Source of the DNA: Patescibacteria group bacterium
GTDB taxonomy: Bacteria > Patescibacteriota > Doudnabacteria > UBA920 > O2-02-FULL-48-8
DNA length: 64,000 nt
NCBI GenBank assembly: GCA_036278915.1
Contig: DASUKB010000004.1
Span: 73,441-137,440 of the forward strand
Direction: 5' to 3'
In this document: piece by piece, positions 1 through 64,000 of the stretch
Layout: every line of letters begins with the position of its first letter
Position numbering within the stretch: the first letter of the stretch is position 1
Position numbers and translations under genes: made by a program
The notes under the pieces: generated by a model
Seen by the model: only the letters and a program-made list of their open reading frames with translations
What the model was told of the DNA's origin: nothing
Database searches by the model: none

Positions 1-496
1 CGCGGGCAATTTTGCTGGCAAATTTTTCCTCACCGAACTCCCGAAACAGTTCTGCCAATTTTGGCTCCGCGTAGGTATTGATGATTCTCTCCGCGGTAAG
101 TTCCTGGCCTTGGTCAAACCGCATATCAAGCACAGCTTCTTGCTGAAACGATAACCCGCGGGTCGGTTCATCCAACTGCGAAGATGAGAATCCGAGATCT
201 AAGATGACGGCTGTTGCCTGCTTAAAACCCTGGTCAGCTGCGATTCGTTTGATTTCTTTAAAGTTCCCTTGAGCCAATTTCACCCTTTGGCTCAAGTCCT
301 CTTGGACAAGCCGCATAGAAAGCTTGCCCAAAGAGACCTGGTCCAAATCAATTCCCAAAATCCGCGATTTTGGTTTTAGATGTGCTAATGCCAATATATA
401 CCCGCCGTCTCCAGCCGTGCCGTCGATGTAATTGCCATCTGCACTTTCGCGCAGAAAATCCAAAACTTCTTCTAAAAGGACGGGGACATGAGCCAT
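1..496 (-). CDS. rsmH: 16S rRNA (cytosine1402-N4)-methyltransferase RsmH (MraW), C-terminus outside window
   Basis: The minus-strand translation from the ATG at 494-496 reads MAHVPVLLEEVLDFL...GTAGDGGYI, the typical RsmH N-terminus with its SAM-binding motif. It lies immediately downstream of mraZ, the canonical mraZ-rsmH order. The reading frame runs off the window edge. Confidence 0.8.
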   Translation of the reverse strand, partial: MAHVPVLLEEVLDFLRESADGNYIDGTAGDGGYILALAHLKPKSRILGIDLDQVSLGKLSMRLVQEDLSQRVKLAQGNFKEIKRIAADQGFKQATAVILDLGFSSSQLDEPTRGLSFQQEAVLDMRFDQGQELTAERIINTYAEPKLAELFREFGEEKFASKIAR

Positions 497-552
497 AAAT
501 TTCTAACAACCGCCGTCAGGCGGGCGGGGTCAATTAGGTTAATTAGAAATTT

Positions 553-984
553 TCAAACACCTAATTCTCCCAATGCTTCGGCAATGTTTGAACTTTCGCG
601 CTCGGTATCGGTTTTGTACTTGGTCCAGTCCGTTTCATTCCAGATTTCCAGCCGGTCGTACAATCCGGCCACCACGACTTTTTTCGTAAGGCTGGCAAAC
701 TTGCGCAAATATTCCGGCACCATCATCCGGCCTTGCTTATCGATTTCTACATCCCAAGCTCCAGCCAGCATCAGCCGCGCAAACGCGCGCGAATTGGACT
801 GCGAAATGGGAAGCTTGGAAAGTTTCCTGGCGATTTCATCCCACTGCTGCTTGGGGTAAAGAAACAAACTTTTATCCAAACCCCGGGTGAGCACAGCTCC
901 GGCTCCGAGATCGCTTCGGAATTTAGCCGGCACGGCCATGCGGCCCTTGTTGTCCATGCTGAGATTGTATTCGCCGATAAACAT
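553..984 (-). CDS. mraZ: transcriptional regulator MraZ
   Basis: Provided ORF 553..1074. An internal start MFIGEYNLSMDNKGRMAVPAKFR matches the MraZ N-terminus and the tandem DUF-MraZ repeats. The likely true start is the M at 984. Confidence 0.85.
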   Translation of the reverse strand: MFIGEYNLSMDNKGRMAVPAKFRSDLGAGAVLTRGLDKSLFLYPKQQWDEIARKLSKLPISQSNSRAFARLMLAGAWDVEIDKQGRMMVPEYLRKFASLTKKVVVAGLYDRLEIWNETDWTKYKTDTERESSNIAEALGELGV

Positions 985-1511
985 AAGCTTTGTTTCTCTC
1001 AATTTCGATTTTTGATCCTGATGTGGTGTAATCCAACCAGTTCTCCACTTTTCCCCACTTTTATCCACAATCATCCATTTACACTTAATCTTAACCCACT
1101 AAAACCCATCCGTCAAAGGACAAACCACTAGCTAAAATAACAAAAAAAGGCCCTTAAAAGGCCTATTTTTGAACCAAATCAACAGATTCTATTAACTTCA
1201 AGCATTACTTTCCCACATTGAAGTTTTCCACTAAAAAACTGCCCCAAATTTTAGGCAGTTTTTAGACCTGAAACATCAGGAGAACAGACTACATTCCGGA
1301 GTCTTCGGAATCAGAACCTTCGCCTGTGCCGTCTTTCTTTTCTTCATCATCACCCATCGGCTTCATGGCGTCATCATTCTCATCTGCCATTGTTTTTTTC
1401 CTTTTCCAGCACCTTTTTTGACTAACTTAACCGCTATGTGCCTAATCTATGCAAGTCAAAAAAGGTGCTGGATTAATTGTAAAATAATTTTAATGTATAG
1501 TTTACGCTTCG

Positions 1512-1766
1512 TCAACCCCGAGTCAAGAGGTATTTGACCAAATCCACCGCGCCCTGCCAGACATTCTTCAGAATTGGCTGCGAGGCCGGCAGCAGGACTA
1601 CCAAAAGGAGGAGATATATGAAATTATGTTTGATAACTTTGTAAATAGCGTAAACGATAAGCACAGCCAAAACCAGTGACACCAGCGCGTGCGAATTTTT
1701 GGGAAAGTAGCTCAAAAACTGGTTGTAGATGGAAATAATTTGGTCCATTATTAGACCTTGAGCCAA
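1512..1766 (-). CDS. hypothetical small membrane protein
   Basis: 84-aa ORF with two hydrophobic helices. No family recognised. Confidence 0.35.
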   Translation of the reverse strand: MAQGLIMDQIISIYNQFLSYFPKNSHALVSLVLAVLIVYAIYKVIKHNFIYLLLLVVLLPASQPILKNVWQGAVDLVKYLLTRG

Positions 1767-2350
1767 TTTTTACTTTTATCCACGATCACGGCCGGGCTGT
1801 TCTCCAGAATATTTTTGATAAACCGGTCGTTCATGGTCCTCCGGTATTCAAACTCGGCCGTCGTAAAAACGGAGTAGCTGATTTCCTGCTCGGCAAACCG
1901 TTCGGCGAGTTTGATAAATTGCGAAAGTTTACGCGGCGAAACCCGCCCAACAAACAAAACATCTGTCTCAACACGCGGCTTGCCCCCAAACACGCCAGTG
2001 AAAACAATAAGCTTGCATTCCCCGACTTTCTGCGCGGCGCGCGCCAAGAGATCCGCGGGGTAGGCCTTATTTTTATGAAGCAGGTTCAAAAGTTCGGGAT
2101 ACAGTGCAAAGTGCTTGTTGACCTGAAAATATTTTCGGCGATTTTTTTCTCCTACTGCCAAGAATTCCATCTTGGAAAGTTCGCGTAGAGTTTTTTTCAA
2201 AAACTGGCTTGAGATGCCGGTGGACACGCGCAGCTCGGTAGCCGAAAAGCTCCGTTGCGGATGGGCCAAGAACAAATTGATAAGTTTGCTTTTGGGTTTG
2301 GATGCGAGAAGTTGTGCTAGCATGGCAATATTATACCACAAGTCGCACAA
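1751..2350 (-). CDS. hypothetical protein, possible winged-helix regulator
   Basis: 199-aa ORF with an HTH-like N-terminal segment (FSATELRVSTGISSQFLKKTLRELSKMEFL). It is divergent from the 2412 gene. The start may instead be the internal M at 2323. Confidence 0.45.
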   Translation of the reverse strand: MCDLWYNIAMLAQLLASKPKSKLINLFLAHPQRSFSATELRVSTGISSQFLKKTLRELSKMEFLAVGEKNRRKYFQVNKHFALYPELLNLLHKNKAYPADLLARAAQKVGECKLIVFTGVFGGKPRVETDVLFVGRVSPRKLSQFIKLAERFAEQEISYSVFTTAEFEYRRTMNDRFIKNILENSPAVIVDKSKNWLKV

Positions 2351-2411
2351 ATCTCATACCTGGGTCCTTGTGCAAAATCCGTTAATTTGTGGTATAATAT
2401 CTGAGCGAATT

Positions 2412-4418
2412 ATGGCCCGATTGGAAACACAAATAAATCAAATTTACTACCTGCCTGATGATAAGCGGGTTGCTCTTATACTGACGGAAGAGACCTTCGG
2501 CAGTAACTCCCACCTCTTTTTCATCGCGGACCTGGTCCGGATCGCCAAGCGAACAGAAAAATCCGACCTGGAAAAAATTTCTGAAATTATCCTGGGTATT
2601 TTCCGCGACAACAAAAAATTATCTGGCGAGGCTCTGTTTGAGTCTTCTCTAGCTGAAATAAATCAGCGACTGGCCGACTTTGCCCACGCGGGCAAAAAAA
2701 CATGGCTCGGTAAATTTTCCGCGGCCCTGGTGCTCAAACACGGCGAAAATATCTGTCTTGCAAACACCGGGCAAATGTCAGCCATGCTTTATCGCAATGA
2801 CGCATTTTTGGAAGTTCTGCCTGCGGAAAAACTGGGTCTGCATCCGCTTAAAATTTTCTCTAACTTCACCACTGGCAAGCTTAAAGCCTCCGACGTCCTG
2901 CTTTTGACCACGTCCAATCTCTTCAATTATCTGGCTCTTTCAAATCTGGCAGGAATGCTGTCATCCGCCGCTCCGGACCAAGTCGCCCAGGACGCGGCTG
3001 GCATTTTAAAAGACACTGCCGCAGCAGACGAAGGATTTGCTTCATTCTTTATTACAATGTCCAAAGCCCAAGCTCCAGCGGGTGTCGTCGTTCCCAAAGA
3101 AGAAAAAGAAAAACCCAAACCAGCAATTGTGGCACCTGAACCCGAGCCCTTGCCTTCGAAAGAACAAGCAAGCCCTGTGATTCCTCTGGCAGAAGAAGAG
3201 ATTTATGCGCCGCTGCCTGGAAGCACTAAACCGTCTCCACGCTTCTCGCCGCCCTCTTTGCCCAAAATTTCTTTTGGCAAGCTCAAAAAATTCCACCTAC
3301 CAAAAATTTCCTTTAGATTTCCGAAGCTTTCGTTTTGGGAACATCTGTCCACCTGGGCTAAATTTTTCCTCGTCAGTTTTATAATCTTTCTATTGCTGTT
3401 TGCATCCAACATAATTGCCTATAGCATTCGCAAACACCGGCAAGATAACACTTCACAGGCCCAAGCCGCGGTAGATGCTTTGACCAAGGATCTAAGTGAC
3501 GCAGAGTCATCGCTTATCTACCGCGACCAAACCAGTGCCCTGAATTTGCTTGCCAAAACCAACAATGATCTCAATGCTCTCAAGGACCTGGATCCAGACG
3601 CTTACAACCAATACCAGCCGCAGGTCGCCGATTTGTCCAGCCGCATCAACCATATCACTGTGGTCTCAAGTCCGCAGGTGCTGGTCACCCTCAAACATCC
3701 GGCCACAAATATTGCGCGGGCAGGCGCAGGTTTCTATATTGCCGACTCGAGCACTGGCACAATCTCAACCTATAATACTTCCAGCACTGACAAGTCGGGA
3801 AAAGAACTGTTTCTCCTCAACCAAATCGGACAAATCCAAGGTCTGGTATTCATTCCGAATGTCGGCGGCGTAGTTATCACCGCCTCAGAGATGTACGTAG
3901 TCGACACGGCGCAAAGCCAGTTTGATCTCCTGCATATCTATCCTAAAACAAGCCTCGATGGCCTGCGTTTCGTCAACCCCGACCAGCTCTATACATTGGA
4001 CAAGGCCGCAGGCCAGGCTGACCAAATCCAATTTTCTAAAAGCGAGCAGATTGATCCGGTGCCGCTGCTTAAATCAAAAATTGACTTAACCGATATTGTA
4101 GATATCGGCGCGGACTCTGATATCTACCTTCTGTCTCCCACTGATCTTGCCAAATATACCAAAGGTGCTTTAAATAGTAATTTCCAGCTGCAACAGCCCA
4201 CGGATAAACTTACCTCCGCCAATAAATTATTTGTCGCTGGCAATATTTATATTTTGGAATCTGCAAAGAAGCGTTTGCTTATATACAACAAACAAGGCCA
4301 ATTGCAAACGCAAATTTTCTTCCCGAACGCCACTGATCTGCGAGATTTCTACGTTGACGAATCCTCGCGGAACATTTTCCTGCTTGACTCGGACAAAATC
4401 GAATCAATCACCTTCTAG
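2412..4418 (+). CDS. membrane-anchored protein with a degenerate PP2C-like N-terminal domain, a Pro-rich linker, one TM helix and a large extracytoplasmic domain
   Basis: Start chosen at MARLETQ (ATG 2412), downstream of an extended -10 (TGgTATAAT, 2390-2398). The N-domain has PP2C-like motif remnants (ANTGQMSAML; DVLLLTTSNLFNYL) with the catalytic Asp positions substituted. It is followed by a PEPEPLP linker, a TM helix (FLVSFIIFLLLFASNIIAY) and about 330 extracellular residues. Confidence 0.5.
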   Translation: MARLETQINQIYYLPDDKRVALILTEETFGSNSHLFFIADLVRIAKRTEKSDLEKISEIILGIFRDNKKLSGEALFESSLAEINQRLADFAHAGKKTWLGKFSAALVLKHGENICLANTGQMSAMLYRNDAFLEVLPAEKLGLHPLKIFSNFTTGKLKASDVLLLTTSNLFNYLALSNLAGMLSSAAPDQVAQDAAGILKDTAAADEGFASFFITMSKAQAPAGVVVPKEEKEKPKPAIVAPEPEPLPSKEQASPVIPLAEEEIYAPLPGSTKPSPRFSPPSLPKISFGKLKKFHLPKISFRFPKLSFWEHLSTWAKFFLVSFIIFLLLFASNIIAYSIRKHRQDNTSQAQAAVDALTKDLSDAESSLIYRDQTSALNLLAKTNNDLNALKDLDPDAYNQYQPQVADLSSRINHITVVSSPQVLVTLKHPATNIARAGAGFYIADSSTGTISTYNTSSTDKSGKELFLLNQIGQIQGLVFIPNVGGVVITASEMYVVDTAQSQFDLLHIYPKTSLDGLRFVNPDQLYTLDKAAGQADQIQFSKSEQIDPVPLLKSKIDLTDIVDIGADSDIYLLSPTDLAKYTKGALNSNFQLQQPTDKLTSANKLFVAGNIYILESAKKRLLIYNKQGQLQTQIFFPNATDLRDFYVDESSRNIFLLDSDKIESITF

Positions 4419-4435
4419 TTCCAACAAATTTAGCC

Positions 4436-4472
4436 ACAAAAAAACCGCCTTTTACAAAAGCGGTTTTTTATT
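4436..4472. terminator. bidirectional rho-independent terminator
   Basis: Hairpin aaaaaaccgcc-ttttacaaaa-ggcggtttttt flanked by A and T runs, downstream of the 2412..4418 gene. Confidence 0.6.
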
Positions 4473-4621
4473 TGATCTTTTTACTTTTAACTTCAAGCTT
4501 CTAGCTTAAACCCTCATCTGTCCCCACCACCGCAAAGCCAAAACGCTTGCGCGCGTTATGACGACCGAAGCGATTATCCCCAGCAAACCTAATTTTAAAA
4601 TATTTTGAAAAATTCGTTCGG

Positions 4622-6304
4622 TCATTTTGATTGCGTGGTTGTTTGAGCCGGCGTCGAACTGGCTCCAAAATTCACCAAATCGGGGTTAATAGTCCGAAGG
4701 AGGATGTACGCACCAAACAGCAGGATAAGTCCGACGACTGCCGAAGTGATATATTTTTTACCGCGGCTGGCTCGATCGGCATTGCCTGCCGAGGTCATAG
4801 TGATATAGCCTCCGACAATTATCATAAGCACGGCCAGAATTGCGGCCACACTCAAGGACCACGTATAAACCTTACTAACTGAAACCCGGATAGGACCAAG
4901 ATCTATAGTCCCCGCAGTCTGAGGCGGATTTGCTGGAGGATTTTTTGTTATAACCTCGCCCAGCCCAACATGGCTTGTAGCCGCGATATGGTCATAGTTG
5001 ACGCTTCCCAAAGTCACAGCCCCGGAACCGGTAACCGCCACTGCTGCATTATAAGTTCCGCAATTGCCGTCATTGCACGCAGGAGCAATAGTTAAATTGC
5101 TGTCATACACAAGTCCGGTATAGTCTAGCTCTGACAAGTCTGCGCCGCCTTCCCAATCCTGCGCTTCCAGAAAAAATGTATTCGTCGCAGGATTATAATT
5201 TAGAACAGGCGCGCCGTAACCGCCGGAGGATGTCACTGTCTGGCCAGAGTTGATGGTCATAACCGGAAATTCCGGCCCGAGTGAACCATCGCTTTGGATA
5301 TTTCGGCCCCAAATCCCTCCGTTTGAGCCATCGCGTCCGCGCTCCATCCACACGGCAACCGCAGTTTTATCCACGGGATCATAAGCTATTTGCGAATTGG
5401 AAAACGCGTTTCGCCCAACCCGGGTCTGGCTCAACTGGACGGGTGCGCCTATTAATTCACCGGTTTTGGCGTTGATGCGCTGCAACATGACCCGGTCATC
5501 CTCATTGGCTGTGTCAGAACCGCTTAAAAGCGCCACATAGGTGGCCAAGTATTCATCGTTGTTTGTATCCACGGCAACACTGCTGAAAATATCTTGAAAA
5601 TCATTGCTGCCAAAATATATAACTTTCGGGTCAACCTTGCCATTTTCGTCCACAAGGTCAATTTCCGGATGATTAAACCCGCGCAATATCAGATATTTGT
5701 CATTTACGGGATCAAACGTTACTCCGGCCAAAAGGGCCACTGAAGTGCTCACCACGAACTCATTTCCCAAAGGCTGCCCTGTGCCGGAAACAAAGCGCGC
5801 GTAAGTTGATCGGCCATTCGTGGTTGGACGTTCGTCTTCCCAAGCGACCAAAAATTTGTCAGCGGCCGAATTATAAATGGCTTTGGGCGTACCGCGAAAC
5901 ATACCGCTGGCTTGGTCAATTTGAAAAGCAGACCCGAGAGGCGCTAGCGTTTCAGGATCTGCCATAACACCCCTAATGTGGACATTTTCGGAAGATCCCG
6001 TGGCTGAATCTGAAGCCACAACCAACAGTTGATTATGTATATCCGAATATGACGCGTCCAAGCCCCAGGTGCCGGACAGAGGAAACGTTGAAGGATCGGC
6101 TGGGTTGGTGCCGGGCGCGTAGGTTTTACCTGTCTGATGGTTGTTGTACCAATCCAGACAATTCAACATCGCCGCCGTGTCCGTGGGCCACGGATCGCAA
6201 ACTGGAGCGGTTTGCGCTTGAACCAGGCTAACAGGTCCTAAAACTAGCAATAATATTGCGGCAAAATTTACAAATTTGTAAATTTTTATCCTAATGGTAT
6301 TCAT
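4622..6304 (-). CDS. large secreted protein with C-terminal two-helix T4SS-pilin-like (VirB2/TrbC-like) domain
   Basis: N-terminal signal peptide MNTIRIKIYKFVNFAAILLLVLGPVSLVQA. The C-terminal about 80 aa (VYTWSLSVAAILAVLMIIVGGYITMTSAGNADRASRGKKYITSAVVGLILLFGAYILLRTINPDLVNF) are two hydrophobic helices separated by a short polar loop. This domain is paralogous to the C-terminus of the 51232..51669 protein. It is the last gene of a four-gene minus-strand operon and overlaps the 6291 gene. Confidence 0.6.
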   Translation of the reverse strand: MNTIRIKIYKFVNFAAILLLVLGPVSLVQAQTAPVCDPWPTDTAAMLNCLDWYNNHQTGKTYAPGTNPADPSTFPLSGTWGLDASYSDIHNQLLVVASDSATGSSENVHIRGVMADPETLAPLGSAFQIDQASGMFRGTPKAIYNSAADKFLVAWEDERPTTNGRSTYARFVSGTGQPLGNEFVVSTSVALLAGVTFDPVNDKYLILRGFNHPEIDLVDENGKVDPKVIYFGSNDFQDIFSSVAVDTNNDEYLATYVALLSGSDTANEDDRVMLQRINAKTGELIGAPVQLSQTRVGRNAFSNSQIAYDPVDKTAVAVWMERGRDGSNGGIWGRNIQSDGSLGPEFPVMTINSGQTVTSSGGYGAPVLNYNPATNTFFLEAQDWEGGADLSELDYTGLVYDSNLTIAPACNDGNCGTYNAAVAVTGSGAVTLGSVNYDHIAATSHVGLGEVITKNPPANPPQTAGTIDLGPIRVSVSKVYTWSLSVAAILAVLMIIVGGYITMTSAGNADRASRGKKYITSAVVGLILLFGAYILLRTINPDLVNFGASSTPAQTTTQSK

Positions 6305-6926
6305 CTTTGCATGGGCCGATGTAGCGGTTTACTTCGGCGTTAAAGATAGCCACACAATAAACCTGGCCCGTATCGCTATCGCGTAAATTTACCCACGGAC
6401 TGCCCAGGCCATCATTGATCGCTGTGTTGGCGCTGGCAATGCTTTGGACTGCGGATATCGAAGCTTGCGCTCCATTGGCATCTGCCACTGGATTTTTATG
6501 ATCTCCAGCAGGAATTATATTATCAATCGGCGGTTCCTGCATGAAATTCGCCGGTATTTGAAATGTCGGCACAACGGCCACCGCAGGTTGATTAATTTTC
6601 GCAGGCGTTAGAAGCTGCGCGAATTCATGTATCATACTGTTTCCAATATACGCCACGCCGCTTTCGGTTGGCGCTGGAGTCAGAGCAACAATTACTGCAT
6701 CCGCAGACTCTTGATAAAATTCATTGACTGAAGACACTATTAGATTCACTTCGCCAAACCACGGCCGATCACCTATGACCTCAAGCGTAGCCACTTGGAA
6801 CTGGTGTTTGACGGACTGCTGGAACTGCGCGACGTCTGAATTTCTAGCGGGCTGCAGCACAAAAGCCGCCGCTAAAAGCAACACGGCGGATAGTGAATAA
6901 AAAAGCTGTTCAGTCCAGTGTCTCAT
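6291..6926 (-). CDS. hypothetical secreted/membrane-anchored protein (paralog of the 6923..7423 protein)
   Basis: N-terminal hydrophobic anchor. Shares the motif V.S(V)NEFYQESA with the upstream gene. Overlapping start/stop couples it translationally to its neighbours. Confidence 0.5.
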   Translation of the reverse strand: MRHWTEQLFYSLSAVLLLAAAFVLQPARNSDVAQFQQSVKHQFQVATLEVIGDRPWFGEVNLIVSSVNEFYQESADAVIVALTPAPTESGVAYIGNSMIHEFAQLLTPAKINQPAVAVVPTFQIPANFMQEPPIDNIIPAGDHKNPVADANGAQASISAVQSIASANTAINDGLGSPWVNLRDSDTGQVYCVAIFNAEVNRYIGPCKDEYH

Positions 6927-7423
6927 TTGCGTATCGACGCGCCAGCCACGCGAGATGACAATTCCGGCGAGTAGGCCGGTTTATAAAAACTTGAAAGATC
7001 CAAAACCTGAGCCAGCTGCTGGGACGCAACGTTATAAAAATTGTTAACGCCGGAAATGGCCAGCATCGGTCCTGGGACGTTTGATCCGTCAAGCAGCTGC
7101 GCCATCGCTATTGCAGACTGATTGTAAAATTCTTGTACAGATACGACAGTGAACTCAACCGGAGTAGCGGCAACCTTAAGATCTGAAACCATGGAAGTAA
7201 TGCCGGACGAAACGTCTAGCACCGAGGCTCCAGCCTGCCAATCTTTGGGCGTGGCGTTCAAAACCAGAGCCGATTCGGCAAATAAAAATACAGCCAAAAC
7301 TATGCCCAATATATATGCAGGATACTTTTTGGCTGCTTTTGGCTTGGAATTTTTTCGCGCGGATTTGTTTGTTTTTGTCCTGCGAACCTGTTTTGTCTTT
7401 TTGTTTTTGATTTTGGTTTTCAT
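6923..7423 (-). CDS. hypothetical Lys-rich membrane-anchored protein (paralog of the 6291..6926 protein)
   Basis: Lys/Arg-rich N-terminus, one TM helix, then two copies of a V.EFY/NFY...SA motif (VVSVQEFYNQSAIAMAQLL; ISGVNNFYNVASQQLAQVL). Confidence 0.5.
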   Translation of the reverse strand: MKTKIKNKKTKQVRRTKTNKSARKNSKPKAAKKYPAYILGIVLAVFLFAESALVLNATPKDWQAGASVLDVSSGITSMVSDLKVAATPVEFTVVSVQEFYNQSAIAMAQLLDGSNVPGPMLAISGVNNFYNVASQQLAQVLDLSSFYKPAYSPELSSRVAGASIRK

Positions 7424-7425
7424 TG

Positions 7426-7929
7426 CTACTGGCCCATTTTCAAAATGCTTGGTGCATGATAGTAGTATTCCTTTTGGAAATATTTCGGAGTTGTCGTCTG
7501 AACCTGGTTTACTACGGCTTGCGTTTCGTGTGTGCTTATGAACGCACCTAAGACCTGACCCAAATCCGCTTGCGGTGCAGTATTGGCTCGCGCATAAGAA
7601 ACCCCGACGCTGTCGGCATAGTTCCCTATCGCATCGGCAAGCCTAATGGTTGTCGTGCCGACGGAGTCCGGATAGCTGAAAATTTGAGTGAAAGCAACGT
7701 CAAAATCATCGTAGAAAGTCTGGAACGAACCATACGCTAGTCCCAACTGCGATGAAGTCTGTGCCACGTTCTGACGCAAGTCAAAAATTTCCAAAGCCTT
7801 GGAAACCTGTGTCTGGGTACGGACCGGAAGGCTCATATACATTTGTATGCCTATAAGGACAAGCCCAGCCGCCGCGACTATAATCGTGCAGACTTCAAAA
7901 CCGGTTAGTTTGTTGTAGTTTGTTTTCAA
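7426..7929 (-). CDS. prepilin-like protein (type IV pilin-like N-terminus)
   Basis: N-terminus MKTNYNKLTGFEVCTIIVAAAGLVLIGI has a short basic leader, Gly-Phe, then about 20 hydrophobic residues, as in class III (prepilin) signals. The Glu is at +2 rather than +5. It is the first gene of the 7929->4622 operon. Confidence 0.4.
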   Translation of the reverse strand: MKTNYNKLTGFEVCTIIVAAAGLVLIGIQMYMSLPVRTQTQVSKALEIFDLRQNVAQTSSQLGLAYGSFQTFYDDFDVAFTQIFSYPDSVGTTTIRLADAIGNYADSVGVSYARANTAPQADLGQVLGAFISTHETQAVVNQVQTTTPKYFQKEYYYHAPSILKMGQ

Positions 7930-8163
7930 AAACGCAACAAGCCAAAAAAGCTTTTGGCTTCCTTCCTGTTATAAATTGTTGTTTGTTTCTTTTGAATTTG
8001 CAGCACTTTTGGTTTGATTTTGAACCAAAAGCAACTTTATCTGTACTTATTATAGCATATATTCCTCCAACGCGCAAGACCTCCGGAAAAATTTACAAAG
8101 TCTTGCAGTCGAAGTCCCTACTTCGTATGAGTATCAAAAAAATAAAAGGTCGGAGTGGCTATA

Positions 8164-8194
8164 AAAAAAGCCTCTTGTATAGAGGCTTTAAAAA
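8164..8194 (-). terminator. rho-independent terminator downstream of rplL
   Basis: aaaaaagcctcttgtatagaggcttt hairpin with flanking A and T runs. Confidence 0.6.
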
Positions 8195-8217
8195 TTTCTA
8201 AAATTTAGGATAGAAAT

Positions 8218-8586
8218 TTATTTTAACGCAACTTTCGCACCCGCTTCCTCAAGTTTTTTCTTGAGCTCATCGGCTTCGGCTTTGGATACGTTTTCTTTCA
8301 CGGCCTTCGGAGCCGCGTCCACCAAGTCCTTGGCTTCTTTCAGTCCCTTGCCCGTTGCTTCGCGCACAACTTTGATGACGTTGATCTTGTTGGCGCCCGC
8401 ATCTGTGAGCTCAACAGTAAACTCGCTTTTCTCTTCTACTGCGGCAGCACCGTTACCTGCTCCCGCCATCACAACCGGGGCGGCAGCGGAAACTCCGAAT
8501 TTTTCTTCCAAAGCTTTTACCAACTCAGAAAGTTCAAGCGCGGTCATCTTCTCCACTTCTGCGATAATGTTGTCAAAATTTGCCAT
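8218..8586 (-). CDS. rplL: 50S ribosomal protein L7/L12
   Basis: [37 protein letters not shown]...KVALK, an unmistakable L7/L12 sequence. Confidence 0.92.
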
Positions 8587-8690
8587 AAAATATTTTTAAT
8601 TATTTAATTACGGATTGCGAACTGCGAATGAATTCGTAATGCGTAATTCGTAATTTATTAATTATCAAGATACAAGTTCGACCTTTGTGA

Positions 8691-8747
8691 TTGTCATCCT
8701 GAGCACAGAGAAGGATTTAGTATTCTTCGCTTCGCTCAGAATGACAA
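8691..8747. repeat. palindromic hairpin repeat, family 1, copy A (TGTCATCCTGAGC...GCTCAGAATGACA)
   Basis: TTGTCATCCTGAGCACAGAGAAGGATTTAGTATTCTTCGCTTCGCTCAGAATGACAA. An imperfect inverted repeat of about 23 bp per arm. It sits in the rplJ-rplL spacer. Near-identical copies are at 22024-22081 and 49621-49680, and a diverged copy at 49225-49286. Confidence 0.85.
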
Positions 8748-8755
8748 AAGATTAA

Positions 8756-9244
8756 TTATTGCTTTTTGTCCTTAATTGCATTAAGTGCGTACATCAGACC
8801 TCTGACATTTCCAGAAAGCACATATACGAAATTCGTGAGCAACTGTTGTTTGGACGGGATTGATGCAAGTTTGTTTACCATATCCGCGCCAATAAATTCA
8901 TGATTAAAAATTCCACCGTCAAAAATTATCTGCGGATTATCTTTGGTCATCCCCTTCAAAATTCTTGCCGGCGCTGTCTCTTCTTCTGCGGAAATTGCCA
9001 CTGCTATAGGTCCCGAATATTTAAGTCCGTCGGTAGATATTCCAAGTGCGGTCAGGGCTTTTTTGAGCAGCGTAATTTTTACGACTTTATATTTAACATT
9101 CTCCTGTCGCAAAGCTTTGCGCAAGCGATCCAACGCCTTTACGGTCATGCCGCGGTATTCGGAAAAGACCACTCCGCGAGCATCCTTAAGATCTTCGGTG
9201 ATCTGTTGTAGTGTTGCTTCTTTTTCTTTTCTACTTGTTGCCAT
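8756..9244 (-). CDS. rplJ: 50S ribosomal protein L10
   Basis: MATSRKEKEATLQQITEDLKDARGVVFSEYRGMTVKALDRLRKAL is the L10 family N-terminus. It lies upstream of rplL. Confidence 0.9.
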   Translation of the reverse strand: MATSRKEKEATLQQITEDLKDARGVVFSEYRGMTVKALDRLRKALRQENVKYKVVKITLLKKALTALGISTDGLKYSGPIAVAISAEEETAPARILKGMTKDNPQIIFDGGIFNHEFIGADMVNKLASIPSKQQLLTNFVYVLSGNVRGLMYALNAIKDKKQ

Positions 9245-9599
9245 AAAATTAGATTTAAGATTAAAGTTGTAAGATTTAAGTTGCTAACCCAAAATACAAG
9301 AGTTCGAAACTTAAATCTACCAACTTACAACTTCGAGCTAAATAAAAACTGTCTTTCCAAAGACAGTATCTGAGTTGATAAATCAACTAACTACATCGTA
9401 GTCAGCCGATTTATCGGCTCTGCTCCTGCTTAGCAGATTAAGGCATTTGATTCCTTCCCTTTAGAACTCCCCTCGCCCGTTCGCGGGAGAGGGCTGGGGG
9501 TGAGGTTGCCAGCTAAGGTCTTTGGAAATATTTAGTTCTCACGCAGTATATAGGAATTTTGAAAGCAAGTCAAGATCAATCGTAAGCAACGCCTAACCT
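9245..9599 (-). promoter_or_regulatory. structured 5' leader of rplJ (candidate L10-leader-type autoregulatory element)
   Basis: A 355-nt noncoding stretch containing several perfect hairpins: actgtctttccaaagacagt, agttgataaatcaact and agccgatttatcggct. It also contains repeat E1. Its position upstream of rplJ matches where L10(L12)4 autoregulatory leaders occur. Confidence 0.3.
9467..9513 (+). repeat. repeat family 2, copy E1 (TTAGAACTCC..CCCGTTCGCGGGAGAGGGCTGGGGGTGAGG)
   Basis: A CCCTCGCCCG/CGGGAGAGGG stem around a UUCG tetraloop, followed by a G-rich tail. Near-identical copies are at 59601-59650 and, reversed, at 14096-14150. Confidence 0.75.
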
Positions 9600-10049
9600 T
9601 TAATTTAGCTTACTTTTAATGGCTTTTTCAATAAGCCAGGAGCTTGATTGTATCTTTCCGCCAGCGCCTACATTAAATACCATTTTACAACCAATCCGTT
9701 TGCAAACTTCTGATTCAGGAACGTTGTTTGCGTCCCTGTCGCCACCATTAGCAAAAACGTCAGGTCTCAAATAAGCAAGCTCAACCGACACACTCATGTC
9801 CGATACATCTGGCTTGTGCATAGATAAAAACACTTCATCAACATATCGGATTGATTCAATTATTTCCTTGCGTTCATTTTCTGGCATGAAAACAAAATTC
9901 TTTTTCTTCATCAGCCAGTTGTCGTTATTTAAAATTACAATAAGTTTATCGCCGAGTTCCTTCGCTTCTTTAAATAGCCGTACGTGACCAGAATGAACAG
10001 GGTCAAAACCCCCAGAGACTACCACAACAGTTTCCTTTTTTTCTTTCAT
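9600..10049 (-). CDS. cytidylyltransferase-family nucleotidyltransferase (RfaE domain II / TagD-like)
   Basis: VVVVSGGFDPVHSGHVRLF carries the HxGH nucleotidyltransferase signature. The size and layout (149 aa) match heptose-1-phosphate adenylyltransferase or glycerol-3-phosphate cytidylyltransferase-like enzymes. Confidence 0.7.
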   Translation of the reverse strand: MKEKKETVVVVSGGFDPVHSGHVRLFKEAKELGDKLIVILNNDNWLMKKKNFVFMPENERKEIIESIRYVDEVFLSMHKPDVSDMSVSVELAYLRPDVFANGGDRDANNVPESEVCKRIGCKMVFNVGAGGKIQSSSWLIEKAIKSKLN

Positions 10050-10053
10050 AAAT

Positions 10054-11136
10054 TTATTTCAAATATTTTTGTTTATTCGCATTTTGCTCAGCAAGTGTCT
10101 TTGCAAAATAAGCGGTACCGTCTGGCGCGTTCAAAAAATATAAATAGTCGGATTGCGCCGGGTAGATGGCGGCCATAATAGAATCCAACCCAGGATTTGA
10201 AATCGGTCCGGGCGGCAAACCCGTGACTTGGTACGTGTTGTAGGGAGATTTGATTTTTGTGTCTTCGAGCGACACGGAAGGCGTGGATTTGCCAGTGATG
10301 TAATTGACAGTGGCGTCGGATTCCAGCGGCATGCCGATAGCAAGTCGGTTGTAGAAAACCGAAGCGACCAGTTCCCTCTCCTGGTGCATCGCGGCCTGGT
10401 CGTCGGTGGTAATCACAGTTTTGTTTCGGCCCACTTCTTTTTCTATAATTGATGCCAGCACAACCACATCGCCCAGACTGCGGTGCTGCTCTTCCATATC
10501 GCTGCGCATCTGCGCTGTAATCTTGGAGTCAAAGTTGGAAAGCATTTTTTGGACGAGGTCCTGTGCTGTCGTGTCTTTGGAAACAAGGTAAGTGTCTGGA
10601 AACAAAAATCCTTGGTAATTAAAATTTTGAGCTGTTGTCGAATCCGAAAAATTATAACCTGAGGAGTCGAGCGCGGTTTCAAAGTCTTCGGCGGACACAA
10701 CATTTAACTTTTCCAGATCTGAGGCAATCTGCCCGTTGGTCTTGCCTTCCACTACAGTGACCTTGCGCTCGGTGGATACGACCTTGCCGACCGTGAGAAC
10801 GTCGACGATCTGTACAACATTCATATCACGATCTAAAGCATAATTTCCAGCCTGGATCTTATCGGAGGCGTGCCGCAATTTGGTATAAAAAACGAACGAC
10901 CAATATGAGCCGATAACTTTTTCGTCACGGAGTTTATGCGCAATTGCGTATGTGCTTTCTCCCGGGTTGATGACTATATCGACCGGAACCGATACCGAGG
11001 ATGCGGCCTGGTTGATTTTCGTATAAAAATAAGCCCCCAGAGTAAGGAGCACGACTAATCCGAGCGAAATAATGAGGCTGATTATTTTGAACCAGCTGCG
11101 CCTGGGTTGGTCGATGAAAAATTCATGGTTTGACAT
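10054..11136 (-). CDS. mltG: endolytic murein transglycosylase MltG (YceG family)
   Basis: N-terminal TM helix. The C-terminal YceG signature reads ...YNTYQVTGLPPGPISNPGLDSIMAAIYP...YLYF. Confidence 0.8.
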   Translation of the reverse strand: MSNHEFFIDQPRRSWFKIISLIISLGLVVLLTLGAYFYTKINQAASSVSVPVDIVINPGESTYAIAHKLRDEKVIGSYWSFVFYTKLRHASDKIQAGNYALDRDMNVVQIVDVLTVGKVVSTERKVTVVEGKTNGQIASDLEKLNVVSAEDFETALDSSGYNFSDSTTAQNFNYQGFLFPDTYLVSKDTTAQDLVQKMLSNFDSKITAQMRSDMEEQHRSLGDVVVLASIIEKEVGRNKTVITTDDQAAMHQERELVASVFYNRLAIGMPLESDATVNYITGKSTPSVSLEDTKIKSPYNTYQVTGLPPGPISNPGLDSIMAAIYPAQSDYLYFLNAPDGTAYFAKTLAEQNANKQKYLK

Positions 11137-11324
11137 ACTGACATTATGCCAAAATTAAACCCTGCAATCAATGAGCTGCCGAGACTTGCCAAGTTGGCTG
11201 AAATTTGCTATAATATGTATGTAAGTTAAAATTTTCCGAAACAAAATCAAAATTTAGGAAAACAAATCAAATAGAGAGCAATCGGTTCTTTATTTTTCTT
11301 TTGTTTTTACTCGCAAACACAAAA

Positions 11325-11801
11325 ATGTTCACGAAATTAAAATTTGGCATCCTTTTGGGTGCGATACTTCTGAGCACGGGGCTTGCCCGCCCGTTTTCTT
11401 CGTTATCCATGAACCAGATTATGAGCATGGTCAATGCAGATCGGGTAAGTCAAGGTTTGCCGCGGCTTGATCTGGACCCAACTCTAAATCTGGCGGCTCT
11501 GGCCAAGGCTGATGATATGATAACCAACCATTACTTTGCGCATACTTCCCCGGACGGAGTTGCCCCTTGGTACTGGATCAAAAACGTCGGCTATAATTAC
11601 TCCTATGCCGGTGAAAATCTGGCACTCGGCTTCCAGGACGCATCAGATCTTATGAACTCCTGGATGAACAGCCCAGACCACAGAGCTAATATTCTTTCCC
11701 CTAACTACCAAGACATGGGACTGGCCGTTATCCAATCCTCCGATTCAACTTTGGTTGTGCAGATGTTCGGCTCGGTAAACCATCTCTCGTTGAACAAATA
11801 G
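11325..11801 (+). CDS. secreted CAP/SCP/PR-1 domain protein
   Basis: Signal peptide followed by a CAP-domain motif set (NADRVSQGLPRL; HYFAHTSPDG; GENLA; MNSPDHRANIL). ATG chosen at 11325, because the provided ORF begins at a TTG. An extended -10 TGcTATAAT is present at about 11205. Confidence 0.7.
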   Translation: MFTKLKFGILLGAILLSTGLARPFSSLSMNQIMSMVNADRVSQGLPRLDLDPTLNLAALAKADDMITNHYFAHTSPDGVAPWYWIKNVGYNYSYAGENLALGFQDASDLMNSWMNSPDHRANILSPNYQDMGLAVIQSSDSTLVVQMFGSVNHLSLNK

Positions 11802-11915
11802 ATTTTACCTTACGACACACAACTCCAGTCGCTGACCGGAGTTTTTATTTTTGCCAAAATCAGGGTTGACAAAGCCTGCGTTTACTGCTAGACTCGAAGG
11901 CTTCCCGCAACGCAT

Positions 11916-12581
11916 ATGGATAAAGTTTTAACCCTTATTGCTGTGACGTTCATATACTCGTACGAAGAGCTCAAGGCCTTGTTTTTAAACCTGGTCTACA
12001 AATTTTTTAGAAACAAAAAATATTATTATTCACGCTCAGACAAAATTATATCGGACGCGGTCCTTTTGGCGGCAGTGCCGATTGCCATGACCTGGTATTT
12101 ACGAGGAGCGGCTGGGTTAGAAAAAAACTTACTCGTGCTGCTGCTTCAATTGTCCGCCATCTTTGCGGTGCTAAGTGTTTTGCGATTCGTTGTAAAAAAT
12201 TTTCGCATACCAGAACCAGTTATTACTTACGCTCAATCAATTATGACTTTGGGCGCGGCAACAGGTAAACTCGTTGCGCAACCGGCGCGCATGTTGCAGC
12301 TTGACTCGGCTGAACGTTTAAAATTTTTCTCCAAATTCATTTTCGCCATTGTCATGTCAACTCTCGCGGTGCTTTTGCTTGAACGACTTATAAAAATTTA
12401 TGTGCCCGCAAATTTATCGAACGAGTACGCTCTGCTTTTGCTCGTTTTGGCAGCCGCGCTTTTTCTGCAAAGCGCAATCCCCCATCTTGAAAATATTCTG
12501 TTCCATCCGAAAATAAAATTCTCCGGCTACTTACGCATCATCGCCGGCATCTTGCTTGCTGCATACCTTGTGGTGAAATAA
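11916..12581 (+). CDS. hypothetical polytopic membrane protein
   Basis: 221 aa with about six predicted TM helices. A TTGACA-17-TAGACT promoter lies at about 11868-11896. Confidence 0.45.
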   Translation: MDKVLTLIAVTFIYSYEELKALFLNLVYKFFRNKKYYYSRSDKIISDAVLLAAVPIAMTWYLRGAAGLEKNLLVLLLQLSAIFAVLSVLRFVVKNFRIPEPVITYAQSIMTLGAATGKLVAQPARMLQLDSAERLKFFSKFIFAIVMSTLAVLLLERLIKIYVPANLSNEYALLLLVLAAALFLQSAIPHLENILFHPKIKFSGYLRIIAGILLAAYLVVK

Positions 12582-12612
12582 ACCCAGCCCCTCCTGAGGG
12601 GCTGGGTTTTTG
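12582..12612. terminator. bidirectional terminator
   Basis: cccagcccctcctgaggggctggg hairpin followed by TTTTT. Confidence 0.6.
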
Positions 12613-12672
12613 AAATTTATCTTGCGGGAAAACGGTTAAACCAAAAATTTATTTTCCTACAAGGTCAATTGA

Positions 12673-13356
12673 CTACTTGATGCGGATGTCGCGTTCGATC
12701 TTATCGAGCGCGCGCGATGCATGCTCGCGTCCGCCGAGACCGAATGCCAAACCTCCGGCGATTGCCAACATGGCTATGATGCCGGTAAACAATGTCTGGA
12801 CAAATGCAGTGGCCACGTTCAGCTGGGCCAAAGTTGCCAGGATTGTAAAGATCATGATGGCCCACTGGGTGACGGTGCCAAGCAGGTCAGCCGAAGCAAG
12901 CCCCGCGGCCTGCACTGAGTGCTTGACCAGCCGGGACAGAAATCCAGCGACCATAGTGCCGACCAGCATAATTGCGGCAGCAGCGATGACGTTCGGGATA
13001 TAGAGCAAAACCTGGTTTAAGAAATCCGAAACCTGGTTTAAGCCTAGGATGTTTGCCGCGGCCAAAAAGATAGCCACGAGCAAAAACCACTTGACCAGCC
13101 AAGCAATAGCGCCTGAGATGGACATTTTAACGCCGGTTCGGGCAGAAACCTGGTCCAAACCGAGCTTGTCTCCAACTTCGTCCACGTGGACAGCATGCAA
13201 AGCCTGCTTTATAAGCTTGGCAATTGCTACAGCCACAATCCATCCAACCACCAAAACAATGACCGCAACCAGGAAGTTGGGAAGGAAATTGACGAAACGG
13301 GCATAGACATCCTGCAGAGACGCCTGCACTGGCGAAAGATAATTAGTGTTATTCAT
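12673..13356 (-). CDS. membrane protein with conserved TM-helix repeats (mechanosensitive-channel-like family)
   Basis: Three repeated amphipathic/TM helix units of the type found in MscS-like N-terminal regions, for example LVGTMVAGFLSRLVKHSV. Confidence 0.45.
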   Translation of the reverse strand: MNNTNYLSPVQASLQDVYARFVNFLPNFLVAVIVLVVGWIVAVAIAKLIKQALHAVHVDEVGDKLGLDQVSARTGVKMSISGAIAWLVKWFLLVAIFLAAANILGLNQVSDFLNQVLLYIPNVIAAAAIMLVGTMVAGFLSRLVKHSVQAAGLASADLLGTVTQWAIMIFTILATLAQLNVATAFVQTLFTGIIAMLAIAGGLAFGLGGREHASRALDKIERDIRIK

Positions 13357-13590
13357 AGTTACACCCCCAATTCATTACTTATCATTCGACCTTTGGTTAA
13401 TTTTTCCAATTACTTGGAAATAAAGCAAAAAATCTCACAACTGCGGCAGAATATCCGAAACGAACGAAAAAGCCACAACCCCAAAGTCTGGGTTAGTGGC
13501 TCCTATGCATAATCTTGTTGTCGTGTTTAAGTTCCATTCAGAATTTTCTCTTGCGTTTGCATTATGACACACGTCATTTTAACTGTCAAG

Positions 13591-14034
13591 CTAATATGTC
13601 CGTTTACGCATGGAATCAAGTCCGAAAATTCGTCCCGCGTTGAACGCCGAAAGCAATAAAAATCCCAAACCATAAATTATATGCTCATCAACTATATATG
13701 AGCTTGAGTCAGAAGTTAAGTGTGGGAAATTAAGCACCGGGAAATAATATAAAAGCATCAGGAGTGCCGCTGCGCGAGCCGACCATTTGACCCACAGCCC
13801 CAGTATAAGCGACACGCCAATCGCTATCTGGCCCCAAACATTGAGAAAATCCACAACCTTAAGCGTCCTGGCGCTAGCCAGTGCATGGTAAAACCCTGCA
13901 AAAGTAGAAGCGTGGTTAAGATACGAAGCCGCAGAAAACGCCGTCGGGGCCATAAGTTTGCTCCAACCAGCATAGAACATAAGCCAGCCCAAACCCAGGC
14001 GAAGCAGAAGCAAAAGGAATTTTTTGTAAGTCAT
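13591..14034 (-). CDS. DoxX-family membrane protein
   Basis: RLGLGWLMFYAGWSKL is the DoxX-type first helix, and the protein has four TM helices. Confidence 0.65.
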   Translation of the reverse strand: MTYKKFLLLLLRLGLGWLMFYAGWSKLMAPTAFSAASYLNHASTFAGFYHALASARTLKVVDFLNVWGQIAIGVSLILGLWVKWSARAAALLMLLYYFPVLNFPHLTSDSSSYIVDEHIIYGLGFLLLSAFNAGRIFGLDSMRKRTY

Positions 14035-14095
14035 TTTGTTTCAATAAGTTTACCGCACGGCTTCATTATACCCCCAACCCCTGCTTTTGAACATC

Positions 14096-14150
14096 CCGCT
14101 CTTTCCCCTCACCCTCTTTTCCCTCTCCCAAAGGGAGGGGGAAGTTCCAA
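14096..14150 (-). repeat. repeat family 2, copy E2 (reverse orientation)
   Basis: The reverse complement reads GGAACTTCCCCCTCCCTTTGGGAGAGGGAAAAGAGGGTGAGGGG, which matches E1 and E3. Confidence 0.65.
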
Positions 14151-14168
14151 TCTGTAGACGAACCAAAC

Positions 14169-14199
14169 AAAAACCGCCCCGTATTGTTGGGGCGGATTT
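14169..14199 (-). terminator. terminator downstream of hup
   Basis: aaaaaccgccccgtattgttggggcggattt hairpin. Confidence 0.6.
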
Positions 14200-14210
14200 G
14201 GTTTCTGAAA

Positions 14211-14495
14211 TTACAGGATTGAGTCTTTGGCAGCTTTGGCAACGCGGAACTTTACAACAGTCTTGGCAGGGATTTTGATCTGCTCGCCAGTGGCTGGGTT
14301 GCGTCCCATGCGGGCTTCGCGGTGCTTTTTGAGGAGCTTGCCGAGTCCTGGGATCGTGAATTCTCCGCTCTTTTTTGCCTCATCGTAGGCAAGATTGACG
14401 AGGGCGTCGATCAGTTCGGCGATTTCTTTGCGTGATTTACCGGTCTTTTCGGCAACCGCGTTAAGCACCTCGGATTTGGTCATTCCTTTGGCCAT
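14211..14495 (-). CDS. hup: DNA-binding protein HU
   Basis: MAKGMTKSEVLNAVAEKTGKSRKEIAELIDALVNLAYDEAKKSGEFTIPGLGKL...RNPATGEQIKIPA matches the HU/IHF fold signature. Confidence 0.9.
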   Translation of the reverse strand: MAKGMTKSEVLNAVAEKTGKSRKEIAELIDALVNLAYDEAKKSGEFTIPGLGKLLKKHREARMGRNPATGEQIKIPAKTVVKFRVAKAAKDSIL

Positions 14496-14706
14496 AATTG
14501 GTCCTTTTTGTCCCCAAAATCGTATGTTTTTGGGAAAACCTTAAGAATTATTAACAATCTATGAGATAGTATAGCAAAACCTTAAGGATTACGCCAGTTT
14601 CGTCAAGAGCGGTTTGGAATTTACTTGGGTTTTTACATATTTGCTGTTTGACACTTAGGCAATTCAAACCTACAGTACTTAAGCAAATCGCCCAAGGAGG
14701 ACAGCA

Positions 14707-15177
14707 ATGCGCACGCTAGCGCTAACGCTTTTTGTGTGTTTGGCACTTACCGCACCGATTCAGTCCGTGCCGCCGCAGACCAACTGGCCAGTGGCAGAAG
14801 TGGATTCCGCAGCGGCCATCAATCTCACGCAGGAGTTGCAGAAAGCCAAAAACCTCGATGACCCGGGTTGGATGATCTACTGGTGGAGCCGTGCCACAAG
14901 TGGCGCGCTCAATGATCAGGAACGCCAAACTCTTACCATCCTGGCAAATCGTCAGGCAACTCGGTCCATGTTTGGGCCAGATACAACCCTGTATCTGACG
15001 CTGTTTGCCGGCCAAATTCTGATCACGGATGACGCCCAGAAAGCATTGCTACAAAACCAACTCCAGCAAGCGCGTGAAATTTCCGAGCTGCGGGAAATGG
15101 TAAATAAGCTTTGTGCCCAACTAAAAACAGCGCAGGCCGAATGCGCCAAGAACAAAAACCACGTGGAGTCTCCATGA
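14707..15177 (+). CDS. hypothetical secreted protein
   Basis: Signal peptide (MRTLALTLFVCLALTAPIQS) and a strong SD (AAGGAGGA). GC content is higher than in the neighbouring genes. A terminator overlaps the stop codon. Confidence 0.5.
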   Translation: MRTLALTLFVCLALTAPIQSVPPQTNWPVAEVDSAAAINLTQELQKAKNLDDPGWMIYWWSRATSGALNDQERQTLTILANRQATRSMFGPDTTLYLTLFAGQILITDDAQKALLQNQLQQAREISELREMVNKLCAQLKTAQAECAKNKNHVESP

Positions 15178-15191
15178 CCCGCGTGGTTTTT
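15158..15191 (+). terminator. rho-independent terminator
   Basis: aaccacgtggagtctccatgacccgcgtggtttttt. Confidence 0.55.
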
Positions 15192-16699
15192 TAGACATAC
15201 CCTGGAAAAAAATCGGTCTTAATTCTTCGTCCGGCAACACCCATGCCTGACAAAAGATCTTTGGTTGATGTAACCATATTCTGCGTGCCGGAAATGTAAA
15301 AAGTACGCTCTTTATAATCCGGCACATGGCGCACAATTTTGTCAGCATCCAGCCGGCCGCGCTCCCCTGCCCAATCTGCCGGCACATCGCCGGTAAGCGT
15401 GTACACGGTTTTGATTCCCAATTTCTCCGAAGCTTCATCCAAAACATCACGGTAGACTATTTCGTCGGCATTGCGATTTGAAAAAAACAAAATTGCTGGG
15501 CGCTTTTCGTTTTTGTCCAGCAAATATTTGAGCATGCTGCGGTACGGAGTAATGCCTATGCCGCCCGCTATGAACACAAGTTTTTTGCTGGGATCCGAAG
15601 GAAGCGTAAAATCCCCTGCTAGCTGGCCGGCAAAGAGTTTGGAGCCTGGCGGTAAATCCTGCAAGGTCTTTTTGAAACTGGACGACTTGTCGTAAAATTT
15701 CACCCCCAAACGGAGATTGTCCTCTGTGGGCGACGAAGCGATTGTAAAATACCGACGGTTTCCGCGCAGGTCGGCTTTATGCCGGATGGTCCATTCCAAA
15801 TACTGGCCGGGACGGAATTTAAATTTCAGCGGTTCAAATACAAATTCCCAAACGTTACCGGACAGTTCACGCTTTTGCGCCAGAGTCAGCTGCAATCTTT
15901 CTTTGGAACCCACTGCGTACGAATAGACATTGCCGAATACAAGCGCCAATTCCGGAGTCATATAAAAATTGCCGAAATGCGTAAAGGGCGAAGCCAACAC
16001 GCCCACGATAATACCGTAAATAATCTGCAGGCGCTGTGTGGGAGGTGTAGTTGCCGGTTCGGTAAACATGACAGTGGCAAAAAACACAAGCGGCGAATAA
16101 ACTACCAAAGCCTTAAGCACCGGCCCGATTGCTGCGCCTTCATACAAACTAAAGGCTAAGGTCGTGAGGATTGTAACGGCCAAGAATGTGTAAACCATAT
16201 TCCAGCGGCGAGTTTTCCGCACAAACAGCACTCCCATAATGATAACCGGAATAACCATCCAGACATTGCCCACCCACCAGCTGGCACCCATACCCAACAG
16301 ATAAAAAGTTGCGACCACCGCCAGAGCCGCAGGATTGAAAATGTGCCGCCGCCTATAAGCAATCAGATATTTGGAACCCATAGCAATGAGACTGGCCCAA
16401 AACAAGAATAAAAATCCCGCCTGGTCCGCGGCCGGCGAGATAATCAATGCCAAAATCATGGCTGTGATGTAGGGCGATTCGACATTGGCCGGTACGCGGA
16501 AAATCCACGCGAATAATTTATTCAAGACCCAGTTTGAGGCAATCAAAAACTCAATCGTGTACACAAGGTCCGAGGCATGGAACGGCAATTTGCCGGCAAG
16601 ACTCACCCCGTAAGCCCAAAAAAGCAAAACGACGAGTGAGTACATCACCAGCTTGTACATCGTGATTCGATTGAGAAATTTGTCCAAAGTCTTAAACAT
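15191..16699 (-). CDS. membrane-bound oxidoreductase: polytopic membrane domain fused to FAD/NAD(P)-binding ferredoxin-reductase-type domain
   Basis: The C-terminal half carries FNR-family motifs (RYFTIASSP; FIAGGIGITP). The N-terminal half has about eight TM helices. Start set at MFKTLDKF (16699), preceded by an extended -10 TGcTATGAT. This transcript looks leaderless. Confidence 0.6.
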   Translation of the reverse strand: MFKTLDKFLNRITMYKLVMYSLVVLLFWAYGVSLAGKLPFHASDLVYTIEFLIASNWVLNKLFAWIFRVPANVESPYITAMILALIISPAADQAGFLFLFWASLIAMGSKYLIAYRRRHIFNPAALAVVATFYLLGMGASWWVGNVWMVIPVIIMGVLFVRKTRRWNMVYTFLAVTILTTLAFSLYEGAAIGPVLKALVVYSPLVFFATVMFTEPATTPPTQRLQIIYGIIVGVLASPFTHFGNFYMTPELALVFGNVYSYAVGSKERLQLTLAQKRELSGNVWEFVFEPLKFKFRPGQYLEWTIRHKADLRGNRRYFTIASSPTEDNLRLGVKFYDKSSSFKKTLQDLPPGSKLFAGQLAGDFTLPSDPSKKLVFIAGGIGITPYRSMLKYLLDKNEKRPAILFFSNRNADEIVYRDVLDEASEKLGIKTVYTLTGDVPADWAGERGRLDADKIVRHVPDYKERTFYISGTQNMVTSTKDLLSGMGVAGRRIKTDFFPGYV

Positions 16700-16767
16700 A
16701 AAGCAATCATAGCAAAAACAATTTGCGTCCGCTAGTCTCAATTTTTAAATTCACATATAATAATCCT

Positions 16768-18003
16768 ATGACCAAACTTGGAAAATTAATTATCGGGATT
16801 ATTATCCTCGGGCTTATAGTTACAGGCTGGTTTTGGCTGAAAGCCAATAACCAACCTCCCGAACAATCCAATGCGCTCCAAACTTCAACACCTCCAACCG
16901 AGACCACACATTCGATGACGCAAACAGCTCTTGCCCTACCTGGCGGTAAAACCATAATTCTCATGCATCCGGACGACTACACGATTTCTGTGGCAGCCAT
17001 GGGATTTGCCCGAGCGCGCTTTATGGCCAAAAGCCCAGACGGCCGATTATTTGTCGGGGAAATGTACAATGCCTCGGACACAACGCGCGGCCGCGTGCTC
17101 GTACTAAGTAATTTTGGTAGCGCTACAAATTCGTTTAAAACCACGAACATTTATTTGGCGAACCTGCGCAATCCAAACAGCGTGAATTTTTACACAGACT
17201 CAAACAACCAGACTTGGATTTATATCGCGCTCACGGATAAACTGATCCGCTACAAATATTCTGCCGGCGACATCGCGCCTGAGGGCGCACCCGAAACTGT
17301 GGCTACATTCCCAGACACCGGCAATACCGTGGCCGAAGGCGGCTGGCACATCACGCGCACAGTTATATTCCACAACGACAAACTCTATGTCTCGGTGGGC
17401 AGCTCTTGCAACTCCTGCGAAGAGAAAACTTCGGAACCGGATCGCGCGTCTATTTTGGTTATGAACCCGGACGGCACAAATCAGCAAATTTATGCCAATG
17501 GCCTTCGCAACGCCGTGGGCATAGAATTTGTGGGCGACCAGCTTTACGCCACCGAAAACAATGCCGACCAGCTGGGAAATGACCGGCCCAATGACGAGCT
17601 GTATAAAATTGCGCAAGGTACAAATTATGGCTGGCCGTACTGCTACCAATTCAATGGACAAATCCTGCCAGATAATTCGCAAAGCTGGAAAAATAATTTT
17701 GACTGCGGAAATGTTCCACTGGCGTTTGCCGCACTAGAACCACACTCGGCTCCTCTGGGCTTTGAATACTTCGACGGCCATTTTCTGGTGGCCGAACATG
17801 GCTCCGGACAGAAAACAATCGGCAATGGCTACAAGGTAGTCTCCGTTTCTTCAAACGGGCAAGTTTCCGATTTCCTCACTGGTTTCCTCACGAATGGAAC
17901 GGTTGTGGGCCGGCCGGTGGATGTATACAAAAACGATGACAAATCATTCTTTGTCACCGATGATTACAATGGCGTTATTTACTATATGCAAAAAACCGAT
18001 TAG
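16768..18003 (+). CDS. PQQ-dependent sugar dehydrogenase-like beta-propeller (soluble glucose/sorbosone dehydrogenase family)
   Basis: N-terminal TM anchor, then NYGWPYCY and other GSDH-family propeller motifs. The likely start is MTKLGK at 16768, 6 nt after a TATAAT box, so leaderless. Confidence 0.65.
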   Translation: MTKLGKLIIGIIILGLIVTGWFWLKANNQPPEQSNALQTSTPPTETTHSMTQTALALPGGKTIILMHPDDYTISVAAMGFARARFMAKSPDGRLFVGEMYNASDTTRGRVLVLSNFGSATNSFKTTNIYLANLRNPNSVNFYTDSNNQTWIYIALTDKLIRYKYSAGDIAPEGAPETVATFPDTGNTVAEGGWHITRTVIFHNDKLYVSVGSSCNSCEEKTSEPDRASILVMNPDGTNQQIYANGLRNAVGIEFVGDQLYATENNADQLGNDRPNDELYKIAQGTNYGWPYCYQFNGQILPDNSQSWKNNFDCGNVPLAFAALEPHSAPLGFEYFDGHFLVAEHGSGQKTIGNGYKVVSVSSNGQVSDFLTGFLTNGTVVGRPVDVYKNDDKSFFVTDDYNGVIYYMQKTD

Positions 18004-18596
18004 AGTTTTTTGCGGCGGAAAATTGTAAGCGTCAGAGGCAAAACCGATAAAATCATAATCACTGCGATAATCCAATTGGTATAGACGCTTCCGTCCGGCA
18101 CTAATTCTCCCAAAAAATATCCCACGAAACCAACCACCAAAGTCCAGGCCGCGGCACCGATAAAATTAAACTTCAAAAAAGTCCGGTATTGCATGCTGCC
18201 AATGCCAGCCAAAACCGGAACCACGGTTCGGAAAAAAGGAATAAATCGCGCCAGCACTATAGTCTGGCGGCCGTGGATATTATAAAATTTTTGTATGCGG
18301 GAAATGTGTGCCTGGTCCAAACCAAGCCACTGGTATCTGCCGAACAAACCCTGGCCAAAACGCTTGCCCAAGGCATACGCCAGACTATCGCCCAAAACCG
18401 CGGCCAAAAATCCTAAGCTTACCACGATCCAAATATTAAGAAGTCCGCTGGACGCCAAAAGTCCGGCAGTGAAAAGCAAGCTCTCTCCAGGCAGTATAAG
18501 TCCGACCAAAAGCCCCGTTTCGGCAAAAAGAATCGCAAACATGCCCAGATAGCCGCCGGTATGAATTATCGCAGTCGTGTCCAAAAATTCCAGCAT
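18000..18596 (-). CDS. dedA: DedA-family membrane protein
   Basis: The core motif GLILPGESLLFTAGLLAS matches the DedA/SNARE-associated family. Confidence 0.8.
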   Translation of the reverse strand: MLEFLDTTAIIHTGGYLGMFAILFAETGLLVGLILPGESLLFTAGLLASSGLLNIWIVVSLGFLAAVLGDSLAYALGKRFGQGLFGRYQWLGLDQAHISRIQKFYNIHGRQTIVLARFIPFFRTVVPVLAGIGSMQYRTFLKFNFIGAAAWTLVVGFVGYFLGELVPDGSVYTNWIIAVIMILSVLPLTLTIFRRKKL

Positions 18597-18643
18597 TGTT
18601 TAAGCATAACAAAAAACTTTGTTGCCTGCGAATATAGACAAAC

Positions 18644-18672
18644 AAAAAACCGCCCCGGAGGGCGGATTTTTT
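18644..18672 (-). terminator. terminator downstream of cspA
   Basis: aaaaaaccgccccggagggcggatttttt. Confidence 0.6.
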
Positions 18673-18680
18673 GCGAAAGT

Positions 18681-18884
18681 TTAAGCCTTCTGGACGTTGA
18701 TGGCAGCCGGGCCTTTTGGGCCGGAGTCATCGACATCAAACGAAACCATATCGCCTTCGTGCAGATCCGCAAAGTTTGCGCCGGACAAAGATTTGCTGTG
18801 GAAAAAGAGATCTTTTTCCTGTCCGTCAACTTTGATGAATCCAAAACCTTTGTCGGCTATAAGTTTCTTGATTGTGCCGTTCAT
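18681..18884 (-). CDS. cspA: cold-shock protein CspA family
   Basis: MNGTIKKLIADKGFGFIKVDGQEKDLFFHSKSL contains the RNP1 (KGFGFI) and RNP2 (FFH) motifs. Start at the internal M of ORF 18681..18914. Confidence 0.85.
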   Translation of the reverse strand: MNGTIKKLIADKGFGFIKVDGQEKDLFFHSKSLSGANFADLHEGDMVSFDVDDSGPKGPAAINVQKA

Positions 18885-19001
18885 CGTGGTTTGAAATTTA
18901 AAGATAATCTGCAAATAAATTGGTTTGCGAAATTTCGACTAAATTCCAACCCAGAATAATTTGCTCAAACAGTATGACAGAATATCAGCAATAAGTCCAG
19001 T

Positions 19002-19685
19002 CTATTTCGTGAGAAAGGCCTGTGTGAAGCTTTGGAGGCTGCCTGTGGCTTGCAGATGGACTGTGGAATCAAGCCAGGAGTCGTAGTTATGCACGGTCCG
19101 AAGATATACGGATGTAGCACCCGATACCAAAACATAGTTGCCGCGAGCGTTATCGGATCGCTTGAGGACCCCGGTAAACTGGACTTGTCCGCCTTCTGCC
19201 ACGCCGCCGCGGGCCATAGTATCCACGGCGCCAAGGGATGCGTCAGCCAGATCCAGGAACGTGAACTGGTTTAGGGTTCCAGACGCTGAAAGGTTCACCT
19301 GTTTGCCTACCAGCGAGCCAAAGTCGCGTTTGGTGGCAATGTAGATGTTGCCAGACGGGCTGGCAACCATAAGATTGCCGCGGGCTGGATTATCCGAAAC
19401 CATAAGGGTTCCGGAGGCTGCGACGTTGCCTGTGGTCGCGTTGGTTGTGTTTTGTGTTTGCGTGCCGGAGCTGTTTGTATTATCCGATGCTTGGTTGTCC
19501 CCGGAAACGTTGGTTTGGTTTTGATCGCCCTGCTCTGTTTGTGTGTTTGAGTTTTGCGGATTACTCCCGTTTGGTTTGATGAAGCCAAAGTAAACGATGG
19601 CAGCGACGATGACCACGACCACGACTGTGGTCCAGGTCCTGCGGGAGGCGTACCATTTACCAGGGCTTGCGGAGTTTTGTTCCAT
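19002..19685 (-). CDS. hypothetical membrane-anchored protein with N/T/Q-rich low-complexity linker
   Basis: TM helix (WTTVVVVVIVAAIVYFGF), a low-complexity stretch, then a beta-rich domain. Confidence 0.45.
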   Translation of the reverse strand: MEQNSASPGKWYASRRTWTTVVVVVIVAAIVYFGFIKPNGSNPQNSNTQTEQGDQNQTNVSGDNQASDNTNSSGTQTQNTTNATTGNVAASGTLMVSDNPARGNLMVASPSGNIYIATKRDFGSLVGKQVNLSASGTLNQFTFLDLADASLGAVDTMARGGVAEGGQVQFTGVLKRSDNARGNYVLVSGATSVYLRTVHNYDSWLDSTVHLQATGSLQSFTQAFLTK

Positions 19686-19835
19686 AACTTTTCGTTAATT
19701 GTAAAAGATCAAGACCTGCTTGGATTATAGCACTCCAGCAATGTGGATAAGCTAAGGCTCAAAAAGAAAAGCCGCCTCAAGACTTGGTCTCAAGGCGGTT
19801 GGATGTAGGATCTAGGGCACACACACGAAGGATTT

Positions 19836-20189
19836 TTAGGTCACGAGGTCCATTGTCTCGATCTGGAAATTGAGTTCTTCGAGAATGAAGAGCAACTCGA
19901 CCTTGTTCTTGATCATGGGACCGAAGTGATCGATCTCGAATCCCTCAAGGGAACCATTCTTACGCCTGTAGGATCTCGCGGCTACTTCCACGAATGAACC
20001 TAAAGTTGCTTCGGTCTTCTCGATCAGCTTCGCTCTATCCGCGCTTTTGCGCAGATCGTGCTGGCCGTTGTCGATAACTACGCCCTCTTCGATCCACTGC
20101 GGCTTGTTCCAAGGGTCAGGCGGGAAAAATGGTTTGAGCTGCCCGAAGATCGCTTGTGCCGCTAGACTCAACTTCTCGCAATCTGTCAT
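19836..20189 (-). CDS. hypothetical protein
   Basis: 117 aa with no recognisable family. The gene is about 52% GC, above that of the two upstream genes. It is preceded by an SD (GGAGGAAGG). Confidence 0.45.
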   Translation of the reverse strand: MTDCEKLSLAAQAIFGQLKPFFPPDPWNKPQWIEEGVVIDNGQHDLRKSADRAKLIEKTEATLGSFVEVAARSYRRKNGSLEGFEIDHFGPMIKNKVELLFILEELNFQIETMDLVT

Positions 20190-20284
20190 AACCTTCCTCC
20201 ATTCAGAAGTAGGACTATAATAACAAAAAACAGCCTCAATGACGAGACTGTCTTCCTGGCAGCGAGCTTGGGATGAGGTGGGAG

Positions 20285-20758
20285 CTAATCTTGTTCAGGT
20301 AATGCCTGATGGTGTCCTGAAACAGTTGAATTAAATATTTCTAGAGCCCATTTAATAATTTGTTTATCGTGGACCTGAGTCAACTCAGAACCAGCTGTTA
20401 TAAACTTATGTCTGGTGGTCTCAGATGCATCAGGGTCGGCAGCAGCATAAACCACTTTTTTAACACCGGCTTGAATCAAGTTCGTAGTGCAGTCTCCGTA
20501 CTTTTCACCCTGACCACCGGGACTGCGTTTACCACAAGGCTCAACAGTTGTATATACAATGTCATTTTCCAAAATCGACTCTCCGGCAGATTTCAAATTT
20601 TGCAATAAAGCATATTCAGAATGAATTCCATTATTTGTACTGATTCCGCTAGCGATAATTTTCCCGTCTCTGACTAAACATGAAGTAACCACTCCGCCTT
20701 TGTCGTCGGACTGTTTAGATATTTCAAAAAGATGGTTAAATATTTCTAGTTCAGTCAT
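20285..20758 (-). CDS. CMP/dCMP-type zinc deaminase domain protein (RibD-N/ComEB-like)
   Basis: HSE...(about 27 aa)...EPCGKRSPGGQGEKYGDC...LIQAGVKKVVYAAADPD matches the H[AS]E / PC..C zinc-binding signature and its downstream helix. Confidence 0.65.
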   Translation of the reverse strand: MTELEIFNHLFEISKQSDDKGGVVTSCLVRDGKIIASGISTNNGIHSEYALLQNLKSAGESILENDIVYTTVEPCGKRSPGGQGEKYGDCTTNLIQAGVKKVVYAAADPDASETTRHKFITAGSELTQVHDKQIIKWALEIFNSTVSGHHQALPEQD

Positions 20759-20832
20759 AACGCAAGTTTAACAAAAAACAGCCTCATTGACGAGGCTATC
20801 TTTTGGCAGCAAACTTGGGAGAAGGCTGAAAA

Positions 20833-21453
20833 CTATTTAATCAATTCTTTGATCTTGTTAATGTAATCGGAACGGTCTACTGAGATAACTGGCATATTAT
20901 ATTTCCTTGCCTCCATTTTAATCATTTCATTAAAAGCAAAAACCCATTCCACTTCCTTCTCTTTAACATTATCTGGATACTTACTGGCTTCATCCCACAG
21001 ACCACGTGTGAAGACGGTGTTCCTAACGCGGTCTTTGTCCTCGTCTATGAGAAAAATTGATCGAATATCGACTTCGGATTTCCACCCCTGGTTCGCTATT
21101 AGGTGAGGAAGAATAGCAACACCTTCAATTATGAAATCGCCCCAGAAGTAATTAACCTCGACAAAACTCCGTACACCTTTCCAAACGTCCTCGCTCTCTT
21201 TGTTTTGATGAGCTACAATTTGGTCCGGCGTGTTGTTATTGAGGAATTCTACGGCAATATCCGCTCCAATACTTACACCGGGATCACCATGCAAAAAAAG
21301 GTTTGGATAATCTTCTTTTCTAACTATCCAACGCATCTGCTCTCGGATCATATCTGTAGAAATCCAAGGCACATCTAGTTCTTTTGCCAATATCCCCGCA
21401 GTATGAGTTTTTCCAGCCGTTGGTGATCCACCGATTAAAACAACTTTATTCAT
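20833..21453 (-). CDS. P-loop nucleotide/nucleoside kinase-like protein
   Basis: Walker A motif LIGGSPTAGKTHTAG at the N-terminus, with a Walker-B-like hydrophobic strand ending in D (SIFLIDED). The fold resembles small NMP/2-phosphoglycerate-kinase-like kinases. Confidence 0.6.
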   Translation of the reverse strand: MNKVVLIGGSPTAGKTHTAGILAKELDVPWISTDMIREQMRWIVRKEDYPNLFLHGDPGVSIGADIAVEFLNNNTPDQIVAHQNKESEDVWKGVRSFVEVNYFWGDFIIEGVAILPHLIANQGWKSEVDIRSIFLIDEDKDRVRNTVFTRGLWDEASKYPDNVKEKEVEWVFAFNEMIKMEARKYNMPVISVDRSDYINKIKELIK

Positions 21454-21607
21454 ATCCTAAGCATAACAAAAAACACTAGCAATAGCTAGACAATCTCGGG
21501 CTGGTCGATTGGACAGTAGAAAGACAGTGCTGCCTTCCCTCACTTCTGCCCGTTCGATTCCTACGATGACTATCAAAAAAGCGCCACGCAGAAGCGTGTC
21601 GCTTTTT

Positions 21608-21681
21608 TGGCAGGGGGTGTAGGAATCGAACCTACGCCAACGGTTTTGGAGACCGCAGTACTACCACTATACTAACCCCCC
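21608..21681 (-). tRNA. tRNA-Trp (anticodon CCA)
   Basis: Minus-strand GGGGGGTTAGTATAGTGGTAGTACTGCGGTCTCCAAAACCGTTGGCGTAGGTTCGATTCCTACACCCCCTGCCA. Cloverleaf with anticodon loop CUCCAAA. Confidence 0.85.
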
Positions 21682-21691
21682 TCATAGGGAA

Positions 21692-21946
21692 CTATTTAAT
21701 CCCTAATCGTTTTAATAACCCTGTATAGGACGATCCAAAATCTTTTAATTTCTGTTCTCTGTTCAGAGCCGCAGCTTTATCGGGATAAGCTTCAAAGTAA
21801 ATCAATTTTAAAGGCAGTCGACTACTTGTAGATTTGACCTTGCCTGGATTATGGAGGTTGAGCCGTGACATTACATCTTCGGTGTAGCCGATATAAAATC
21901 CATTATCTTTCAGACTTTGCAAGAGGTAAACGAAATGCATATCCAT
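21692..21946 (-). CDS. GIY-YIG domain nuclease (small free-standing)
   Basis: MDMHFVYLLQSLKDNGFYIGYTEDVMSRLNLHNPGKV...IYFEAYPDKAAALNREQKLK carries the GIY..YIG and conserved R, E, N positions. Start set at ATG 21946. The ORF caller's longer N-terminus just translates the tRNA remnant. Confidence 0.7.
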   Translation of the reverse strand: MDMHFVYLLQSLKDNGFYIGYTEDVMSRLNLHNPGKVKSTSSRLPLKLIYFEAYPDKAAALNREQKLKDFGSSYTGLLKRLGIK

Positions 21947-21950
21947 ACTA

Positions 21951-22023
21951 TGGGTGTAGGAATCGCCCCGCCTCTCGCGAGGTGGGGTTGGAGACCGCAG
22001 TACTACCACTATACTAACCCCCC
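21951..22023 (-). pseudogene. tRNA-Trp pseudo-copy (nt 1-37 intact, middle replaced by a 22-nt hairpin, 3' end degenerate)
   Basis: 22023-21989 is identical to tRNA-Trp positions 1-37, ending exactly after the anticodon loop A37. Then comes CCCCACCTCGCGAGAGGCGGGG, then CGATTCCTACACCC (T-arm 3' part). There is no acceptor 3' strand or CCA. Confidence 0.6.
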
Positions 22024-22081
22024 TCGTCATCCTGAACGCAGTGAAGGACCTTTGGATTCTTCGCTTCGCTCAGAATGACAC
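22024..22081. repeat. palindromic hairpin repeat, family 1, copy B
   Basis: TCGTCATCCTGAACGCAGTGAAGGACCTTTGGATTCTTCGCTTCGCTCAGAATGACAC, abutting the 5' end of the tRNA-Trp pseudo-copy. Confidence 0.85.
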
Positions 22082-22088
22082 AATATTA

Positions 22089-22244
22089 CTATTTAGTTTC
22101 TTTGTGTTCGGTGTGCTTTTTGCACCATTTGCAAAACTTGCTCGTAACCAAACGGTTTGGAGTCAGTTTTTTGTTCTTGCGGGAATGGTAGTTTATGTGA
22201 TGGCAAACCGTACATTCCATGCTAATCAAATTGTCCTGCGACAT
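22089..22244 (-). CDS. rpmG: 50S ribosomal protein L33
   Basis: ...MECTVCHHINYHSRKNKKLTPNRLVTSKFCKWCKKHTEHKETK shows the L33 zinc-ribbon pattern and the C-terminal KHT.HKE.K. Start at MSQDNLIS. Confidence 0.8.
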   Translation of the reverse strand: MSQDNLISMECTVCHHINYHSRKNKKLTPNRLVTSKFCKWCKKHTEHKETK

Positions 22245-22267
22245 ACTGTTCCTTTCTAAAAAGTTTA

Positions 22268-22392
22268 TTAGCGAGTACACTGACAAAATTAGCCTTCGCA
22301 GGCGGCCTCAGCCGCCGAGAAAGCAGGATGCAAAAATTGACCTTCCAATGTCAATTTTTGACATCCGGTAATTTTGTCAGCGTACGAGCGAT
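22268..22392 (-). promoter_or_regulatory. structured leader between tRNA-Thr and rpmG with long inverted repeats
   Basis: Arms ttagcgagtacactgacaaaattag and taattttgtcagcgtacgagcg flank an inner hairpin (gcggcctcagccgc) and a second inverted repeat (caaaaattgaca...tgtcaatttttg). Confidence 0.35.
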
Positions 22393-22396
22393 TTCC

Positions 22397-22472
22397 TGGA
22401 GCTGTCGGTCGGAATTGAACCGACGACCTACTCCTTACCATGGAGTTGCTCTACCAACTGAGCTACGACAGC
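22397..22472 (-). tRNA. tRNA-Thr (anticodon GGU)
   Basis: GCTGTCGTAGCTCAGTTGGTAGAGCAACTCCATGGTAAGGAGTAGGTCGTCGGTTCAATTCCGACCGACAGCTCCA, with anticodon loop AUGGUAA. Confidence 0.85.
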
Positions 22473-22546
22473 ACGCCTTTTGGACGCTTTAACCTGCACA
22501 CTGTAACACAAAAACTAATTTTAATCAACCCTTTTTCCAAACCGAA

Positions 22547-23287
22547 TTAAGCTGATTTTTCCACCGGGAGGGTGAAGTGGAAGGTTGTGCCTTTCCCCTG
22601 TTTGGATTCAAACCAGATGCGGCCGCCTGAGGCTTCTATAAACGATTTGGTGATGTACATGCCTAACCCTGTGCCAGTGGATTCAAATTCCAAAATGTTT
22701 GAACCGCGGAAAAATTTACTGAACACGCGCGGCTGTTGGGCTTTGGGTATGCCGACTCCGGTATCGCGGAATGTAACGTGGGCAAACCCATGGTCGAGCA
22801 TCAGGTTTATATCAATCCGTGATTTTTCCCGGCAATAAGTGATGGCATTCTCGACAAGATTGAGCACTGCTTGTTTGATTTTGATCGGCTCTGAATCCAC
22901 AAATGGAAAAGGTTCCTGCTCCACTGTAAAGGTCACCCTGATCTCTTTTTTCTTGATCTCGGAAGCTTCCTGCCGCAGTACCTGGTTTATGGTGCCCGCC
23001 AAATCCGTGGGTTGGAGATACAGTTTGGTGTTGCCTGACTCAAGCCTTGAGACTTCCAGCAGATCGTTGACCAGTTTGATCATGCGCTCGTTGGCCAAGT
23101 AGATTTTCTCCAAAATATCTTTTTGTTTGCGCGTCAAATTGTCGGTCTTGCTTTGTTCCAGCAATTCCAAAAGCCACTTGACGCCAGTAAGCGGCGTGCG
23201 CAGCTGATGACTGGTCAACGAAATAAAATCCGCCTCCAATCGGGAGGCTTTATCGGGAAGTTCAATTTTGGCTCGATTGCGTGGCAT
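22547..23287 (-). CDS. sensor histidine kinase (cytoplasmic, HisKA + HATPase_c)
   Basis: H-box LTSHQLRTPLTGVK, with N, G1 and G2 boxes in the C-terminal part (GTGLGMYI). Confidence 0.75.
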   Translation of the reverse strand: MPRNRAKIELPDKASRLEADFISLTSHQLRTPLTGVKWLLELLEQSKTDNLTRKQKDILEKIYLANERMIKLVNDLLEVSRLESGNTKLYLQPTDLAGTINQVLRQEASEIKKKEIRVTFTVEQEPFPFVDSEPIKIKQAVLNLVENAITYCREKSRIDINLMLDHGFAHVTFRDTGVGIPKAQQPRVFSKFFRGSNILEFESTGTGLGMYITKSFIEASGGRIWFESKQGKGTTFHFTLPVEKSA

Positions 23288-23290
23288 ACA

Positions 23291-25060
23291 TTAGGCCACA
23301 GGCTTAGGCGCGGCTGCAAGCGGAATGTTGAAATAAAATGTCGTACCTTTGCCGACTTCGGAAAAAATTCCAATGTGGCCGCCGTGCGCCTCCACAATGC
23401 CTTTGGAAATCACCAATCCCAAGCCGGTCCCTTTTTTCTCAGAAACGGCGCCCTGCTCCAGCTGCGTAAATTTATTGAACAGCTTGCCCATCTGCTCCTC
23501 AGCAATGCCGACACCGGTGTCCGTGACCGCAATTATGAGCTGGTCCGAACTGTACTTAACATCCTCTTTTATACCCGGCCAGATCATGCCCAACCCTGTG
23601 ACGCGAGAGAGCATTTGTTCGCCGGCAGCAAGCGTGAACGCGGAGATCAAAACTTTTCCTCCTGCGGAAAATTTAAACGCGTTGGACAGAAAGTTATTCA
23701 GAACCTGGCCGATTTTATTTTCGTCCACGGACACAGCCGCAGGCAGATTCAAGCCAGTTTTACTTTCAAGCGCAATCCGATTCTCTGCGGCCAAAGTCTT
23801 ATATGAACTGATTTTCATTTGTATCAGCGCCGCGATGTCCGTAGGTTTTTTCAAAACCTGAAACTTTCCCGATTCAAGCTTGGCCACGTCCAGCAGATCG
23901 TTCACCAAATCGAGCATAGACGCGGAATTCGTGACTATGAGATCGATAAATTCCTGGTATTTTTTCTGCTCGTTTTTAATCTTATCCTCACGCAGAAGGT
24001 TGGCTATGGACCGGATGCCGGTCAGAGGACTGCGCAGTTCGTGGACCATCATGGAGGTAAAGTCCTCGCGCATCTTTTCCACGGCCTGCTCCTGGGTGAT
24101 GTCGTGGAAGAGCACAACCGCGCCCAAGGCCTGGTTTTCTGCATCCTTAACCGGACTTATAAGCACGCGCAAAAATTTATCTTGCAGCTGCAGCTTATCC
24201 TCCACAGTAAGTTTATCTGTCTTGATGCTTTCCTCAATTTTTGTCCGCAGGTCAATTTTGGAAGACAACGCGTCCAGCACGTCAAATATAGAGGGCTGCG
24301 GCTTGCTCAATCCAAGCATGTTGCGCGCAGCTGGATTTATGACGAGAAGCCTATTGCGGGTATCCACCATAAAAACGCCGTCGGCCATGGACGAGACCAT
24401 GGAATTGAGCTTGCCTTTTTCCTGATCCAAGATCATTTCAAGCTTAGACACCGCAGTCGAAGCCTGGTCCATAATTGTGTAAAGAATGGACATTTCATCC
24501 TCTTTGTACAAATCCTCCTGGGTTGAGGCAATAGTCAAAAGTCCCACTGCCTGGGCATTGATAATAACAGGAACGTTGAAAAACGACTTGATTCCTTTTT
24601 TGTTGGTTTCATCCGTTATGGTTCCGGAAATGGATTCATCTAGATCCTGTGGCGTGATATTTCGTCCCAGCAGTTCGGATAAAGCCTTGCTGCTTCGAAT
24701 TTTTACGTCATCCACGAACTTTTGGCTTATCGATTCTTCCAGCACGCAGTGAAATATAACCCGGCCTTCGTCGGTGAGCAACAGGTACGAAACCGTGGAG
24801 TACGGCAGAAGCTTGCGCAGGGAACCGGTGATAACGTCCACGATTTTCTGGACATTGAGCGAGTAACCGATGCGCTCGCCCAGCTCTTTAAGTATGGAAA
24901 CTTCATACATTCGCCGCTGCATTTCGCCTTCTTTGTGGTGCAGGTCTTTGCGCATGCGGCGATTTTCCCACCAAATAAAAATAATGACAATCACAGTATA
25001 GATTGCCAGCGCGGTAATGATTAAAGTTCCTTGTGAACTAAAAATGCTGTCCATGAACAA
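23291..25060 (-). CDS. membrane sensor histidine kinase with GAF/PAS-like sensor domains
   Basis: N-terminal TM helix and coiled coil, then sensor domains, then H-box MMVHELRSPLTGIRSI and an ATPase domain (GTGLGLVISKGIVEAHGG). Confidence 0.75.
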   Translation of the reverse strand: MFMDSIFSSQGTLIITALAIYTVIVIIFIWWENRRMRKDLHHKEGEMQRRMYEVSILKELGERIGYSLNVQKIVDVITGSLRKLLPYSTVSYLLLTDEGRVIFHCVLEESISQKFVDDVKIRSSKALSELLGRNITPQDLDESISGTITDETNKKGIKSFFNVPVIINAQAVGLLTIASTQEDLYKEDEMSILYTIMDQASTAVSKLEMILDQEKGKLNSMVSSMADGVFMVDTRNRLLVINPAARNMLGLSKPQPSIFDVLDALSSKIDLRTKIEESIKTDKLTVEDKLQLQDKFLRVLISPVKDAENQALGAVVLFHDITQEQAVEKMREDFTSMMVHELRSPLTGIRSIANLLREDKIKNEQKKYQEFIDLIVTNSASMLDLVNDLLDVAKLESGKFQVLKKPTDIAALIQMKISSYKTLAAENRIALESKTGLNLPAAVSVDENKIGQVLNNFLSNAFKFSAGGKVLISAFTLAAGEQMLSRVTGLGMIWPGIKEDVKYSSDQLIIAVTDTGVGIAEEQMGKLFNKFTQLEQGAVSEKKGTGLGLVISKGIVEAHGGHIGIFSEVGKGTTFYFNIPLAAAPKPVA

Positions 25061-25069
25061 ATCTGCTGA

Positions 25070-25369
25070 TTAGACTTTGGCCGCTGCTGCCAGACGGGAA
25101 AATCCCAAGCCCAAAAACAGTACGCCCAAAAGATTGAGGCAGTCCTGAACCAGGCTTAAGGTTGTAGTCGGCTCAAGCAGTCCAAAATTGATAAGGAATT
25201 TCTCGATAACGGCAATCACCACGAACAGCATGCCGGCCCCGAGAAGCCGGATTGCGCGACCGATGAGGCCGCCATAAGCCTTGGTTGAGGCGTGCAGGCT
25301 GTAGAAGCCGCCAATGACAATAATTATAACGAGACCTTGTACTGCAAATTCAAGCGGATTTTGTATCAT
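25070..25369 (-). CDS. hypothetical small membrane protein
   Basis: 99 aa with three hydrophobic helices. Confidence 0.35.
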   Translation of the reverse strand: MIQNPLEFAVQGLVIIIVIGGFYSLHASTKAYGGLIGRAIRLLGAGMLFVVIAVIEKFLINFGLLEPTTTLSLVQDCLNLLGVLFLGLGFSRLAAAAKV

Positions 25370-25390
25370 AAATTTTTGTTTTAACTTAAT

Positions 25391-25663
25391 TTATTGGATA
25401 GAAACTTTGATTTCTGGATATTTGGCAAATACGGGATTCAAAATATTTTTTACAATCTGTCCGGACAATCCGATGTACTCGTCAATCAGCTGCTGCAGCA
25501 CGGTCTGCGGGTCGCCCTCTATGCTTTGGATCCGACCCTGGTCGTCCAGCGTAAGCCCCGCGACGTTGCGCGCCTTCATAAGCACGATGTCGGGACCAAG
25601 GATAATGATTTGTTTGGCAATAATATCGTTTATGAGGCTGATGTACTGTTTTGTGTCTGTCAT
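25391..25663 (-). CDS. hypothetical protein
   Basis: 90-aa ORF between the receiver and kinase genes. No family recognised. Confidence 0.35.
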   Translation of the reverse strand: MTDTKQYISLINDIIAKQIIILGPDIVLMKARNVAGLTLDDQGRIQSIEGDPQTVLQQLIDEYIGLSGQIVKNILNPVFAKYPEIKVSIQ

Positions 25664-25667
25664 GGAA

Positions 25668-26105
25668 TTAGCTTAAGGGCGGCATGGGGACTTTGAATCC
25701 CCCTTCGCCCGCCTTGCGGCGCTCCAGTACGGTTTTGATCTTTGTCACCAATTCCTCCAGTCGGTAATTGGCCTTAACCAGATAATCCATTGCGCCCATG
25801 GATAACGCGTCTGAAATTTTGTCGTAATCGGAAAGGTTTGTAAGTATGACTACGGGAATTTCTTTGGTGTTCTCCTGCGCTTTCATCTGCTTGAGCGTAG
25901 AAATGCCATCGAGTCTGGGCATAACCAAATCCAAAAGCATTAAATCTGGCTGCTCGGCCGCGGCTTTCTCCAAGCCTTCCACTCCATCCTTGGCTCCCAC
26001 TACCTCAAACCCCTCTTGCCGAAGCTCTTCTGACAGGGCAGTTAAAAGAATTTCCTCATCCTCCACTACCAAAATTTTGAGCTTTTTCCCGGATTTTTTG
26101 TCCAT
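25668..26105 (-). CDS. response regulator receiver domain protein (stand-alone REC)
   Basis: KILVVEDEEILLTALSEEL...LMLLDLVMPRLDG...KEIPVVILT carries the phospho-acceptor Asp and the T/K motifs. Confidence 0.8.
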   Translation of the reverse strand: MDKKSGKKLKILVVEDEEILLTALSEELRQEGFEVVGAKDGVEGLEKAAAEQPDLMLLDLVMPRLDGISTLKQMKAQENTKEIPVVILTNLSDYDKISDALSMGAMDYLVKANYRLEELVTKIKTVLERRKAGEGGFKVPMPPLS

Positions 26106-26180
26106 AATTGTTTGTTTCTGTTCTTTAGCAATTTAACGCCAATATTATAACATAATTTAATGTCAACGCAAAGAGAAAAG

Positions 26181-26207
26181 CCTGATCGCAAAGATCAAGC
26201 TTTTTTC
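26181..26207. terminator. bidirectional terminator
   Basis: aaaagcctgatcgcaaagatcaagctttttt. Confidence 0.5.
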
Positions 26208-26227
26208 TGGTGGGCAGGATAGGATTC
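26201..26227 (+). repeat. 27-nt direct repeat (copy 1) = tRNA-Tyr 3' end plus downstream T-run
   Basis: TTTTTTCTGGTGGGCAGGATAGGATTC is identical to 26334-26360. Confidence 0.8.
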
Positions 26228-26333
26228 TCATTCGCCGCTTGAGCGGCTCCTTACGGGGTTGCGGCTGCGACTTAGGTCTTGCCTCACTTCAACCCGTTCG
26301 AATCTACTATAGAAAAAATCCAGGTTAAAACCT

Positions 26334-26360
26334 GGATTTTTTCTGGTGGGCAGGATAGGA
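26334..26360 (+). repeat. 27-nt direct repeat (copy 2), overlapping the tRNA-Tyr 3' end
   Basis: Identical 27-mer. The two copies bracket a 106-nt hairpin-rich segment (26228-26333). Confidence 0.8.
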
Positions 26361-26430
26361 TTCGAACCTATGAAGGCGCAAGGCCAGCTGATTTACAGTC
26401 AGCCGCGTTTGACCGCTTCGCTACCTGCCC
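26344..26430 (-). tRNA. tRNA-Tyr (anticodon GUA), class II long variable arm
   Basis: GGGCAGGTAGCGAAGCGGTCAAACGCGGCTGACTGTAAATCAGCTGGCCTTGCGCCTTCATAGGTTCGAATCCTATCCTGCCCACCA. Confidence 0.85.
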
Positions 26431-26431
26431 G

Positions 26432-26505
26432 TGGAGCCCCCGGGTAGAATCGAACTACCGCCTACGGTTTACAAAACCGTTGTTCTGCCACTGAACTAAG
26501 GGGGC
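26432..26505 (-). tRNA. tRNA-Thr (anticodon UGU)
   Basis: GCCCCCTTAGTTCAGTGGCAGAACAACGGTTTTGTAAACCGTAGGCGGTAGTTCGATTCTACCCGGGGGCTCCA, with a 1-nt spacer to tRNA-Tyr. Confidence 0.85.
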
Positions 26506-26536
26506 TAATTTTTATTAATTCTTTGTTTATTTTATT

Positions 26537-27391
26537 CTAAATTCGGATTTTCATCAATTTCTCGCGTGCCGGCTTGTTGGTCGGCTCCAGTTTGAGGATA
26601 CTCTCCAAAACTTCCTCAGCTCGAACTTTGTTGTCGAGCTTCATATACATATCCGCCAGCAGGAACTGGTAATTAAGATTTCCGGAATCCAAAGCTACGG
26701 CATGGGCAATTGCTTTTACGGCTTTGCTGGTTTGGTCAAGATTATCCAGGCAGAGTGCCAGGTTGATCCACCGGACAGGAATTTTGTCATTGAGGTCCAG
26801 CGCTTTTTGATAAGCATTCTGCGCCTGGGTAAACTTCTTGATGGAAAACAGCGACAGCCCGAGGTTGCTCCAATAAACATCGCGCATAGGATCAAGTTTA
26901 GTGAGGTACTCGAATGTCTCCGCGGCTTCGGAAAAATTTTTCTCTTGCAGATAAAGCCGGGCCAGTCCCTCGTATGCCGCGCTGTCGTTGCGATCGCGCT
27001 TGATGGCTTCCAAATACCGATGCTCCATATCTGTGGCTGTATCAGACGGGGCCAGTTCCGCTGCCTCCGGCATCCAGGCCGGTTCGGCCTCAGACTGACG
27101 GATGCGGATGCGGAACGCTTTTTTGGCTGGCGCAAGCGTAGTCTGGCCCGCGTGCATGAGCCGATTTATCGGCAGCGGTGGTTTGAGGTCCTTAGCTTCC
27201 AGAATGAAGTGCCAAATCTTCTCCAGACCAATACGGAATTTTCGTCCGACATAGCCCAAAAAGGAATCGGTGACTATAAGCACACGCATGCGACCCACGA
27301 CTCGTTCTTCGATAGTCGGGACTTTGGAAAGCAGCACCAAAACCAACCCCACAAACGATGCGCCAAAAATAATCCAGGCCGCAATTATCAT
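26537..27391 (-). CDS. TPR-repeat protein with N-terminal membrane anchor
   Basis: N-terminal TM helix, then several 34-aa TPR units with a W-LG-Y / A...A...P pattern. Confidence 0.7.
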   Translation of the reverse strand: MIIAAWIIFGASFVGLVLVLLSKVPTIEERVVGRMRVLIVTDSFLGYVGRKFRIGLEKIWHFILEAKDLKPPLPINRLMHAGQTTLAPAKKAFRIRIRQSEAEPAWMPEAAELAPSDTATDMEHRYLEAIKRDRNDSAAYEGLARLYLQEKNFSEAAETFEYLTKLDPMRDVYWSNLGLSLFSIKKFTQAQNAYQKALDLNDKIPVRWINLALCLDNLDQTSKAVKAIAHAVALDSGNLNYQFLLADMYMKLDNKVRAEEVLESILKLEPTNKPAREKLMKIRI

Positions 27392-27979
27392 TTATTCTGC
27401 TCCCAAAACAAATCTCGTGAACCGACGGACTTGGATATTTTCACCGAGCTTGGCCACTGTCTCGGCTATGAGATCAGAAACTTTTCGGTCCGGATCGCGC
27501 ACGTAAGGCTGGTCAAGCAAGCAGACCATTTCGAAATATTTCTCCAGCTTTCCGGAGATAATCTGCTCCTGCATAGCTTCGGGTTTGTCCTTGATCTGTT
27601 CGCGGTAAATGTTTTTTTCGTTCTCGTGCGCCTCATCCGGCACAGCTTCGCGCGACACGTACACAGGCGCGGCCGCGGCTATATGAAGCGCAATCTCCTG
27701 AGCGAGATTTTTGAATTCGTCATTTCGAGCCACGAAATCCGTTTCGCAGTTAAGTTCCAGCAAGACTCCTACTTTGCCGCCCGCGTGGATGTATGATGCC
27801 ACTAATCCCTCTTTAGCCGTACGTTCGCTTTTTTTTGCCAGAGACGCGTGACCTTTTTTGCGCAGTATAGCGACAGCGTCATCCATATCACCTGCTTCCT
27901 GGAGGGCTTTTTTGGCGGCCATCATGCCGGCACCCGTGGCCTCCCGTAATTTTTTGATATCGTCAGTTGTAAATTCCAT
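27392..27979 (-). CDS. tsf: elongation factor Ts
   Basis: [29 protein letters not shown] contains the UBA-like N-domain and EF-Ts core motifs. It lies downstream of rpsB. Confidence 0.9.
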
Positions 27980-28022
27980 ATGTTTTTTTCCTTTTAGAGA
28001 AAGGTTCTAATTCTAATTTGAA

Positions 28023-28748
28023 TTATTTTACAATTGCTGCGTTTTCGGTCTGCACCAAGCTGGCCGCAGATGCCTTGCCATCATTTATGGTATCGGCCAT
28101 GGCCTTGGCCATAAACTCGATGACTTTGATCGCGTCGTCATTGGACGGGATGACATAGTCAACCTTGGTCGGGTCGGAATTCGTGTCCACGAGTCCGATA
28201 ACTTTGACTTTGGACTGCCGTGCTTCGGTGACCGGGATGTGGTCATACTTGGTATCCAAAACGAATATGGCTTCCGGCAATTTTCTCATATCCTTGATGC
28301 CGGAAAAGAAAGTTTTCATTTTTTCCACTTCGCGGGCAATCATAAGCTGTTCTTTTTTCGTGTACTTGGAAATCTCGCCGTCGGCAATCATTTTCTCGTA
28401 GCGTTCCATTTTTTTGATTGTCCGCTGGATCGTGCGGAAATTGGTAAACGTGCCACCGAGCCAACGAGTGACTACGTATGGCATACCGCATGACTCGGCT
28501 GCGGCTCTGACCACTTCCTTGGCCTGGCGCTTGGTGCCGACAAACAAAACTGTGCCGCCATTGGCAGCGGTGGATTTGGCAAAATTCAAAGCCTCATCCA
28601 GCTTCTTTTTGGTTTTTTCCAAATCCAAAATATGAATGTTGTTGCGGTTGGTATAAATATACCCGGCCATTTTGGGATTCCACAAAGAGGTTTTGTGGCC
28701 AAAATGCACACCCGCCTTCAACATTTCCATTAACGAAATGTCCTTCAT
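28023..28748 (-). CDS. rpsB: 30S ribosomal protein S2
   Basis: MLKAGVHFGHKTSLWNPKMAGYIYTNRNNIHILDLEKT is the S2 signature. Confidence 0.9.
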   Translation of the reverse strand: MKDISLMEMLKAGVHFGHKTSLWNPKMAGYIYTNRNNIHILDLEKTKKKLDEALNFAKSTAANGGTVLFVGTKRQAKEVVRAAAESCGMPYVVTRWLGGTFTNFRTIQRTIKKMERYEKMIADGEISKYTKKEQLMIAREVEKMKTFFSGIKDMRKLPEAIFVLDTKYDHIPVTEARQSKVKVIGLVDTNSDPTKVDYVIPSNDDAIKVIEFMAKAMADTINDGKASAASLVQTENAAIVK

Positions 28749-28970
28749 AAACTATGATTCCTTATACTTCTGCTTTCGTCATCTGGTGTTGGGATTCTTC
28801 GGATTCATTGTCTTGATTCCGCAGAACAGGCCCCGGCACAATCAGAAAGCATGTAAAATTAATGACTTTGAGATTTTACCATAAACTGCAAGCTTTGGCA
28901 AGGCAAAAGAAAAAGCTCCCGGGAAGTGCTCCCGAGAGCTTGAACGAATGATTTCCTTAAGAACAACACA

Positions 28971-29171
28971 TCATGCTGCGCTGTCGGGGTACCCGGGCTC
29001 GTGTGAGTTCATGAATGCCCGGATAACTTTCCTCCCCAGCGGACTGTCACTGGGAACGGGAATGCGCTCTTTCCCCTCATAAATCTCTTTCACTTTCCGC
29101 TTGCCACTGAAGGGCAGTTCGTACACGATCTCGTATTCCCTGCCGTCGTAACGAACTTTGTTTATCAACAT
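28971..29171 (-). CDS. hypothetical small protein
   Basis: 66 aa, preceded by a strong SD (caGGAGGAGcaa-ATG). No family recognised. Confidence 0.4.
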   Translation of the reverse strand: MLINKVRYDGREYEIVYELPFSGKRKVKEIYEGKERIPVPSDSPLGRKVIRAFMNSHEPGYPDSAA

Positions 29172-29384
29172 TTGCTCCTCCTGCCAGTTGACTCAAAATA
29201 ATAGCGCAAAGTCCGACCAAAGTCAACGGCCTGCCTGCCCGTACGTACCGCGTACGTACCAAATAAAACAACTCACCCGAGCACCCTCATGTTACCCACC
29301 CTCTCTTTGCCAAAGAGAGGGTGGAACCACAACCAAGCTGCCGGCCTTGATTTAATCTTAAAACGGTGTTATACTTTGCAAGTT

Positions 29385-29633
29385 ATGAAAACTAATTTAC
29401 ACCCAACTTATTTCACGGATGCCAAGGTTGTTTGCGCCTGCGGCAACGTATTCCATACCGGTTCCACCAAACAGGAACTGCATGTTGAAATTTGCTCAAA
29501 TTGCCATCCATTCTACACAGGCAAGCAGAATTTACTGGATATTGCCGGTACTATTGATAAATTCAAAAAGCGCGCAGGCAAATCCACTGAGATCAAATCC
29601 AAGCGCATTACCAAAAAACTAGCCAAGGCTTAA
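29385..29633 (+). CDS. rpmE: 50S ribosomal protein L31
   Basis: [48 protein letters not shown] contains the L31 Cys-x-Cys ... Cys-x-x-Cys-HPFYTG signature. An extended -10 TGTTATACT ends 9 nt before the ATG. Confidence 0.85.
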
Positions 29634-29692
29634 ATACCAAAAACACGCTTTATTGATATAATATCCTTAGGCGTGTTTTTTATTGCAATACT

Positions 29693-30745
29693 ATGGAACT
29701 TAATTATTCACACATCATCAAAGAGTATGAGGATGTTCTCAAAAAACTTGAGAATACTCCGGATCCTTATGAACTGGCCAAGCTCGGCAAACGCAGCGCC
29801 GAGCTTTTACCCGTGGTTGAAAAAATCAAGCGCCTGGAAAAATTACAAGCCGACATTTCCGAGCACGAAAAATTGATTGCAGAAAAATCAGAGTTGTCTG
29901 AAATGGCAGCCGCGGAACTGCCTGATTTAAATTCGGAGCAGACAAACCTTTTGGAAGAAATCCGCATCTGGATGCTGCCGCGTGATCCATTTGACGACAA
30001 AAACTCCATCATAGAAATCCGTGCCGGCGCTGGCGGAGACGAGTCAGCCCTGTTTGCCGCGGAACTTTACCGCATGTATTCCAAATATGCAGAATCGCTC
30101 AAATTCAAAGTCGCTGTAGCTTCGGCGAGCCGCAATTCTCTGGGCGGCTTTAAGGAGATCATCTTTGAAATCCTAGGACGTGGCGCGTACAGCAAATTTA
30201 AATACGAATCTGGGGTGCACCGCGTGCAGCGCGTGCCGGAAACCGAAAAAAGCGGCCGGGTCCACACCTCCACAGTCACTGTGGCCGTCATGCCGGAAAT
30301 CGAAGAACAGGACTTCAAACTCGACCTCAAGGATTTAAAGATTGAAGCCACTACTTCTTCGGGCCACGGCGGCCAGTCAGTAAACACAACGTATTCGGCA
30401 ATTCGCATGACCCATATACCCACAGGCATCACGGTATCTATGCAGGACGAACGATCTCAGTCCCAGAACCGCGAAAAGGCCATGAATATTATGCGTGCTC
30501 GCGTTATGGCTTACGAGGAAGAAAAGAAAATGAAAGATTTGCGACAGAAGCGCAAAAGCCAAATTGGCACCGGCGACCGTTCGGAAAAAATACGCACTTA
30601 TAATTTCCCGCAAGACCGCATCACCGACCATCGCATCAACCAGAATTGGAACCAAATCGGGCAAATTTTGGAAGGCAATTTGGGCCCAATCACTGAAGCA
30701 ATGATTGCCGAAGATCAAAAAAGACAATTAGAAAAATTGACCTAA
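29693..30745 (+). CDS. prfA: peptide chain release factor 1
   Basis: GGQ motif ([24 protein letters not shown]) and a PxT-type codon-recognition region ([14 protein letters not shown]). Confidence 0.9.
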
Positions 30746-30819
30746 TTACTAATTAATCTAATTTTCTAACAATCTAAAGTTTAGACCAATTAGAGCACTT
30801 AGAAATTAGAAATTCCTAC

Positions 30820-31719
30820 ATGACTATTCACGACCTTATAAAAGTTGCGGAAAAGAAACTCAAAAACAGCACCTCGCCCGTACTGGACGGCGAAGTGCTG
30901 TTGTCTTTTGTAATCAGGAAACCCAGAGAATACCTGCTGGCAAACCCAAGGCGAAACGTAAACCCCAAATTTGAAAAAATCTATTTCCGACTCATCAACA
31001 AGCGCCTCCTGGGCTGGCCCGTGGCATACCTCACCAAACATAAAGAATTTTTCGGACTCAATTTCTACGTCGACAAAAACGTACTCATCCCCCGTCCGGA
31101 AACGGAAGGGCTGGTAGAGAGAGTAATTGATTACGTAAATAATTACGTAATCAAAAAGCAGCTCAATATCCTTGATGTCGGTACTGGCTCCGGATGCATT
31201 ATAATCTCACTCGCTAAAAATCTAGGCCGCAAAAATCACTACCTTGCTTCGGATATTTCGCCGCGCGCCATAAATATTGCCAAAAAAAATGCCAAACTGC
31301 ACAAAACCAAGGTAACATTTGGGGACGGCAATTTGCTTGAACCCTGGCTTGTCCGCAGAAACCCCCGCTCCATTGCGACCACGGCAGTAAGCCGAGTTAG
31401 CGGAGGCGGAGGAGACATGAAATTCGACATTATAGTCGCAAACCTCCCATATCTTAAGCGCGAATCAGACCCATCTACCAAATTTGAACCAAAGGGCGCG
31501 CTCATCGCCGCCAAAAAAGGTACGATGCTTTATGAAGAACTGTTTAAACAAACCTCATCCCTTACCTCTCTCCCCTCATCTCTGTTTATCGAAATCGGCC
31601 GGGACCAAGGACCGATTATAAAAAAAGTGGCCAAGAAATATTTACCAAATTACAAACCTCAAATTTACAAAGACCTTTTCGGCCGGACGCGCTACGCCAG
31701 CATGCAAAAAGTTAATTAA
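30820..31719 (+). CDS. prmC: release factor glutamine N5-methyltransferase PrmC (HemK)
   Basis: SAM motif LDVGTGSGCI and catalytic motif IIVANLPY (an NPPY variant). It lies directly downstream of prfA. Confidence 0.8.
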   Translation: MTIHDLIKVAEKKLKNSTSPVLDGEVLLSFVIRKPREYLLANPRRNVNPKFEKIYFRLINKRLLGWPVAYLTKHKEFFGLNFYVDKNVLIPRPETEGLVERVIDYVNNYVIKKQLNILDVGTGSGCIIISLAKNLGRKNHYLASDISPRAINIAKKNAKLHKTKVTFGDGNLLEPWLVRRNPRSIATTAVSRVSGGGGDMKFDIIVANLPYLKRESDPSTKFEPKGALIAAKKGTMLYEELFKQTSSLTSLPSSLFIEIGRDQGPIIKKVAKKYLPNYKPQIYKDLFGRTRYASMQKVN

Positions 31720-31757
31720 AAAATCCCGGAATAAATCCGGGATTTTAATTTGGGGTA

Positions 31758-32435
31758 TTATTCTTTGGTCTTGGCCTCTTCGGTCTTGTTTTCCTCACCA
31801 GGGGCTTCTGGCTTGACCACGCCTTCAACTTTGGATACATCCTCAACCACAGGTTTCTCGGACAAAGAAGCCATTTCCTCTTCGGACCGCGGCGCGGTAA
31901 CTGTAGCCACGACTTCGTCGCCTGGCGTGAGCACCTCCACTTTGTCGGATACTTTAAGATCACTGACGTGGATGTCGTCTTCAAACGTATTGAGAGCAGA
32001 GATATCAACTTCAAATTCGTGAGGCAAATCGCCCGGCAGACACTCAACTTCGATTTCCGACAAGTTCTTGACCAGCGTGCCGCCCAAAGCCTTTACGGCC
32101 TGGGACTCGCCCACAAAATGCAAAGGAATATTGGCCTTGAGTTTCTCGGTCATATTCACGGCATAAAAATCCACGTGGATCGGCTGGCCGTGCAAAAAAT
32201 GCCTCTGTACTTCCTGAATAAGCACCGGCTGGGTCTTGCCTTCGTAAGTGAGCTTAACAAGTGTCGATTCACCTGCGGCGCGGAAGACTTTCAAAAATTC
32301 GCGCTCATCTATTTCAATTTCGGCATTGGAAAGATTGTGGCCATAAAGCACACCCGGCAATTTTCCGGTTTTGCGCAATTTGGCAGCTGCTTTTCCTTTG
32401 ACTGTTCTCTTATTGGCGGTAATTGCAATTTCCAT
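31758..32435 (-). CDS. rplY: 50S ribosomal protein L25 / general stress protein Ctc (long form)
   Basis: MEIAITANKRTVKGKAAAKLRKTGKLPGVLYG... contains the L25 beta-barrel motif, and there is an acidic C-terminal extension. Confidence 0.85.
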   Translation of the reverse strand: MEIAITANKRTVKGKAAAKLRKTGKLPGVLYGHNLSNAEIEIDEREFLKVFRAAGESTLVKLTYEGKTQPVLIQEVQRHFLHGQPIHVDFYAVNMTEKLKANIPLHFVGESQAVKALGGTLVKNLSEIEVECLPGDLPHEFEVDISALNTFEDDIHVSDLKVSDKVEVLTPGDEVVATVTAPRSEEEMASLSEKPVVEDVSKVEGVVKPEAPGEENKTEEAKTKE

Positions 32436-32531
32436 AAAAGTTTCTTATTAGCTGCCATATAATAACATTTCCCGACGATGGCGTCAACAGCGACAAAAAA
32501 CGGCCCGAAGGCCGCGGGACTTGTGAGGAAA

Positions 32532-32888
32532 CTATCTTAAGGCCGAACGAAAATCACCGTCAAATGTACGGAAGAATTCGTGGGTAGCCAAAACCTCGTC
32601 GGGTGAAATAGGTTCGCGGTCTTTGAACTTAAGCGTATCCTGACTGGTGAGGTCCGTGACTGTGGCCACGGTAAAAATTTCCGGCCCGTCTATGGCTATG
32701 GAAAACATAACGGATGATTTGCACTTGTCGCAGTCAGTGTGCACCAAAAGACTGCCGCCAATCGTCGGCTTATCTTCGCCTTCTATAACCCGAGTTTTTT
32801 CCAGGTCATATTTCTGGCCGCAAACGGGACAGCGCAGTATTTGCGACAGCCAAGCGACTATTTTTTTAATATCAAATTTATTACTCAT
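32532..32888 (-). CDS. hypothetical zinc-ribbon protein
   Basis: CPVC...(26 aa)...CDKC is a four-Cys pattern. No family recognised. Confidence 0.4.
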   Translation of the reverse strand: MSNKFDIKKIVAWLSQILRCPVCGQKYDLEKTRVIEGEDKPTIGGSLLVHTDCDKCKSSVMFSIAIDGPEIFTVATVTDLTSQDTLKFKDREPISPDEVLATHEFFRTFDGDFRSALR

Positions 32889-32941
32889 CTAATATTATAA
32901 TAAAACTCTCAAAGACTCCCGTCAATCCAAATTTGTGCGAT

Positions 32942-34048
32942 TCAATTAAACCTTATGGCTTTTTGGCGGGCCACTACGCTCTGAAGCAATCCCAAGGCTG
33001 CAAATGTGGTAATAAGCGAACTGCCGCCGTACGACAGAAGCGGCAGCGGAATGCCCGTTACGGGCAAAATGCCGATATTCATGCCGATGTTTATCAACAC
33101 CTGGACCAAGAGCATAAAAAATATGCCCAACGACAAGTACATGCCGAAGTTGTCGCGCGCGGTCCGCGCGGTTCGGATCATGCGGTAAAGCAAAATCGAA
33201 AACAAGGCCAGGATAAACAAACTGCCTAAAAGCCCCAACTCCTCGGCAGTGGATGCAAATATAAAGTCTGTCTGCTGTTCCGGCAAAAATTTCAGCTGTG
33301 ACTGCAATCCGCGCCCGACTCCCCGGCCAAAGATGCCACCAGAACCCACGGCGATAATTGATTGCAAGACATTGTATCCGGAGCCGCGCGGATCAAGAGA
33401 TGGATTGAGGAATGTGTAGACACGCGCTTTCTGGTATGGCTGCAGTAAAAATACCCAGGAAATTCCCGCAAGCAACAACAAGCCTACGATCATCACCAGC
33501 AATTGCTTTTTATTCATGCGAGAAAAAATCAACATAGCAAACCAGGTCGCAAACACCACTAGGCTTGAACCCAAGTCTGGCTCAATTAAAATGAGCCCGA
33601 CTGGCACAGCCACGTAGAATGCCGACAAAATTACATACCGGAAACTTTTTATCTTTTCGCCCGTACTATCCAAAAATTTAGCCATGATGATGACCATGAC
33701 GAGCTTGGCAAATTCCGCGGGCTGGACGCGAAAAATCCCTAAATCAATCCAGCGCGTGCTGCCTCGGATGTTGCGGCCCACAAACCAAACCAAAAGCAAC
33801 AGCACTACGATCAACAAATACAGCCACCAGGTGGCGGATTTAAGGTTGCGGTAATCAAAGAACGCCAGGAAAAAAAAGATTGCCAGTCCTATGACGCTAT
33901 AGGCCAACTGCCGCGGCATAAGATTGGTGGGGCTTGAAAGCGTAGTCGAATAAATCATGAGCAGACCCAAAACAAGCAGCAACATGCTGCTTGTAAACAT
34001 AGACAGGTCAAAATATCGAAATTGCGCTAACCAGTGCTTCATAATCAA
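32942..34048 (-). CDS. ftsW: SEDS-family peptidoglycan glycosyltransferase (FtsW/RodA)
   Basis: About 10 TM helices and SEDS conserved blocks (PAEFAKL; NIGMNIGILPVTGIPLPLLSYGGSS). Confidence 0.85.
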   Translation of the reverse strand: MIMKHWLAQFRYFDLSMFTSSMLLLVLGLLMIYSTTLSSPTNLMPRQLAYSVIGLAIFFFLAFFDYRNLKSATWWLYLLIVVLLLLVWFVGRNIRGSTRWIDLGIFRVQPAEFAKLVMVIIMAKFLDSTGEKIKSFRYVILSAFYVAVPVGLILIEPDLGSSLVVFATWFAMLIFSRMNKKQLLVMIVGLLLLAGISWVFLLQPYQKARVYTFLNPSLDPRGSGYNVLQSIIAVGSGGIFGRGVGRGLQSQLKFLPEQQTDFIFASTAEELGLLGSLFILALFSILLYRMIRTARTARDNFGMYLSLGIFFMLLVQVLINIGMNIGILPVTGIPLPLLSYGGSSLITTFAALGLLQSVVARQKAIRFN

Positions 34049-34884
34049 AACTCCGACTGACCCGGTGGCAGTTCATAAACGCCCGGATCAAAGATATCCA
34101 CTTCCGGCAAAACCTCGGCCCGCACAGCTTGTGGGTTGTTGGGCCAAGCTAGCTGGAATGACCGCGATTCCCCGTAAGCCACATCATTGATATTGGTATA
34201 GTTGGCGCCAACGACACTGCCAGCGCTGTCGTACAGCAAAACTGGCAGTCCCACTTCTTTAATAGTGAATGGCGTATTGTTTTTGATGCTGCCGGAAACG
34301 ACTAGCTTCCCGTCCGAAACTTCAAGACTGACCCGCTCCACACTTAGGGTTGGCTCTGGCTTGTTGTCCGGCTTGCGAATAAACTGCGTATCGCCCAAAG
34401 TCACTTTCAAAATCGCAGGTTCGCGGTCCGTGCTAAACCTTGGAAAAACCAAAATCTTTTCCGAAGCCGGCAAGACAAAAGTTTTGCTGGTAATGCGTGT
34501 GACTTCCGTGCCGCCGGTGGTATAAAAAACCGCAGTGTAGGGCTGCTCCGCTGCTCCCCAATCTAGATTCTGGCTGTTTCGGATGCGCATATACCCGCCA
34601 TAACTTCCGTCGGCAAGCTTGAAAACTTTCGTATCAACGACTTGCAGAGGCAGTTTAGCTTCGTCTTGGTAAATATAAGCGGGAAACGTATGCGAAGCTA
34701 TATCCGCAGTAGTAAAGACATTGCGCAATACATAATACAGCGGGATACACAATATAACCACGGCAATGGCTGCATACCACCACAGCTTGGATACGGCGCG
34801 GATGCGATCCGTGAGCACTATTGTAAATTCCTGGAGTTTTTCAGTCTGGTCTTGGTTTGGATTTTGAGCTGGAGTTCCTTCCAT
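34045..34884 (-). CDS. hypothetical membrane-anchored protein (co-transcribed with ftsW)
   Basis: Single TM helix, then about 220 aa of extracytoplasmic beta-rich sequence. The stop overlaps the ftsW start. Confidence 0.45.
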   Translation of the reverse strand: MEGTPAQNPNQDQTEKLQEFTIVLTDRIRAVSKLWWYAAIAVVILCIPLYYVLRNVFTTADIASHTFPAYIYQDEAKLPLQVVDTKVFKLADGSYGGYMRIRNSQNLDWGAAEQPYTAVFYTTGGTEVTRITSKTFVLPASEKILVFPRFSTDREPAILKVTLGDTQFIRKPDNKPEPTLSVERVSLEVSDGKLVVSGSIKNNTPFTIKEVGLPVLLYDSAGSVVGANYTNINDVAYGESRSFQLAWPNNPQAVRAEVLPEVDIFDPGVYELPPGQSEF

Positions 34885-34969
34885 GATGCCTAATATTATA
34901 CCATTTAGAAACCATTTCGCCCAAATTGGTCACCCGACCCCACTTTTGATAAACTAGAAAGATACACGC

Positions 34970-37900
34970 ATGAACAATCAAGAATTTCAACAAAATCCAA
35001 AAAGTGGGGCTGCGTTCACTCACCTCCACGTCCATTCGCATTTTTCGCTCCTGGATGGCCTGTCGCAAATCCCGCAGCTGACTGCGGCTGCGAAAAATTT
35101 GGGATTCGAAAGCCTGGCTCTCACCGACCACGGCGTTATGTATGGCGTGATTGAATTCTATAATGCCTGCCTCGATGCCGGCATCAAACCGATTATCGGA
35201 GTGGAGGCATATGTCGCTCCCCGAAGTCTATCCGATAAAGACAGCAAGGAAGATGCAAATTATTTCCATTTAACCCTGCTGGCGGCAGACGAATTGGGAT
35301 ATCACAACCTGCTTAAGCTAACAACGATCGCACACACTCAAGGTTTCTACTACAAACCACGCATCGATTTGGAAGTCCTCCGCGAGCATTCGCAAGGTCT
35401 GATTTGTTTGTCCGGCTGCCAGCGCGGAGAAATTGCACGCGCGGCGTTGCATAAATCCGAAACAGAAGCCCAGGCCAGCTTGGAAAAATATCTCCAGATT
35501 TTCGGTCCTGAAAAATTATTCATTGAAATCCAGCGCAACAGTTTAAATTTGGATCCGCAGGAAGAAAAACTTAACCAAAGGCTTATCGCGCTTGCGCGCA
35601 AAAACAATCTTCGCGTCGTGGCCACTTCTGACTGCCACTACATAAATCCCGAAGATGCCGAAGCCCAGGACGTGCTGGTTTGCATAGGCACAGGCAAAAC
35701 CGTGCAGGACGATGACCGGCTGGATATGCGCAGCCACGACCTGTCGCTTAAATCAGCAGAGCGCATGGCCGAACTTTTCGCCGACATTCCGGAAGCCGTG
35801 AGCAACACGCAAATCGTAGCGGATATGTGCAACCTCAAAATCCTCACCAACCAGCGCTATTTCCCGCAGGTTGAATTGCCCGAAGGAAAAACTTCTGCCG
35901 AATTCTTGCGTGATTTAACTTACGACCGAGCGAATATTTTGTATGGCCACAACGGCGAAATTCCTGTCGATATCAGACAGCGCATCGACTACGAACTAGA
36001 CATCATAATCAAAAAGGGATTTGATACCTATTTTTTGATGGTTGCCGACGTGGTCGAGGGCGCTCATAAAATCGGCGCCATTACCAATACTAGAGGTTCA
36101 GCCGCTGGATCGATTGTCGGCCGATCGTTAGGGATTACAAACGTTGACCCGCTCTACTACGAACTGCCTTTTGAAAGATTTTTAACCGAATTCCGGCCCA
36201 CCCCGCCTGATATCGATTTGGACATAGCCGACAACCGACGCGACGAAGCCATAGCCTACATTACCGAAAAATACGGCCACGAAAAAGTCGCCCAGATTAT
36301 AACGTTTGGAACTATGATGGCCCGCGCCGCCGTGCGCGACGTCGGCCGCGCGCTCGGCATACCCTACTCCAAATGCGACAAAATCGCGAAGATGATTCCG
36401 CTGGGCAAACAAGGGTTCCACATGACTTTGGATAAGGCATTGGATATGAATGCAGAACTTAAAAGTGTTTACGAGCGCGATCCGGAGACCCGGCAAATCC
36501 TCGATATCGCCAGAAAGCTTGAAGGAAGCGCCAGGCACGCGTCCATCCACGCCGCGGGAATTGTGATTACACCCACGGCGCTCACCGACTACATGCCGCT
36601 GCAGCTTGAACCCGACGGGAATCGGACAATTACGCAGTACGATATGTACGCGCTCGACGTGAATGCCAATTCCAAGGCCATTGGCGTGGTCAAGCTGGAT
36701 TTGCTCGGCATCCGCAACCTGTCCATTTTGGAAGCTTCCGTGCGCATAGCCCAAGCTCGCCACGGCGTAGCAATTGATATTTATAATCTCCCCCATCCGG
36801 ATCCGAAGACCTTTAAGCTTTTATCCGAAGGCCATACTTTCGGCGTGTTCCAACTGGGCTCACAGGGAATGACGCGATATATGAAAGAGCTCAAACCAAA
36901 AAATATTTTTGACATCATGGCCATGATCGCCTTATACCGGCCAGGACCTATGGGCATAATCCCCGAATACATCCAGCGCATGCACCGGCCGAGCAAAGTC
37001 GAATACTTTGACCCGCGTATGGAAGAATACCTCAAGCGCTCACTTGGACTTTTGGTGTACCAAGACGATGTCTTGTCCACGGCCGTAAAAATTGCCGGTT
37101 ACAGCTACGTGGACGCGGACAAACTCCGCAAAGCCATGGGCAAAAAAATTCCCGCAGAAATGGCCAAACAAAAAGCCAAGTTTATAGAAGGCTGCATGCA
37201 GGGCGGCATGTCCAACCAAAAAGCCACGGATCTCTTCGGACTCATCGAGCCGTTTGCCGCCTACGGCTTCGGCAAGTCGCATGCTGCGTCATATGCGGCC
37301 GTGTCGTACCAGACGGCGTATATGAAAGCCAATTACACTGTGGAATTTATGGCCGCGGTTATGACTGCCGAATCCGGCGATATGGACACAGTTGTGGAAG
37401 CCGTGGAAGAATGCCGCAATCTCCAAATTTTCGTACTGCCGCCGGATGTAAACGAATCGATGAGCAACTTTACGGTAATCGATGAACACCACATCCGCTT
37501 TGGACTCAATGCCATCAAAAATTTGGGCTCTGACGTGGTTGAGGCCATCCGGCAGGCGCGCAAAGAATCCGGAAAATTCGAAAATATCGAAGACTTCGTG
37601 ACACGCATCAATGTCCGCAATTTCAACAAAAAATCCTGGGAAGCGCTTACCAAATCCGGTGCGCTCGATTCCTTGGGCGAACGCGGCAAACTTCTGGCCA
37701 ATACCGAGTTGATTTTGGAATTTGCTCGCAACCGGCTGCGCGATCTGTCCTCCAACCAAACCAGCCTGTTTGGGAATCTGCCGCAGTCTCGCGCCAAATT
37801 GACTCTTCGTGATTCCGAACCGGCCACCAAAAAAGAAACCCTAGCCTGGGAAAAAGAACTGCTAGGCCTTTACCTGACTGCGCATCCGCTCGATGAGCAT

Positions 37901-38485
37901 TCTGAGACTCTCAAAACACTCGCCTACCCGATCAAAGACCTGGCAAATGCCAAAGGCAAAATTACAATCGGCGGCGTAGTCACCAAAATCCAAAAAATTC
38001 TCACCAAAAAAGGCGACCAGATGGCCTTTGCATATATTGAGGACAAAACTGGTTCGGTAGAAGCGTTGTTCTTCCCGACCACCTACTCGCAATTCAAGGA
38101 TTTGCTCGTGGAAGAAAAAATTCTCCTGCTGGAGGGCAAGGTCAACGACAAGGACGGCATCCCCAAATTTTTGGTGGATCAGGCAAAAGAATTTCCGCCC
38201 GAATTATATTCGGGCGAGACTCGCCCATTGAAGATGGGCGGTGGACAGACAAGCATTCCCAGCCCTACAAACCCGAAATCCGTGACCATAAGAATCCCGG
38301 AAACCGTATCGGAGGAAATTTTTGTGGAACTGAAGAAAATCTTTGAAACATTCCCCGGCAGCCTCGAAGTGAATTTGATGATTAAAGAGCAGCGAGTCAA
38401 AACGCCGTTTCGCGTCGACGTTTCCGACGAATTTCGCTCGCGCGTGGCCGGACTGTTTGGAGGAGTTGCAAACCCCAATATTTAA
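34970..38485 (+). CDS. dnaE: DNA polymerase III alpha subunit
   Basis: PHP domain HLHVHSHFSLLDGLSQIPQL, palm and fingers motifs, and a C-terminal OB fold. Length 1171 aa. Confidence 0.92.
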   Translation: MNNQEFQQNPKSGAAFTHLHVHSHFSLLDGLSQIPQLTAAAKNLGFESLALTDHGVMYGVIEFYNACLDAGIKPIIGVEAYVAPRSLSDKDSKEDANYFHLTLLAADELGYHNLLKLTTIAHTQGFYYKPRIDLEVLREHSQGLICLSGCQRGEIARAALHKSETEAQASLEKYLQIFGPEKLFIEIQRNSLNLDPQEEKLNQRLIALARKNNLRVVATSDCHYINPEDAEAQDVLVCIGTGKTVQDDDRLDMRSHDLSLKSAERMAELFADIPEAVSNTQIVADMCNLKILTNQRYFPQVELPEGKTSAEFLRDLTYDRANILYGHNGEIPVDIRQRIDYELDIIIKKGFDTYFLMVADVVEGAHKIGAITNTRGSAAGSIVGRSLGITNVDPLYYELPFERFLTEFRPTPPDIDLDIADNRRDEAIAYITEKYGHEKVAQIITFGTMMARAAVRDVGRALGIPYSKCDKIAKMIPLGKQGFHMTLDKALDMNAELKSVYERDPETRQILDIARKLEGSARHASIHAAGIVITPTALTDYMPLQLEPDGNRTITQYDMYALDVNANSKAIGVVKLDLLGIRNLSILEASVRIAQARHGVAIDIYNLPHPDPKTFKLLSEGHTFGVFQLGSQGMTRYMKELKPKNIFDIMAMIALYRPGPMGIIPEYIQRMHRPSKVEYFDPRMEEYLKRSLGLLVYQDDVLSTAVKIAGYSYVDADKLRKAMGKKIPAEMAKQKAKFIEGCMQGGMSNQKATDLFGLIEPFAAYGFGKSHAASYAAVSYQTAYMKANYTVEFMAAVMTAESGDMDTVVEAVEECRNLQIFVLPPDVNESMSNFTVIDEHHIRFGLNAIKNLGSDVVEAIRQARKESGKFENIEDFVTRINVRNFNKKSWEALTKSGALDSLGERGKLLANTELILEFARNRLRDLSSNQTSLFGNLPQSRAKLTLRDSEPATKKETLAWEKELLGLYLTAHPLDEHSETLKTLAYPIKDLANAKGKITIGGVVTKIQKILTKKGDQMAFAYIEDKTGSVEALFFPTTYSQFKDLLVEEKILLLEGKVNDKDGIPKFLVDQAKEFPPELYSGETRPLKMGGGQTSIPSPTNPKSVTIRIPETVSEEIFVELKKIFETFPGSLEVNLMIKEQRVKTPFRVDVSDEFRSRVAGLFGGVANPNI

Positions 38486-38494
38486 GTTTATAAT

Positions 38495-38660
38495 TTGGTT
38501 AAGCTTTAGTCGACTATGAAGTGGCCACCAACCATGGAGTCGGACGCTACCCGCTTGCGTTAAAGCGGCAACGAAGTTAAAGATTTGGGTGGAACCCCCA
38601 GCCCCAGTTTTCCAAACTGGAGCTGGGCCCAAGCAACATATTTGTGCTTGGTTTTTTTAT
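38495..38660 (+). promoter_or_regulatory. candidate T-box riboswitch leader of thrS
   Basis: AGATTTGGGTGGAACCCCCAG at 38581-38601 resembles the T-box sequence AAnnnGGGTGGnACC. The variable base A matches U73 of both tRNA-Thr genes in this window. Upstream is a Stem-I-like helix containing ACC triplets. Downstream is an intrinsic terminator cccaagcaacatatttgtgcttggttttttt (38629-38658), which can be displaced by an antiterminator ccccagccccag/ctggagctggg. Confidence 0.4.
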
Positions 38661-38697
38661 TTCTACAACTTTAATCTTAAAATCTTAATCTAAACAT

Positions 38698-40539
38698 ATG
38701 GATTCAAAATCTGAAAAACTCCATAATCTCCGTCACTCTCTGGCACATATTTTAGCCTCCGCCGTAACAGAGATGTTCCCCAAAGCCCAACTGGGCGTAG
38801 GTCCTGTTATAGAAAACGGGTTCTTTTATGATTTCTTGCTGCCACGCCCGCTTACTCCGGAAGATCTCAAGAAATTGGAAAAACGCATGCGCGAATTGGT
38901 CAAACAAAAACTCCCGTTTGAACGAAACGAAATGCCGATTGCCGATGCCAAAAAATATTTCAAAGAAGCTAACCAGCCGTTCAAAGTACAGCTCATCGAG
39001 GACATAGAAAAATTTGGAACCACAAAAGCCGATGAGATCCTAAGCCAGGGGGGAGAGCGAAGGGAAGACAAGGGGAACACTTCCAAGCGCTCGGACGCAG
39101 TTCCCTCTCGCAATTCCCTTCCCCCTACGGTTTCCCTCTATAAGACTGGTCGCTTTACCGACCTCTGCCGCGGCGGGCACGTAGCAACCACATCAGAAAT
39201 CGATCCCCAATCTTTTAAACTAGACAAGATCTCCGGGGCTTACTGGCGCGGTGATCAAAAAAATCCCCAGATGCAAAGAATCTACGGCCTGGCCTTTGAG
39301 AGTAAAGAGGAACTGGAAAATTACGTCCGACTCCAAGAAGAAATAATCAAACGCGACCACCGCGTGCTTGGGCCCAAACTCGGATTATTTCTGTTCAACG
39401 ACATGGCGCCCGGCATCCCCTTTTACCAGCCCAAAGGCATGATCGTACGCAATGAATTGGAAAAATTCGTGCGCGAAGTTTCGTACGGACCAGGATATTC
39501 AGAAGTGAGACTGCCGCAGATGTTTGATTCGGAACTTTGGAAAATTTCCGGCCACTGGGAACACTACAAAGACGATATGTTTGTCTTTGACGTGGAGAAC
39601 CGAAAATTTGCGCTCAAGCCCATGAACTGCCCGGGACACATGCTGCTCTATAAGCAGGGTTTGTATTCATATAAAGATTTGCCGCTGCGGTTTGCGGAAA
39701 TGACAACCCTGCATCGCAATGAACTCACCGGCGCGCTCTCCGGCCTTACCCGCACCCGCGCGTTTGCGCAGGACGACTGCCATATATTTCTCACTCAAGA
39801 TCAAATTGAAAAGGAAGTTGTAGAGCTCCTTGCCCGCACCAAACGGATTTTCGACACCTTTGGCATGGAAATTGAGGACGTGGTAGTCTCCACGCGGCCG
39901 GACCAGGCTTTGGGCACAAAGAAGGAATGGGACGAAGCAGAAAAATCTTTGGAGGCAGCACTTAAGAAAGCCAAATGGAAATATGCTATCAATCCCAAAG
40001 ATGGCGCATTCTACGGACCCAAAATCGATATGCGCATCCGCGACGTGCTGGGACGCAAGTGGCAGCTGGCCACAATCCAGCTGGATTTCCAAATGCCGCA
40101 GAGGTTTGGCCTGGAGTATGTGGACGCGCACGGCCAGAAACAGACGCCGATAGTCATCCACCGCGCCCTGCTGGGATCTTTTGAAAGATTTTTGGGAATT
40201 ATGATTGAACACTTTGCGGGAGCACTTCCCGTCTGGCTGGCACCTGTGCAGGTCAAAATCCTGCCGATTACGGATAAGCAAAATAAATATGCCCTCGCTC
40301 TCGCAGTTGATCTTGCTGCTGAGCAAATCCGAGTGGAAGCCGACGACCGATCGGAATCCGTGGGCAAAAAAATCCGGGAAGCGGAAATGGAAAAAGTCCC
40401 CTATATGCTTATAGTCGGCGAAAAAGAAGCCAAAGCCAAAACAATTTCCGTGCGCAGCCGCAACAAGGATCTGGGCTCAATGAAATTGCAAAAGTTTATA
40501 GATAAAATCCAGGATCAAATCTCCAAACGTTCGTTATAA
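38698..40539 (+). CDS. thrS: threonyl-tRNA synthetase (lacks N-terminal TGS domain)
   Basis: SAD/editing motifs (HSLAHIL; DLCRGGHV), class II motifs, and the anticodon-binding domain. Confidence 0.9.
   Translation: MDSKSEKLHNLRHSLAHILASAVTEMFPKAQLGVGPVIENGFFYDFLLPRPLTPEDLKKLEKRMRELVKQKLPFERNEMPIADAKKYFKEANQPFKVQLIEDIEKFGTTKADEILSQGGERREDKGNTSKRSDAVPSRNSLPPTVSLYKTGRFTDLCRGGHVATTSEIDPQSFKLDKISGAYWRGDQKNPQMQRIYGLAFESKEELENYVRLQEEIIKRDHRVLGPKLGLFLFNDMAPGIPFYQPKGMIVRNELEKFVREVSYGPGYSEVRLPQMFDSELWKISGHWEHYKDDMFVFDVENRKFALKPMNCPGHMLLYKQGLYSYKDLPLRFAEMTTLHRNELTGALSGLTRTRAFAQDDCHIFLTQDQIEKEVVELLARTKRIFDTFGMEIEDVVVSTRPDQALGTKKEWDEAEKSLEAALKKAKWKYAINPKDGAFYGPKIDMRIRDVLGRKWQLATIQLDFQMPQRFGLEYVDAHGQKQTPIVIHRALLGSFERFLGIMIEHFAGALPVWLAPVQVKILPITDKQNKYALALAVDLAAEQIRVEADDRSESVGKKIREAEMEKVPYMLIVGEKEAKAKTISVRSRNKDLGSMKLQKFIDKIQDQISKRSL
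39046..39128 (+). repeat. purine-rich/pyrimidine-rich palindromic segment embedded in-frame in thrS
   Basis: GGGGGGAGAGCGAAGGGAAGACAAGGGGAAC ...21 nt... GTTCCCTCTCGCAATTCCCTTCCCCCT. This encodes the low-complexity loop GGERREDKGNTSKRSDAVPSRNSLPP just before the conserved LY..G.F.DLCRG block. Confidence 0.5.
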
Positions 40540-40630
40540 TTATCACCTATCATCTGCCAACTACTAACTTAAATAAAAAATACGCCGGCTCTGTCCAAGA
40601 AATTAATCTTGTGAACAGAACCGGCGTTTG

Positions 40631-41167
40631 CTACTGGCTTACGGAGGGCAGAGCGCCGACGATATGCTTGCCGCCATTGCGATCTTCCAGGTGGTAATCG
40701 CCCTCAGGCTTGAAGACGTTCACCGAAGTATTCGGGAAGGTGAACATTCTCCAGCAACCAGTCGTCTGACAGCCATACGGCTCCATGATCAGCTGGAAGT
40801 CCACCGTGCCCGGCGTCTCCACATCTCGGATGATCGTGTCGTTCACGTCCTTGATCGGGGCCGAGTTGGCGTACCCTGTCAAATACGTCTTGAACTTCGT
40901 CCCATCATAGACGCGAAGCCGAATGTTGGCTCCGTAAGGGTCCGATGCCTGATCCAGCCCAAGCTGGATATTGCCGTAGAGATTGAGGACAACGTTGTTT
41001 CCCTCGGAAAACCGCTGGATTGCCACGATAACCACGTTGTTGAGCGTTTCGCTCGCTGCATCCGTTGAGTCCGGCGAGGTCGGCGATGAATGGTGGTGAT
41101 CGCTGCACGCGCCCATCACCAGGAACAGAAACACAACGAAGCACGATCGCGCGACTCTTTTCATCAT
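40631..41167 (-). CDS. hypothetical lipoprotein
   Basis: Signal peptide with a lipobox-like LVMGAC. The gene is GC-rich compared with the flanks. Confidence 0.5.
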   Translation of the reverse strand: MMKRVARSCFVVFLFLVMGACSDHHHSSPTSPDSTDAASETLNNVVIVAIQRFSEGNNVVLNLYGNIQLGLDQASDPYGANIRLRVYDGTKFKTYLTGYANSAPIKDVNDTIIRDVETPGTVDFQLIMEPYGCQTTGCWRMFTFPNTSVNVFKPEGDYHLEDRNGGKHIVGALPSVSQ

Positions 41168-41473
41168 TCACCTCCGAAACATAGAAACGAAATACAAAGG
41201 CTCAAAATGAGCCACCCTCTTTCAAATTGTTAACAGAGCAGCATACTCTTTTTTGGGCTGTTTGTCAACCCTGCCAATTGGCCTGGAATTGCTTGCGTTC
41301 AGTTAATTTTTACAAGCAATTTGGATAAAAAAATTTTATTCCGCGAATTCCTTAAGCATATCGGCCATTCTGCTTCAGTTTTCAACAATTTTGTGAATAA
41401 ACCACAAATTTATTGCTTGTCCTTGCGTATTTTTAGGTTAAAATAGCTTCTGTAACCATTAAAAAAGGAGCCG

Positions 41474-42778
41474 ATGAAATTCTTTCGACCCCGAATCAAA
41501 AAAATAGAATTCAACACCAAAAGACAAATCATCACAAGTATTGGTCTGGCCGCGCTTTTGTGCGGCATGGTCGCAGTCACCGGGTACATGAACTTTCACT
41601 CTAAAGCCGCAGTTGAAACAGACGGCAACTGGCATGACTGCAATGGCGCCGTAGACAATGACCCAGCGCATCACAGCAGCGACGTAAACGATGCGGATCC
41701 CGCGCACCACATGGGCCAGGTCTGCAATGGAAACCAAGAAGCTTGGGGCAAAACTCCGACAACTTCCGACACTGCCAAAACAACTGATACGGTAAGTTCG
41801 GCAGATTCCACAGAAATCACCGGACCGCAAATCCCAGCAGCAATTGCCGAATCCATAATGCGCGCTCAATCTGTAATTGCAAACACGATCCAACCTGCAT
41901 CTGCGAACGATCCGTTTGGAGGAGCCAAACTCTACATCAACCCGAACAACGATCCTTCAAATTATGTTCGGCAAAACAATGGCAACTCAAACGCCAAGCT
42001 TATGGAAAAAATCGCAAGCCAACCGGAAGTGGAATGGCTAGGCAACTGGAACTCAAATATTTCCGGTGACGTAGCCAATATGATGAACACAATAGATAGT
42101 CAAGGCGCGCTTCCCGTATTCGTCGTCTACGACATTCCCTTCCGCGACTGCGGCGGCTACTCTGCGGGCGGCGTCAATGATGCGTCATCTTACCACAACT
42201 GGATTTCGCAAATAGCCAATACAATTGGCGCCCGCAAAGCCGTAATTATATTAGAACCGGATGCAGTGACTCTTACCGATTGTCTGTCTGTTTCGCAGAA
42301 ATCTGATCGCAACGCAATGCTCACCGATGCGGTCAAACAATTCAAATCGCAGGGCAATACTGCAGTCTACATCGACGCCGGCCACCCGGACTGGATTGCG
42401 CCCGCAGACCTCGCCGCTCGGCTCAAGGCTGCCGGAGAAGATATGGCCGACGGATTTGCGCTGAACATTGCCAACTTCTACACCAACGACCAGAACGCCG
42501 CGTACGGCAAACAAATTTCCGACCTGCTCGGAGGCAAACACTTTATCGTCGACACAGGACGCAGTGGATCCGGCCCGGCATCAGGCGATGCCTGGTGTAA
42601 CCCTTCCGGCCGATCCCTGGGCACCCCGCCCACCACCAACACCGGTAATTCGCTTATAGACGCATACCTTTGGGTCAAAGGTCCCGGCGGTTCCGACGGC
42701 AACTGCAACGGCGGCCCGTCAGCCGGCCAATTCTGGCCCGACTACGCGCTTGGCTTGGCACAGAGAACGAATTGGTAA
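41474..42778 (+). CDS. glycoside hydrolase family 6 (cellulase / cellobiohydrolase-like)
   Basis: GH6 catalytic-region motif VFVVYDIPFRDCGG (compare V.YDLPDRDCAA) and C-terminal DAYLWVKGPGGSDGNC (compare DAF.WVKPGGE.DG). Signal/anchor at the N-terminus. GC-rich. Confidence 0.75.
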   Translation: MKFFRPRIKKIEFNTKRQIITSIGLAALLCGMVAVTGYMNFHSKAAVETDGNWHDCNGAVDNDPAHHSSDVNDADPAHHMGQVCNGNQEAWGKTPTTSDTAKTTDTVSSADSTEITGPQIPAAIAESIMRAQSVIANTIQPASANDPFGGAKLYINPNNDPSNYVRQNNGNSNAKLMEKIASQPEVEWLGNWNSNISGDVANMMNTIDSQGALPVFVVYDIPFRDCGGYSAGGVNDASSYHNWISQIANTIGARKAVIILEPDAVTLTDCLSVSQKSDRNAMLTDAVKQFKSQGNTAVYIDAGHPDWIAPADLAARLKAAGEDMADGFALNIANFYTNDQNAAYGKQISDLLGGKHFIVDTGRSGSGPASGDAWCNPSGRSLGTPPTTNTGNSLIDAYLWVKGPGGSDGNCNGGPSAGQFWPDYALGLAQRTNW

Positions 42779-42824
42779 TTTAGACTTTTACTCCGGCGTA
42801 TAAAGCCCAAAAGTAAGTAAAAGA

Positions 42825-42855
42825 AAACTCCTCGACAAAACTTCGAGGAGTTTTA
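42825..42855 (+). terminator. rho-independent terminator downstream of the GH6 gene
   Basis: aaaactcctcgacaaaacttcgaggagtttt. Confidence 0.6.
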
Positions 42856-43094
42856 AATTATGTGAATCAATGATATTTTATACAACCTTTTTGATCTTGG
42901 CTTTGGTTTCAATGCGTCCGCACGAAAGAGGTCTTGGTTTCTGCGACACTCGGAAAAAATTCGTCGGAATTCGAAGCGAGCCGGAAGGTTGCAGCCGAGA
43001 GTTCGAAAAAATCTTCGCAACCAATAAGCGAAAGCGAGCTAAGAATTCCGGAATTTTTTCCCGTGTCGCAATTTTTCTGCCGCGATCGCGGCAA

Positions 43095-44252
43095 TTAACT
43101 ATTTATCCATAACCACATGGCAAACCAGTGCCATGACTGGGCATAAAAATCCGTATCCGGGAACTTAAGTGTATCGCCCACAAAATAATATTTATTCACG
43201 ACCTGATTGGCAAGTGTCGGATTGTTGATCGCAAAAATCCCGATTGGCGCAGCCAGTGTGCTGGTTGTAGAATGGTCGCAAGTATTATTTCCGTTCTGAT
43301 ACAAATACAACGCGCAGGTCTGTCCCCGTGACTGCCAATCGGAAGCAAAACTTCCAGCCGAAGACAGATACAGTTTTGCCGCATCGCTTGGTGAATTTTG
43401 AAAATCGAAAGCTACCCGCCAAAACACCCGAAACGCGTCGTACCCGAAATCCTGCGACTGCGGTTTGTCGGCATAAGGCAGAATCGTGCCATCGATTTTG
43501 CGCACCGCTACCCAGTTCGGGGGCACAAATGGCTGTGAACTGCCGTGCTCGGAAACTTGTGTCAGTAAATTGTACCCATCTGTTATGAGCTTGCTCCAGT
43601 CGTGGCCTTTGTCATACTGCGCAAACAGACGATACGCCTGAGGCGAAAAGTAGGACGGATCCACCACCAGCTGGTCCGGCTGATTGGCCCAGTTGCCGGC
43701 AATTACCAATCTTTTGCCTGCAGCCTCCCCCGTTTCTTTGTCCCAAATGTCTGCGGCTACATCTGTTCCTTCTTTAATGTAATCATCATTGTGCCAGTTG
43801 CTTCCTGCCAAAAGCAAAGCGTAAGCATAATCCGTGTCCGCATCTGTAGCTGAATTTTGGTCCAGCACGCGCGTATGGCCGTCCGTGCCCACATCAAACT
43901 GCCACGAAAGCAAGTGGTCGTTGGGACGAGCTAAATTACTTTCCGTCCATGCCAAAACTTCAGCAAAGGTTTTACTATCACCTGCCCAAAAAGATTGCAG
44001 TAGCGCATAAGCTTGAGATTCCGAATTGTAGTTTTTGGAACCCTGCGCAAAACCTTGCGCGTATTGCGGCTTGAGACACTGTTCGTAAAATTTGATAAGT
44101 GCTTTTTTGGCGTCGGGTTTATCGGGAAGATTTGAGGCGGACGGATTTGTATTCTGCTGGCAAGATACTTGCAGCGGATTTCTTCGCGAATACAAAATCA
44201 ACGCTGCACCGGCCAAAATGATAAGTCCGACGGCAAAAACTTTTAGTTTCAT
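43095..44252 (-). CDS. glycoside hydrolase family 8 (endo-beta-1,4-glucanase / BcsZ-like)
   Basis: ATDADTDYAYALLLAGSNW is a near-perfect match to the GH8 PROSITE pattern, and SESQAYALLQS is the catalytic Glu region. A signal anchor is present. Confidence 0.7.
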   Translation of the reverse strand: MKLKVFAVGLIILAGAALILYSRRNPLQVSCQQNTNPSASNLPDKPDAKKALIKFYEQCLKPQYAQGFAQGSKNYNSESQAYALLQSFWAGDSKTFAEVLAWTESNLARPNDHLLSWQFDVGTDGHTRVLDQNSATDADTDYAYALLLAGSNWHNDDYIKEGTDVAADIWDKETGEAAGKRLVIAGNWANQPDQLVVDPSYFSPQAYRLFAQYDKGHDWSKLITDGYNLLTQVSEHGSSQPFVPPNWVAVRKIDGTILPYADKPQSQDFGYDAFRVFWRVAFDFQNSPSDAAKLYLSSAGSFASDWQSRGQTCALYLYQNGNNTCDHSTTSTLAAPIGIFAINNPTLANQVVNKYYFVGDTLKFPDTDFYAQSWHWFAMWLWINS

Positions 44253-44256
44253 TTTA

Positions 44257-45981
44257 TTATTTTAATCCTACGGTTGGTTTCGTTTGAATTTTAGCATAAA
44301 TATCGCTTGGGTCCCACCAGGAGATCTGCGGATTTATAGACGGAATCTGCGAGGCGTCCAGTCCATGAGCTGCAGCCATGTCCATTACTTTGGCATCATC
44401 AATTTTATAAATACGGCGAATGGGATTTTGCATGACCAAATCATAATACTGCGTAAGTTCGGGGTTTTTCCCCCACTTGACCATAATCTCATCGTTTTGC
44501 TCAGACCAAGCGTCGTTGTCGTCTGGATTATGCATAACTATGTAACGGGCAAACAGCCACGGCTCGGTATCGGCCTGGTCAAAATATTTATAGTTGCCTT
44601 CGTAAATATAATTTGAAAGCGGTACATGAGCCTGCGAAAGAATCGGATCATTGTCGGCTTTAGTCAACAGGATTTTTCCATAATCATAGTTGTTGGCAAG
44701 ATACTGCATAGCCTCCACCTGCCCTGGCAGGGGCGAGTTGATGTCGTCCTTAATGACGCTGAATTTTTGCGCAACCACGACCTGGTACGACTGGTAGACG
44801 CCGAGCCCCAAAAGCGCCACGGCCAAAACAACGCGCACGGAATTCGCTATCCAGCCCATCCACCTGCGGTTGGATCGACTGAAATAATATGCAACGGCGC
44901 TTATGAGAAGCACGGGCACCAGAATCGTAAATCCAATCCAGGTCAGGCTGTAGCGTTCGTTTGAGAAAAAATTATATGGCGGGAGGTTTGCCACCAGCAC
45001 CGAACCCGTGCCCGTGACCAAAGTCATAAGCACAAACACAAATGGGCTGGCCAGCACGGTCAAAATTGCCATGGACCGAAATTTTTTGCCTGAAAGCACG
45101 GCAAATACAACTAAACTTCCAACCGACACCCACACCAGCGGCTTGGATAGCATATAGAATGATGAGTACACCAGATATTTAACCGACATTAGAACATTGC
45201 CCTTGGTGAAAGCCGTAGCGTTGCCAGAATTTTTAATCCAACTGCCGCCGGTGAATGCCAAAGGACTCCCGCCAAAAACCCAACTGTAAATGAAAATTGC
45301 CACAAGTCCTAAACACGCCGGAATCAAAAACAACAGCAGTACCGCTTCTTTCTCGGAATAATTTTTCCGTTTGCGCGTCAGCTGGATAAATATAATCAAC
45401 GATACTAATGGAATGAGGATTAGTCCTTCAAACCGCGACAAACATGTAAGCGTAACGAACACGCCGGTTAAAACCAGCCATTTAAGCTTCTGTTCTGCAA
45501 GCCACTCGGCCAAAAAATATGCAGTGCCAAATAAATTCGCTAAAAACAAAACTTCCATCATTGGCGTCACGCTGAAATACAAAATATAAGGATTGACGAC
45601 CAAAAGCAGCGCCGCAACAAAACTTAAAAATTTATCGTTCGTATAAAGATACGCAAGCCTATATAAGAATACCGCTGCCACCATAAGCGCAGGAATTAGC
45701 ACCACAGCGCCTGCCCCGCCGGACTGGTAAAGGCTCGTGATAAGCGTAAACGGCATCATCAAAATATGCAGCAGGGGCGGCCAGAATCCGATCTGCGAAA
45801 TTCCGGGAGTCATGCTGTCGAACACGAGCCTCGATGCATCCAAATGCGCGTTCTGGTCAGTCAAAAATTTTACCAGGCCCAAATTTTGGACCCAGGCATA
45901 CATCGCCAGGCCAAATAGGCCTGTGATGATCACGAGCGCAAGTTCTATTTTAGGTTTCTGTTTGGGGAAGTTTGATTGCAT
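44257..45981 (-). CDS. polytopic membrane protein, possible GT-C-fold glycosyltransferase
   Basis: 574 aa with 12 or more TM helices and loops bearing acidic motifs. It is co-directional with, and overlaps, the GT2 gene. Confidence 0.4.
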   Translation of the reverse strand: MQSNFPKQKPKIELALVIITGLFGLAMYAWVQNLGLVKFLTDQNAHLDASRLVFDSMTPGISQIGFWPPLLHILMMPFTLITSLYQSGGAGAVVLIPALMVAAVFLYRLAYLYTNDKFLSFVAALLLVVNPYILYFSVTPMMEVLFLANLFGTAYFLAEWLAEQKLKWLVLTGVFVTLTCLSRFEGLILIPLVSLIIFIQLTRKRKNYSEKEAVLLLFLIPACLGLVAIFIYSWVFGGSPLAFTGGSWIKNSGNATAFTKGNVLMSVKYLVYSSFYMLSKPLVWVSVGSLVVFAVLSGKKFRSMAILTVLASPFVFVLMTLVTGTGSVLVANLPPYNFFSNERYSLTWIGFTILVPVLLISAVAYYFSRSNRRWMGWIANSVRVVLAVALLGLGVYQSYQVVVAQKFSVIKDDINSPLPGQVEAMQYLANNYDYGKILLTKADNDPILSQAHVPLSNYIYEGNYKYFDQADTEPWLFARYIVMHNPDDNDAWSEQNDEIMVKWGKNPELTQYYDLVMQNPIRRIYKIDDAKVMDMAAAHGLDASQIPSINPQISWWDPSDIYAKIQTKPTVGLK

Positions 45982-48145
45982 AAGTTTCTAAAGTCTCCTC
46001 TTTGGCTGCGAGGTGTTTGCCATGCACGGTCTTGGACCAGTGGTGCGGCGAGTACATAAATTCCGCGGCAGCGCGCACAGACGCCACAGCCAGCAAAATC
46101 CAGTATAACGGCGACAGCAGGCCGTATTTGACCGCGTTGTATCTCCCGCGCTGATAACTTGAGACGAGGTTAAGATAAACGAAGATTATATTGCCCGCAG
46201 CAAACGAGATTAATGACGTATAAAATATCGGACTTGGGAACAGCGACTGTATGAGGTGCGAATGCGTGGCAAACCATCCAACAAGCAATCCCCAGTACAC
46301 GAGGTTGGCAATGTTGATTACCACCGAAGCCGGCACCGTGATCGCAAATGCAAACAGCCCCGCCCAACCGATCCCAACTTCACGCTTAAATCGTAAAGGA
46401 TGTCGCAAGTGCACGATCGAAGTTTGGATAAAGCCCTTAATCCAGCGCGTGCGCTGCGCAACCCACGGATAGATCGAAGTCGTCGCCTCTTCGCGGCTCA
46501 CAGAATCCAAAATTTCCACTTTTTTGCCGGCGCGCGCAAGCTTGATTCCTGTATCCGCATCTTCGGTAACGTTGTATGGATCCCAAGCGCCAATGTCCTC
46601 AAGCGCGGATTTGCGGAAGTGCACGCTGTGACCGGAAAGCGGAATCGGATAGCCGAGTTTTTGCAAACCAGGCAAAAGCATATCAAAATGGAATGCGAAT
46701 TCTTCGTTGAACAGACGTGTAATCAAACTTTGCTCCGGATTGTAATGGTCGAGCCTGGTCTGCAGCGCATCCACTTGCGGAAATTTCTGAAATGCCAAAT
46801 ATGCTTTCTTAAGCTGGTCAGCATCGGGTATGATCTCCGCATCGTAAATGACGAGGAATTCCCCATGCACCTGCGGGAACGCCACATTCAGAGCTTTCGG
46901 TTTGGTCTTGGGCTGCACGTCGGGCAAAATTAGCGTTCGGAAATGCGCGGGCGGATTGGCGTCGGCAATGGCTTCTATAGTTTCCGTATCATACTCCTCA
47001 AGCGTGATTATAATTTCCAATTTCTCCGTGGGATAGTCAATCGCACTCATAGCGGTGATAATTTGGCGGATCACGGCTGCCTCTTTGTACAAAGGCACAA
47101 GTATCGTGTACATGGGCAAATCATAAGGATTAACCGATTCTATTTCTTCCGGGGAAATATCCAAAAATTTTTGGGTCGTCGCATGGTAGATTACGCGCAA
47201 TTTAAAGGCCATCATCACCACGTAAAACACGGCCATAATTCCCGAAATTATTACAAGCGACGAAATTCCAGTCAGCCGGTGCAGGCCGTAAATTGTGGCA
47301 GACAAGACGAACAAAATCGTCAAAACCAAACTTACTGTCTCCAAATACAACGTACGCTTGGCGCTCATAATCTGCGGCGTATACACAAAATCCCAATTAT
47401 TGTTCCAGTTATTCCCCAGCCGCTCGCTTGGGTGCGGGTATTCCAGAAATTTTAAAATTCCAAACAGGAAATATTTGAATCTAAGCTTCAATGCGCCAAA
47501 TCCCAGTTCCAGTCCGGTACTCAAAACGCTTACGTTGGACTTGCCGTGCATGCGGCCGGTAAATTGTATGTCGGTCTGCGCAATCCTCCAGCCCAGACGT
47601 TTGGCCTTAAACAGGAAGTCATAATCGAAACCCCAAGCGGAAGGCTTGAGCCGAACGCTTGCACAGACTTGCTTGCGGAAAACTTTAAGCCCGGACTGTA
47701 CGTCATACGGCAATCCCAAAAGCATCCGGCCAAAGAAAAATTTATATATTTTGCTGGAAATTTTACGGAAATTCCCGGCATCCGCGAATTGGCGGTTGCC
47801 GACCACGATATCTGCATCGGTAAGCTGTAATACCATTTGCGGTATGGCTTCGGGCGGATATTGCAAGTCCGCGTCAATCATAGCAATGATTTCACCTTTG
47901 GACTCCACAATGCCCTCCAGAAGCGACGTCGCTTTGCCTCGCGCGCCTTGTTTGGTGAGCAGACGGATATGCTCACGCGGGTATTTGGATTTAAGCGCGC
48001 GCAAAAATTTGGCCGTACCATCCGTCGAATGATCGTCGACAAAAATGAGCTCATGCGCAAGCCCGATCAGCGATTGGGCCAAACGATCGACGAGTGAGGC
48101 AAGGTTGTCCTCTTCGTTGTAAGTGGGGATGATTATTGAAAGCAT
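45950..48145 (-). CDS. dual-domain family-2 glycosyltransferase (N-terminal DPM1-like GT2 + TM region + processive GT2 with QxxRW)
   Basis: N-domain IIIPTYNEEDNL...IFVDDHSTDGT...IDADLQ. C-domain YTILVPLYKE...YDAE...TEDADTG...QRTRWIKG, which are the D, D, TED and QxxRW motifs of processive beta-glycan synthases. Multiple TM helices lie between and after the two domains. Confidence 0.75.
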   Translation of the reverse strand: MLSIIIPTYNEEDNLASLVDRLAQSLIGLAHELIFVDDHSTDGTAKFLRALKSKYPREHIRLLTKQGARGKATSLLEGIVESKGEIIAMIDADLQYPPEAIPQMVLQLTDADIVVGNRQFADAGNFRKISSKIYKFFFGRMLLGLPYDVQSGLKVFRKQVCASVRLKPSAWGFDYDFLFKAKRLGWRIAQTDIQFTGRMHGKSNVSVLSTGLELGFGALKLRFKYFLFGILKFLEYPHPSERLGNNWNNNWDFVYTPQIMSAKRTLYLETVSLVLTILFVLSATIYGLHRLTGISSLVIISGIMAVFYVVMMAFKLRVIYHATTQKFLDISPEEIESVNPYDLPMYTILVPLYKEAAVIRQIITAMSAIDYPTEKLEIIITLEEYDTETIEAIADANPPAHFRTLILPDVQPKTKPKALNVAFPQVHGEFLVIYDAEIIPDADQLKKAYLAFQKFPQVDALQTRLDHYNPEQSLITRLFNEEFAFHFDMLLPGLQKLGYPIPLSGHSVHFRKSALEDIGAWDPYNVTEDADTGIKLARAGKKVEILDSVSREEATTSIYPWVAQRTRWIKGFIQTSIVHLRHPLRFKREVGIGWAGLFAFAITVPASVVINIANLVYWGLLVGWFATHSHLIQSLFPSPIFYTSLISFAAGNIIFVYLNLVSSYQRGRYNAVKYGLLSPLYWILLAVASVRAAAEFMYSPHHWSKTVHGKHLAAKEETLETYAIKLPQTET

Positions 48146-48690
48146 AAATTTCCTTCCACTAAAGCTTACTTAAAAGCATGCATCAGTGCCTACTGTGCAA
48201 TCGGGTCAACAAGTTGGAATTAAAAAAAAATTTATTGGTAAGTTTGACAGGCCGAAAAAGTTTTCTCCATTTTTCAGGACAAGCAAATTAATATTTTCAG
48301 ACGCGCCTCGTTACTTTTGCTTGGATTTTTTGTATAATGTGAACAGGGACGCACCAACAAATCAGGCCATTGTTCTGGCTTGCAAGCACAATGCACCTTC
48401 ATTGGTTCGGATGGTTTGCATAATCCACAGGTAGTCGAAAAGCTTGATTTTGCGTATTTTGACCTAAGTAACAACCTCCAAAAAATTTCGTCACTGACAC
48501 AATATGCCTGGACAATCATCACATAAATTGAAAGCAGACTCATTCGCCGAAATTTCAACGAAAGCAGAACGCCGCGAAAGCAAAAATCGCCAGCGTATGA
48601 AACAGCACGGCGCGTCTTTGAAACGCCCCTCCAAATTCTCCGGACTCAAACTCGCTAAAAAGAAATAAGCATGGTTTAGCTAGAAGAAAA

Positions 48691-49632
48691 GTGACAAAGA
48701 AATTTATGCATAGATTAATAATAATTTTGGGTCCCACCGCCTCCGGCAAATCATCTCTTGCAATTAAACTTGCAAAAAAGTTTAAGGGCGAGATTATTTC
48801 CGCAGACAGCAGGCAAGTCTATCGCGGCATGGATATCGGCACTGGCAAGATTTCCAAAAAAGAACAACGCCTGGTACCGCACTATTTGATGGACGTTGCA
48901 AATCCCAAAAAACAGTTCACCGTCTCTGACTTCAAAAAGCTAGGAGCCCAGGCAATCGAAAGAATCAAGAAAAAACATAAATTGCCGTTTATAGTTGGCG
49001 GCACGGCCTTTTATATCTATTCGCTCATAGACGACTGGCAGATTCCGGAAGTTGCGCCAAATAAAAAATTACGTAATACATTACGTAATAAATCCACCAG
49101 GGAACTTTTTGCCATGCTCCAAAAACTGGATCCGAGGCGCGCGGCCAACATAGACTCACGCAATCCCGCGCGCCTCAGCCGCGCGATTGAGATAGTCAAA
49201 ACGACAGGTAGGCCAGTGCCCTCCCTGTCATCCCCGACTCCGATCGGGGATCTTAATAAAGATTCCCGCTTCCGCGGGAATGACACAAAGGTTTTATTAC
49301 TTGGTATCCGCAAAGACCAAAACGAGCTTTACAAGCTTATCGATAAGCGCTTGGAAGAAAGATTGAGGTCAGGAATGGTTGCAGAGGTAAAAAAACTTCA
49401 CAAATCTGGTTTGTCTTGGAATAAACTAGAAAGCTTTGGTCTAGAGTACCGCTTTGTTTCTCTTTATTTACAAAATAAATTATCTTATAGAAAAATGGTA
49501 GACCAGCTCAAATCCGCCATTCATAAATTTTCCAAACGCCAGAATACATGGTTTAAACGCGACACTCGGATCCATTGGATCAAAAACGAAAAAGAAGCTC
49601 GGAAACTGATTAAGCCTTATCTGTCATCCTGA
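48691..49632 (+). CDS. miaA: tRNA dimethylallyltransferase
   Basis: P-loop IIILGPTASGKSSLAI...ISADSRQVYRGMDIGTGK is the MiaA signature. The stop codon TGA lies inside repeat copy C. Confidence 0.85.
   Translation: MTKKFMHRLIIILGPTASGKSSLAIKLAKKFKGEIISADSRQVYRGMDIGTGKISKKEQRLVPHYLMDVANPKKQFTVSDFKKLGAQAIERIKKKHKLPFIVGGTAFYIYSLIDDWQIPEVAPNKKLRNTLRNKSTRELFAMLQKLDPRRAANIDSRNPARLSRAIEIVKTTGRPVPSLSSPTPIGDLNKDSRFRGNDTKVLLLGIRKDQNELYKLIDKRLEERLRSGMVAEVKKLHKSGLSWNKLESFGLEYRFVSLYLQNKLSYRKMVDQLKSAIHKFSKRQNTWFKRDTRIHWIKNEKEARKLIKPYLSS
49225..49286 (+). repeat. palindromic hairpin repeat, family 1, copy D, in-frame inside miaA
   Basis: CTGTCATCCCCGACTCCGATCGGGGATCTTAATAAAGATTCCCGCTTCCGCGGGAATGACAC shares its termini (TGTCATCC...GAATGACA) and central GGATCTTAATAAAGATTC with copies A-C. 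It encodes SSPTPIGDLNKDSRFRGND, an approximately 20-aa loop not present in, for example, E. coli MiaA. Confidence 0.7.
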
Positions 49633-49680
49633 ACGTAGTGAAGGATCTCATAAGATTCTTCGCTGCGCTCAGAATGACAA
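49621..49680. repeat. palindromic hairpin repeat, family 1, copy C
   Basis: CTGTCATCCTGAACGTAGTGAAGGATCTCATAAGATTCTTCGCTGCGCTCAGAATGACAA lies between the convergent miaA and gatB genes. It overlaps the last codons and stop of miaA. Confidence 0.85.
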
Positions 49681-49756
49681 TGGTACGTACGCCGTACGTA
49701 CCAAGCTCAGAGCATGCTCTGAGCAAAGTAAGAGCAAAACCGCCTCTGAGGCGGTT

Positions 49757-51229
49757 TTACATTCCCAATTCTTTTTTCAGCAGCTCGTTTATCTTTTGCG
49801 GGTTGCCGCGACCACCCATTTCTTTCATTGTCTGGCCCACCAAGAAGCCAAGCGATTTCTCACCTTTGGTCTTAGCATCCTCAACACCTTTTGGATTGGC
49901 TTCAATGACTCTTTTGACTGCGGAAAGAAGTTCGCCCTCATTCGAGACCTGTTCCAGTCCCATGCTCTGCAAAAGATTGCTTGGATCTTCGCCTGTCTCA
50001 AACATTTTAGCAAAGACATCTTTTGCGCCAAGCTGGCTGACCTTTCCTTGACCAATGAGCTTGATGAGTTCTGCAAAATTTTCTTGCGTGATTTTTGAGT
50101 CGACCGGCAGAGTTCCATGCTCATTGAGTAAAGCCAAGAATTGGCCAATCGTCCAGTTGGCTGCCAGCTTTACCAATTTATTGCGATCTTGGCCTTTTTC
50201 GATCTCAAACCATTCGTCCAGTTCAGAAACAACCTGCTCAAAGTATTCGGAGAGCTCTTTGTAGTTAACCAAAATTTCCGCGTCTTTTTCGGCAATGCCA
50301 AACTGACTTACGAATCTCTCCTTTCGAGTATTTGGAAGTTCCGGCAATTCTCTTCGTAATTCTTCAATATGGTCTTTGGTAAAGTGCAGCATGGGCAAAT
50401 CCGGCTCCGGGAAGTAGCGGTAGTCCTGCGACTCTTCTTTGGAACGCTGCGAGACTGTAATAGCCTTGTCATCCACGAAGCCGCGAGTTTCGCTGGCTGG
50501 AACTTCGCCGCTGTCTAGGATTTCTGCCTGACGTTTGACTTCATACTCTATGGCGTTGGCCACGGCGCGGAACGAATTCATATTTTTGACTTCCACTTTG
50601 TATGCCGGAAGCTTAGATTCTCCAACTTTGCGAAGGCTTATATTGGCATCGCAGCGCAAGTGGCCCTTTTCCATGTCCGCATCCGACACGCCCAGGTACC
50701 TGGCGATTGACTGCAAATTTTGCAGATACGCTTTGGCTTCCTCGGATGTGCGCATATCCGGCTCGGACACGATTTCCAAAAGCGGCGTGCCCGCGCGGTT
50801 GTAGTCCACCAAACTGTAATTTTCCCCCGCCGGGTGCAAAAGTTTTCCAGCGTCCTCCTCTAGGTGTGCGCGTGTAATGCCAATTGTCCGCGTCTGGCCG
50901 TTTACTGTAAGCTGCATTTGCCCGCGGCCATTGAGCGGCATGTCAAACTGCGAAATCTGGTAGCCTTTCGGTAGGTCCGGATAAAAATAATTTTTGCGGT
51001 CAAATTTGCTGTACTCGGCAATTTCGCAATTGAGCGCCAACCCCACCATGAGCGCCTTGTGCACAGCCTCTTGGTTTATTACAGGCAGAGTGCCGGGATG
51101 GCCGGTGCAGACTTCGCAGATGTGCACGTTTGGCCGGTCTGCTTCGGCATTCGGGGACGCGCAAAACATTTTGCTCTTGGTTTTGAGCTGGATGTGGACC
51201 TCCAGGCCGATTATAGTCTCGTAAGTCAT
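49757..51229 (-). CDS. gatB: Asp/Glu-tRNA amidotransferase subunit B
   Basis: MTYETIIGLEVHIQLKTKSKMFC is the GatB N-terminus. It also has the helical and YqeY-like tail. Confidence 0.9.
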   Translation of the reverse strand: MTYETIIGLEVHIQLKTKSKMFCASPNAEADRPNVHICEVCTGHPGTLPVINQEAVHKALMVGLALNCEIAEYSKFDRKNYFYPDLPKGYQISQFDMPLNGRGQMQLTVNGQTRTIGITRAHLEEDAGKLLHPAGENYSLVDYNRAGTPLLEIVSEPDMRTSEEAKAYLQNLQSIARYLGVSDADMEKGHLRCDANISLRKVGESKLPAYKVEVKNMNSFRAVANAIEYEVKRQAEILDSGEVPASETRGFVDDKAITVSQRSKEESQDYRYFPEPDLPMLHFTKDHIEELRRELPELPNTRKERFVSQFGIAEKDAEILVNYKELSEYFEQVVSELDEWFEIEKGQDRNKLVKLAANWTIGQFLALLNEHGTLPVDSKITQENFAELIKLIGQGKVSQLGAKDVFAKMFETGEDPSNLLQSMGLEQVSNEGELLSAVKRVIEANPKGVEDAKTKGEKSLGFLVGQTMKEMGGRGNPQKINELLKKELGM

Positions 51230-51231
51230 AA

Positions 51232-51669
51232 TTAGTTGTGTGGGGGCGGCACAGTGGTATTGTCCGCGGGTTTGGCGCAGCTGTCGATATGGTTCACGCA
51301 GGAACTGCTGAAGTCCACAAGATCAGGATTTATAGTTTTAAGTAAAATATATGCGCCCAAAAGAAGAATCAACCCAATGACAGATGAAAATATGTACGAT
51401 CTGCCGCGCGTCGCCCTGTCCGCATTGCCCGCGGAAGTTAGAGTTATATAACCGCCCACGATAATCATAAGCACAGCCAGGACAGCAGCCACGGATATAG
51501 ACCAGACATAAACCTGGCTCACGCATGAAGTCAGCGCTTGGCCAGTGGAATTGGTGGTGGTTGTGGTGCCCGTATTGGTATCCGTACCGCAACTCGCGGC
51601 AAATGCCGGATGCGGCACAAACGACAGGGCAAAAAAGATAAGACCGAAACCGACAAGTTGGCGTTTCAT
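51232..51669 (-). CDS. small secreted protein with two-helix T4SS-pilin-like (VirB2/TrbC-like) C-terminal domain
   Basis: Signal peptide, Thr-rich linker (TNTGTTTTTNSTG), then VYVWSISVAAVLAVLMIIVGGYITLTSAGNADRATRGRSYIFSSVIGLILLLGAYILLKTINPDLVDF. This stretch is about 75% identical to the C-terminus of the 4622..6304 protein. It sits between gatA and gatB. Confidence 0.6.
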   Translation of the reverse strand: MKRQLVGFGLIFFALSFVPHPAFAASCGTDTNTGTTTTTNSTGQALTSCVSQVYVWSISVAAVLAVLMIIVGGYITLTSAGNADRATRGRSYIFSSVIGLILLLGAYILLKTINPDLVDFSSSCVNHIDSCAKPADNTTVPPPHN

Positions 51670-51678
51670 ATTTTTGTG

Positions 51679-53133
51679 TTAGGAAATTGGCGGAGTTAAT
51701 TTTAAATTATTGATTTTTTCAAAAGCATCCCCCGCTGCAAATAATTTCTCCTCCGCAAAGTGGTTGGCGATTAATTGCAGGCCCACAGGCAAGCCGGATT
51801 TGGTGATCCCTGCCGGGATGGAAATGCCAGGCACACCGGCGATATTCAGACCGACCGTAAATATATCGGCCAGGTACATGGAAATTGGGTCCGCGACCCG
51901 CTCACCCAGTTTAAATGCCGGAGTCGGGCAGGTCGGCGTGAGCAAGATATCAAACTTTTCGAAAGCTTCCTTGAAATCGCGACGGATAAGTTTCTGCGCG
52001 GTCTGTGCTTTTTTGTAATACGCATCCTTGTAACCGGCACTTGAAGCATAAGTACCGATCATAATGCGGCGCTTAGGCTCCTCACCAAACCCGGCCGTGC
52101 GCGTGTTTTCGTAGACTTGCGTCAAGTTTTGTCCAGGTTCGGACAGTCCGTAGCGGATGCCGTCGTAACGCGAAAGGTTGGCTGAAATTTCCACGGGCAA
52201 GATAATGTAGTAGCAGGCAAGGGCGTATGATGCATGCGGAAGCGTTGTTTCGGACACTACGGCGCCCATTTTTTCGAACTTTGAAATTGCCTGCTCGATG
52301 ATTTGTTTAACTTCCGGGTCCAAGCCTTCGCCAAAATACTCATTGGGCACGCCAACTTTTAAACCTTTGAGGTCTGATCCCAAAAATTTGGAATAATCCG
52401 GCACAGGGACCGGGATCGTGGTCGTGTCGTGCGCATCGGACCCGGCAAACGCTTGGAAGGCAATACTGGCATCTTCCACGGTTTTGGCAAACACACCGAT
52501 CTGGTCCAGAGACGAGCCCAGGGCCACGGCGCCAAACCGCGACACGCGTCCATACGTTGGCTTGAGTCCGACCACGCCGCAAAAACTCGCCGGCTGGCGG
52601 ATCGAGCCTCCTGTATCGGTACCGAGGGCAAACAAAACTTCACCCGACGCCACAGCGGCAGCCGAACCGCCCGACGAGCCGCCAGGCACTCGCAACAGGT
52701 CATAAGGGTTTTTGGTGGGACCGTACGCGGAATTTTCTGTTGACGAGCCCATTGCAAATTCATCAAGGTTGGTTTTGCCAACGAGCACCGGGTTGAGATT
52801 TGAAAGCTTCCGCACGACCGTGGCATCGTAAACTGCCTTATAATTTTTCAAAATTTTGGAACCAGCAGTAAGCGGGAGATCTTTTGCTAAAATATTGTCC
52901 TTGAGCGCGTAAGGAATTCCCAAAATCTGCGCGTCATCGCCTCCCTTAAGCCTTTCGTCGGCAAGTTTGGCGTCGGCAAGCGCGCGTTCCTCGGAAACGT
53001 GCAGAAAAGCGTGCAATTTTGGTTCAAGCGCACGAATGCGGGCAAGCGCGGCAGTGGCTAGTTCCATAGCGCTCGTTTCTTTGCGGGCAAGCATGTTCGC
53101 CGCATGCTTTAGAGTCAGATCTTTGTAATCCAT
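51679..53133 (-). CDS. gatA: Asp/Glu-tRNA amidotransferase subunit A
   Basis: Amidase signature GGSSGGSAAAVASG. Length 484 aa. Confidence 0.9.
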   Translation of the reverse strand: MDYKDLTLKHAANMLARKETSAMELATAALARIRALEPKLHAFLHVSEERALADAKLADERLKGGDDAQILGIPYALKDNILAKDLPLTAGSKILKNYKAVYDATVVRKLSNLNPVLVGKTNLDEFAMGSSTENSAYGPTKNPYDLLRVPGGSSGGSAAAVASGEVLFALGTDTGGSIRQPASFCGVVGLKPTYGRVSRFGAVALGSSLDQIGVFAKTVEDASIAFQAFAGSDAHDTTTIPVPVPDYSKFLGSDLKGLKVGVPNEYFGEGLDPEVKQIIEQAISKFEKMGAVVSETTLPHASYALACYYIILPVEISANLSRYDGIRYGLSEPGQNLTQVYENTRTAGFGEEPKRRIMIGTYASSAGYKDAYYKKAQTAQKLIRRDFKEAFEKFDILLTPTCPTPAFKLGERVADPISMYLADIFTVGLNIAGVPGISIPAGITKSGLPVGLQLIANHFAEEKLFAAGDAFEKINNLKLTPPIS

Positions 53134-53137
53134 GGAT

Positions 53138-53419
53138 TTAGAAAACGCTTTTGACTTTCACAAACCCGTCCTGCTGGCCATTCGCCTGATCCAAAAATTC
53201 CGTAGGATTAAGTTCGGCCGCGGCGATATCTTCGCGCATCAAATTCAAGGCCCGAGAGTCCAAATCGGAAGCCGCAGAACTTTCTGTAATCTGCGTGAGC
53301 TGGTTCACGTAATCCAAAATTCCGGACAATTCTTGTTGTAGTTTCAATTTTTCTTCTGGTGTGAATTTCAAACGCGCAAGTGTTGCGATTTTGTCTACTT
53401 CTTCTTTCGAAATGCTCAT
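53138..53419 (-). CDS. gatC: Asp/Glu-tRNA amidotransferase subunit C
   Basis: MSISKEEVDKIATLARLKFTPEEKLKLQQELSGILDYVNQL. Confidence 0.85.
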   Translation of the reverse strand: MSISKEEVDKIATLARLKFTPEEKLKLQQELSGILDYVNQLTQITESSAASDLDSRALNLMREDIAAAELNPTEFLDQANGQQDGFVKVKSVF

Positions 53420-53464
53420 AAAGCTGCGGGATTTTATTACTGATTTATGATTAATTATACCACA

Positions 53465-53893
53465 TTATGGCTTTTCTGCCAAAACTTGGCTAATAACCTG
53501 ACTGCGAAATCCTTTACGGGATAATTTTTGAGCTAAACGTTCCCGATCCGTCTCTCTTGGATTTTTGTCCAAAAATTTTTGGGCAATTTCCCGTTCATGC
53601 TCAAGCGATAAATTTTCTGACAGCAATTTTTCGGCTTCATTGCTTGCCACGCCATGCGACATTAGTTTAGCCTTAAGTCCATAAAATCCGAAAGTTTTGT
53701 TTCGCATAAGGCTGTCTAGGTAGTTTTGTGCAAATTCGTAATCATTAAGCAGGCCTTGGGCGGACAATCTGACCAAGACCTCGTCTATATCGGATTTGAC
53801 AAAACCGCGCAGCATAAGTTTCCTGCGAATCTCCTGTGAATGGTGTGGCCGCAATTTGATAAATTGAAGCGCTTTTTCGTAAGTATTAACCAC
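53465..53893 (-). CDS. recX: RecX-family regulatory protein
   Basis: Three-helix repeat architecture. ALQFIKLRPHHSQEIRRKLMLRGF is typical of RecX. Confidence 0.65.
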   Translation of the reverse strand: MVNTYEKALQFIKLRPHHSQEIRRKLMLRGFVKSDIDEVLVRLSAQGLLNDYEFAQNYLDSLMRNKTFGFYGLKAKLMSHGVASNEAEKLLSENLSLEHEREIAQKFLDKNPRETDRERLAQKLSRKGFRSQVISQVLAEKP

Positions 53894-54029
53894 TTGACTC
53901 CTCTGCTATAATATAAGTATAGTTAATAATACTATAAATCCCATTAGAAGCTAGTCTTCTCGCGATCAAATCAGCAAAAGCATAACGGGAAAAGTTAACA
54001 AACATTAAACCTTAAGAAATTCGAACGGG

Positions 54030-56564
54030 ATGAATCATTTTTCTTTCATTTTAGAACGTTTATCCTCACGAGCCAAATCGGCGCTGATTGCTTCGCAAAA
54101 ACTTGCGGAGGAATTGCACCACGACCACATTGGCTCCGAGCACCTTCTGTACGGCATCGTCCAGGAGATTTCGTCGTTTGCCGCGGAAATCTTGCTCAAG
54201 AATAAGATTTCGCCGGAAATGGTGCGAGCCGAAATTGTACGCCTCAATCCCAACGGCACCACGGATAAATGGGAACCGAAACTTTCTAACAACCTCCGCG
54301 AAATTATCGAAAAGAGTGCTATCATTGCCAGCAAATACCAATACCAATTTATCGGAACCGAACATTTCCTTTATGGCATCACCGATATGGATTACAATTC
54401 TGCAAAGATGATCCTAGACAGCCTCAAAGTCCCAACCTCCGAATTGAAGAAGAACTTGCTCTCAATCTTTGAGAACGTCTCGCGCTTCCCCGACCTTTTG
54501 AATTCCGATGATCAGGCCATGGCCGACGAAGGCCAAGCAATCCCTGCGCCAAACCGCAATGCCAAAACTCCGGCGCTGGACTACTTCACTTCCGATCTCT
54601 CCAAAAAAGCATTGAAAGGCAAAATTGATCCAGTCATCGGCCGCAAAGCCGAAATCGAACGGCTGATCTCCATACTCAATCGCCGCACCAAAAATAACCC
54701 AGTGCTCATAGGCGAACCGGGCGTGGGCAAAACTGCCATCGTCGAGGGTCTGGCTTTGGCCATCATCAAACACGAAGTCCCCGACTCTCTGCTCGACAAA
54801 AAAATCATTACGCTCGATATGGCCCTAGTCGTGGCCGGATCCATGTTCCGCGGCGAATTTGAACAGCGGCTCAAACAGGTCATAGACGAAGTCCGCGAAA
54901 ACCCGAATATTATCTTGTTCATAGATGAGCTGCACACGATAGTCGGAGCTGGCGCCACCACCGGCTCCCTAGACGCGGCCAACATCCTCAAACCAGCGCT
55001 GGCCCGCGGCGAAATTCGCGTCATAGGTGCCACCACGCTCTCCGAGTACAAAAAGCACATTGAACACGATGCCGCTCTGGAACGCCGCTTCCAGCCAATT
55101 CTCGTGGAGGAGCCCAGCATCGAAGAATCCATCCAAATCCTCTCCGGCGTGCGTCCCAATTACGAAAAGCATCACAACTTGACTATAACCGACGACGCCA
55201 TCAAGGCCGCCGTGGAACTTTCGAGCCGCTACATTACCGATCGTTTCCTGCCGGATAAAGCTTTGGACCTCATAGATGAAACCGCAGCCTACTCCAAAAC
55301 AATCAATACCAAAACGCGCAACATCCGCGTAGTCAAAAAAATTGAGATGGAACTCAAAAGGCTTGAAGAAGAAAAAACCAAAGCCGTGATGCTGCAGGAC
55401 TTTACCACTGCCTTGCACTTGAAATCCCAGGAAGACAAGCTCAAAAAGCAGAAGACCGAGTACCAAAAGTCATTCGTCAAAAAACCGACAAGCTCCGAAA
55501 TCAATTCTGAGGATATTGCGCGCACGGTTTCCAATATCACCAAAATTCCGCTCAACAAACTCGTTAAAACCGAAGCCCGCAAGCTTGTGAATTTGGAAAA
55601 AATCCTACAGAGCCGCATAGTCGGCCAGGACGAAGCCATCAAAACCATTGCCTCCGCCGTCCGCCGCAGCCGAGCCGGTATTACCTCTCCCAAACGGCCT
55701 ATTGCATCATTTATGTTCTTGGGCCCCACTGGCGTAGGCAAAACCGAAACTGCCAAAGCTTTAGCTTCAGAAGTGTTTGAAGACTCATCCGCGCTCATCC
55801 GCGTCGACATGTCGGAATTTATGGAACGGCACAATGTCGCTCGGCTCATAGGCGCGCCAGCGGGATATGTCGGCTACGAAGAAGGCGGCCGGCTCACCGA
55901 AGAAGTCCGCAAAAAACCTTACGGCGTTATCCTCTTTGATGAAATCGAAAAAGCCCACCCCGACGTGTTCAACGTCCTGCTCCAGATTTTGGAAGAAGGT
56001 GAACTCACCGATGCTTCAGGCAAGCACGTCAACTTCCGTAACACTGTCATTATAATGACCTCCAACATCGGCGTGTTTGATTTCAACCGACAGGCCAATG
56101 CCTACGGCTTTTCCCAGGACAGAAGTGCCGACCTGCTCAACGACGCCCGAAGGCAGGCTGAATCCGAATACGAACGAGTCAAAGAAAAAATCCTGGATTC
56201 ACTGAAAACTACTATGCGGCCGGAACTGCTCAACCGCATTGACAAAATCTTGGTCTTCCATCCATTGTCCGTAGACGAAATCCGGAAAATTGTCGCCCTG
56301 GAACTTGCGTACCTTACGGATCGCGTGCGCAAACAGCAAAACATTGACGTCGTTGTGGATCGTGATGTCATCAAATACATTGCCGCCAAATCCTACGACA
56401 GCTCGCAGGGCGCCCGCCTTATTCGCCGCAAAATTCAGGAACTGGTGGAAGATCAACTAGCAGAAAAAATCATCAACGGAGAGGTGGCAGAAAAATCCAT
56501 GGTCCGCGTAAGCCTGGAAGGCGACACTATTCAAATTAAGCAGGTGGAGAAAGCGCTCGTCTAA
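54030..56564 (+). CDS. clpC: AAA+ chaperone ClpC/ClpB family (two NBDs, Clp_N repeats, short M-domain)
   Basis: Clp N-domain repeats, NBD1 Walker A (GEPGVGKTAIVEGLA), NBD2 Walker A (GPTGVGKTETAKALA), and sensor motifs. Length 844 aa. Confidence 0.85.
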   Translation: MNHFSFILERLSSRAKSALIASQKLAEELHHDHIGSEHLLYGIVQEISSFAAEILLKNKISPEMVRAEIVRLNPNGTTDKWEPKLSNNLREIIEKSAIIASKYQYQFIGTEHFLYGITDMDYNSAKMILDSLKVPTSELKKNLLSIFENVSRFPDLLNSDDQAMADEGQAIPAPNRNAKTPALDYFTSDLSKKALKGKIDPVIGRKAEIERLISILNRRTKNNPVLIGEPGVGKTAIVEGLALAIIKHEVPDSLLDKKIITLDMALVVAGSMFRGEFEQRLKQVIDEVRENPNIILFIDELHTIVGAGATTGSLDAANILKPALARGEIRVIGATTLSEYKKHIEHDAALERRFQPILVEEPSIEESIQILSGVRPNYEKHHNLTITDDAIKAAVELSSRYITDRFLPDKALDLIDETAAYSKTINTKTRNIRVVKKIEMELKRLEEEKTKAVMLQDFTTALHLKSQEDKLKKQKTEYQKSFVKKPTSSEINSEDIARTVSNITKIPLNKLVKTEARKLVNLEKILQSRIVGQDEAIKTIASAVRRSRAGITSPKRPIASFMFLGPTGVGKTETAKALASEVFEDSSALIRVDMSEFMERHNVARLIGAPAGYVGYEEGGRLTEEVRKKPYGVILFDEIEKAHPDVFNVLLQILEEGELTDASGKHVNFRNTVIIMTSNIGVFDFNRQANAYGFSQDRSADLLNDARRQAESEYERVKEKILDSLKTTMRPELLNRIDKILVFHPLSVDEIRKIVALELAYLTDRVRKQQNIDVVVDRDVIKYIAAKSYDSSQGARLIRRKIQELVEDQLAEKIINGEVAEKSMVRVSLEGDTIQIKQVEKALV

Positions 56565-56568
56565 ACAA

Positions 56569-57276
56569 ATGGCGTGGCTTACCAACATAAAAACACTAGG
56601 TCTGTCTGCACTAGACCTAGTGTTTCCCATATCTTGCGTCGTGTGCGGTCGCGAAGGCGCGCACATTTGTGAGTCTTGTCTAATCCGCTTGCCGCGTATT
56701 CCTCAGCAGCTCTGCGTCGTGTGTAAAAAAAGCGCGGCGTTCGGCAAGACGCATCCGGACTGCCACACCTGCCACACCGTGGATGGTTTAATTTCCGCCA
56801 TATCCTACACTGACACAAACGCAAAAAAATTGATTGGCGTGTTCAAATATGAATTTATTCACGATTTGGCAGAGCCTTTGGCAAAACTTATAACGGAGAC
56901 GGTTGCCAATTTGCAATTAGGAAATTATTTTTCCAACTTTGCAATTATACCCGTGCCACTTCACCGGCGCCGATACAACTGGCGCGGTTTCAACCAATCT
57001 GAACTCTTGGCGTATGCTTTGGGCGTTGCCCTCAACATACCAGTGGATAAAAACCTAGTCAGTCGGTCCAAAAAGACCAAGCCGCAAACAACACTTAATA
57101 AAGAAGACCGAATCGCAAACATCTCCGCAGCGTTTACCTTAAACGCTGCGGTGCCTGGCAAATACTTGCTGGTGGATGACGTGGTTACAACGGGCGCCAC
57201 GCTCAATGAAATTGCCAAACTTCTGAAAAAAAATGGCGCCCAGGAGGTCTGGGCCGCCACAATCGCTCATGGGTAA
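56569..57276 (+). CDS. comFC: competence protein ComFC (phosphoribosyltransferase-like)
   Basis: N-terminal double Cys zinc ribbon (CVVCGR...CESC...CVVCKK...HPDCHTCH) and a C-terminal PRTase motif LLVDDVVTTGATL. Confidence 0.8.
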   Translation: MAWLTNIKTLGLSALDLVFPISCVVCGREGAHICESCLIRLPRIPQQLCVVCKKSAAFGKTHPDCHTCHTVDGLISAISYTDTNAKKLIGVFKYEFIHDLAEPLAKLITETVANLQLGNYFSNFAIIPVPLHRRRYNWRGFNQSELLAYALGVALNIPVDKNLVSRSKKTKPQTTLNKEDRIANISAAFTLNAAVPGKYLLVDDVVTTGATLNEIAKLLKKNGAQEVWAATIAHG

Positions 57277-57408
57277 ATCAAATTGTTTTAAAAACACTTC
57301 TCAGAAGCGTTTTAAATACACAGAGTCCTGTAAGCGGTTCCGTGCGCTAGAAACACCTGTCCCGCGGTTAGTTCTTTTAATTGGACAAGCCGCTGTCTAG
57401 CGTTCTGT

Positions 57409-57500
57409 TGGCGGAGGGTACAGGATTCGAACCTGTGCGGCGCTTTTTAGACGCCCGTGGATTAGCAATCCACTGCCTTAAGCCGCTCGGCCAACCCTCC
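57409..57500 (-). tRNA. tRNA-Ser (anticodon GCU)
   Basis: GGAGGGTTGGCCGAGCGGCTTAAGGCAGTGGATTGCTAATCCAC...long variable arm...ACAGGTTCGAATCCTGTACCCTCCGCCA. Confidence 0.85.
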
Positions 57501-57689
57501 ACCAACAAAACACTATTTATGATTCTAAAAGCTTACCTACATTAAACCGCCCAACGAATCTTCCTGACCACAAAACATAGTTAATTCTAACCAATTTCAA
57601 GAGAATTAGTCAATTTAAATTCCAAATGATATCATTTGGGTAACTTTCCTTGACTTTGTAACAAAAATTAGCCGTAATCGTCTGTATTT

Positions 57690-58232
57690 ATGACTGATGA
57701 AGAGTTAAAATCTATTCTGGAAGCTTGCCAAAAAGGCGACAAAAGCGCATTTGGCCGCATCTACGACTCGTACTCGGTACGGCTGTATCGTTTCATCTAT
57801 ATGCGCGTCGGCCACAAGGAAGTAGCCGAAGACATACTTGCCGAAAGCTTCATTAAGGCCTGGACTAAAATCTCGCAGGTCAACTCTTCCAAAGCCTTTT
57901 CCGCCTGGATTTTCCAGATTGCGAAAAACAACATTATTGACTACTACCGCGTACGCAAATCCACCATTGCCATTGAGGAAGTGGAGCAGGTCCTGGAGGA
58001 CGCGGCAGACCCTATTGATCAGACGGAACTTGATCTGGACCAAAGGCGCATCCTTAAAGCATTGGAGTTTCTGCCGCACGATCACCAACAGGTCATCCGC
58101 TACAAATTTTTTGAAGATCTGACCAATCCCGAAATCGCGCTGATTATGAATAAAACCGAAGGCGCAATCCGCGTGATTCAGCACCGTGCAATCCAAAAAC
58201 TCCAAGAAATCCTTCGTCAAAAACGAATATAA
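57690..58232 (+). CDS. ECF-type RNA polymerase sigma factor
   Basis: Sigma-70 region 2 (FGRIYDSYSVRLYRFIYMRV...AEDILAESFIKAW) and region 4 (DLTNPEIALIMNKTEGAIRVIQHRAIQKL). Confidence 0.8.
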   Translation: MTDEELKSILEACQKGDKSAFGRIYDSYSVRLYRFIYMRVGHKEVAEDILAESFIKAWTKISQVNSSKAFSAWIFQIAKNNIIDYYRVRKSTIAIEEVEQVLEDAADPIDQTELDLDQRRILKALEFLPHDHQQVIRYKFFEDLTNPEIALIMNKTEGAIRVIQHRAIQKLQEILRQKRI

Positions 58233-58268
58233 ATATAATCCAATCTATTAACTATCACCTACTATCTT

Positions 58269-59438
58269 ATGATTATGGACCCAGAAAAAATTATAGACGA
58301 AATTTCAAACCGGCTTTCACGCGGCCGCGATATTTCGTTTTGGCAAAATGATCCCAAGCTTGCGCCCATAGTCAGTATTTTGTCCAAACTTTCCGGCATG
58401 CCCAAAACCAAAATCCCGCAAGCTGAATTTGCCCGCGTTAGATCTCAAATAGCCACACGGATTAATTCCCCTTCCGAATCCAAGCTACGCAGAGGATTTT
58501 GGTCCAGGTTCCCTGCGTACGCCAAGTTTACCACAGCGATTGTGGGTAGCGTGCTCATAGTGATAAGCCTTGGCATTGGTACGGCCGTGGCAGCCATGCA
58601 GAGTGTGCCGGGCCAAACAATTTATCCGCTCAAAAAAATAGTGGAAAATGTCCAGCTCAAACTCACCCGAGATCCGGCTGCGCGCGCCAATTTACAAATC
58701 AAGTTTGCCAATAACCGCCTCGATGAGCTATCCACCGTGCTGGCACAAAATCAAGCCGGAGTCATACCCGACGACCGCACTCAAGCAATCGTTTCGCAGA
58801 CTATCTCCGACTTGCAAAAATCCACTGCCGCTGCACTGAATTCCTCAAACGCCGCGCCGTCTGCCTCAAGCGGCCAGGTCACCGCGCTCAACAAACTTGT
58901 AGATCTGTCCAATAAACAAACCGAAGTTCTGACTCCTCTGCTTTCGGCCGCAAGCATAGCCGACGACGGCCAGGTTAAAATTGTTGTACAGCAGGCTCTG
59001 CAGACTTCTCAAATCTCCAAAGAGGAAGCCATCAAAAATATGGAAAACGCCGGCCTGAAGGTCGATGATAATTCAGTAACTATAGACGAAGCACCAGCCA
59101 ATCAAACCAATGCCAACGGTACCATTACCGCACTCACCGACAACTCCGTCAGCATCGGCACCGCGACATTTTTGCTGACAGATGACACAAAATATGTTAA
59201 TATAAAGCGAACGGATTTAAAGCAAGGATTGGCTATTTCAATCACCGGCGAAGTCCAGGCAGACCAAAAAACTTACGCGCTTACAATTACAGCCGTATCC
59301 GCAGACACAAGCTCTGATTCAAATAACGAGGCCAAAGACTCTTCCGGAAGCGATACAGACAAATCAACTTCAAACGACACCAACAAAGACCAGCCCAAAG
59401 ACACACAAAGCACGGACAGCCACACAGACCAACAGTAA
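58269..59438 (+). CDS. candidate anti-sigma factor / membrane protein with extracytoplasmic domain
   Basis: Immediately downstream of the ECF sigma gene. It has a cytoplasmic N-segment, one TM helix (FTTAIVGSVLIVISLGIGTAV), and an about 280-aa extracellular domain ending in an acidic S/T/D-rich tail. Confidence 0.45.
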   Translation: MIMDPEKIIDEISNRLSRGRDISFWQNDPKLAPIVSILSKLSGMPKTKIPQAEFARVRSQIATRINSPSESKLRRGFWSRFPAYAKFTTAIVGSVLIVISLGIGTAVAAMQSVPGQTIYPLKKIVENVQLKLTRDPAARANLQIKFANNRLDELSTVLAQNQAGVIPDDRTQAIVSQTISDLQKSTAAALNSSNAAPSASSGQVTALNKLVDLSNKQTEVLTPLLSAASIADDGQVKIVVQQALQTSQISKEEAIKNMENAGLKVDDNSVTIDEAPANQTNANGTITALTDNSVSIGTATFLLTDDTKYVNIKRTDLKQGLAISITGEVQADQKTYALTITAVSADTSSDSNNEAKDSSGSDTDKSTSNDTNKDQPKDTQSTDSHTDQQ

Positions 59439-59600
59439 GCTTACAAAATTTGTTAATTAGATCTGCTCCAAAACCGGAGCGCTAATTAAAGCCTAAATTG
59501 ATAATCATTTCCGTAATACCCGGAAATGGAGGCTAAACAATCATATGCAGAAAAGACCGCAAAGCCAAACAGGTTGCGGCCTTTTCTTTTGGTTCATCTA

Positions 59601-59650
59601 CAAATTAGAACTCCTCTCTCCCGTTTGGGGAGAGGGACTGGGGGTGAGGG
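59601..59650 (+). repeat. repeat family 2, copy E3
   Basis: TTAGAACTCCTCTCTCCCGTTTGGGGAGAGGGACTGGGGGTGAGGGTGG is nearly identical to E1 (9467-9513). It sits between a terminator (59555-59592) and tRNA-Ser. Confidence 0.75.
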
Positions 59651-59706
59651 TGGTATTTTATTATGAAAAATGCTAGAATGTCTGTAAGAAAAGGTGGTAA
59701 AACCCC

Positions 59707-59796
59707 GGAGAGGTGCGTGAGTGGTTGAAACGGACAGTCTTGAAAACTGTTGAGGATGCAAGTCCTCCGTGGGTTCGAATCCCACCCTCTCCGCCA
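59707..59796 (+). tRNA. tRNA-Ser (anticodon UGA)
   Basis: GGAGAGGTGCGTGAGTGGTTGAAACGGACAGTCTTGAAAACTGTTGAGGATGCAAGTCCTCCGTGGGTTCGAATCCCACCCTCTCCGCCA. Confidence 0.85.
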
Positions 59797-59812
59797 AAGT
59801 CAAACCAAAAGT

Positions 59813-60277
59813 ATGGAAAATATAAATCTGTCATGGACAGCGCTGGAATTCCAGGAACGTGAAAAAAATAACTGGTGGTACGCGGCATTCTTTATTATTT
59901 CCGCGGCTCTCATCGGGTACTCAGTTTACCTACACGAAACACTGACCGTGATTACTTTTTCCGTGCTGGCTGTAGCCGTATTTATATTTTCTCACCAGCG
60001 GCCACGCCAAATCCAATACTCCCTCACCCCGGTCGGAGTCAATATGGGCAGAACGCAAATGCCTTTCCGCAACATTAAAAAATTCTGGATTATTTACACG
60101 GACCAGAACAAGACTGTAAATTTTGAGACAACAAGCTATCTCAACAGCGTCTTGACTCTGGAATTAGGACGCCAGGATCCGCTGCCTGTGAAAATATTCC
60201 TCAAATCCTACCTGCCTGAAGACTTACAAAAAGAAGAGTCATTTACCGAAGTAATCTCCCGGAAGATTAAATTTTAG
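59813..60277 (+). CDS. hypothetical membrane protein
   Basis: Start MENINLS (ATG 59813), because the provided ORF 59750 overlaps the tRNA. Two TM helices, then a soluble domain. Confidence 0.5.
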   Translation: MENINLSWTALEFQEREKNNWWYAAFFIISAALIGYSVYLHETLTVITFSVLAVAVFIFSHQRPRQIQYSLTPVGVNMGRTQMPFRNIKKFWIIYTDQNKTVNFETTSYLNSVLTLELGRQDPLPVKIFLKSYLPEDLQKEESFTEVISRKIKF

Positions 60278-60398
60278 TTTTTAACAAAATCAAATTCATC
60301 TAAGATTCCGCAATAGAATTTGATTTTGAGAGGAGGCACCTGTGGACCGTAGCGTCCCGCATTGCGGGCCGTGAAGTGTCCACCAGCGCCGACGACGC

Positions 60399-60474
60399 GC
60401 GCTCGTAGCTCAGTGGATAGAGCGTTGGTTTGCGGAACCAAAGGTCGGAGGTTCGATCCCTCCCGGGCGCACCA
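60399..60474 (+). tRNA. tRNA-Arg (anticodon GCG)
   Basis: GCGCTCGTAGCTCAGTGGATAGAGCGTTGGTTTGCGGAACCAAAGGTCGGAGGTTCGATCCCTCCCGGGCGCACCA. Anticodon loop UUGCGGA. Confidence 0.75.
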
Positions 60475-60584
60475 GAGTATATCATAAGCTTATAATAATG
60501 AATCCCTCAGCGCTCGGCGGAAGCGAAGGCGGACTACAAAAAATTTAATAAGCGGCCAAGGCCGCTTTTTGTTATACTTAACCT

Positions 60585-62624
60585 ATGTTTGAACTTCACA
60601 CTCCAGTTGAAAATTTATACCTGGTCGGCCCGGCCCGCGCCAAACTTCTCAAACACCTCGGAATCAAAACCCTGTCCGATCTGCTGTTCTATTTCCCGCG
60701 GGCACACCACGACCTGTCCAAATTCACCGCGATTGCGGATCTATCTTTTGGCGAATTTGCTAATATCAAAGCCCGCGTTTTAGAAATTAAATCTTTCCGC
60801 ACTCGCGTTCGGCATATTACTCTCACCCAAGCGGTGGTTGAAGACGATACTGGCAGCATCTCCTGCATGTGGTTTAACCAGCCGTATCTCACCCGAGCCA
60901 TACGGGCGCACGAAACGCTAATTTTCTCCGGTAAAGTTGTGCGCAACAAAAATCGCCTTCAACTGCAAAACCCGGTATACGAACAGGAAAAAAGTGAACA
61001 AATCCACACTTCGCGCCTGGTGCCGATTTACGGCCTGACCGCCAGCCTCACCCAAAAAATTCTGCGGTCAATTATCAAAACATATCTGGACAAAACCACA
61101 ATTCCGGAATATCTGCCGACAGAAATTTTGCGCGCAGAAAAATTGCTGGACGAAGACTTGGCTGTCAAAACCTTCCATTTCCCGTCCGACTGGGGCGCGC
61201 TTAAATCCGCCGGTTCGCGCCTGGCGTTTGATGAAATTTTTCTGACCCAAATTCGCGTACTCAAATACAAACGCGCGCGCATGGACGAGCGCGTCCACAA
61301 AATCAGACCCAATGAGAAATTACAAAAAAAAATAAACGGCCTGCCATTCCAACTCACCTCGTCTCAGGCAACAGCACTCAAAGAAGTCCTTTCGGATTTC
61401 CAGAAACCCTACCCTGCCAACAGATTGCTTGAAGGCGATGTCGGATCGGGCAAAACCATAATCGCGGCTCTGGCTATGTTTCTCTGCTCCACAAACGGCC
61501 TCCAGGTAGGATTGCTCTGCCCAACAGAAGTCCTAGCCAATCAACATTATCTGACTTTCCTCAAATTATTTTTAAATGACGGCGTAAATATCGCCCTGCT
61601 CACTGGAAGTCAAACATTGCTAAATGGCAACCCGGTTTCGCGCCAGACGGTCTTGTCGCAAATCCGCAACGGCACGGTGAATATGGTTTTGGGCACACAC
61701 GCCCTGCTTGAAACATCTGTGAATTTCAAAAATCTATCACTTTTGGTAATAGACGAGCAACACCGGTTTGGCGTGCGCCAACGCGGCAAACTCAAAGAGC
61801 TCAACAACACTCATCTTTTGAGTATGAGTGCTACGCCAATCCCAAGGACACTTGCATTGACCCTTTATGGAGATTTGGATATTTCGCGCCTGACCCAGCT
61901 GCCAACAGGCAGGCTGCCAATTACAACAGAACTTGTTAACCCCGACCACCGACCTGCTACATATAACTTTATCCGGCGCGAAATCCAAAACGGCCAACAG
62001 GCATTTGTCATCTGCCCGCTCATCGAAGAATCGGACAAACTCGGGGTCAAATCCGCCACCGCCGAGTTTAAAAAATTATCTGAAGAAATTTTTCCAGACC
62101 TCAAAATCGGTCTTCTCCATGGCCGGCTCAAGTCCTCCGACAAAGAAAAAATTATGCAGCAGTTTCAAGACAACCACATTCAAATTTTGGTTTCAACGTC
62201 CGTGGTCGAAGTCGGTATAGATGTACCCAATGCCACGGTGATGATTATAGAAGGCGCAGAACGGTTTGGGCTGGCGCAGCTGCATCAGTTTCGCGGCCGC
62301 GTCGGACGAAGCGTCTACCAATCTTACTGCTTTTTATTTTCTGATGATCCAAATGCGGGCATAAACCAGAGGCTTTTGGCTGTAGTCCGGTCAAATAACG
62401 GCTTTGAATTGGCGGAAGAAGACCTCAAAATCCGGGGTGCCGGCAACCTCTACGGCACGGAGCAATCTGGCTACAGTTTCAAAATTGCAACGCTGGCCAA
62501 CTTGGATATGGTTGAACGGTCAAAACAATATGCCGAACAATTGCTCGCGGAAGATTCCGAACTCTCAAAATTCCCGCCGTTGCATGAAAAAGTCCTGGAA
62601 CAAGAGAGCATTCATCTGGAATAG
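60585..62624 (+). CDS. recG: ATP-dependent DNA helicase RecG
   Basis: Wedge domain, helicase motif I (GDVGSGKTIIAALAM), DEAH-like motif II (VIDEQHRFG), and motif VI (QLHQFRGRVGRS). An extended -10 TGTTATACT ends 6 nt before the ATG, so the transcript looks leaderless. Confidence 0.9.
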   Translation: MFELHTPVENLYLVGPARAKLLKHLGIKTLSDLLFYFPRAHHDLSKFTAIADLSFGEFANIKARVLEIKSFRTRVRHITLTQAVVEDDTGSISCMWFNQPYLTRAIRAHETLIFSGKVVRNKNRLQLQNPVYEQEKSEQIHTSRLVPIYGLTASLTQKILRSIIKTYLDKTTIPEYLPTEILRAEKLLDEDLAVKTFHFPSDWGALKSAGSRLAFDEIFLTQIRVLKYKRARMDERVHKIRPNEKLQKKINGLPFQLTSSQATALKEVLSDFQKPYPANRLLEGDVGSGKTIIAALAMFLCSTNGLQVGLLCPTEVLANQHYLTFLKLFLNDGVNIALLTGSQTLLNGNPVSRQTVLSQIRNGTVNMVLGTHALLETSVNFKNLSLLVIDEQHRFGVRQRGKLKELNNTHLLSMSATPIPRTLALTLYGDLDISRLTQLPTGRLPITTELVNPDHRPATYNFIRREIQNGQQAFVICPLIEESDKLGVKSATAEFKKLSEEIFPDLKIGLLHGRLKSSDKEKIMQQFQDNHIQILVSTSVVEVGIDVPNATVMIIEGAERFGLAQLHQFRGRVGRSVYQSYCFLFSDDPNAGINQRLLAVVRSNNGFELAEEDLKIRGAGNLYGTEQSGYSFKIATLANLDMVERSKQYAEQLLAEDSELSKFPPLHEKVLEQESIHLE

Positions 62625-62662
62625 CCCGCGCACTTGACTTGGCGCAAAACTTGTATTAAAAT

Positions 62663-63034
62663 TTGATTTGTGCAAATCACAAGGAGGTATTTGCAAGAAA
62701 TGAGAGCAAAAGGGAAAACCAAACGCCACGTTACCGTCGGAGGAGTCTTATGCATCCCAGAGTCGCCCGTCCACTCCCTCGTCCCATTGACGCTGTGATC
62801 GTCGGCAACATCGACTGTATCTCAAGCGCCAGAGTCCGAACCGGACAAAAAGTCGAGATCATTCAGGTCTACGAGGATACGCTCGCCTACGAAGTGAAAG
62901 CCAATGGCGAACTGTTCCGGCTCGGGACAAAATTCGTCCAGCCATTGGACGAGAACGACAAGGACGTGCTGGAGGGGATGCGCCTGGAGTTCAAAGCGCA
63001 ACTCGAAAGACTCAACGAGACAACTAGCATCTGA
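62663..63034 (+). CDS. hypothetical protein (start uncertain; possibly MHPRVARPLP at 62749)
   Basis: GC-rich ORF (about 55%) with no family recognised. It is followed by a GC-rich structured noncoding segment. Confidence 0.35.
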   Translation: MICANHKEVFARNESKRENQTPRYRRRSLMHPRVARPLPRPIDAVIVGNIDCISSARVRTGQKVEIIQVYEDTLAYEVKANGELFRLGTKFVQPLDENDKDVLEGMRLEFKAQLERLNETTSI

Positions 63035-63218
63035 AACTCTAGGTGACTACCCGGGGCACAGTCGCAAGACTGAAGTGGGTTAGTTTCCCAGAAGCTCAGA
63101 TACTACAAGTGGTAATCCCGCGCAGCAGACCTGCCCGCTCACTTGGCTTGCTAGCAAAGGATTCCAGAGGGCCGTGCAGTCGCTTCCCAGCTGACTGCAC
63201 GGCCTGCTCCTCTTTACG

Positions 63219-63251
63219 AAAAGCCGACCCGGCAACCGGATCGGTTTTTTT
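63219..63251. terminator. bidirectional terminator
   Basis: aaaagccgacccggcaaccggatcggttttttttt. Confidence 0.55.
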
Positions 63252-63262
63252 TTATTTTCACA

Positions 63263-64000
63263 TTATTGCGTGAGCGTGTAGAGTTTACCGTCGGAACTGT
63301 TTATAAAGCAGATGATCTGGCCGTCCATAAACACATTATGCGGATGCATAGTCGCCTCAAACGTGTAGACGAGTTGTTTTTGCAAAGTTGTTAGATCAAA
63401 TTTGTAAATTGAATCCGCCTGGCCGTCGTTTAGATCCACGTACAAATTTTCTCCTGTCGCGTCAGCAGCAGTCTGATCCAGAGTCGCAGCCAGTCCAAGA
63501 TCCGTGGCCTTGGAAGCAGAGGCATCGTAAAGCCAAAGGTCCGGGCCGGAGCTCGATATTTGAGTGTAAATAAATTTATTCGCTCCAATCCATTGCGCTT
63601 CCGTGTTTTTCCCGGCATCTACGATTGTGGTAAACGCTCCTGTGGTAAGATCAGCTTCGTAAATTTTGTTCGTGTCCTGGATTTGCCCACGCCAGAGCAG
63701 CGCATGCAGGCCGTCAGGCGAAACCTTAATTTGTAAATCCGGCCAAAATACCGTGCTCAGCGCTTTGTAGCCGCTTAAATCCGCATTGGCCACCATTAGT
63801 TGACTCTGTTTGCCGTCAGTGGATTCCCAAATGTAGGCTATGCGCTTGCCATCCGGCAAAAAATCAAAACTTTGAACATTGGCCGGGTACGTGATAAATT
63901 TTTTGGCGCTGCTGTCGTAAAATTTGCGTGAAGAGTCAGCTGTGGCATTGGCCATGGTTATAAAGCTATCACCGGCCGCGGGCCAGACTGCCTGGTGAAA
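63263..64000 (-). CDS. beta-propeller (TolB/PD40-like) protein, N-terminus outside window
   Basis: Repeated strand-turn motifs (DGKRIAY; SPDGLHALLW; DGKLYTL) typical of PD40/WD-like propellers. The frame stays open to the window edge upstream of the first ATG. Confidence 0.5.
   Translation of the reverse strand, partial: FHQAVWPAAGDSFITMANATADSSRKFYDSSAKKFITYPANVQSFDFLPDGKRIAYIWESTDGKQSQLMVANADLSGYKALSTVFWPDLQIKVSPDGLHALLWRGQIQDTNKIYEADLTTGAFTTIVDAGKNTEAQWIGANKFIYTQISSSGPDLWLYDASASKATDLGLAATLDQTAADATGENLYVDLNDGQADSIYKFDLTTLQKQLVYTFEATMHPHNVFMDGQIICFINSSDGKLYTLTQ

Follow-up and report, generated by a model that had tools for sequence, protein, structure and literature searches.

A minimal GIY-YIG nuclease gene between a hairpin-bearing tRNA-Trp copy and an intact tRNA-Trp gene in a Patescibacteria genome: a candidate selfish cassette

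Our study concerns a short locus on the minus strand of a 64-kb stretch of Patescibacteria DNA (the window), in which rpmG is followed by a palindromic repeat (element B), a hairpin-bearing partial copy of tRNA-Trp (T*), an 84-aa GIY-YIG nuclease gene, an intact tRNA-Trp and a terminator (Table 1). The locus belongs to a conserved tRNA-Thr / rpmG / tRNA-Trp block, of which tRNA-Thr(GGT) is the first gene and whose order is that of the syntenic relatives L190-L194. The intact tRNA-Trp begins 10 nt past the stop codon of the nuclease ORF. Both this gene and the nuclease gene had been proposed from the letters alone (the sequence-only reading), and both were recovered by independent programs; that tRNA function is preserved by the intact downstream copy was likewise borne out. 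A simple scan of the minus strand from rpmG to the start of the ORF found no sigma-70-like promoter, the minus-strand matches lying only inside the ORF, and rpmG is the probable source of read-through transcription for the cassette. Element B abuts T*, as had been noted, and has further copies at 8722-8746 and 49624-49679; the 64-kb window holds no other copy of the nuclease gene or of the GC palindrome. The sequence beyond the terminator, for which Rfam gave no match, holds an inverted 13-nt copy of the tRNA-Trp T-arm, and its conservation extends to two nuclease-free relatives, L191 and, in part, L190; whether it forms part of the cassette is uncertain.

Table 1. Features of the locus, listed in the order of the minus strand.
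Feature	Position	Strand	Evidence
tRNA-Thr(GGT)	22397..22472	-	ARAGORN; Rfam tRNA 71.2 bits
rpmG (ribosomal protein L33)	22089..22244	-	Pfam Ribosomal_L33, E 1.7e-16
Palindromic repeat (element B)	22027..22080	.	21-nt inverted arms
T* segment A: copy of tRNA-Trp nt 1-36 plus 2 leader nt	21988..22025	-	Direct repeat
GC-rich hairpin CCCCACC-TCGCGA-GAGGCGGGG	21966..21987	-	RNA fold
T* segment B (CGATTCCTACACCC)	21952..21965	-	14-nt exact direct repeat with 21615-21628
Minimal GIY-YIG nuclease gene, 84 aa	21692..21946	-	Pfam PF01541, E 1.1e-13
Intact tRNA-Trp(CCA)	21608..21681	-	ARAGORN; Rfam tRNA 67.2 bits; cloverleaf fold
Intrinsic-terminator-like hairpin and T-run, end of unit	21575..21598	-	Terminator scan
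Conserved post-terminator sequence (GTAGGAATCGAACGGGCAGAAGTGAGG)	21538..21564	-	Inverted repeat I1/I6

The hairpin-bearing copy is built from three parts. Segment A is a 38-nt exact direct repeat (21646-21683 versus 21988-22025) that covers gene nt 1-36 (canonical 1-37, ending ...CTCCAA) and two leader nucleotides, in agreement with the earlier claim of identity over canonical positions 1-37; the 5' halves of T* and the intact gene agree at 36/36 positions, and this 36-mer occurs twice in the window and in none of 100 shuffles. Segment B comprises T-loop positions 56-60, the 3' strand of the T-stem and the first four of the seven nucleotides of the acceptor 3' strand, a strand that had been described as missing. 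Between them lies a 22-nt hairpin (CCCCACCUCGCGAGAGGCGGGG) with a computed fold of -14.8 kcal/mol (z = -3.4). As the 14 nt of segment B are retained, the hairpin takes the place of canonical nt 38-55; the sequence-only reading was right about the hairpin, but not about the replaced span, which it gave as 38-56. T* is without the 3' strand of the anticodon stem, the variable loop and the 5' strand of the T-stem, its minimum free energy fold contains no cloverleaf, and it is called as a tRNA neither by ARAGORN nor by Rfam, even at E <= 10; it does not qualify as a functional tRNA. The hairpin is closed and stands upstream of the ORF, which is flanked by no inverted repeat. The repeats are spaced 342 nt apart and only the 84-aa ORF lies inside.

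The nuclease scores 51.6 bits against the Pfam GIY-YIG model PF01541 (cut-off 22.6), its residues Y7, Y18, G20, R28, H32 and E52 are invariant in 23 relatives, and its sequence is 100% identical to that of a protein from a Patescibacteria MAG labelled by NCBI as a GIY-YIG nuclease family protein; its sequence places it in the GIY-YIG nuclease superfamily. Homologues begin at the second ATG (21940), which gives 82 aa. A profile of the family matches the UPF0213 structures 1ZG2 (E 4.4e-13) and 1YWL (E 7.6e-11), followed by chains of the structure-specific nuclease SLX1 (1e-4 to 1.5e-3). These matches point to a minimal, single-domain UPF0213/Slx1-type protein with no DNA-binding domain, and not to the homing-endonuclease-type enzyme that had been suggested. 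A classical I-TevI or Seg-type homing endonuclease is excluded, as the protein has 84 aa in total and no match to the NCBIfam model grpIintron_endo, against which its relatives reach at most 23 bits (cut-off 56). Searches of PHROGs and PADLOC assigned the protein to no phage family or defence system, and 2.9 million viral contigs yielded only four relatives; the family as a whole counts 25,260 representatives of 50%-identity clusters at E <= 1e-3. The sequence-only reading had staked its case on an undisrupted, conserved ORF, and such an ORF is what we find: 126 of 134 matches have a clean start and stop, most of these 126 are 78-89 aa long, and dN/dS is 0.05-0.10 where estimable, from few usable close pairs and with saturated dS. 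On this evidence the ORF is intact, conserved and under purifying selection.

Comparison of neighbourhoods, which had been put forward as the way to find the uninterrupted state, did reveal it. The syntenic relatives L190-L194, which share the order response-regulator/kinase/tRNA-Thr/rpmG with the window, carry tRNA-Thr(GGT)-rpmG-tRNA-Trp with a single tRNA-Trp, and have neither a GIY-YIG gene nor a remnant. L084, the one further contig from the window species, breaks off within the repeated 5' half of the tRNA, and the uninterrupted state is therefore taken from relatives at about 60% kinase identity. The comparison supports the view that the nuclease gene and T* together represent a 342-bp insertion relative to an ancestral block with one tRNA-Trp. 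A gene seated at its own target locus, with uninterrupted alleles in relatives, is a feature of classical GIY-YIG homing elements that this locus shares. Element B sits at the same position of the rpmG/tRNA-Trp spacer in the nuclease-free relative L191, and is thus an older resident of that spacer that lies outside the cassette.

Cassettes of the form T*-ORF-tRNA recur in about 20 independent Patescibacteria assemblies. Protein similarity, used as the sole criterion, retrieved 82 loci, and in 26 of them a tRNA on the same strand starts between -15 and +100 nt from the ORF stop, where about 1.1 would be expected from the local background; ten of these tRNAs are Trp and the others include Gln, Lys, Ala, Leu, Ser, Cys, Asn, Val, Phe, Thr and Pro. 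With the window included, 18 of the 27 tRNA-adjacent loci have 7 nt or more of the 5' end of the adjacent tRNA repeated exactly upstream of the ORF, in a copy that is either interrupted by a GC hairpin arm or ends at one, and most of the remainder have a divergent tRNA-Trp 5' fragment. Related nuclease subfamilies occur next to the genes of tRNA-Lys, -Gln, -Thr, -Ala and others, together with a 5' fragment that a hairpin interrupts. The form seen in the window (type I) is represented by 21 non-redundant examples, in which the hairpin lies 14-41 nt from the ATG, the ORF encodes 77-85 aa and the tRNA starts -10 to +19 nt from the stop. Their layout is constant: a 5' half up to A37, a GC palindrome, the 3' part of the T-loop, the short spacer and the ATG. 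The junctions A37/CCCC... and ...GGGG/C56 are the same across about 20 genomes, and the sequence CGA(T/G)TCC... that follows the palindrome in segment B of the window does so in other loci too. The break at 37/38 had been taken for the tRNA-intron site; it corresponds instead to the way in which this element family places its hairpins, in unpaired loops of the cloverleaf. In 11 of 12 locally matching loci the junctions of a closed hairpin coincide with unpaired cloverleaf positions, though T* is no working tRNA.

The hairpin itself, the hallmark cis-element of the family, is conserved as a palindrome. We counted 19 distinct palindromes, in which inner-arm positions are complementary in 77 of 86 cases and the arms show compensatory changes. 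Read by eye, the centre is TCGCGA in most protein-retrieved loci and CAGCTG in a few, and the mismatches comprise about four G.T (G.U) against six A.C, with no bias towards wobble pairs; such counts neither prove a role as DNA nor exclude one as RNA. In a further set drawn from metagenomes the retrieval pattern fixed 20 of some 30 bases, so that conservation at the pattern positions is circular there. Nuclease subfamilies track both the type of hairpin and the target, and members of the same family occur as ORF-in-hairpin insertions in 16S (L027), 23S (L025, L028) and RNase P RNA genes. Since dozens of other uncultured bacteria have the same three-part arrangement, the cassette is a conserved type of probably selfish genetic element and not a random scar; the description of the locus as a rearranged, decaying footprint does not hold, since about 20 independent genomes share the architecture and its hairpin arms covary.

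Several loci depart from the type I form. The mirror arrangement T-ORF-T* is found in L099, L145 and L164, and with a degraded ORF in L088, and tandem arrays take the forms T*-T*-T (L135) and T*-psiORF-T*-ORF-T-T* (L010). Arrays of T* without an ORF (L103, L135) keep the hairpin, nuclease ORFs are pseudogenised in L010 (ORF1), L088 and L069, the ends of T* are variably truncated, and T* copies in arrays carry acceptor-stem mutations. Copy number apparently differs between samples (L002 versus L003, and L098 versus L100, the latter pair being stored as unequal stretches). Cassettes of different genomes are 64-73% identical, with the similarity ending at the tRNA ends, and among them we saw no recent transfer; our inference of mobility therefore draws on the arrays, on flanks that vary and on a distribution that is patchy.

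From this analysis, we propose that the locus is a selfish cassette of hairpin and nuclease, which is able to occupy a tRNA gene, itself intolerant of insertions, because one copy is kept intact; we hold this to be probable, if only just. It belongs to a large family of small cassettes, found within structured-RNA genes or next to them, that each combine a minimal Slx1/UPF0213-type GIY-YIG gene with a GC palindromic hairpin. Where the gene encodes rRNA or RNase P RNA, the ORF is housed within the hairpin, which extends a helix. An insertion of this kind is not tolerated by a tRNA, and at tRNA genes the cassette therefore takes the form T*-ORF-T, with a disrupted copy, the nuclease gene 14-41 nt past the hairpin and an intact tRNA right after its stop. 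The selfish unit would be tRNA 1-37 / hairpin / tRNA 56-76 / ORF, and recombination with resident tRNA-Trp genes through its tRNA-derived arms is the most likely route of both spread and rearrangement. A crossover 5' of the hairpin would produce T*-ORF-T, as in the window, one 3' of the hairpin would produce T-ORF-T*, and unequal exchange among the repeats would give rise to the observed tandem arrays; the mirror and derived forms predicted by this model were all found. The initiating break would most likely come from the nuclease, by structure-specific cutting, and candidate substrates are the hairpin or a cruciform, or the loops of a cloverleaf-folded tRNA gene. The loci directly show the anatomy and how often it recurs, covariation in the hairpin, an ORF that is intact and conserved, relatives without the interruption, and a hairpin type that goes with the protein subfamily; homology-dependent insertion, the substrate of the nuclease and the role of the hairpin are inferred.

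This model has to accommodate several awkward observations. In about 8 of 19 loci the 5' half of T* departs from that of the intact tRNA next to it (24-31 of 36 nt); the divergent T* acceptor strand would not pair with the 3' strand of that tRNA; an insertion at 37/38 that carries tRNA 1-37 is for this reason rejected as a general account. To explain the divergent loci, a simple single crossover inside the resident tRNA would have to be followed by gene conversion or to take place at the very 5' end. The intact tRNA beside the nuclease still has nt 38-55, and an enzyme that cleaved within this segment would also cut the rescue copy of the element. A domesticated function would be equally consistent with the strong purifying selection and the old divergence.

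Such a domesticated module, in which the nuclease and the hairpin-tRNA fragment are kept for the benefit of the host, for example in the maintenance of tRNA and rRNA genes or in RNA metabolism, seems to us unlikely. T* or its hairpin would then be a functional RNA, vertically inherited and sporadically lost. COG4123 and TrmH are the tRNA m6A37 and Gm18 methyltransferases, which act at anticodon-loop and D-loop positions. Prokaryotic Slx1-like GIY-YIG genes are repeatedly fused or adjacent to the former, and once fused to the latter (PMC1564403), which favours a host function, as do the intact ORFs under strong purifying selection with saturated dS, the absence of near-identical copies in different contexts, the persistence of ORF-less T* arrays, and protein clades that loosely follow host groups (as judged from record titles and clusters). 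Against this, the closest syntenic relatives are entirely free of the cassette, and a single nuclease/hairpin clade is found at differing tRNA species and also at rRNA and RNase P RNA genes. The pseudogenised ORFs, the variable truncation of T* and its acceptor-stem mutations in arrays, and the apparent variation of arrangement and copy number between samples also fit poorly with a maintained host module.

A less probable reading again makes the hairpin solely an RNA device: the ORF would be a passenger in stable-RNA operons, the tRNA fragments its passive footprints, and the GC hairpin, unrecognised by the nuclease, would define and protect mRNA ends during processing by RNases III, E, J or P, either as a closed structure at one end of the message (5' or 3') or by pairing of both ends. 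The position of the hairpin is suggestive in this regard, since without exception it precedes the ATG by 14-41 nt, follows the stop by about 12 nt, or has arms that include the start and stop codons; the unit has no detected promoter of its own and is embedded between rpmG and a tRNA, and the rRNA intervening sequences that RNase III removes offer an established precedent (cited in PMC11270868). An RNA hairpin has no need, however, for palindromes that are perfect in DNA with the loop included (TCGCGA, CAGCTG), the mismatches show no wobble bias, and stems of 8-11 bp are short for RNase III. The hairpin is also retained in T* copies that have no ORF, and the junctions in cloverleaf loops are left unexplained. 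The idea is compatible with the selfish cassette and does not exclude it.

A bolder reading, which we regard as quite doubtful, would make the hairpin-bearing tRNA fragments a targeting device and not footprints. The palindrome would serve as a handle bound by the 82-aa Slx1-like nuclease, and the tRNA-derived segments would address the enzyme to the loops of the matching tRNA gene, by pairing of a transcript with the gene or through a DNA cruciform or cloverleaf, while the linked intact tRNA would rescue the cell; this would amount to natural, programmable 'cleave-and-rescue' homing by a minimal nuclease with a guide derived from tRNA.

Chance is a very improbable explanation. A tandem duplication of tRNA-Trp, with decay of one copy around an unrelated GIY-YIG gene, would draw on the fact that slippage and recombination can create partial copies of tRNA genes, and the window hairpin is indeed slightly imperfect, with one A.C mismatch and a length 2 nt below the common 24-mer. 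The comparative data nevertheless contradict it: the three-part architecture has the same junctions in about 20 independent genomes, the hairpin arms covary, and a 5' half identical at every position is unlike the outcome of decay. The decayed group I intron, with or without a homing endonuclease gene (HEG), that the sequence-only reading had considered falls with it; a Rfam scan of 20500-23500 at E <= 10 returned only two tRNAs, with no Intron_gpI or other intron model and hence no match to a ribozyme core, and the non-coding flanks measure only 5-25 nt, the ORF of the window being separated from the tRNA pieces by 5 and 10 nt. Integrative elements, as Williams reportedly set out in 2002, target anticodon-loop and T-loop sublocations of tRNA genes and regenerate an intact tRNA, but site-specific entry by a tyrosine or serine integrase that left partial tRNA repeats of the att type is hardly credible here, and an integrase-mediated island is rejected, given that the 342-bp insert encodes only the 84-aa nuclease, the long repeat duplicates the 5' and not the 3' part of the tRNA, no integrase was found among the neighbour genes examined, and the same arrangement in about 20 genomes has called genes without integrases.

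The selfish cassette has its nearest known counterparts in the same hosts. Brown et al. are said to have described, in 2015, GIY-YIG-encoding insertion sequences in CPR rRNA genes that are not introns. Like the cassette, these insertions involve the same protein family and host group and lie in structured-RNA genes without group I or II intron features. They enclose their ORF in a hairpin within the RNA gene, whereas the window gene lies outside the working RNA, between a hairpin-substituted tRNA copy and an intact tRNA, and its hairpin is closed and upstream. Enclosure of the ORF by long inverted repeats, which is absent from the window, is seen in the 16S, 23S and RNase P RNA relatives. Intervening sequences in the 23S rRNA of Salmonella and Leptospira are removed by RNase III and some contain an ORF. 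They resemble the ORF-in-hairpin relatives as stem-enclosed, sometimes coding inserts in a stable-RNA gene; their ORF is a PF05635 four-helix bundle and not a GIY-YIG protein, and the window cassette differs in lying outside the functional RNA with no stem around its ORF. GIY-YIG insertions in CPR rRNA genes have been published by Tsurumaki et al. (2024; PMC11270868), in agreement with the rRNA cases that we found among relatives of the window protein, and bacterial 23S intervening sequences are mentioned there too.

Other systems share parts of the design. Phage T4 SegB is a free-standing GIY-YIG homing endonuclease whose gene lies in a tRNA gene cluster and, like that of the window, is intron-less and wedged between tRNA genes. 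Seg proteins are about 200 aa or longer and have DNA-binding modules, whereas the window protein is a catalytic domain of 82-84 aa only; the T4 case differs further in its phage context, as against a cellular chromosome, and in having no hairpin-disrupted target copy. Its spread, like that of the cassette, is presumed to proceed through a break in the cognate locus and recombinational repair; SegB and tRNA loci are mentioned together in a passage of PMC13096335. Partial duplications beside mitochondrial HEGs are discussed in the literature. In Allomyces atp6, Paquin, Laforest and Lang reportedly found in 1994 a mobile GIY-YIG ORF that carries a partial copy of its target gene. Here too an essential gene is invaded, a displaced fragment is left and sequence linked to the element regenerates a complete gene; the same feature of partial target duplication is shown by the locus studied here, with its exact repeats of 38 nt and 14 nt upstream of an intact tRNA, and by the 21 non-redundant loci. 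The Allomyces target is protein-coding, with its 3' end duplicated and fused in frame, the enzyme is I-TevI-like and there is no palindromic hairpin, and the link to the fungal mitochondrial type is best seen as an analogy of design and not homology. REP/RAYT systems, IS200/IS605 and integron attC sites likewise pair a small nuclease or transposase gene with a conserved, covarying palindromic hairpin. These rely on HUH (Y1) or tyrosine-recombinase chemistry and their hairpins are dispersed genome-wide, unlike the cassette palindrome, of which there is one in 64 kb and which always lies inside tRNA-derived sequence.

The best sequence matches of the window protein, BH0048 (1ZG2) and EF2693 (1YWL), are prokaryotic Slx1-like / UPF0213 minimal GIY-YIG proteins (Dunin-Horkawicz et al., 2006; PMC1564403), single-domain 'minimal variants' with conserved catalytic residues, as in the window. 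That paper describes for the group only methyltransferase fusions and neighbourhoods. The group is not known to occur in a mobile-element or tRNA-gene context. In the literature on GIY-YIG proteins with tRNA-gene duplication, palindromes, RNase P RNA, UPF0213 or YhbQ we met no description of the tRNA form.

If the proposed explanation is correct, a minimal nuclease element can settle in an insertion-intolerant gene by keeping one intact tRNA beside the disrupted copy, and the known GIY-YIG insertions in CPR rRNA genes would be extended to tRNA and RNase P RNA genes. The cassette also links a very large, functionally uncharacterised protein family to a defined nucleic-acid partner, the GC palindrome with its TCGCGA or CAGCTG centre, and with this pairing the biochemistry becomes directly testable. 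For annotation, it accounts for tRNA pseudo-fragments, tandem tRNA-like arrays and N-terminally over-extended ORF calls in Patescibacteria genomes. Its repeats may also lie behind assembly breaks, such as the end of the same-species contig L084 inside the repeat.

The nuclease gene of the window forms part of a cassette, comprising a hairpin-substituted partial copy of tRNA-Trp, a small GIY-YIG nuclease ORF and an intact tRNA-Trp, and the whole relevant unit lies on the minus strand. The partial copy was called by neither ARAGORN nor Rfam, even at E <= 10, and is built of three segments. Segment A, 38 nt long, repeats the intact gene exactly (two leader nt and tRNA nt 1-36), ends ...CTCCAA at the canonical A37, and is present twice in the window against no occurrence in 100 shuffles. 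It is followed by a 22-nt hairpin, CCCCACCTCGCGAGAGGCGGGG (fold -14.8 kcal/mol, z = -3.4), and then by segment B, CGATTCCTACACCC, a second exact repeat of 14 nt. The hairpin replaces canonical nt 38-55 in an otherwise recognisable tRNA-Trp copy. The coordinates and description in the sequence-only reading, a GIY-YIG gene between two tRNA-Trp copies, are borne out by ARAGORN, Rfam, Pfam and the repeat search, apart from its claim that the 3' side of the partial copy is missing; this is wrong, as segment B retains T-loop positions 56-60, the 3' strand of the T-stem and four acceptor nt.

Coordinates of the window cassette, its neighbouring repeats and features of comparison loci (L numbers, other assemblies)
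Locus	Feature	Position	Strand	Remark
Window	tRNA-Thr(GGT)	22397-22472	minus	first in transcription order
Window	rpmG	22089-22244	minus	second in transcription order
Window	element B, palindromic repeat, 54 nt	22027-22080		between rpmG and partial copy
Window	partial tRNA-Trp copy	21952-22025	minus	5' of nuclease ORF
Window	84-aa ORF	21692-21946	minus	GIY-YIG domain, PF01541, E 1.1e-13
Window	intact tRNA-Trp(CCA)	21608-21681	minus	ARAGORN; Rfam 67.2 bits
Window	terminator-like hairpin		minus	after intact tRNA-Trp, last in order
Window	GTAGGAATCGAACGGGCAGAAGTGAGG	21538-21564	minus	directly past terminator
Window	over-extended ORF	21692-22030
Window	element B, other copies	8722-8746; 49624-49679
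L191	element B	4407-4461
L191	GTAGGAATCGAACGGGCAGAAGTGAGG	4578-4604
L190	GTAGGAATCGAACGGGCAGAAGTGAGG	about 6303-6320
L084	contig end in repeated tRNA-Trp 5' half	1-60
L002	tandem array	3455-3640
L135	tandem array	3300-3600	minus
L103	tandem array	3670-3900
L163	tandem array
L056	nested array	1270-1990
L018	RNase P RNA hairpin with nuclease relative	1223-1632
L011	RNase P RNA hairpin with nuclease relative	1225-1876

The cassette is an insertion. Related rpmG/tRNA-Trp neighbourhoods, where the sequence-only reading proposed to look for the uninterrupted state, do display it: Doudnabacteria-like relatives found through the upstream kinase gene (~60% identity, response-regulator/kinase synteny kept) carry the block tRNA-Thr(GGT)-rpmG-tRNA-Trp (L190, L191; in inverted order in L192-L194) with a single tRNA-Trp and neither nuclease nor remnant in the block. 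L191 shares element B in the spacer from rpmG to the tRNA, and its tRNA-Trp is very similar; in the alignment the window is longer by ~342 nt. The sole other contig of the window species, L084, stops inside the repeated tRNA-Trp 5' half, and short-read assemblies may be broken at this locus by the 38-nt repeat. The window has three copies of element B (GTCATTCTGAGCGAAGCGAAGAATC ... GGTCCTTCACTGCGTTCAGGATGAC); the presence of this repeat in the same spacer of the nuclease-free L191 indicates that it predates the cassette and belongs to a separate repeat family. The conserved GTAGGAATCGAACGGGCAGAAGTGAGG, which opens with 13 nt that repeat the tRNA-Trp T-arm in inverted orientation, is common to nuclease-free relatives, and the region has no Rfam match; downstream in L191 are an additional hairpin and a tRNA-3'-like piece, ...AGATTCCTACACCCCTGC.

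The window protein is 100% identical to a 'GIY-YIG nuclease family protein' (NCBI) of a Patescibacteria MAG, and L001 and L002 share the window layout of tRNA-Trp fragment, palindrome, short spacer, ORF and intact tRNA-Trp. The comparison loci all come from metagenome assemblies, with taxon labels as deposited. By protein alignment alone we retrieved 80 loci, one genome per GTDB species. Of 82 non-redundant loci, 26 have a tRNA on the strand of the ORF that begins -15 to +100 nt from its stop, against ~1.1 predicted by the tRNA density within these loci; the adjoining tRNAs are Trp (10), then Gln, Lys, Ala, Leu, Ser, Cys, Asn, Val, Phe, Thr and Pro. Upstream of the ORF, 18 of 27 tRNA-adjacent loci (window included) exactly repeat 7 nt or more from the 5' end of the adjoining tRNA, the copy being broken by or stopping at a GC-rich hairpin arm, and most of the remainder have a divergent tRNA-Trp 5' fragment instead. 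A metagenome scan with CTCCAACCCC-N3-7-TCGCGA-N3-7-GGGG, a pattern that biases the resulting set at 20 fixed bases, matched 101 stretches, of which 80 were analysed (L085-L164); about half lie in tRNA-Trp context, the rest being chance matches in GC-rich coding DNA. Many further type I cassettes (partial copy-ORF-intact tRNA) are found at metagenome tRNA-Trp loci among the matches listed. The three parts occur together at fixed distances: across 21 non-redundant type I cassettes, the ATG lies 14-41 nt after the hairpin (median 23), the ORF encodes 77-85 aa, and the intact tRNA begins -10 to +19 nt from the stop codon (median 3). Gene callers often run the ORF upstream through the hairpin and tRNA fragment (homologues P0009, P0010, P0014, P0021 and P0022, and the window ORF), yielding spurious N-termini such as '...PPFAKGGVQN...', '...WRSPTP...' or 'VVLRSPTPPRERRG'; the DNA confirms '...PPFAKGGVQ...' as translated GC hairpin and '...WRSPTP...' as tRNA-Trp anticodon arm.

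The hairpin is constrained in both structure and centre. Among 19 distinct palindromes in tRNA-Trp context, a pattern-biased set, inner-arm positions are complementary in 77 of 86 cases, while the arms vary between lineages (GCCCT/AGGGC, GCCTC/GAGGC, TCCTC/GAGGA, GCTCC/GGAGC, TCCGT/ACGGA and others). In the unbiased protein-retrieved loci, judged by eye, the centre is TCGCGA in most hairpins and CAGCTG in a few, with arms as unlike as CCCCGCCC, CCCCGTCGC, ACCTGTCAC and TCCCTCCC. Most hairpins are perfect DNA palindromes, loop included, and G.T and A.C mismatches are about equal. The window hairpin is the common CCCCGCCTC-TCGCGA-GAGGCGGGG minus 2 nt and with one G>A change; no second such palindrome lies within the 64-kb window, and it is therefore not a dispersed REP-like repeat.

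The closed hairpin at tRNA-Trp follows A37, and the sequence resumes at C56 (window, L001, L004, L010, L056, L076) or, in L030, L016 and copy 1 of L010, inside the anticodon loop. Lys, Gln, Thr, Asn, Met and one Trp locus have a longer imperfect hairpin in the D-loop or 7/8 linker. Open forms hold the ORF, start and stop codons included, inside 15-25-bp inverted repeats (CCCC-N-CACC... / ...GGTG-N-GGGG); at Ala, Val, Ser and Phe tRNAs they are preceded by 7-11 nt copied from the tRNA 5' end, and Rfam places others within 23S (L025, L028), 16S (L027) and RNase P RNA genes (L018, L011). The same nuclease and hairpin lineages occur also in other structured-RNA genes. RNase P RNA gene hairpins probably hold nuclease relatives in L007, L017 and L075 as well, the arms in L075 being CCCCGCCCTTTTGG...CCAAAAGGGCGGGG immediately before GAGGAAAGTCCG. 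The mirror type III (intact tRNA-ORF-(TCTCCAA)-hairpin-tRNA 56-76), in which the ORF directly follows the intact tRNA, is found in L099, L145 and L164, and with a degraded ORF in L088. Partial copies also form tandem arrays that repeat every ~104-117 nt, some with and some without the nuclease gene (ORF-less in L103 and L135, mixed in L010 and L163). The arrangements interconvert; samples of one organism show an apparent copy-number difference (two in L002, one in L003), as do L098 and L100, where the stretches compared are of unequal length. In the nested array of L056, a local tRNA-Trp 5' fragment with a D-loop palindrome and ORF1 is followed by a second unit of foreign tRNA-Trp 5' half with CAGCTG palindrome, ORF2 and intact tRNA-Trp; a duplicate of the final 14 nt of ORF2 stands ahead of the first fragment, suggesting successive insertions into the same tRNA gene.

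The nuclease family comprises 25,260 representatives of 50%-identity clusters at E <= 1e-3. Its profile matches BH0048 (1ZG2, E 4e-13) and EF2693 (1YWL), both annotated UPF0213, followed by SLX1 nuclease domains, and does not reach the NCBIfam group-I-intron endonuclease model. Prokaryotic Slx1-like proteins are the minimal GIY-YIG form, with genes recurrently fused or adjacent to COG4123 and one TrmH fusion (Dunin-Horkawicz et al. 2006, PMC1564403). The protein is too small to hold a DNA-binding domain. Its catalytic residues are invariant, the ORF is intact in 126 of 134 matches across all loci and dN/dS is 0.05-0.10 where estimable; the ORF is functional. Protein clusters mirror the architecture classes, whose labels were set by eye: the TCGCGA/Trp clade, with C-terminus FGSxYxGLLKRL, takes in the window nuclease, and others correspond to CAGCTG, D-loop (across Lys, Gln, Thr, Asn and Leu) and open types. 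We take COG4123 and TrmH to be tRNA m6A37 and Gm18 methyltransferases; these modification sites lie in the same two loops as the closed hairpins, which is a lead rather than evidence.

We propose that a unit of tRNA 1-37, hairpin, tRNA 56-76, spacer and ORF uses its tRNA-derived arms to recombine with the resident tRNA-Trp. Exchange on the 5' side of the hairpin would give type I and exchange on its 3' side the mirror order, which the type III loci fit exactly; arrays would arise by unequal exchange among intact and partial copies. Of 12 loci with a fragment matching the local tRNA, 11 have their closed-hairpin junctions at positions left unpaired in the cloverleaf. These junctions, together with the enzyme's nearest characterised relatives, which cut branched and hairpin DNA, favour a structure-specific initiating break, which may occur at the extruded palindrome or at loops of the folded tRNA gene. 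The hairpin may also act at the RNA level, by defining or protecting the ends of the mRNA within a stable-RNA operon, a role compatible with the recombination model. Domestication of the cassette would fit the purifying selection and old divergence. Tolerance cannot explain the junction positions, since the partial copy is not a working tRNA.

Some observations fit recombination poorly. Cassettes of different genomes are only 64-73% identical, with similarity ending at the tRNA ends, and no recent transfer is documented among the genomes compared; cleavage and mobility are proposed from sequence comparison. In ~8 of 19 type I loci the 5' half of the partial copy clearly belongs to a different tRNA-Trp lineage (24-31 of 36 nt) and would be unable to pair with the 3' strand of the neighbouring tRNA. 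In L001 the half is mixed: next to the hairpin it agrees with the local tRNA, and its distal part resembles that of the L076 lineage. Such divergent or mosaic halves require gene conversion between copies, or transfer of the partial copy with the ORF. Cleavage at nt 38-55 would leave the rescue tRNA copy sensitive to its own nuclease.

The designs nearest to the window cassette are phage T4 SegB, a free-standing GIY-YIG gene among phage tRNA genes, and fungal mitochondrial GIY-YIG ORFs that carry a partial copy of the target gene. GIY-YIG ORFs in non-intron insertions of CPR rRNA genes have been published, without mention of tRNA, and were called sparse and probably not homing (PMC11270868). 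Our literature searches on the topic turned up no account of the tRNA form and its hairpin-substituted copy, and none of RNase P RNA genes with protein-coding insertions. One open-type clade, from bacteria outside CPR (L047, L049, L053, L059, L062, L064, L070, L072, L080 and L082; assemblies labelled Odoribacter, Desulfobacteraceae, Planctomycetes and others), lies between conserved inverted repeats TTCACCCCGTTAGATAA / TTATCTAACGGGGTAAA (or ...CCCTGTTAAAT...) and looks like a separate mobile family.

Follow-up and report, generated by a model that had tools for sequence, protein, structure and literature searches.

A candidate cell-envelope glycan module of Patescibacteria that links a processive GT2 synthase and a GT-C glycosyltransferase to GH8 and GH6 endoglucanases

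We suggest, with a probability of roughly 0.55, that a block of glycosyltransferase and glucanase genes in the genome of a Patescibacteria group bacterium is native and has been inherited vertically, that it forms a module for a cell-envelope glycan which works by the mechanism proposed below, and that it probably builds and trims a decorated beta-glucan at the cell surface. The block was analyzed within a stretch of 64,000 nt (GCA_036278915.1 DASUKB010000004.1:73441-137440), which is referred to as the window. Its four enzymes are assigned to family and fold and have intact catalytic residues; they show an operon arrangement, are syntenic in relatives, and are linked in activity by gene fusions.

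The ultra-small Patescibacteria contribute much of the diversity of bacteria and live in attachment to other cells, and little is known of their envelope chemistry. A conserved, fusion-linked module would supply a specific surface-polymer candidate for the group and would show a new way to decorate a synthase-made polysaccharide during its export. No description of such a module was found in the searchable literature.

Gene content and predicted enzymes

The gene calls, CAZy-type families, and motifs of the initial annotation were all recovered, and the ORFs of the locus (Table 1) contain VVYDIPFRDCGG, DAYLWVKGPGGSDG, ATDADTDYAYALLLA, SESQAYALL, TED, and QRTRW. The GT2 and GT-C genes share 32 nt, and 4 nt separate the GT-C gene from the downstream GH8 gene. 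The hairpin downstream of the latter (AAAACTCCTCGA-AGTTTTG-TCGAGGAGTTTT, from a consensus scan only) is likely a bidirectional intrinsic terminator. The surrounding genes are core genes, encoding RF1, PrmC, L25, FtsW/RodA, DnaE, ThrRS, MiaA, GatCAB, and ClpB. No gene for a GtrA-like flippase, BcsB, or PilZ and no sugar-nucleotide gene was found within the 64-kb window.

Table 1. Positions of the genes and domains of the locus, counted from the first nucleotide of the window
Feature	Position	Strand	Size or residues	Basis or remark
Putative lipoprotein ORF	40631-41167	-	178 aa	
GH6 ORF	41474-42778	+	434 aa	
Hairpin	42824..42854		12-bp stem	A-run and T-run flanks; between convergent GH6 and GH8
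GH8 ORF	43095-44252	-	385 aa	
GT-C (polytopic protein) ORF	44257-45981	-	574 aa	
Double-GT2 ORF	45950-48145	-	731 aa	
C-terminal TM helices of synthase	46052..46378	-	aa 590-698	Hydrophobic segments and structure model
C-terminal GT-A catalytic domain	46421..47116	-	aa 344-575	PF13641 146 bits, PF13632 95 bits
TM hairpin linking the two GT2 domains	47180..47353	-	aa 265-322	Hydrophobic segments; model helices 268-292, 296-322
N-terminal GT2 domain with juxtamembrane helices	47456..48145	-	aa 1-230	PF00535; PDB profile; Foldseek

The double-GT2 protein had been read as a DPM1-like GT2 fused to a second, processive GT2, and Pfam, profiles, and Foldseek agree on a DPM1/GtrB-like domain (PF00535 at aa 3-160) followed by a processive, membrane-embedded GT2 (PF13641/PF13632 at aa 344-623). 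Over aa 3-223 the N-terminal domain matches solved members of the polyprenyl-phosphate glycosyltransferases by profile (DPMS 5mlz, 130 bits; ArnC, 102; GtrB, 102), and Foldseek aligns it to 5mlz with 29% identity and an rmsd of 3.4. It has the GT-A domain and DxD motif of these enzymes, with D93 invariant and D91 nearly so, and in the structure model the juxtamembrane helices (207-230) are followed by a TM hairpin (268-322). This domain is a predicted GtrB/DPMS/ArnC-type polyprenyl-phosphate glycosyltransferase.

The C-terminal domain carries the BcsA signature of processive GT2 enzymes (D, DxD, TED, QxxRW) in a membrane-embedded fold, and its hallmarks D386, D435-A-E437, T-E528-D529, and Q564-R-x-R567-W568 are invariant in 25 homologues. 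The profile match to E. coli BcsA is 81 bits, and Foldseek returned BcsA (E 3.5e-16), hyaluronan synthases, and Chs1. From this match to the BcsA/HAS fold, the C-terminal TM helices are presumed to form the glycan channel; after them comes a conserved W703-x-K-T-x-H-G709 motif, in which W703, K705, T706, H708, and G709, as well as the preceding P700, are invariant. Among the NCBIfam profiles, PgaC/IcaA scored 125 bits (TIGR03937, cut-off 422) versus 62-63 bits for CelA/BcsA (CelA, 63 vs 699; PRK11498, 62 vs 992), and since these scores are far below all cut-offs, the sequence does not by itself point to one particular sugar.

The protein encoded between the GT2 and GH8 genes had been described as a polytopic membrane protein, which is correct, but its GT-C identity had been missed. 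It consists of about 11-12 TM helices followed by a C-terminal extracytoplasmic domain and matches PMT_2 (PF13231, 35.3 bits, cut-off 26.1). Its AlphaFold2 model (pLDDT 91.3, pTM 0.90) resembles STT3, DPY19, ArnT, PglB, ALG9, Pmt4, and AftB in Foldseek (E down to 4e-8, TM about 0.5), and its first outside loop has two residues, D42 and H46, that are invariant across 30 homologues. Profile, fold, and the acidic loop residue D42 place it in the PMT_2 / GT39-GT83-like group. It is thus a predicted GT-C-fold glycosyltransferase (PMT_2 / GT39-like) and a putative user of polyprenyl-P-sugars, which makes it a natural partner for the GT2 domain at the N-terminus of the 731-aa protein.

Both hydrolases are anchored in the membrane. 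The GH8 protein (PF01270, 110 bits, cut-off 24) has an N-terminal anchor at aa 1-24, and E78, D141, and D272, among them the catalytic Glu and Asp of the family, are invariant in 14 orthologues. Its best PDB matches are the endoglucanases 1wzz, 5gy3, 5czl, and 3qxf, and within NCBIfam it scores highest against BcsZ, where its 121 bits fall short of the equivalog cut-off (299); judged from these scores, it is BcsZ-like and not a BcsZ orthologue. The GH6 protein (PF01341, 212 bits, cut-off 27) has a TM anchor (aa 17-41), a His/Cys-rich linker, and a catalytic domain (aa ~145-431) that aligns almost without gaps over about 287 residues with its best solved relatives, the "putative cellulase Cel6" 1uoz/1up0 (247 bits) and endoglucanase E-2 1tml (197 bits). 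The RDC motif, the EPD catalytic acid, DAGH, and the Asp of the C-terminal SDG are all present, and D225, E261-P262-D263, D301, and D408 align with 1uoz and are invariant in 20 orthologues. We predict that it is an endoglucanase-type hydrolase. The view that GH6 is seldom found beyond Actinobacteria and fungi no longer holds: 3113 homologues were found with E <= 1e-5, and among the best 120 of these 3113, all of at least 344 bits and most without a source name, the named sources are mostly Patescibacteria (Doudnabacteria, Peribacteraceae, Parcubacteria).

The putative lipoprotein has an N-terminal hydrophobic segment that ends in ...VMGAC (one segment predicted, aa 4-23) and no Pfam or NCBIfam match. 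It is peripheral, and its membership of the module is uncertain.

Arrangement of the module in related loci

In loci L002-L005 the block stands between the same housekeeping genes, in the order GatA-GatB-MiaA-[GT2-GT-C-GH8-GH6]-ThrRS-DnaE, with protein identities of 56-80%. A wider census covered 46 related loci, nearly all from Patescibacteria, which were recruited through two synthase peptide patterns and are therefore not an unbiased sample; the taxon labels of the MAGs among them are unreliable. In 43 of the 46, the synthase gene is directly followed by a GT-C gene of the same strand; the GH8 gene adjoins the GT-C gene or is fused to it, and the GH6 gene is usually convergent. The last is the least tightly linked part, present in 20/46 loci at variable distance and orientation. 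Where the N-terminal domain is fused to the synthase and the available sequence extends 6 kb or more downstream, GT-C is found in 13/13 loci, GH8 in 12/13, and GH6 in 11/13, versus 5/23 (GH8) and 7/23 (GH6) in loci with the short form of the synthase (Fisher p 6e-5 and 0.0045). From locus to locus, the four proteins vary together in identity (rho 0.49-0.78), and no further conserved neighbour was found in the loci examined.

In many relatives GT-C and GH8 form a single protein of 912-967 aa. The protein P0459 combines PI-GT, synthase, and GT-C and has an adjoining GtrA gene, P0402 and P0467 are fusions of synthase and GT-C, P0455 joins GtrA, PI-GT, and GT-C, and in P0436 a GH5 cellulase takes the place of GH8 behind PI-GT and GT-C. 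Fusions among the PI-GT, flippase, GT-C, synthase, and endoglucanase genes occur in nearly every permutation. One operon, in L050, holds an NTP-transferase, the synthase, a GT-C/LysM protein, GtrA, and a GT2; GtrA-like genes also lie within L043, L046, L029, and L040, and in L049. A flippase encoded together with the glycosyltransferase pair, as in Gtr-type three-component systems, is present in relatives and was not found in the window. A synthase and GT-C fusion is also found in Tengunoibacter tsumagoiensis (WP_126582356.1), which we take to be a cultured organism, so that the idea should be experimentally approachable.

Proposed pathway and its alternatives

What we infer in the following pathway is the sugars, the GT-C acceptor, what the hydrolases do, and the flipping of the lipid-linked sugar. 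The C-terminal two-thirds of the 731-aa protein, as a processive BcsA/hyaluronan-synthase-like GT2, would polymerize an NDP-sugar through beta-1,4 linkages, with UDP-glucose as the most likely substrate, and push the growing chain outward through its own TM helices. The N-terminal third, of the GtrB/DPMS/ArnC type, would attach a single sugar to polyprenyl (undecaprenyl) phosphate on the inner membrane face. The lipid-linked sugar would then be flipped, in relatives by the GtrA-like flippase, and used at the outer face by the co-transcribed GT-C. Its acceptor would most likely be the emerging chain, to which side branches would be added during synthesis; a protein, a lipid, or peptidoglycan could equally be conceived as acceptor of such an enzyme. 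Outside the membrane, the anchored GH8 (BcsZ-like, from the same operon) and GH6 (CslZ/Cel6-like, from the convergent gene) may cut the backbone for release, sizing, or threading of the chain through the wall. This pathway keeps the proposal of the initial annotation that the locus serves an exopolysaccharide or cell-wall glycan. Only tentatively, we extend it to a previously unrecognised synthase-dependent polysaccharide machinery, widespread in Patescibacteria and found in Chloroflexota too, in which a BcsA-like synthase would be physically coupled to a Gtr-type pathway and to endoglucanases. Its product would be a beta-glucan that acquires its branches during synthesis and that may be a major, hitherto overlooked component of the CPR envelope.

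The BcsZ-type GH8, the endoglucanase-type GH6, the GH5 swap in P0436, and the analogy with Streptomyces CslZ point to a beta-1,4-glucan backbone, and two observations are counter-pointers to glucose: the best NCBIfam score of the synthase domain is that for PgaC/IcaA, and the GT-C of some relatives carries LysM, which usually binds GlcNAc-containing glycans. It is conceivable, though unlikely, that the same machinery makes a GlcNAc-, ManNAc-, or mixed beta-1,4 backbone (PgaC/NodC/Pss-like) and that the GH8 acts on that polymer. GH8 enzymes do occur in synthase operons beyond cellulose; Listeria PssZ, for example, acts on a ManNAc-Gal polymer. However, the GH8 studied here is nearer to BcsZ-type endoglucanases (74 bits) than to chitosanases (only 31-32 bits) in the PDB, a GH5 cellulase can stand in its place, and in the loci examined no PgaB/IcaB-like deacetylase and no conserved PgaD/IcaD-like small partner was found. 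The substrates of GH6 enzymes are essentially beta-1,4-glucans, and reports of xylan or chitin are rare (Table 1 in PMC9040799).

We consider it quite unlikely that the product is a lipid-primed polymer or lipoglycan, for which the N-terminal domain would make a primer, the synthase would elongate it, and the GT-C would hand over the finished chain as a whole to peptidoglycan, a protein, or a lipid, or that the GT-C is itself the polymerase, for which mycobacterial arabinan and mannan synthesis provide a precedent. Such a scheme fits the 1:1:1 fusion of PI-GT, synthase, and GT-C, which would allow substrate channelling, and the closest GT-C folds, which are oligosaccharyltransferases (STT3, AglB, PglB) that transfer whole glycans; the pneumococcal type 3 synthase is known to be primed on lipid. 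However, the flippases that are fused or adjacent in relatives are of the GtrA type, which acts on polyprenyl-P-monosaccharides, and the characterised members of PMT_2 transfer single sugars. With its complete processive signature and presumed channel-forming helices, the synthase makes a second polymerase unnecessary.

Surveys of Patescibacteria have read GH genes as substrate-degrading enzymes (PMC9868632), and GH6 and GH8 in CPR genomes are routinely scored as cellulose degradation in carbon-cycling inventories. That the two hydrolases are catabolic cellulases for environmental cellulose and only chance neighbours of a glycosylation operon seems improbable to us, although both have intact active sites and many GH6 homologues carry PA14/GLEYA sugar-binding modules. 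GH8 follows GT-C after 4 nt and is part of the same polypeptide in many genomes, and the presence of GH8 and GH6 tracks the synthase variant. Both enzymes are membrane-anchored and have no detected carbohydrate-binding Pfam domain, and the search of the 64-kb window yielded neither a beta-glucosidase nor a cellobiose phosphorylase or sugar transporter. If the envelope module is real, it changes the reading of these inventories, and the CPR "cellulases" would be biosynthetic, not catabolic.

The locus had also been taken for a GC-rich, probably horizontally acquired one. The GC excess of the segment at 40600-42800 is weakly true (51.1% vs 47.4 +/- 2.0% for 2.2-kb windows, within the top 2.3% of these). 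The lipoprotein gene is an outlier, the GC-richest in the window (55.9%, z 2.06; GC3 z 2.7), but the GH6 gene (53.0%, z 1.36) has an ordinary GC3 (z 0.6), and GH8 (48.2%), GT-C (46.4%), and GT2 (49.0%) are average. Equal GC is reached in DnaE (35.0-36.3 kb), GatB/GatA (50.3-51.2 kb, <=52.4%), and ClpB (54.1-54.7 kb), the GC of the whole locus (48.7%) is equalled or exceeded in 17% of equal-sized windows, and its tetranucleotide usage correlates normally with that of the window (z -0.66 to +0.40); we therefore see no compositional island. In relatives' genomes of 46-59% GC, the GH6 orthologue is likewise 0.8-1.3 sd GC-richer than its neighbours, which makes the excess a property of the gene and not a foreign signature. 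No repeats, tRNAs, or mobility genes such as an integrase were found at the borders, and weak homologues of the lipoprotein (52-58 bits) lie at the syntenic place between GH6 and ThrRS in L002 and L004.

None of the marks of a genomic island (deviating composition, border features, absence from close relatives) was thus found, and horizontal acquisition is not supported: relatives carry the locus at native composition, an outcome that the initial annotation had itself named as refuting its reading. Recent transfer into a streamlined genome, for example from Actinobacteria, is very improbable: the GC3 of the lipoprotein gene, the GC of the segment around it, and the striking closeness of the GH6 catalytic domain to 1uoz/1up0 would fit it, but it is contradicted by the native composition, the clean borders, and the same flanks in L002-L005. 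The likeness to 1uoz/1up0, which presumably are from Mycobacterium tuberculosis, makes an ancient inter-phylum transfer conceivable for GH6 alone. For the module as a whole we favor vertical inheritance because of the shared flanks, the native composition, the lack of repeats, and the core-gene neighbours.

Comparison with known systems

The analogy with bcsA/bcsZ-type cellulose loci holds. As in BcsA/BcsZ operons, a membrane-embedded processive GT2 of the BcsA fold with the D, DxD, TED, and QxxRW motifs is encoded in one operon with a GH8 endoglucanase, whose nearest characterised relatives are of the BcsZ type (BcsZ/CMCax). In contrast to these operons, the locus has no PilZ, BcsB, or BcsC, its synthase has only about 5-6 TM helices, and its proteins miss the equivalog cut-offs of BcsA and BcsZ by a wide margin; it adds the N-terminal polyprenyl-P glycosyltransferase, an obligatory GT-C partner, and GH6.

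Listeria pssA-E/pssZ and Bacillus subtilis ydaJKLMN are monoderm systems in which a GT2 synthase is combined with a GH8 for a self-made polymer, which in Listeria Pss is a decorated beta-1,4 backbone. They are controlled by c-di-GMP and have BcsB-like subunits, and to our knowledge they have no GT-C, polyprenyl-P glycosyltransferase, or GH6.

The Cel6 enzyme 1uoz/1up0 (247 bits) and T. fusca Cel6A (197 bits) share with the GH6 of the window a short-loop, endoglucanase-type domain with conserved equivalents of D225, D263, D301, and D408, to which the window enzyme adds the TM anchor, the His/Cys-rich linker, and the biosynthetic locus. In Streptomyces, the neighbour of the cellulose-synthase-like CslA is the GH6 protein CslZ, which the deposition of the glycan through the wall requires (PMC9040799). 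The cslA-glxA-cslZ (lpmP) locus is likewise from a monoderm and pairs a GT2 with an opposite-strand, membrane-associated GH6 that lacks a carbohydrate-binding module, but it has the GlxA copper oxidase and an LPMO where the locus studied here has GT-C, the polyprenyl-P glycosyltransferase, and GH8.

The three-component lipid-linked systems GtrA/GtrB/GtrC, CsbB-GtcA-YfhO, ArnC-ArnT, and Ppm1-Pmt resemble the module in their GtrB/ArnC/DPMS-like enzyme and its GT-C partner and, as far as the relatives are concerned, in the fused or adjacent GtrA-like flippases, none of which was found in the window. The difference is that here the lipid-linked pathway is fused to or co-operonic with a processive synthase and glucanases.

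Genes of the locus and the enzymes they encode

The GT2, GT-C and GH8 genes of the locus form a tight operon on the minus strand, the first two overlapping by 32 nt and the last two separated by 4 nt, and the GH6 gene is convergent with this operon. A hairpin with a 12-bp stem and flanking A and T runs (42824-42854) lies between the stop codons of GH6 and the operon. The GH6, GH8 and two-GT2 assignments of the initial annotation were confirmed by Pfam, and all the motif strings quoted there are present in the ORFs of the locus. The lipoprotein and both hydrolases (GH6 and GH8) have one hydrophobic segment at the N-terminus and are therefore predicted to be membrane-anchored on the outer face.

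Genes of the locus, with positions in the window
Product	Position	Strand	Basis
Putative lipoprotein, 178 aa	40631-41167	-	ORF
GH6, 434 aa	41474-42778	+	ORF; Pfam 212 bits
GH8, 385 aa	43095-44252	-	ORF; Pfam 110 bits
Polytopic GT-C protein, 574 aa	44257-45981	-	ORF; PMT_2 35.3 bits (cut-off 26.1)
Double GT2, 731 aa	45950-48145	-	ORF; PF00535 aa 3-160 and PF13641/PF13632 aa 344-623

A small plus-strand ORF in the GH6/GH8 gap (42870-43112) is probably spurious, as it overlaps the hairpin, a likely terminator, and shows no conservation. A 27-nt inverted repeat (48129-48155 and 48696-48722) reflects only the resemblance between the divergent GT2 and MiaA genes in their ribosome-binding sites and first codons. 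Upstream of the operon and in the intergenic regions, Rfam gave no credible match to a riboswitch or regulatory RNA (best E value 0.48, 18.5 bits versus a gathering score of 270).

For the N-terminal domain of the double GT2, a profile of 25 homologues matched, over aa 3-223, the dolichyl-phosphate mannose synthase 5mlz with 130 bits and ArnC and GtrB with 102 bits each; a Foldseek search with the AlphaFold2 model (pLDDT 85) also returned 5mlz (29% identity, rmsd 3.4). The model contains juxtamembrane helices typical of GtrB/DPMS/ArnC-type enzymes (207-230) and, after them, a TM hairpin (268-322) connected directly to the second GT-A domain. In this synthase domain all the hallmarks of processive GT2 enzymes are invariant (D386, D435/E437, E528-D529 and Q564-R-x-R-W568). 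It matches E. coli BcsA in sequence (81 bits) and BcsA, hyaluronan synthases and Chs1 in fold (Foldseek), and it falls below all curated equivalog thresholds (125 versus 422 bits for PgaC/IcaA; 63 versus 699 for CelA). A PilZ domain is absent from the 731-aa protein.

The protein initially described as a polytopic membrane protein is indeed one, and Pfam identifies it more exactly as PMT_2, a GT-C glycosyltransferase family. Since a sequence search against solved structures gave no match, its fold was taken from an AlphaFold2 model (pLDDT 91, pTM 0.90), for which Foldseek returned STT3, DPY19, ArnT, PglB, ALG9, Pmt4 and AftB. GT-C enzymes carry a catalytic acid in the first outside loop, and D42 and H46 of this loop are invariant. 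The family is large: the GT-C alignment profile retrieved 760 clusters at E ≤ 1e-30 from 1.84 billion representative proteins.

The closest solved relatives of GH8 are the endoglucanases 1wzz, 5gy3, 5czl and 3qxf (56-74 bits), of which we take 1wzz to be CMCax and 3qxf to be E. coli BcsZ; chitosanases scored only 31-32 bits, and a chitosanase reading was rejected on these scores. Among NCBIfam families GH8 matches BcsZ best, although with a score under the cut-off, and E78, D141 and D272 are invariant. GH6 is closest to Cel6 (1uoz/1up0, presumably from Mycobacterium tuberculosis; 247 bits) and to the T. fusca endoglucanase E-2 (197 bits). Its alignment to solved relatives is nearly gap-free over about 287 residues, which makes it a short-loop, open-cleft endoglucanase type and not a cellobiohydrolase, and D225, the EPD triad 261-263, D301 and D408 are invariant.

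The linker of GH6 (aa 52-93; window 41627-41752) contains a conserved, unannotated His/Cys-rich module with Cys residues at both ends (W-H-D-C-N-G-A-V-D-N-D-P-A-H-H ... D-A-D-P-A-H-H-M-G-Q-V-C). The module occurs in all close orthologues, is duplicated in the homologues P0018 and P0020, has an invariant H66, and might bind metal. Many GH6 homologues of 570-740 aa (P0010-P0012, P0022, P0027, P0038, P0052 and P0057) have lectin/adhesin-type domains (PA14 and GLEYA) ahead of the catalytic domain, on its N-terminal side. Two of these proteins are labelled as Acidobacteriaceae and Verrucomicrobiae MAGs, which could reflect either mis-binning or transfer of this type of GH6 beyond the Patescibacteria (CPR).

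Conservation and permutations of the module

Related loci were collected from one genome per species, scanned on the basis of 25 aligned full-length double-GT2 homologues. This yielded 46 loci, which were recruited with two synthase peptides and are thus biased towards the synthase subfamily of the window. Nearly all the loci are labelled as Patescibacteria (Doudna-, Peri-, Ryan-, Woese-, Wildermuth- and Kaiserbacteria, and Paceibacterota), and some of the labels assigned automatically ("Gammaproteobacteria" and "Binatia", for example) are likely to be errors. The GT-C gene directly follows the synthase gene on the same strand in 43 of the 46 loci, and the N-terminal GT2 domain is fused to the synthase in 18. 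Among the fused loci that extend 6 kb or more downstream, GT-C is present in 13/13, GH8 in 12/13 and GH6 in 11/13, versus 20/23, 5/23 and 7/23, respectively, for the short-form synthases of 480-550 aa; the fused form is thus associated with both GH8 (Fisher p = 6e-5) and GH6 (p = 0.0045). Identities to the four window proteins co-vary across the loci (Spearman rho 0.49-0.78), as expected if the four genes have diverged together. Of the module's members, GH6 is the least tightly associated. All-against-all clustering of every ORF in the 46 loci revealed no other widely shared neighbour beyond GT2, GT-C/GH8 and GH6.

The components also occur as fusions, which between them link all the activities. 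Many GT-C homologues are proteins of 912-967 aa with a C-terminal GH8 domain, and others carry LysM. P0459, a single chain of 1471 aa, combines a polyprenyl-P GT2, a processive GT2 and a GT-C, and its adjoining gene is GtrA-like; outside the clade of the window, locus L049 (3931-8930) encodes a 1471-aa protein of this composition, followed by GtrA. Processive GT2 and GT-C are fused in P0402 (Anaerolineae MAGs) and in P0467 from Tengunoibacter tsumagoiensis (WP_126582356.1; locus L048, 8001-11501, also outside the clade), P0455 from a Saccharimonadales MAG is composed of GtrA, GT2 and GT-C, and P0436 of GT2, GT-C and a GH5 cellulase. In L050 (5432-15584), again outside the clade, a sugar-phosphate nucleotidyltransferase gene, a short synthase gene, a gene for a LysM-bearing GT-C and a GtrA gene form an operon, and the next gene encodes a 1725-aa GT2+GSDH+PKD+Laminin_G protein. 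GtrA-like genes lie between components of the module in four further loci (L043, L046, L029 and L040). The window represents one permutation of a recurrent set composed of a sugar-lipid synthase, a flippase, a GT-C, a processive synthase and an endoglucanase.

Base composition, neighbourhood and origin

The locus had been regarded as GC-rich and probably acquired horizontally, a view that the present results contradict. The window has a GC content of 47.5% (per-gene mean 47.4%, sd 4.1) and the whole locus 48.7%, with 48.2% for GH8, 46.4% for GT-C and 49.0% for GT2. The lipoprotein gene is the GC-richest in the window (55.9%, z = 2.06; GC3 z = 2.7). The GH6 gene reaches 53.0% (z = 1.36) with an ordinary GC3 (z = 0.6), so that its excess falls on the first two codon positions and stems from amino-acid composition. 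The stretch 40600-42800 (51.1% GC) ranks among the richest 2.3% of 2.2-kb windows, a level equalled by parts of DnaE, GatB/GatA (up to 52.4%) and ClpB. The tetranucleotide correlation of the locus with the window (z = −0.66 to +0.40) is on a par with that of other 4-kb pieces. In 6/6 relatives, with locus GC contents of 46-59%, the GH6 orthologue is 0.8-1.3 sd GC-richer than its neighbours; the slight excess thus belongs to the gene itself and tracks the base composition of the host.

The gene order of the window, GatA-GatB-MiaA-[GT2-GT-C-GH8-GH6]-...-ThrRS-DnaE, is found in the four closest loci (L002-L005), where the flanking proteins are 56-80% identical, and a weak lipoprotein homologue lies between GH6 and ThrRS in L002 and L004. 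Sharing of the locus by related genomes at native composition is what the initial annotation had named as a sign of vertical inheritance, and the locus is vertically inherited in this clade. The nearest named homologues of the window proteins come from Candidatus Doudnabacteria, no mobility genes were found at the borders of the locus, a search for repeats over 38.5-50 kb gave short chance matches only, and none of the seven tRNAs in the window is adjacent to it. We are highly confident that the locus is native and conserved. The GH6 gene alone may have undergone an ancient inter-phylum transfer, as the CPR GH6 is highly similar to the 1uoz Cel6 chain.

The sole real compositional outlier of the window is 19001-23000 (tetranucleotide correlation z = −4.96), where acquired DNA is more plausible than at the GH6/GH8/GT2 locus. 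It contains low-GC genes for a cytidine/dCMP deaminase-like protein (20285-20758, 39.7% GC), a weakly P-loop/zeta-toxin-like protein (20833-21453, 40.6%) and a GIY-YIG nuclease (21692-22030, 42.8%), with tRNA-Trp (21608-21681) among them and tRNA-Thr (22397-22472) just past them.

The window as a whole is ordinary core chromosome (MraZ, L10, YceG, S2, EF-Ts, RF1, PrmC, L25, FtsW/RodA, DnaE, ThrRS, MiaA, GatCAB, RecX, ClpB, a sigma factor and RecG). "T4SS_pilin" domains (30-32 bits) occur in two proteins (51232-51669 and 4622-6304), one of which, of 145 aa, is encoded between GatB and GatA, a position kept in the three closest relatives. At 15191-18003, the gene for a 516-aa protein with an RnfD/NQR2-like membrane region and an NAD-binding oxidoreductase domain is followed by an opposite-strand, weakly glucose/sorbosone-dehydrogenase-like gene with overlapping ends, a combination that is unusual in a reduced genome; the giant GT2-containing protein encoded in L050 has a GSDH domain as well.

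A proposed glycan pathway and its relation to known systems

We suggest, with a probability of about 0.8, that the locus encodes a synthase-dependent extracellular glycan system. GtrB/DPMS/ArnC-type enzymes make polyprenyl-P-monosaccharides at the cytoplasmic face, GtrA-type proteins are flippases associated with these lipids, and PMT_2-type GT-C enzymes use polyprenyl-P-sugar donors on the outer face. Polymerisation and translocation are a single step in BcsA/HAS-type enzymes, and BcsZ and CslZ act as dedicated hydrolases of glucans that the cell itself produces. In the most economical model from this family knowledge and the fusions, the synthase domain would extrude a beta-1,4 chain, the N-terminal domain would supply a lipid-linked sugar, the GT-C would place this sugar on the emerging chain, and GH8 and GH6 would cut the backbone for release, sizing or passage through the wall. 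Decoration of the synthase polymer by the GT-C has about an even chance. No GtrA flippase, sugar-nucleotide enzyme, cellobiose-utilisation gene or regulator of the module was found within the 64-kb window. Flippases that recycle undecaprenyl phosphate have been reported within the DedA/VTT family, and a DedA/VTT-domain membrane protein encoded 22 kb from the locus (18000-18596) is a candidate lipid-carrier handler.

For the backbone we lean slightly towards a beta-1,4-glucan, the main argument for glucose being that three cellulase-type families (GH8, GH6 and GH5) have been recruited to the module. The polymer may instead contain GlcNAc, as the synthase domain scores higher with PgaC/IcaA than with BcsA in NCBIfam and LysM-bearing GT-Cs exist among the relatives.

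What makes the locus interesting is not horizontal acquisition but its conservation across the phylum, which makes it a candidate for a surface polymer of the CPR, together with the new coupling described below. In a representative survey the glycoside hydrolases of Patescibacteria were read as catabolic (PMC9868632), and full-text searches of the literature returned nothing on such a module for CPR/Patescibacteria. Each part is of a known kind. As in Bcs, a synthase stands with a cognate GH8; as in Streptomyces, a synthase is paired with a GH6, where CslZ is a membrane-associated GH6 required for apical glycan deposition (PMC9040799); and as in Gtr, Arn and Csb, there is a lipid-linked glycosylation pair. 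What appears to be new is the combination, in which a processive synthase shares a polypeptide or an operon with a polyprenyl-P glycosyltransferase and a GT-C and is accompanied by dedicated endoglucanases, a new coupling of two export/glycosylation routes.

Follow-up and report, generated by a model that had tools for sequence, protein, structure and literature searches.

Type IV secretion pilins of Patescibacteria

Much of the bacterial diversity that is still uncultured belongs to Patescibacteria. In a survey of 3,035 of their genomes with the profiles PF04956 (TrbC/VirB2) and PF18895 (T4SS_pilin), VirB2-like pilins have been found in 1,948 assemblies that also encode VirB4, and in 1,135 cases they lie near virB4 (within +/-20 genes), often in arrays (Quinonero-Coronel et al. 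2025, PMC12102498). In Southlakia epibionticum, the only member of the group that has been tested genetically, the cluster for its type IV secretion system (T4SS) includes a series of essential pilin genes, and the T4SS together with its pilins is essential for growth on the host (Wang et al. 2023, PMC10633639). Both the survey and the Southlakia results are restated in a 2025 review (PMC12857230). In these papers, no pilus built from members of the PF18895 family is described.

The gene considered here resembles the PF18895 pilins of Patescibacteria in many respects. Its product passes the family HMM and has a signal peptide, a Cys-containing N-terminal segment, two hydrophobic helices, a loop with G-N-A and the motif INPDL; the genome encodes a T4SS of the Gram-positive type (VirB4, PrgI, TraC-like), and the gene lies within +/-20 genes of virB4. 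Unlike the described genes, it is not part of an array or of a T4SS cluster but is a single gene within gatCAB, in a position conserved across a Doudnabacteria-like clade, and the T4SS cluster visible in this genome does not include a pilin gene.

A pilin-like gene in the gatCAB operon

The window, i.e., the whole stretch of DNA analysed, comprises 64,000 nucleotides of a contig (DASUKB010000004.1) from a Patescibacteria metagenome-assembled genome, for which the relatives closest in GatB and VirB4 bear the label Candidatus Doudnabacteria. The features discussed below are collected in Table 1.

Table 1. Coordinates of the gat operon, of the segments of the 145-aa protein, and of related features in the window
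Feature	Position (nt)	Strand	Basis and remarks
Promoter-like site	53454..53482	-	TTGGCA, 17-nt spacer with TG (extended -10), TATAAT; 11/12 matches; consensus scan, pattern match only
gatC, first gene of the unit	53138..53419	-	PF02686 GatC, 43 bits
gatA, amidase subunit	51679..53133	-	PF01425 Amidase, 507 bits
145-aa VirB2-like pilin gene (PF18895 family), stop codon included	51232..51669	-	ORF and Pfam
Residues 1-24, Sec-type signal peptide	51598..51669	-	MKR, hydrophobic run, AFA|A motif; read from sequence, predicted cleavage
Residues 25-48, Thr-rich variable linker with Cys27, predicted extracellular	51526..51597	-	10 of the 24 residues are Thr
Residues 49-118, conserved two-helix hairpin core	51316..51525	-	C-x-x-Q-x-Y-x-W ... 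GGY ... G-N ... INPDL; PF18895 at residues 45-112
Residues 119-145, 27-residue variable C-terminal tail with Cys124 and Cys131, predicted extracellular	51235..51315	-	Mean identity 14%
gatB, last gene of the unit	49757..51229	-	PF02934 GatB_N, 396 bits; PF02637 GatB_Yqey, 142 bits
Terminator-like hairpin overlapping the gatB stop codon	49734..49760	-	12-bp stem (6 G-C pairs), then T-rich tail; consensus scan, pattern match only
560-aa secreted protein, last ~86 residues forming the paralogous pilin domain	4622..6304	-	Core at nt 4655-4882; PF18895, 32.0 bits at residues 477-537
336-aa gene, 3' part in the window, outermost gene of the T4SS cluster	63263..64000	-	Contiguous contigs L163 and L164

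The genes for GatC, GatA and GatB are all present on one strand and tightly spaced, as is expected of a gatCAB operon. The 145-aa reading frame between gatA and gatB, with an ATG start and a TAA stop, is intact, and its product is identical to the NCBI protein VFX17_04370, which is annotated as hypothetical. Read off the sequence in gene order, the spacers measure 4 nt between gatC and gatA, 9 nt between the gatA stop and the start of the inserted frame, and 2 nt between its stop and the gatB start, the last two being exactly the limits given in an earlier note on this DNA made from the sequence alone.

The promoter-like site lies about 35 nt upstream of gatC, within the 3' end of recX. Between this site and the hairpin after gatB, the consensus scan found no convincing promoter or terminator, the few internal matches being at chance level. 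An Rfam scan returned no RNA element in the gat operon and only 7 tRNAs elsewhere. The spacing and the pattern scans thus suggest that gatC, gatA, the pilin gene and gatB are co-transcribed.

Architecture and fold of the 145-aa protein

The protein is built as the earlier note had described it, with a signal peptide, a Thr-rich linker and a C-terminal two-helix domain. The A/S-x-A motif of the signal peptide is kept in 8/8 orthologues. The hairpin core is well conserved among orthologues (mean identity 61%), while the mean pairwise identity of the linker is 16%. Of the four cysteines, 27 and 49 belong to the N-terminal segment predicted to lie outside, and 124 and 131 to the tail. Cys27 and Cys49 are conserved in at least 90% of a 33-sequence family alignment, and the closest orthologues likewise have a C-x(6-8)-C pair in their tails. 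Hydropathy is highest near residues 57-73 and 99-106, where the two hydrophobic helices are centred, and the loop between them, SAGNADRATRGRSY, has a net charge of +2 (3 Arg, 1 Asp). A signal peptide, for which cleavage is predicted, two hydrophobic helices and a short, polar, positively charged loop are together the build typical of PF18895.

An AlphaFold2 model computed with the 33-sequence alignment is a two-helix hairpin with an overall pLDDT of 76, in which helices 43-78 and 83-113 reach 84-91. This model was used in what follows, a 5-sequence alignment having given a pLDDT of only 54.6. In a Foldseek search of the PDB, the conjugation pilus of Aeropyrum pernix (8dfu) ranks first, but without significance (E = 0.87, with a probability of 0.82). 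The alignment takes in all 84 residues at 18% identity, with an rmsd of 9.4 A and a target-normalised TM-score of 0.61. Like the 145-aa protein, archaeal conjugation or Ced-type pilins such as this one combine a VirB2-like hairpin with an organism that has no outer membrane; a relationship to 8dfu was not detected at the sequence level. Sequence searches of the PDB yielded no real relative of solved structure. The only matches obtained there with the 5- and 33-sequence profiles, to transmembrane parts of the beta-2 adrenergic receptor and HtrII (E >= 0.035), were discarded as hydrophobic-helix noise.

Type IV pili of the PilA type, whose subunits are processed by prepilin peptidase, also have small secreted hydrophobic pilins, which have been implicated in host attachment in the phylum. 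They form an unrelated family, and the 145-aa protein differs from them in having a Sec-type signal with an AxA motif and two helices instead of one. A regular-expression scan for the class III prepilin motif (G|F-T-L-I-E) in all six frames of the window gave no match. For the gene elsewhere in the window that had earlier been called prepilin-like, neither a type IV prepilin motif nor a Pfam match was found.

Family membership and relation to VirB2/TrbC

The HMM searches that the earlier note had named beforehand as a refuting check came out in favour of a pilin, through PF18895 and not through PF04956. PF18895 recognises the protein with 30.0 bits (cutoff 26.6; E = 5.4e-7) over profile positions 4-70 of 71, while PF04956 scores 14.3 bits against a cutoff of 27.9 (E = 0.048). 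For a comparison with true VirB2/TrbC proteins, a profile was made of five sequences, namely Agrobacterium VirB2 (100% identical to an annotated virB2) and four annotated TrbC/VirB2 proteins from MPF-T plasmids. When hhalign compares this profile with that of the 33-sequence family, the probability is 88.4% (E = 2.8e-6), and the alignment runs in register over 62 columns, from the mature N-terminus through both helices, with 23% identity. The controls remained far below (reversed profile, 3.2%; 30 column shuffles, none above 2.0%). Together, the PF18895 score and an in-register alignment well above the controls place the 145-aa protein, as judged by profile comparison, in PF18895 and make it a remote relative of VirB2/TrbC at the superfamily level, outside PF04956.

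The likeness to VirB2/TrbC of the Gram-negative MPF-T systems (PF04956; Agrobacterium VirB2, RP4 TrbC) includes a long signal peptide, two hydrophobic helices, a short loop and the same predicted topology with both ends outside and the loop inside, and the profile alignment spans the whole of mature VirB2. Unlike VirB2, however, the 145-aa protein contains pairs of Cys and is extended at its N- and C-termini by variable segments. Moreover, its host is a monoderm, and the gene does not lie next to virB1, virB3 or virB4, as is the criterion for PF04956 pilins, its neighbours being gatA and gatB.

The T4SS_pilin family is very large: a profile search of 1.84 billion proteins returned 35,438 cluster representatives at E <=1e-3 and 5,712 at <=1e-10. 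Domain architecture was examined in a sample of 153 proteins, consisting of the best 150 of the 35,438 representatives and the close relatives found earlier. Only 38/153 of these closest representatives are stand-alone proteins of pilin size (<=200 aa), and the remainder are proteins of 200-1278 aa or carry tandem copies. The domain is C-terminal in 30/153, which are longer proteins of up to 1251 aa, N-terminal with a long extension in 35/153 and internal in 22/153, and 28/153 contain 2-8 copies per protein.

Such modularity suits a membrane module of general use no less well than a filament subunit, and it is the main reason for keeping alive an alternative reading, in which the two-helix domain is a membrane anchor or a small integral membrane protein, "T4SS_pilin" is a mere label, the gat-embedded copy stands alone as a membrane protein, and the paralogue described below uses the domain to tether an extracellular part at the cell surface. 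The lack of a solved-structure relative found by sequence and the non-significant fold match to a conjugation pilus speak in the same direction. In F-type pilins, both termini face the pilus exterior; terminal fusions are therefore compatible with assembly, and this counts against the anchor. So does the in-register similarity to true VirB2/TrbC, as well as the fact that the family co-occurs with virB4, and often adjoins it, across Patescibacteria (PMC12102498), that pilin genes are essential in the T4SS cluster of Southlakia (PMC10633639), and that the genome studied here encodes, at a distance of 14 kb, a T4SS cluster that lacks a pilin. On balance, we regard a general membrane anchor as an unlikely explanation, though one to be taken seriously.

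The paralogous domain of a 560-aa secreted protein

A close paralogue of the domain forms the C-terminus of a 560-aa secreted protein encoded near the other end of the window, as had been noticed before. The gat-embedded core is identical to this C-terminus at 58/76 residues (76%; E = 1e-37). For the N-terminal ~470 residues of the 560-aa protein, no Pfam family match was found, and tblastn revealed no further copies of the pilin domain in the window beyond these two. At the DNA level, the two paralogues are only ~62% identical and share no long identical run, which rules out recent gene conversion as the cause of their likeness. A protein identity of 76% as against ~62% in DNA argues for an old duplication that has been held by selection at the protein level.

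Conservation of the gatA-pilin-gatB arrangement

The same gene was found in the same position in related genomes, so that the synteny check proposed in the earlier note came out in its favour. The order gatC-gatA-pilin-gatB is present in 7 genome or assembly loci and ~20 metagenome contigs, i.e., in ~27 further contigs. Two relatives that were found via the pilin itself carry gatA-pilin-gatB, with gatC visible in one of them. An unbiased set is provided by 80 GTDB loci picked by GatB similarity. Where GatB is at least 72% identical, the pilin gene lies between gatA and gatB in 5/5 of these loci, and no pilin-domain ORF occurs within 4 kb of gatB in the other GTDB loci (73 scanned). In four metagenome contigs (L101, L103, L104 and L150), the arrangement is present though GatB is just 57-62% identical. 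Over 27 loci, the pilin gene is preceded by a median spacer of 4 nt and followed by one of 3 nt, with 4-nt ATGA overlaps at many loci; such short spacers and overlaps fit translational coupling of the pilin gene to its neighbours.

In a neighbour-joining tree of GatB, the pilin-bearing loci fall into one Doudnabacteria-like clade as two subclades, which are interleaved with L007 and L008, whose gatA and gatB are separated by 30-60 nt and no pilin gene, and with L006. The tree fits one ancient insertion followed by losses as well as it fits two separate insertions.

The view that gatCAB is otherwise universally contiguous has to be given up, since gatA lies within 4 kb of gatB in only 13/80 of the related GatB loci, and the junction accommodates other genes, namely a 98-aa membrane ORF (L006), a 102-aa zinc-ribbon-like ORF (L079) and 1.2 kb of other genes (L045). 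The 98-aa ORF has been considered as a decayed pilin and rejected (hhalign probability 1.2%, no Pfam match). Another contig, L091, carries gatA-pilin without gatB. With only ~67% DNA identity to L090 and L099, two contigs of its sample, it is not a chimera of these; another kind of misassembly is possible.

That unrelated small ORFs enter this junction in other genomes might suggest that the 145-aa frame is spurious or decaying, or that it is a recent mobile insertion hitch-hiking in the operon. This can hardly be maintained. Comparison of 8 orthologues gives pN values of 0.25-0.43, well below a saturated pS of 0.66-0.91, and 24 residues do not vary at all when the 8 are aligned. The base composition matches the flanks (GC3 of 0.548 as against 0.563 for gatA and 0.572 for gatB), the gene is flanked neither by repeats nor by an integrase or a transposase, and the old, constrained duplication shared with the 560-aa protein points the same way. 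Given intact orthologues in ~27 contigs, saturated synonymous sites and constraint on the protein, the pilin gene is an old, fixed gene under purifying selection and not a chance reading frame.

It might also be supposed that the gene serves GatCAB itself, e.g., by tethering the amidotransferase to the membrane or by regulating it there, hence its place between gatA and gatB. Such a role, for which the conserved position and the translational coupling are the only arguments, is very improbable. The sole cytoplasmic part of the protein is a predicted loop of ~12 residues; the sister lineages L007 and L008 keep gatA and gatB close together without such a gene; gatB is apart from gatA in most sampled Patescibacteria; L091 retains the pilin gene with gatA in the absence of gatB; and a near-identical domain is part of the unrelated 560-aa secreted protein.

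No mention of a gat-embedded pilin gene was found in the literature; in particular, neither "gatA" nor amidotransferase nor "Doudnabacteria" appears in the survey (PMC12102498). Thus, while the protein family and its link to T4SS have already been published, the conserved position in gatCAB is an unreported, modest new detail.

A type IV secretion cluster beyond the end of the window

It had been stated earlier that the window contains no recognisable VirB4 or VirB6 genes. This is correct for the window itself, where Pfam scans of 30 other proteins detected no T4SS component, but a cluster with VirB4, PrgI, TraC-like and VirB6-like genes begins at its very last gene. The search for VirB4/VirB6 homologues recommended in the earlier note was successful on contiguous DNA, as the Logan contigs L163 and L164 share a 4232-nt overlap with the window at 100% identity and run on past its end. 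The order of products is as follows: the 336-aa protein, a PASTA-domain protein (481 aa), VirB4 (610 aa), a TraC-like protein (229 aa), a PrgI/VirB3-like protein (155 aa), a PIN protein, a 273-aa protein, a VirB6-like protein (1093 aa), and proteins of 664 and 252 aa, after which the run ends at ksgA. The 664-aa and 252-aa proteins are secreted, and the 1093-aa protein is polytopic. VirB4 is recognised by P-loop_TraG (88.6 bits) and CagE_TrbE_VirB (23.2 bits, cutoff 21), PrgI scores 34.3 bits, and the TrbL/VirB6 match of the 1093-aa protein is weak (17.7 bits). No relaxase or coupling protein was seen in the stretch examined.

No pilin-domain ORF was found in the cluster. The pilin-sized gene nearest to virB4 is the gat-embedded one, 12 genes or 14 kb off and outside the cluster, which is within the neighbourhood of +/-20 genes used in the survey (PMC12102498). 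The inventory of pilin genes covers ~77 kb of the genome, and there may be further ones elsewhere in it.

Proposed function

The best explanation of these data, and in our opinion a rather probable one, is that the gene provides a VirB2-like pilin for the neighbouring T4SS, made constitutively with gatCAB, exported by Sec and stored in the membrane. A promoter in front of gatC would drive a gatC-gatA-pilin-gatB transcript, and with translation coupled to that of its neighbours, the pilin would therefore be made constitutively together with an essential translation enzyme. After export by Sec and cleavage of the signal peptide after AFA, the two-helix hairpin would reside in the membrane with the Thr-rich N-terminus and the Cys-bearing tail outward and the short positive loop in the cytoplasm. 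This membrane pool would most likely be drawn on by the chromosomal T4SS of the Gram-positive type 14 kb away (VirB4, PrgI/VirB3, TraC-like, VirB6-like). Finally, the subunits might polymerise into a surface filament or a channel segment for cell-cell contact. Within this scheme, the topology is predicted from the sequence and the AlphaFold2 model, and pilus assembly is its most conjectural step. The location of the gene outside the T4SS cluster, 12 genes from virB4 and in one relative ~30 kb from it, the sub-threshold PF04956 score and the modular use of the domain speak against the scheme. The gene may have entered the gat operon in an ancestor of the Doudnabacteria-like clade and been retained since.

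The reading of the earlier note, a VirB2/TrbC-like pilin in the gatCAB unit, is therefore supported, but the finding is less unusual than it had been rated, because the family has already been described in Patescibacteria (PMC12102498, PMC10633639). For the same reason, given that the link to a secretion system has also been published, the gain is incremental. Still, a clade-wide pilin gene coupled within the essential gatCAB operon, beside a T4SS without a pilin, is a hint of constitutive pilin production.

A bolder and distinctly speculative extension is that the gat-embedded gene encodes the sole stand-alone (major) pilin of a T4SS whose own cluster lost its pilin gene or never possessed one, giving a constitutive, growth-coupled filament in which ectodomain-fused paralogues are minor, adhesin-displaying subunits. 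If this were true, pilus output would be hard-wired to housekeeping, and the T4SS filament, instead of being a transfer apparatus under induction, would be an organelle belonging to the epibiotic lifestyle; ectodomain-fused pilin domains, such as that of the 560-aa protein, would display adhesins on the filament.

The gatA-pilin-gatB arrangement offers a simple genomic marker for the clade and a defined candidate for the major subunit. In the relative Ga0163151_10000155 (L092), virB4 and the gat pilin gene are located on one contig, at 4.2-6.1 kb and ~35.8 kb, respectively, i.e., ~30 kb apart.

Modularity of the pilin domain

The PF18895 (T4SS_pilin) domain is highly modular among the close relatives of the pilin embedded in the gat operon (P0005–P0153, retrieved by profile search). 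In many of them, the domain is located at either end of the protein, which may be up to 1278 aa long, while others carry 2–8 tandem copies, as exemplified by P0059 (820 aa, 8 copies). In the consulted paragraphs of a T4SS survey (PMC12102498), this modularity is not mentioned.

The 560-aa secreted paralogue, with the pilin domain at its C-terminus, is encoded by the final gene of a tightly packed four-gene run. The three small genes preceding it encode proteins of 167, 166, and 211 aa, each with a single N-terminal hydrophobic segment, and none of the three has a match in Pfam. At the position syntenic to the 560-aa gene, the related contig L099 encodes a pilin-domain protein of at least 1240 aa, indicating that the ectodomain size is highly variable.

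Secretion and competence genes

The last gene of the window is the first gene of a chromosomal type IV secretion (T4SS) cluster of the Gram-positive type, which continues on the overlapping contigs L163 and L164. Among the proteins encoded by the cluster are VirB4, TraC-like, PrgI/VirB3-like, and VirB6-like (1093 aa) proteins and a PASTA-domain protein; its L163 and L164 stretches showed no gene for a relaxase, a coupling protein, or a pilin. A PIN-domain gene also lies within the cluster. The comFC gene reported in the earlier note is indeed present as a comF-like gene with double zinc ribbon and phosphoribosyltransferase domains. The “prepilin-like gene” reported along with it was not confirmed, because the whole window yielded neither a type IV prepilin motif nor a protein with an N-methylation site.

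Coordinates of the features discussed
Feature	Location	Strand
Four-gene run ending in the 560-aa protein gene	window 4622-7929	-
Palindromic element, three copies, ~55-60 nt	window 8693-8747, 22026-22081, 49623-49680	
tRNA-Trp end duplication and bracketed ORF	window 21608-22030	
Glycan gene cluster	window 41474-48145	
miaA	window 48691-49632	+
comF-like gene	window 56569-57276	+
T4SS cluster	window 63263-64000 and beyond; L163 3495-12856; L164 1249-14287	
gatC-gatA-pilin, gatB absent downstream (metagenome contig)	L091 1957-5943	
Unrelated small ORF between gatA and gatB	L006 1088-1384	
Unrelated small ORF between gatA and gatB	L079 3091-3399	
Genes spanning ~1.2 kb in the gatA-gatB junction	L045 2742-4001	

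The gatA–gatB junction and its surroundings

Since gatA and gatB are separated in other lineages by differing unrelated small ORFs (L006, L079) or by genes totalling about 1.2 kb (L045), this junction seems generally permissive to insertions. In L091, the pilin gene is followed by a convergent “MARLETQ...” gene in place of gatB; in the window, the “MARLETQ...” gene (2172–4418) adjoins the 560-aa paralogue. Either the two pilin loci have truly recombined with each other in L091 or the contig is misassembled; the DNA of this contig is only ~67% identical to other contigs of the same sample.

The glycan gene cluster encodes a secreted GH6 (212 bits), GH8 (110 bits), a PMT_2-type glycosyltransferase, and a 731-aa double GT2 synthase, and looks like a locus for the synthesis and trimming of cellulose or β-glucan. 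Linkage of the GT2 and miaA genes to gatB is kept in the relatives L001 and L002. The internal MiaA stretch …SPTPIGDLNKDSRFRGNDTKV… looks as if a segment derived from a repeat had been inserted in frame.

Repeats and a candidate mobile element

The palindromic element (GTCATCCTGAACG.AGTGAAGGA ... ATTCTTCGCT.CGCTCAGAATGACA), whose copies are 81–96% alike, has the appearance of a REP-type repeat; its third copy overlaps miaA by 10 nt at the 3' end of the gene and extends into the spacer that separates miaA from the convergent gatB. The end of the tRNA-Trp gene (21646–21681, plus 2 adjacent nt) has a perfect 38-nt duplicate at 21988–22025, and the two copies flank a 113-aa ORF (FVYLLQS...GFYIGYT) that looks, from its sequence, like a GIY-YIG nuclease. 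Such a configuration suggests that the tRNA gene was the insertion site of a small mobile element. The tRNA-Tyr neighbourhood likewise contains a perfect 27-nt duplicate (26201–26227 and 26337–26363).
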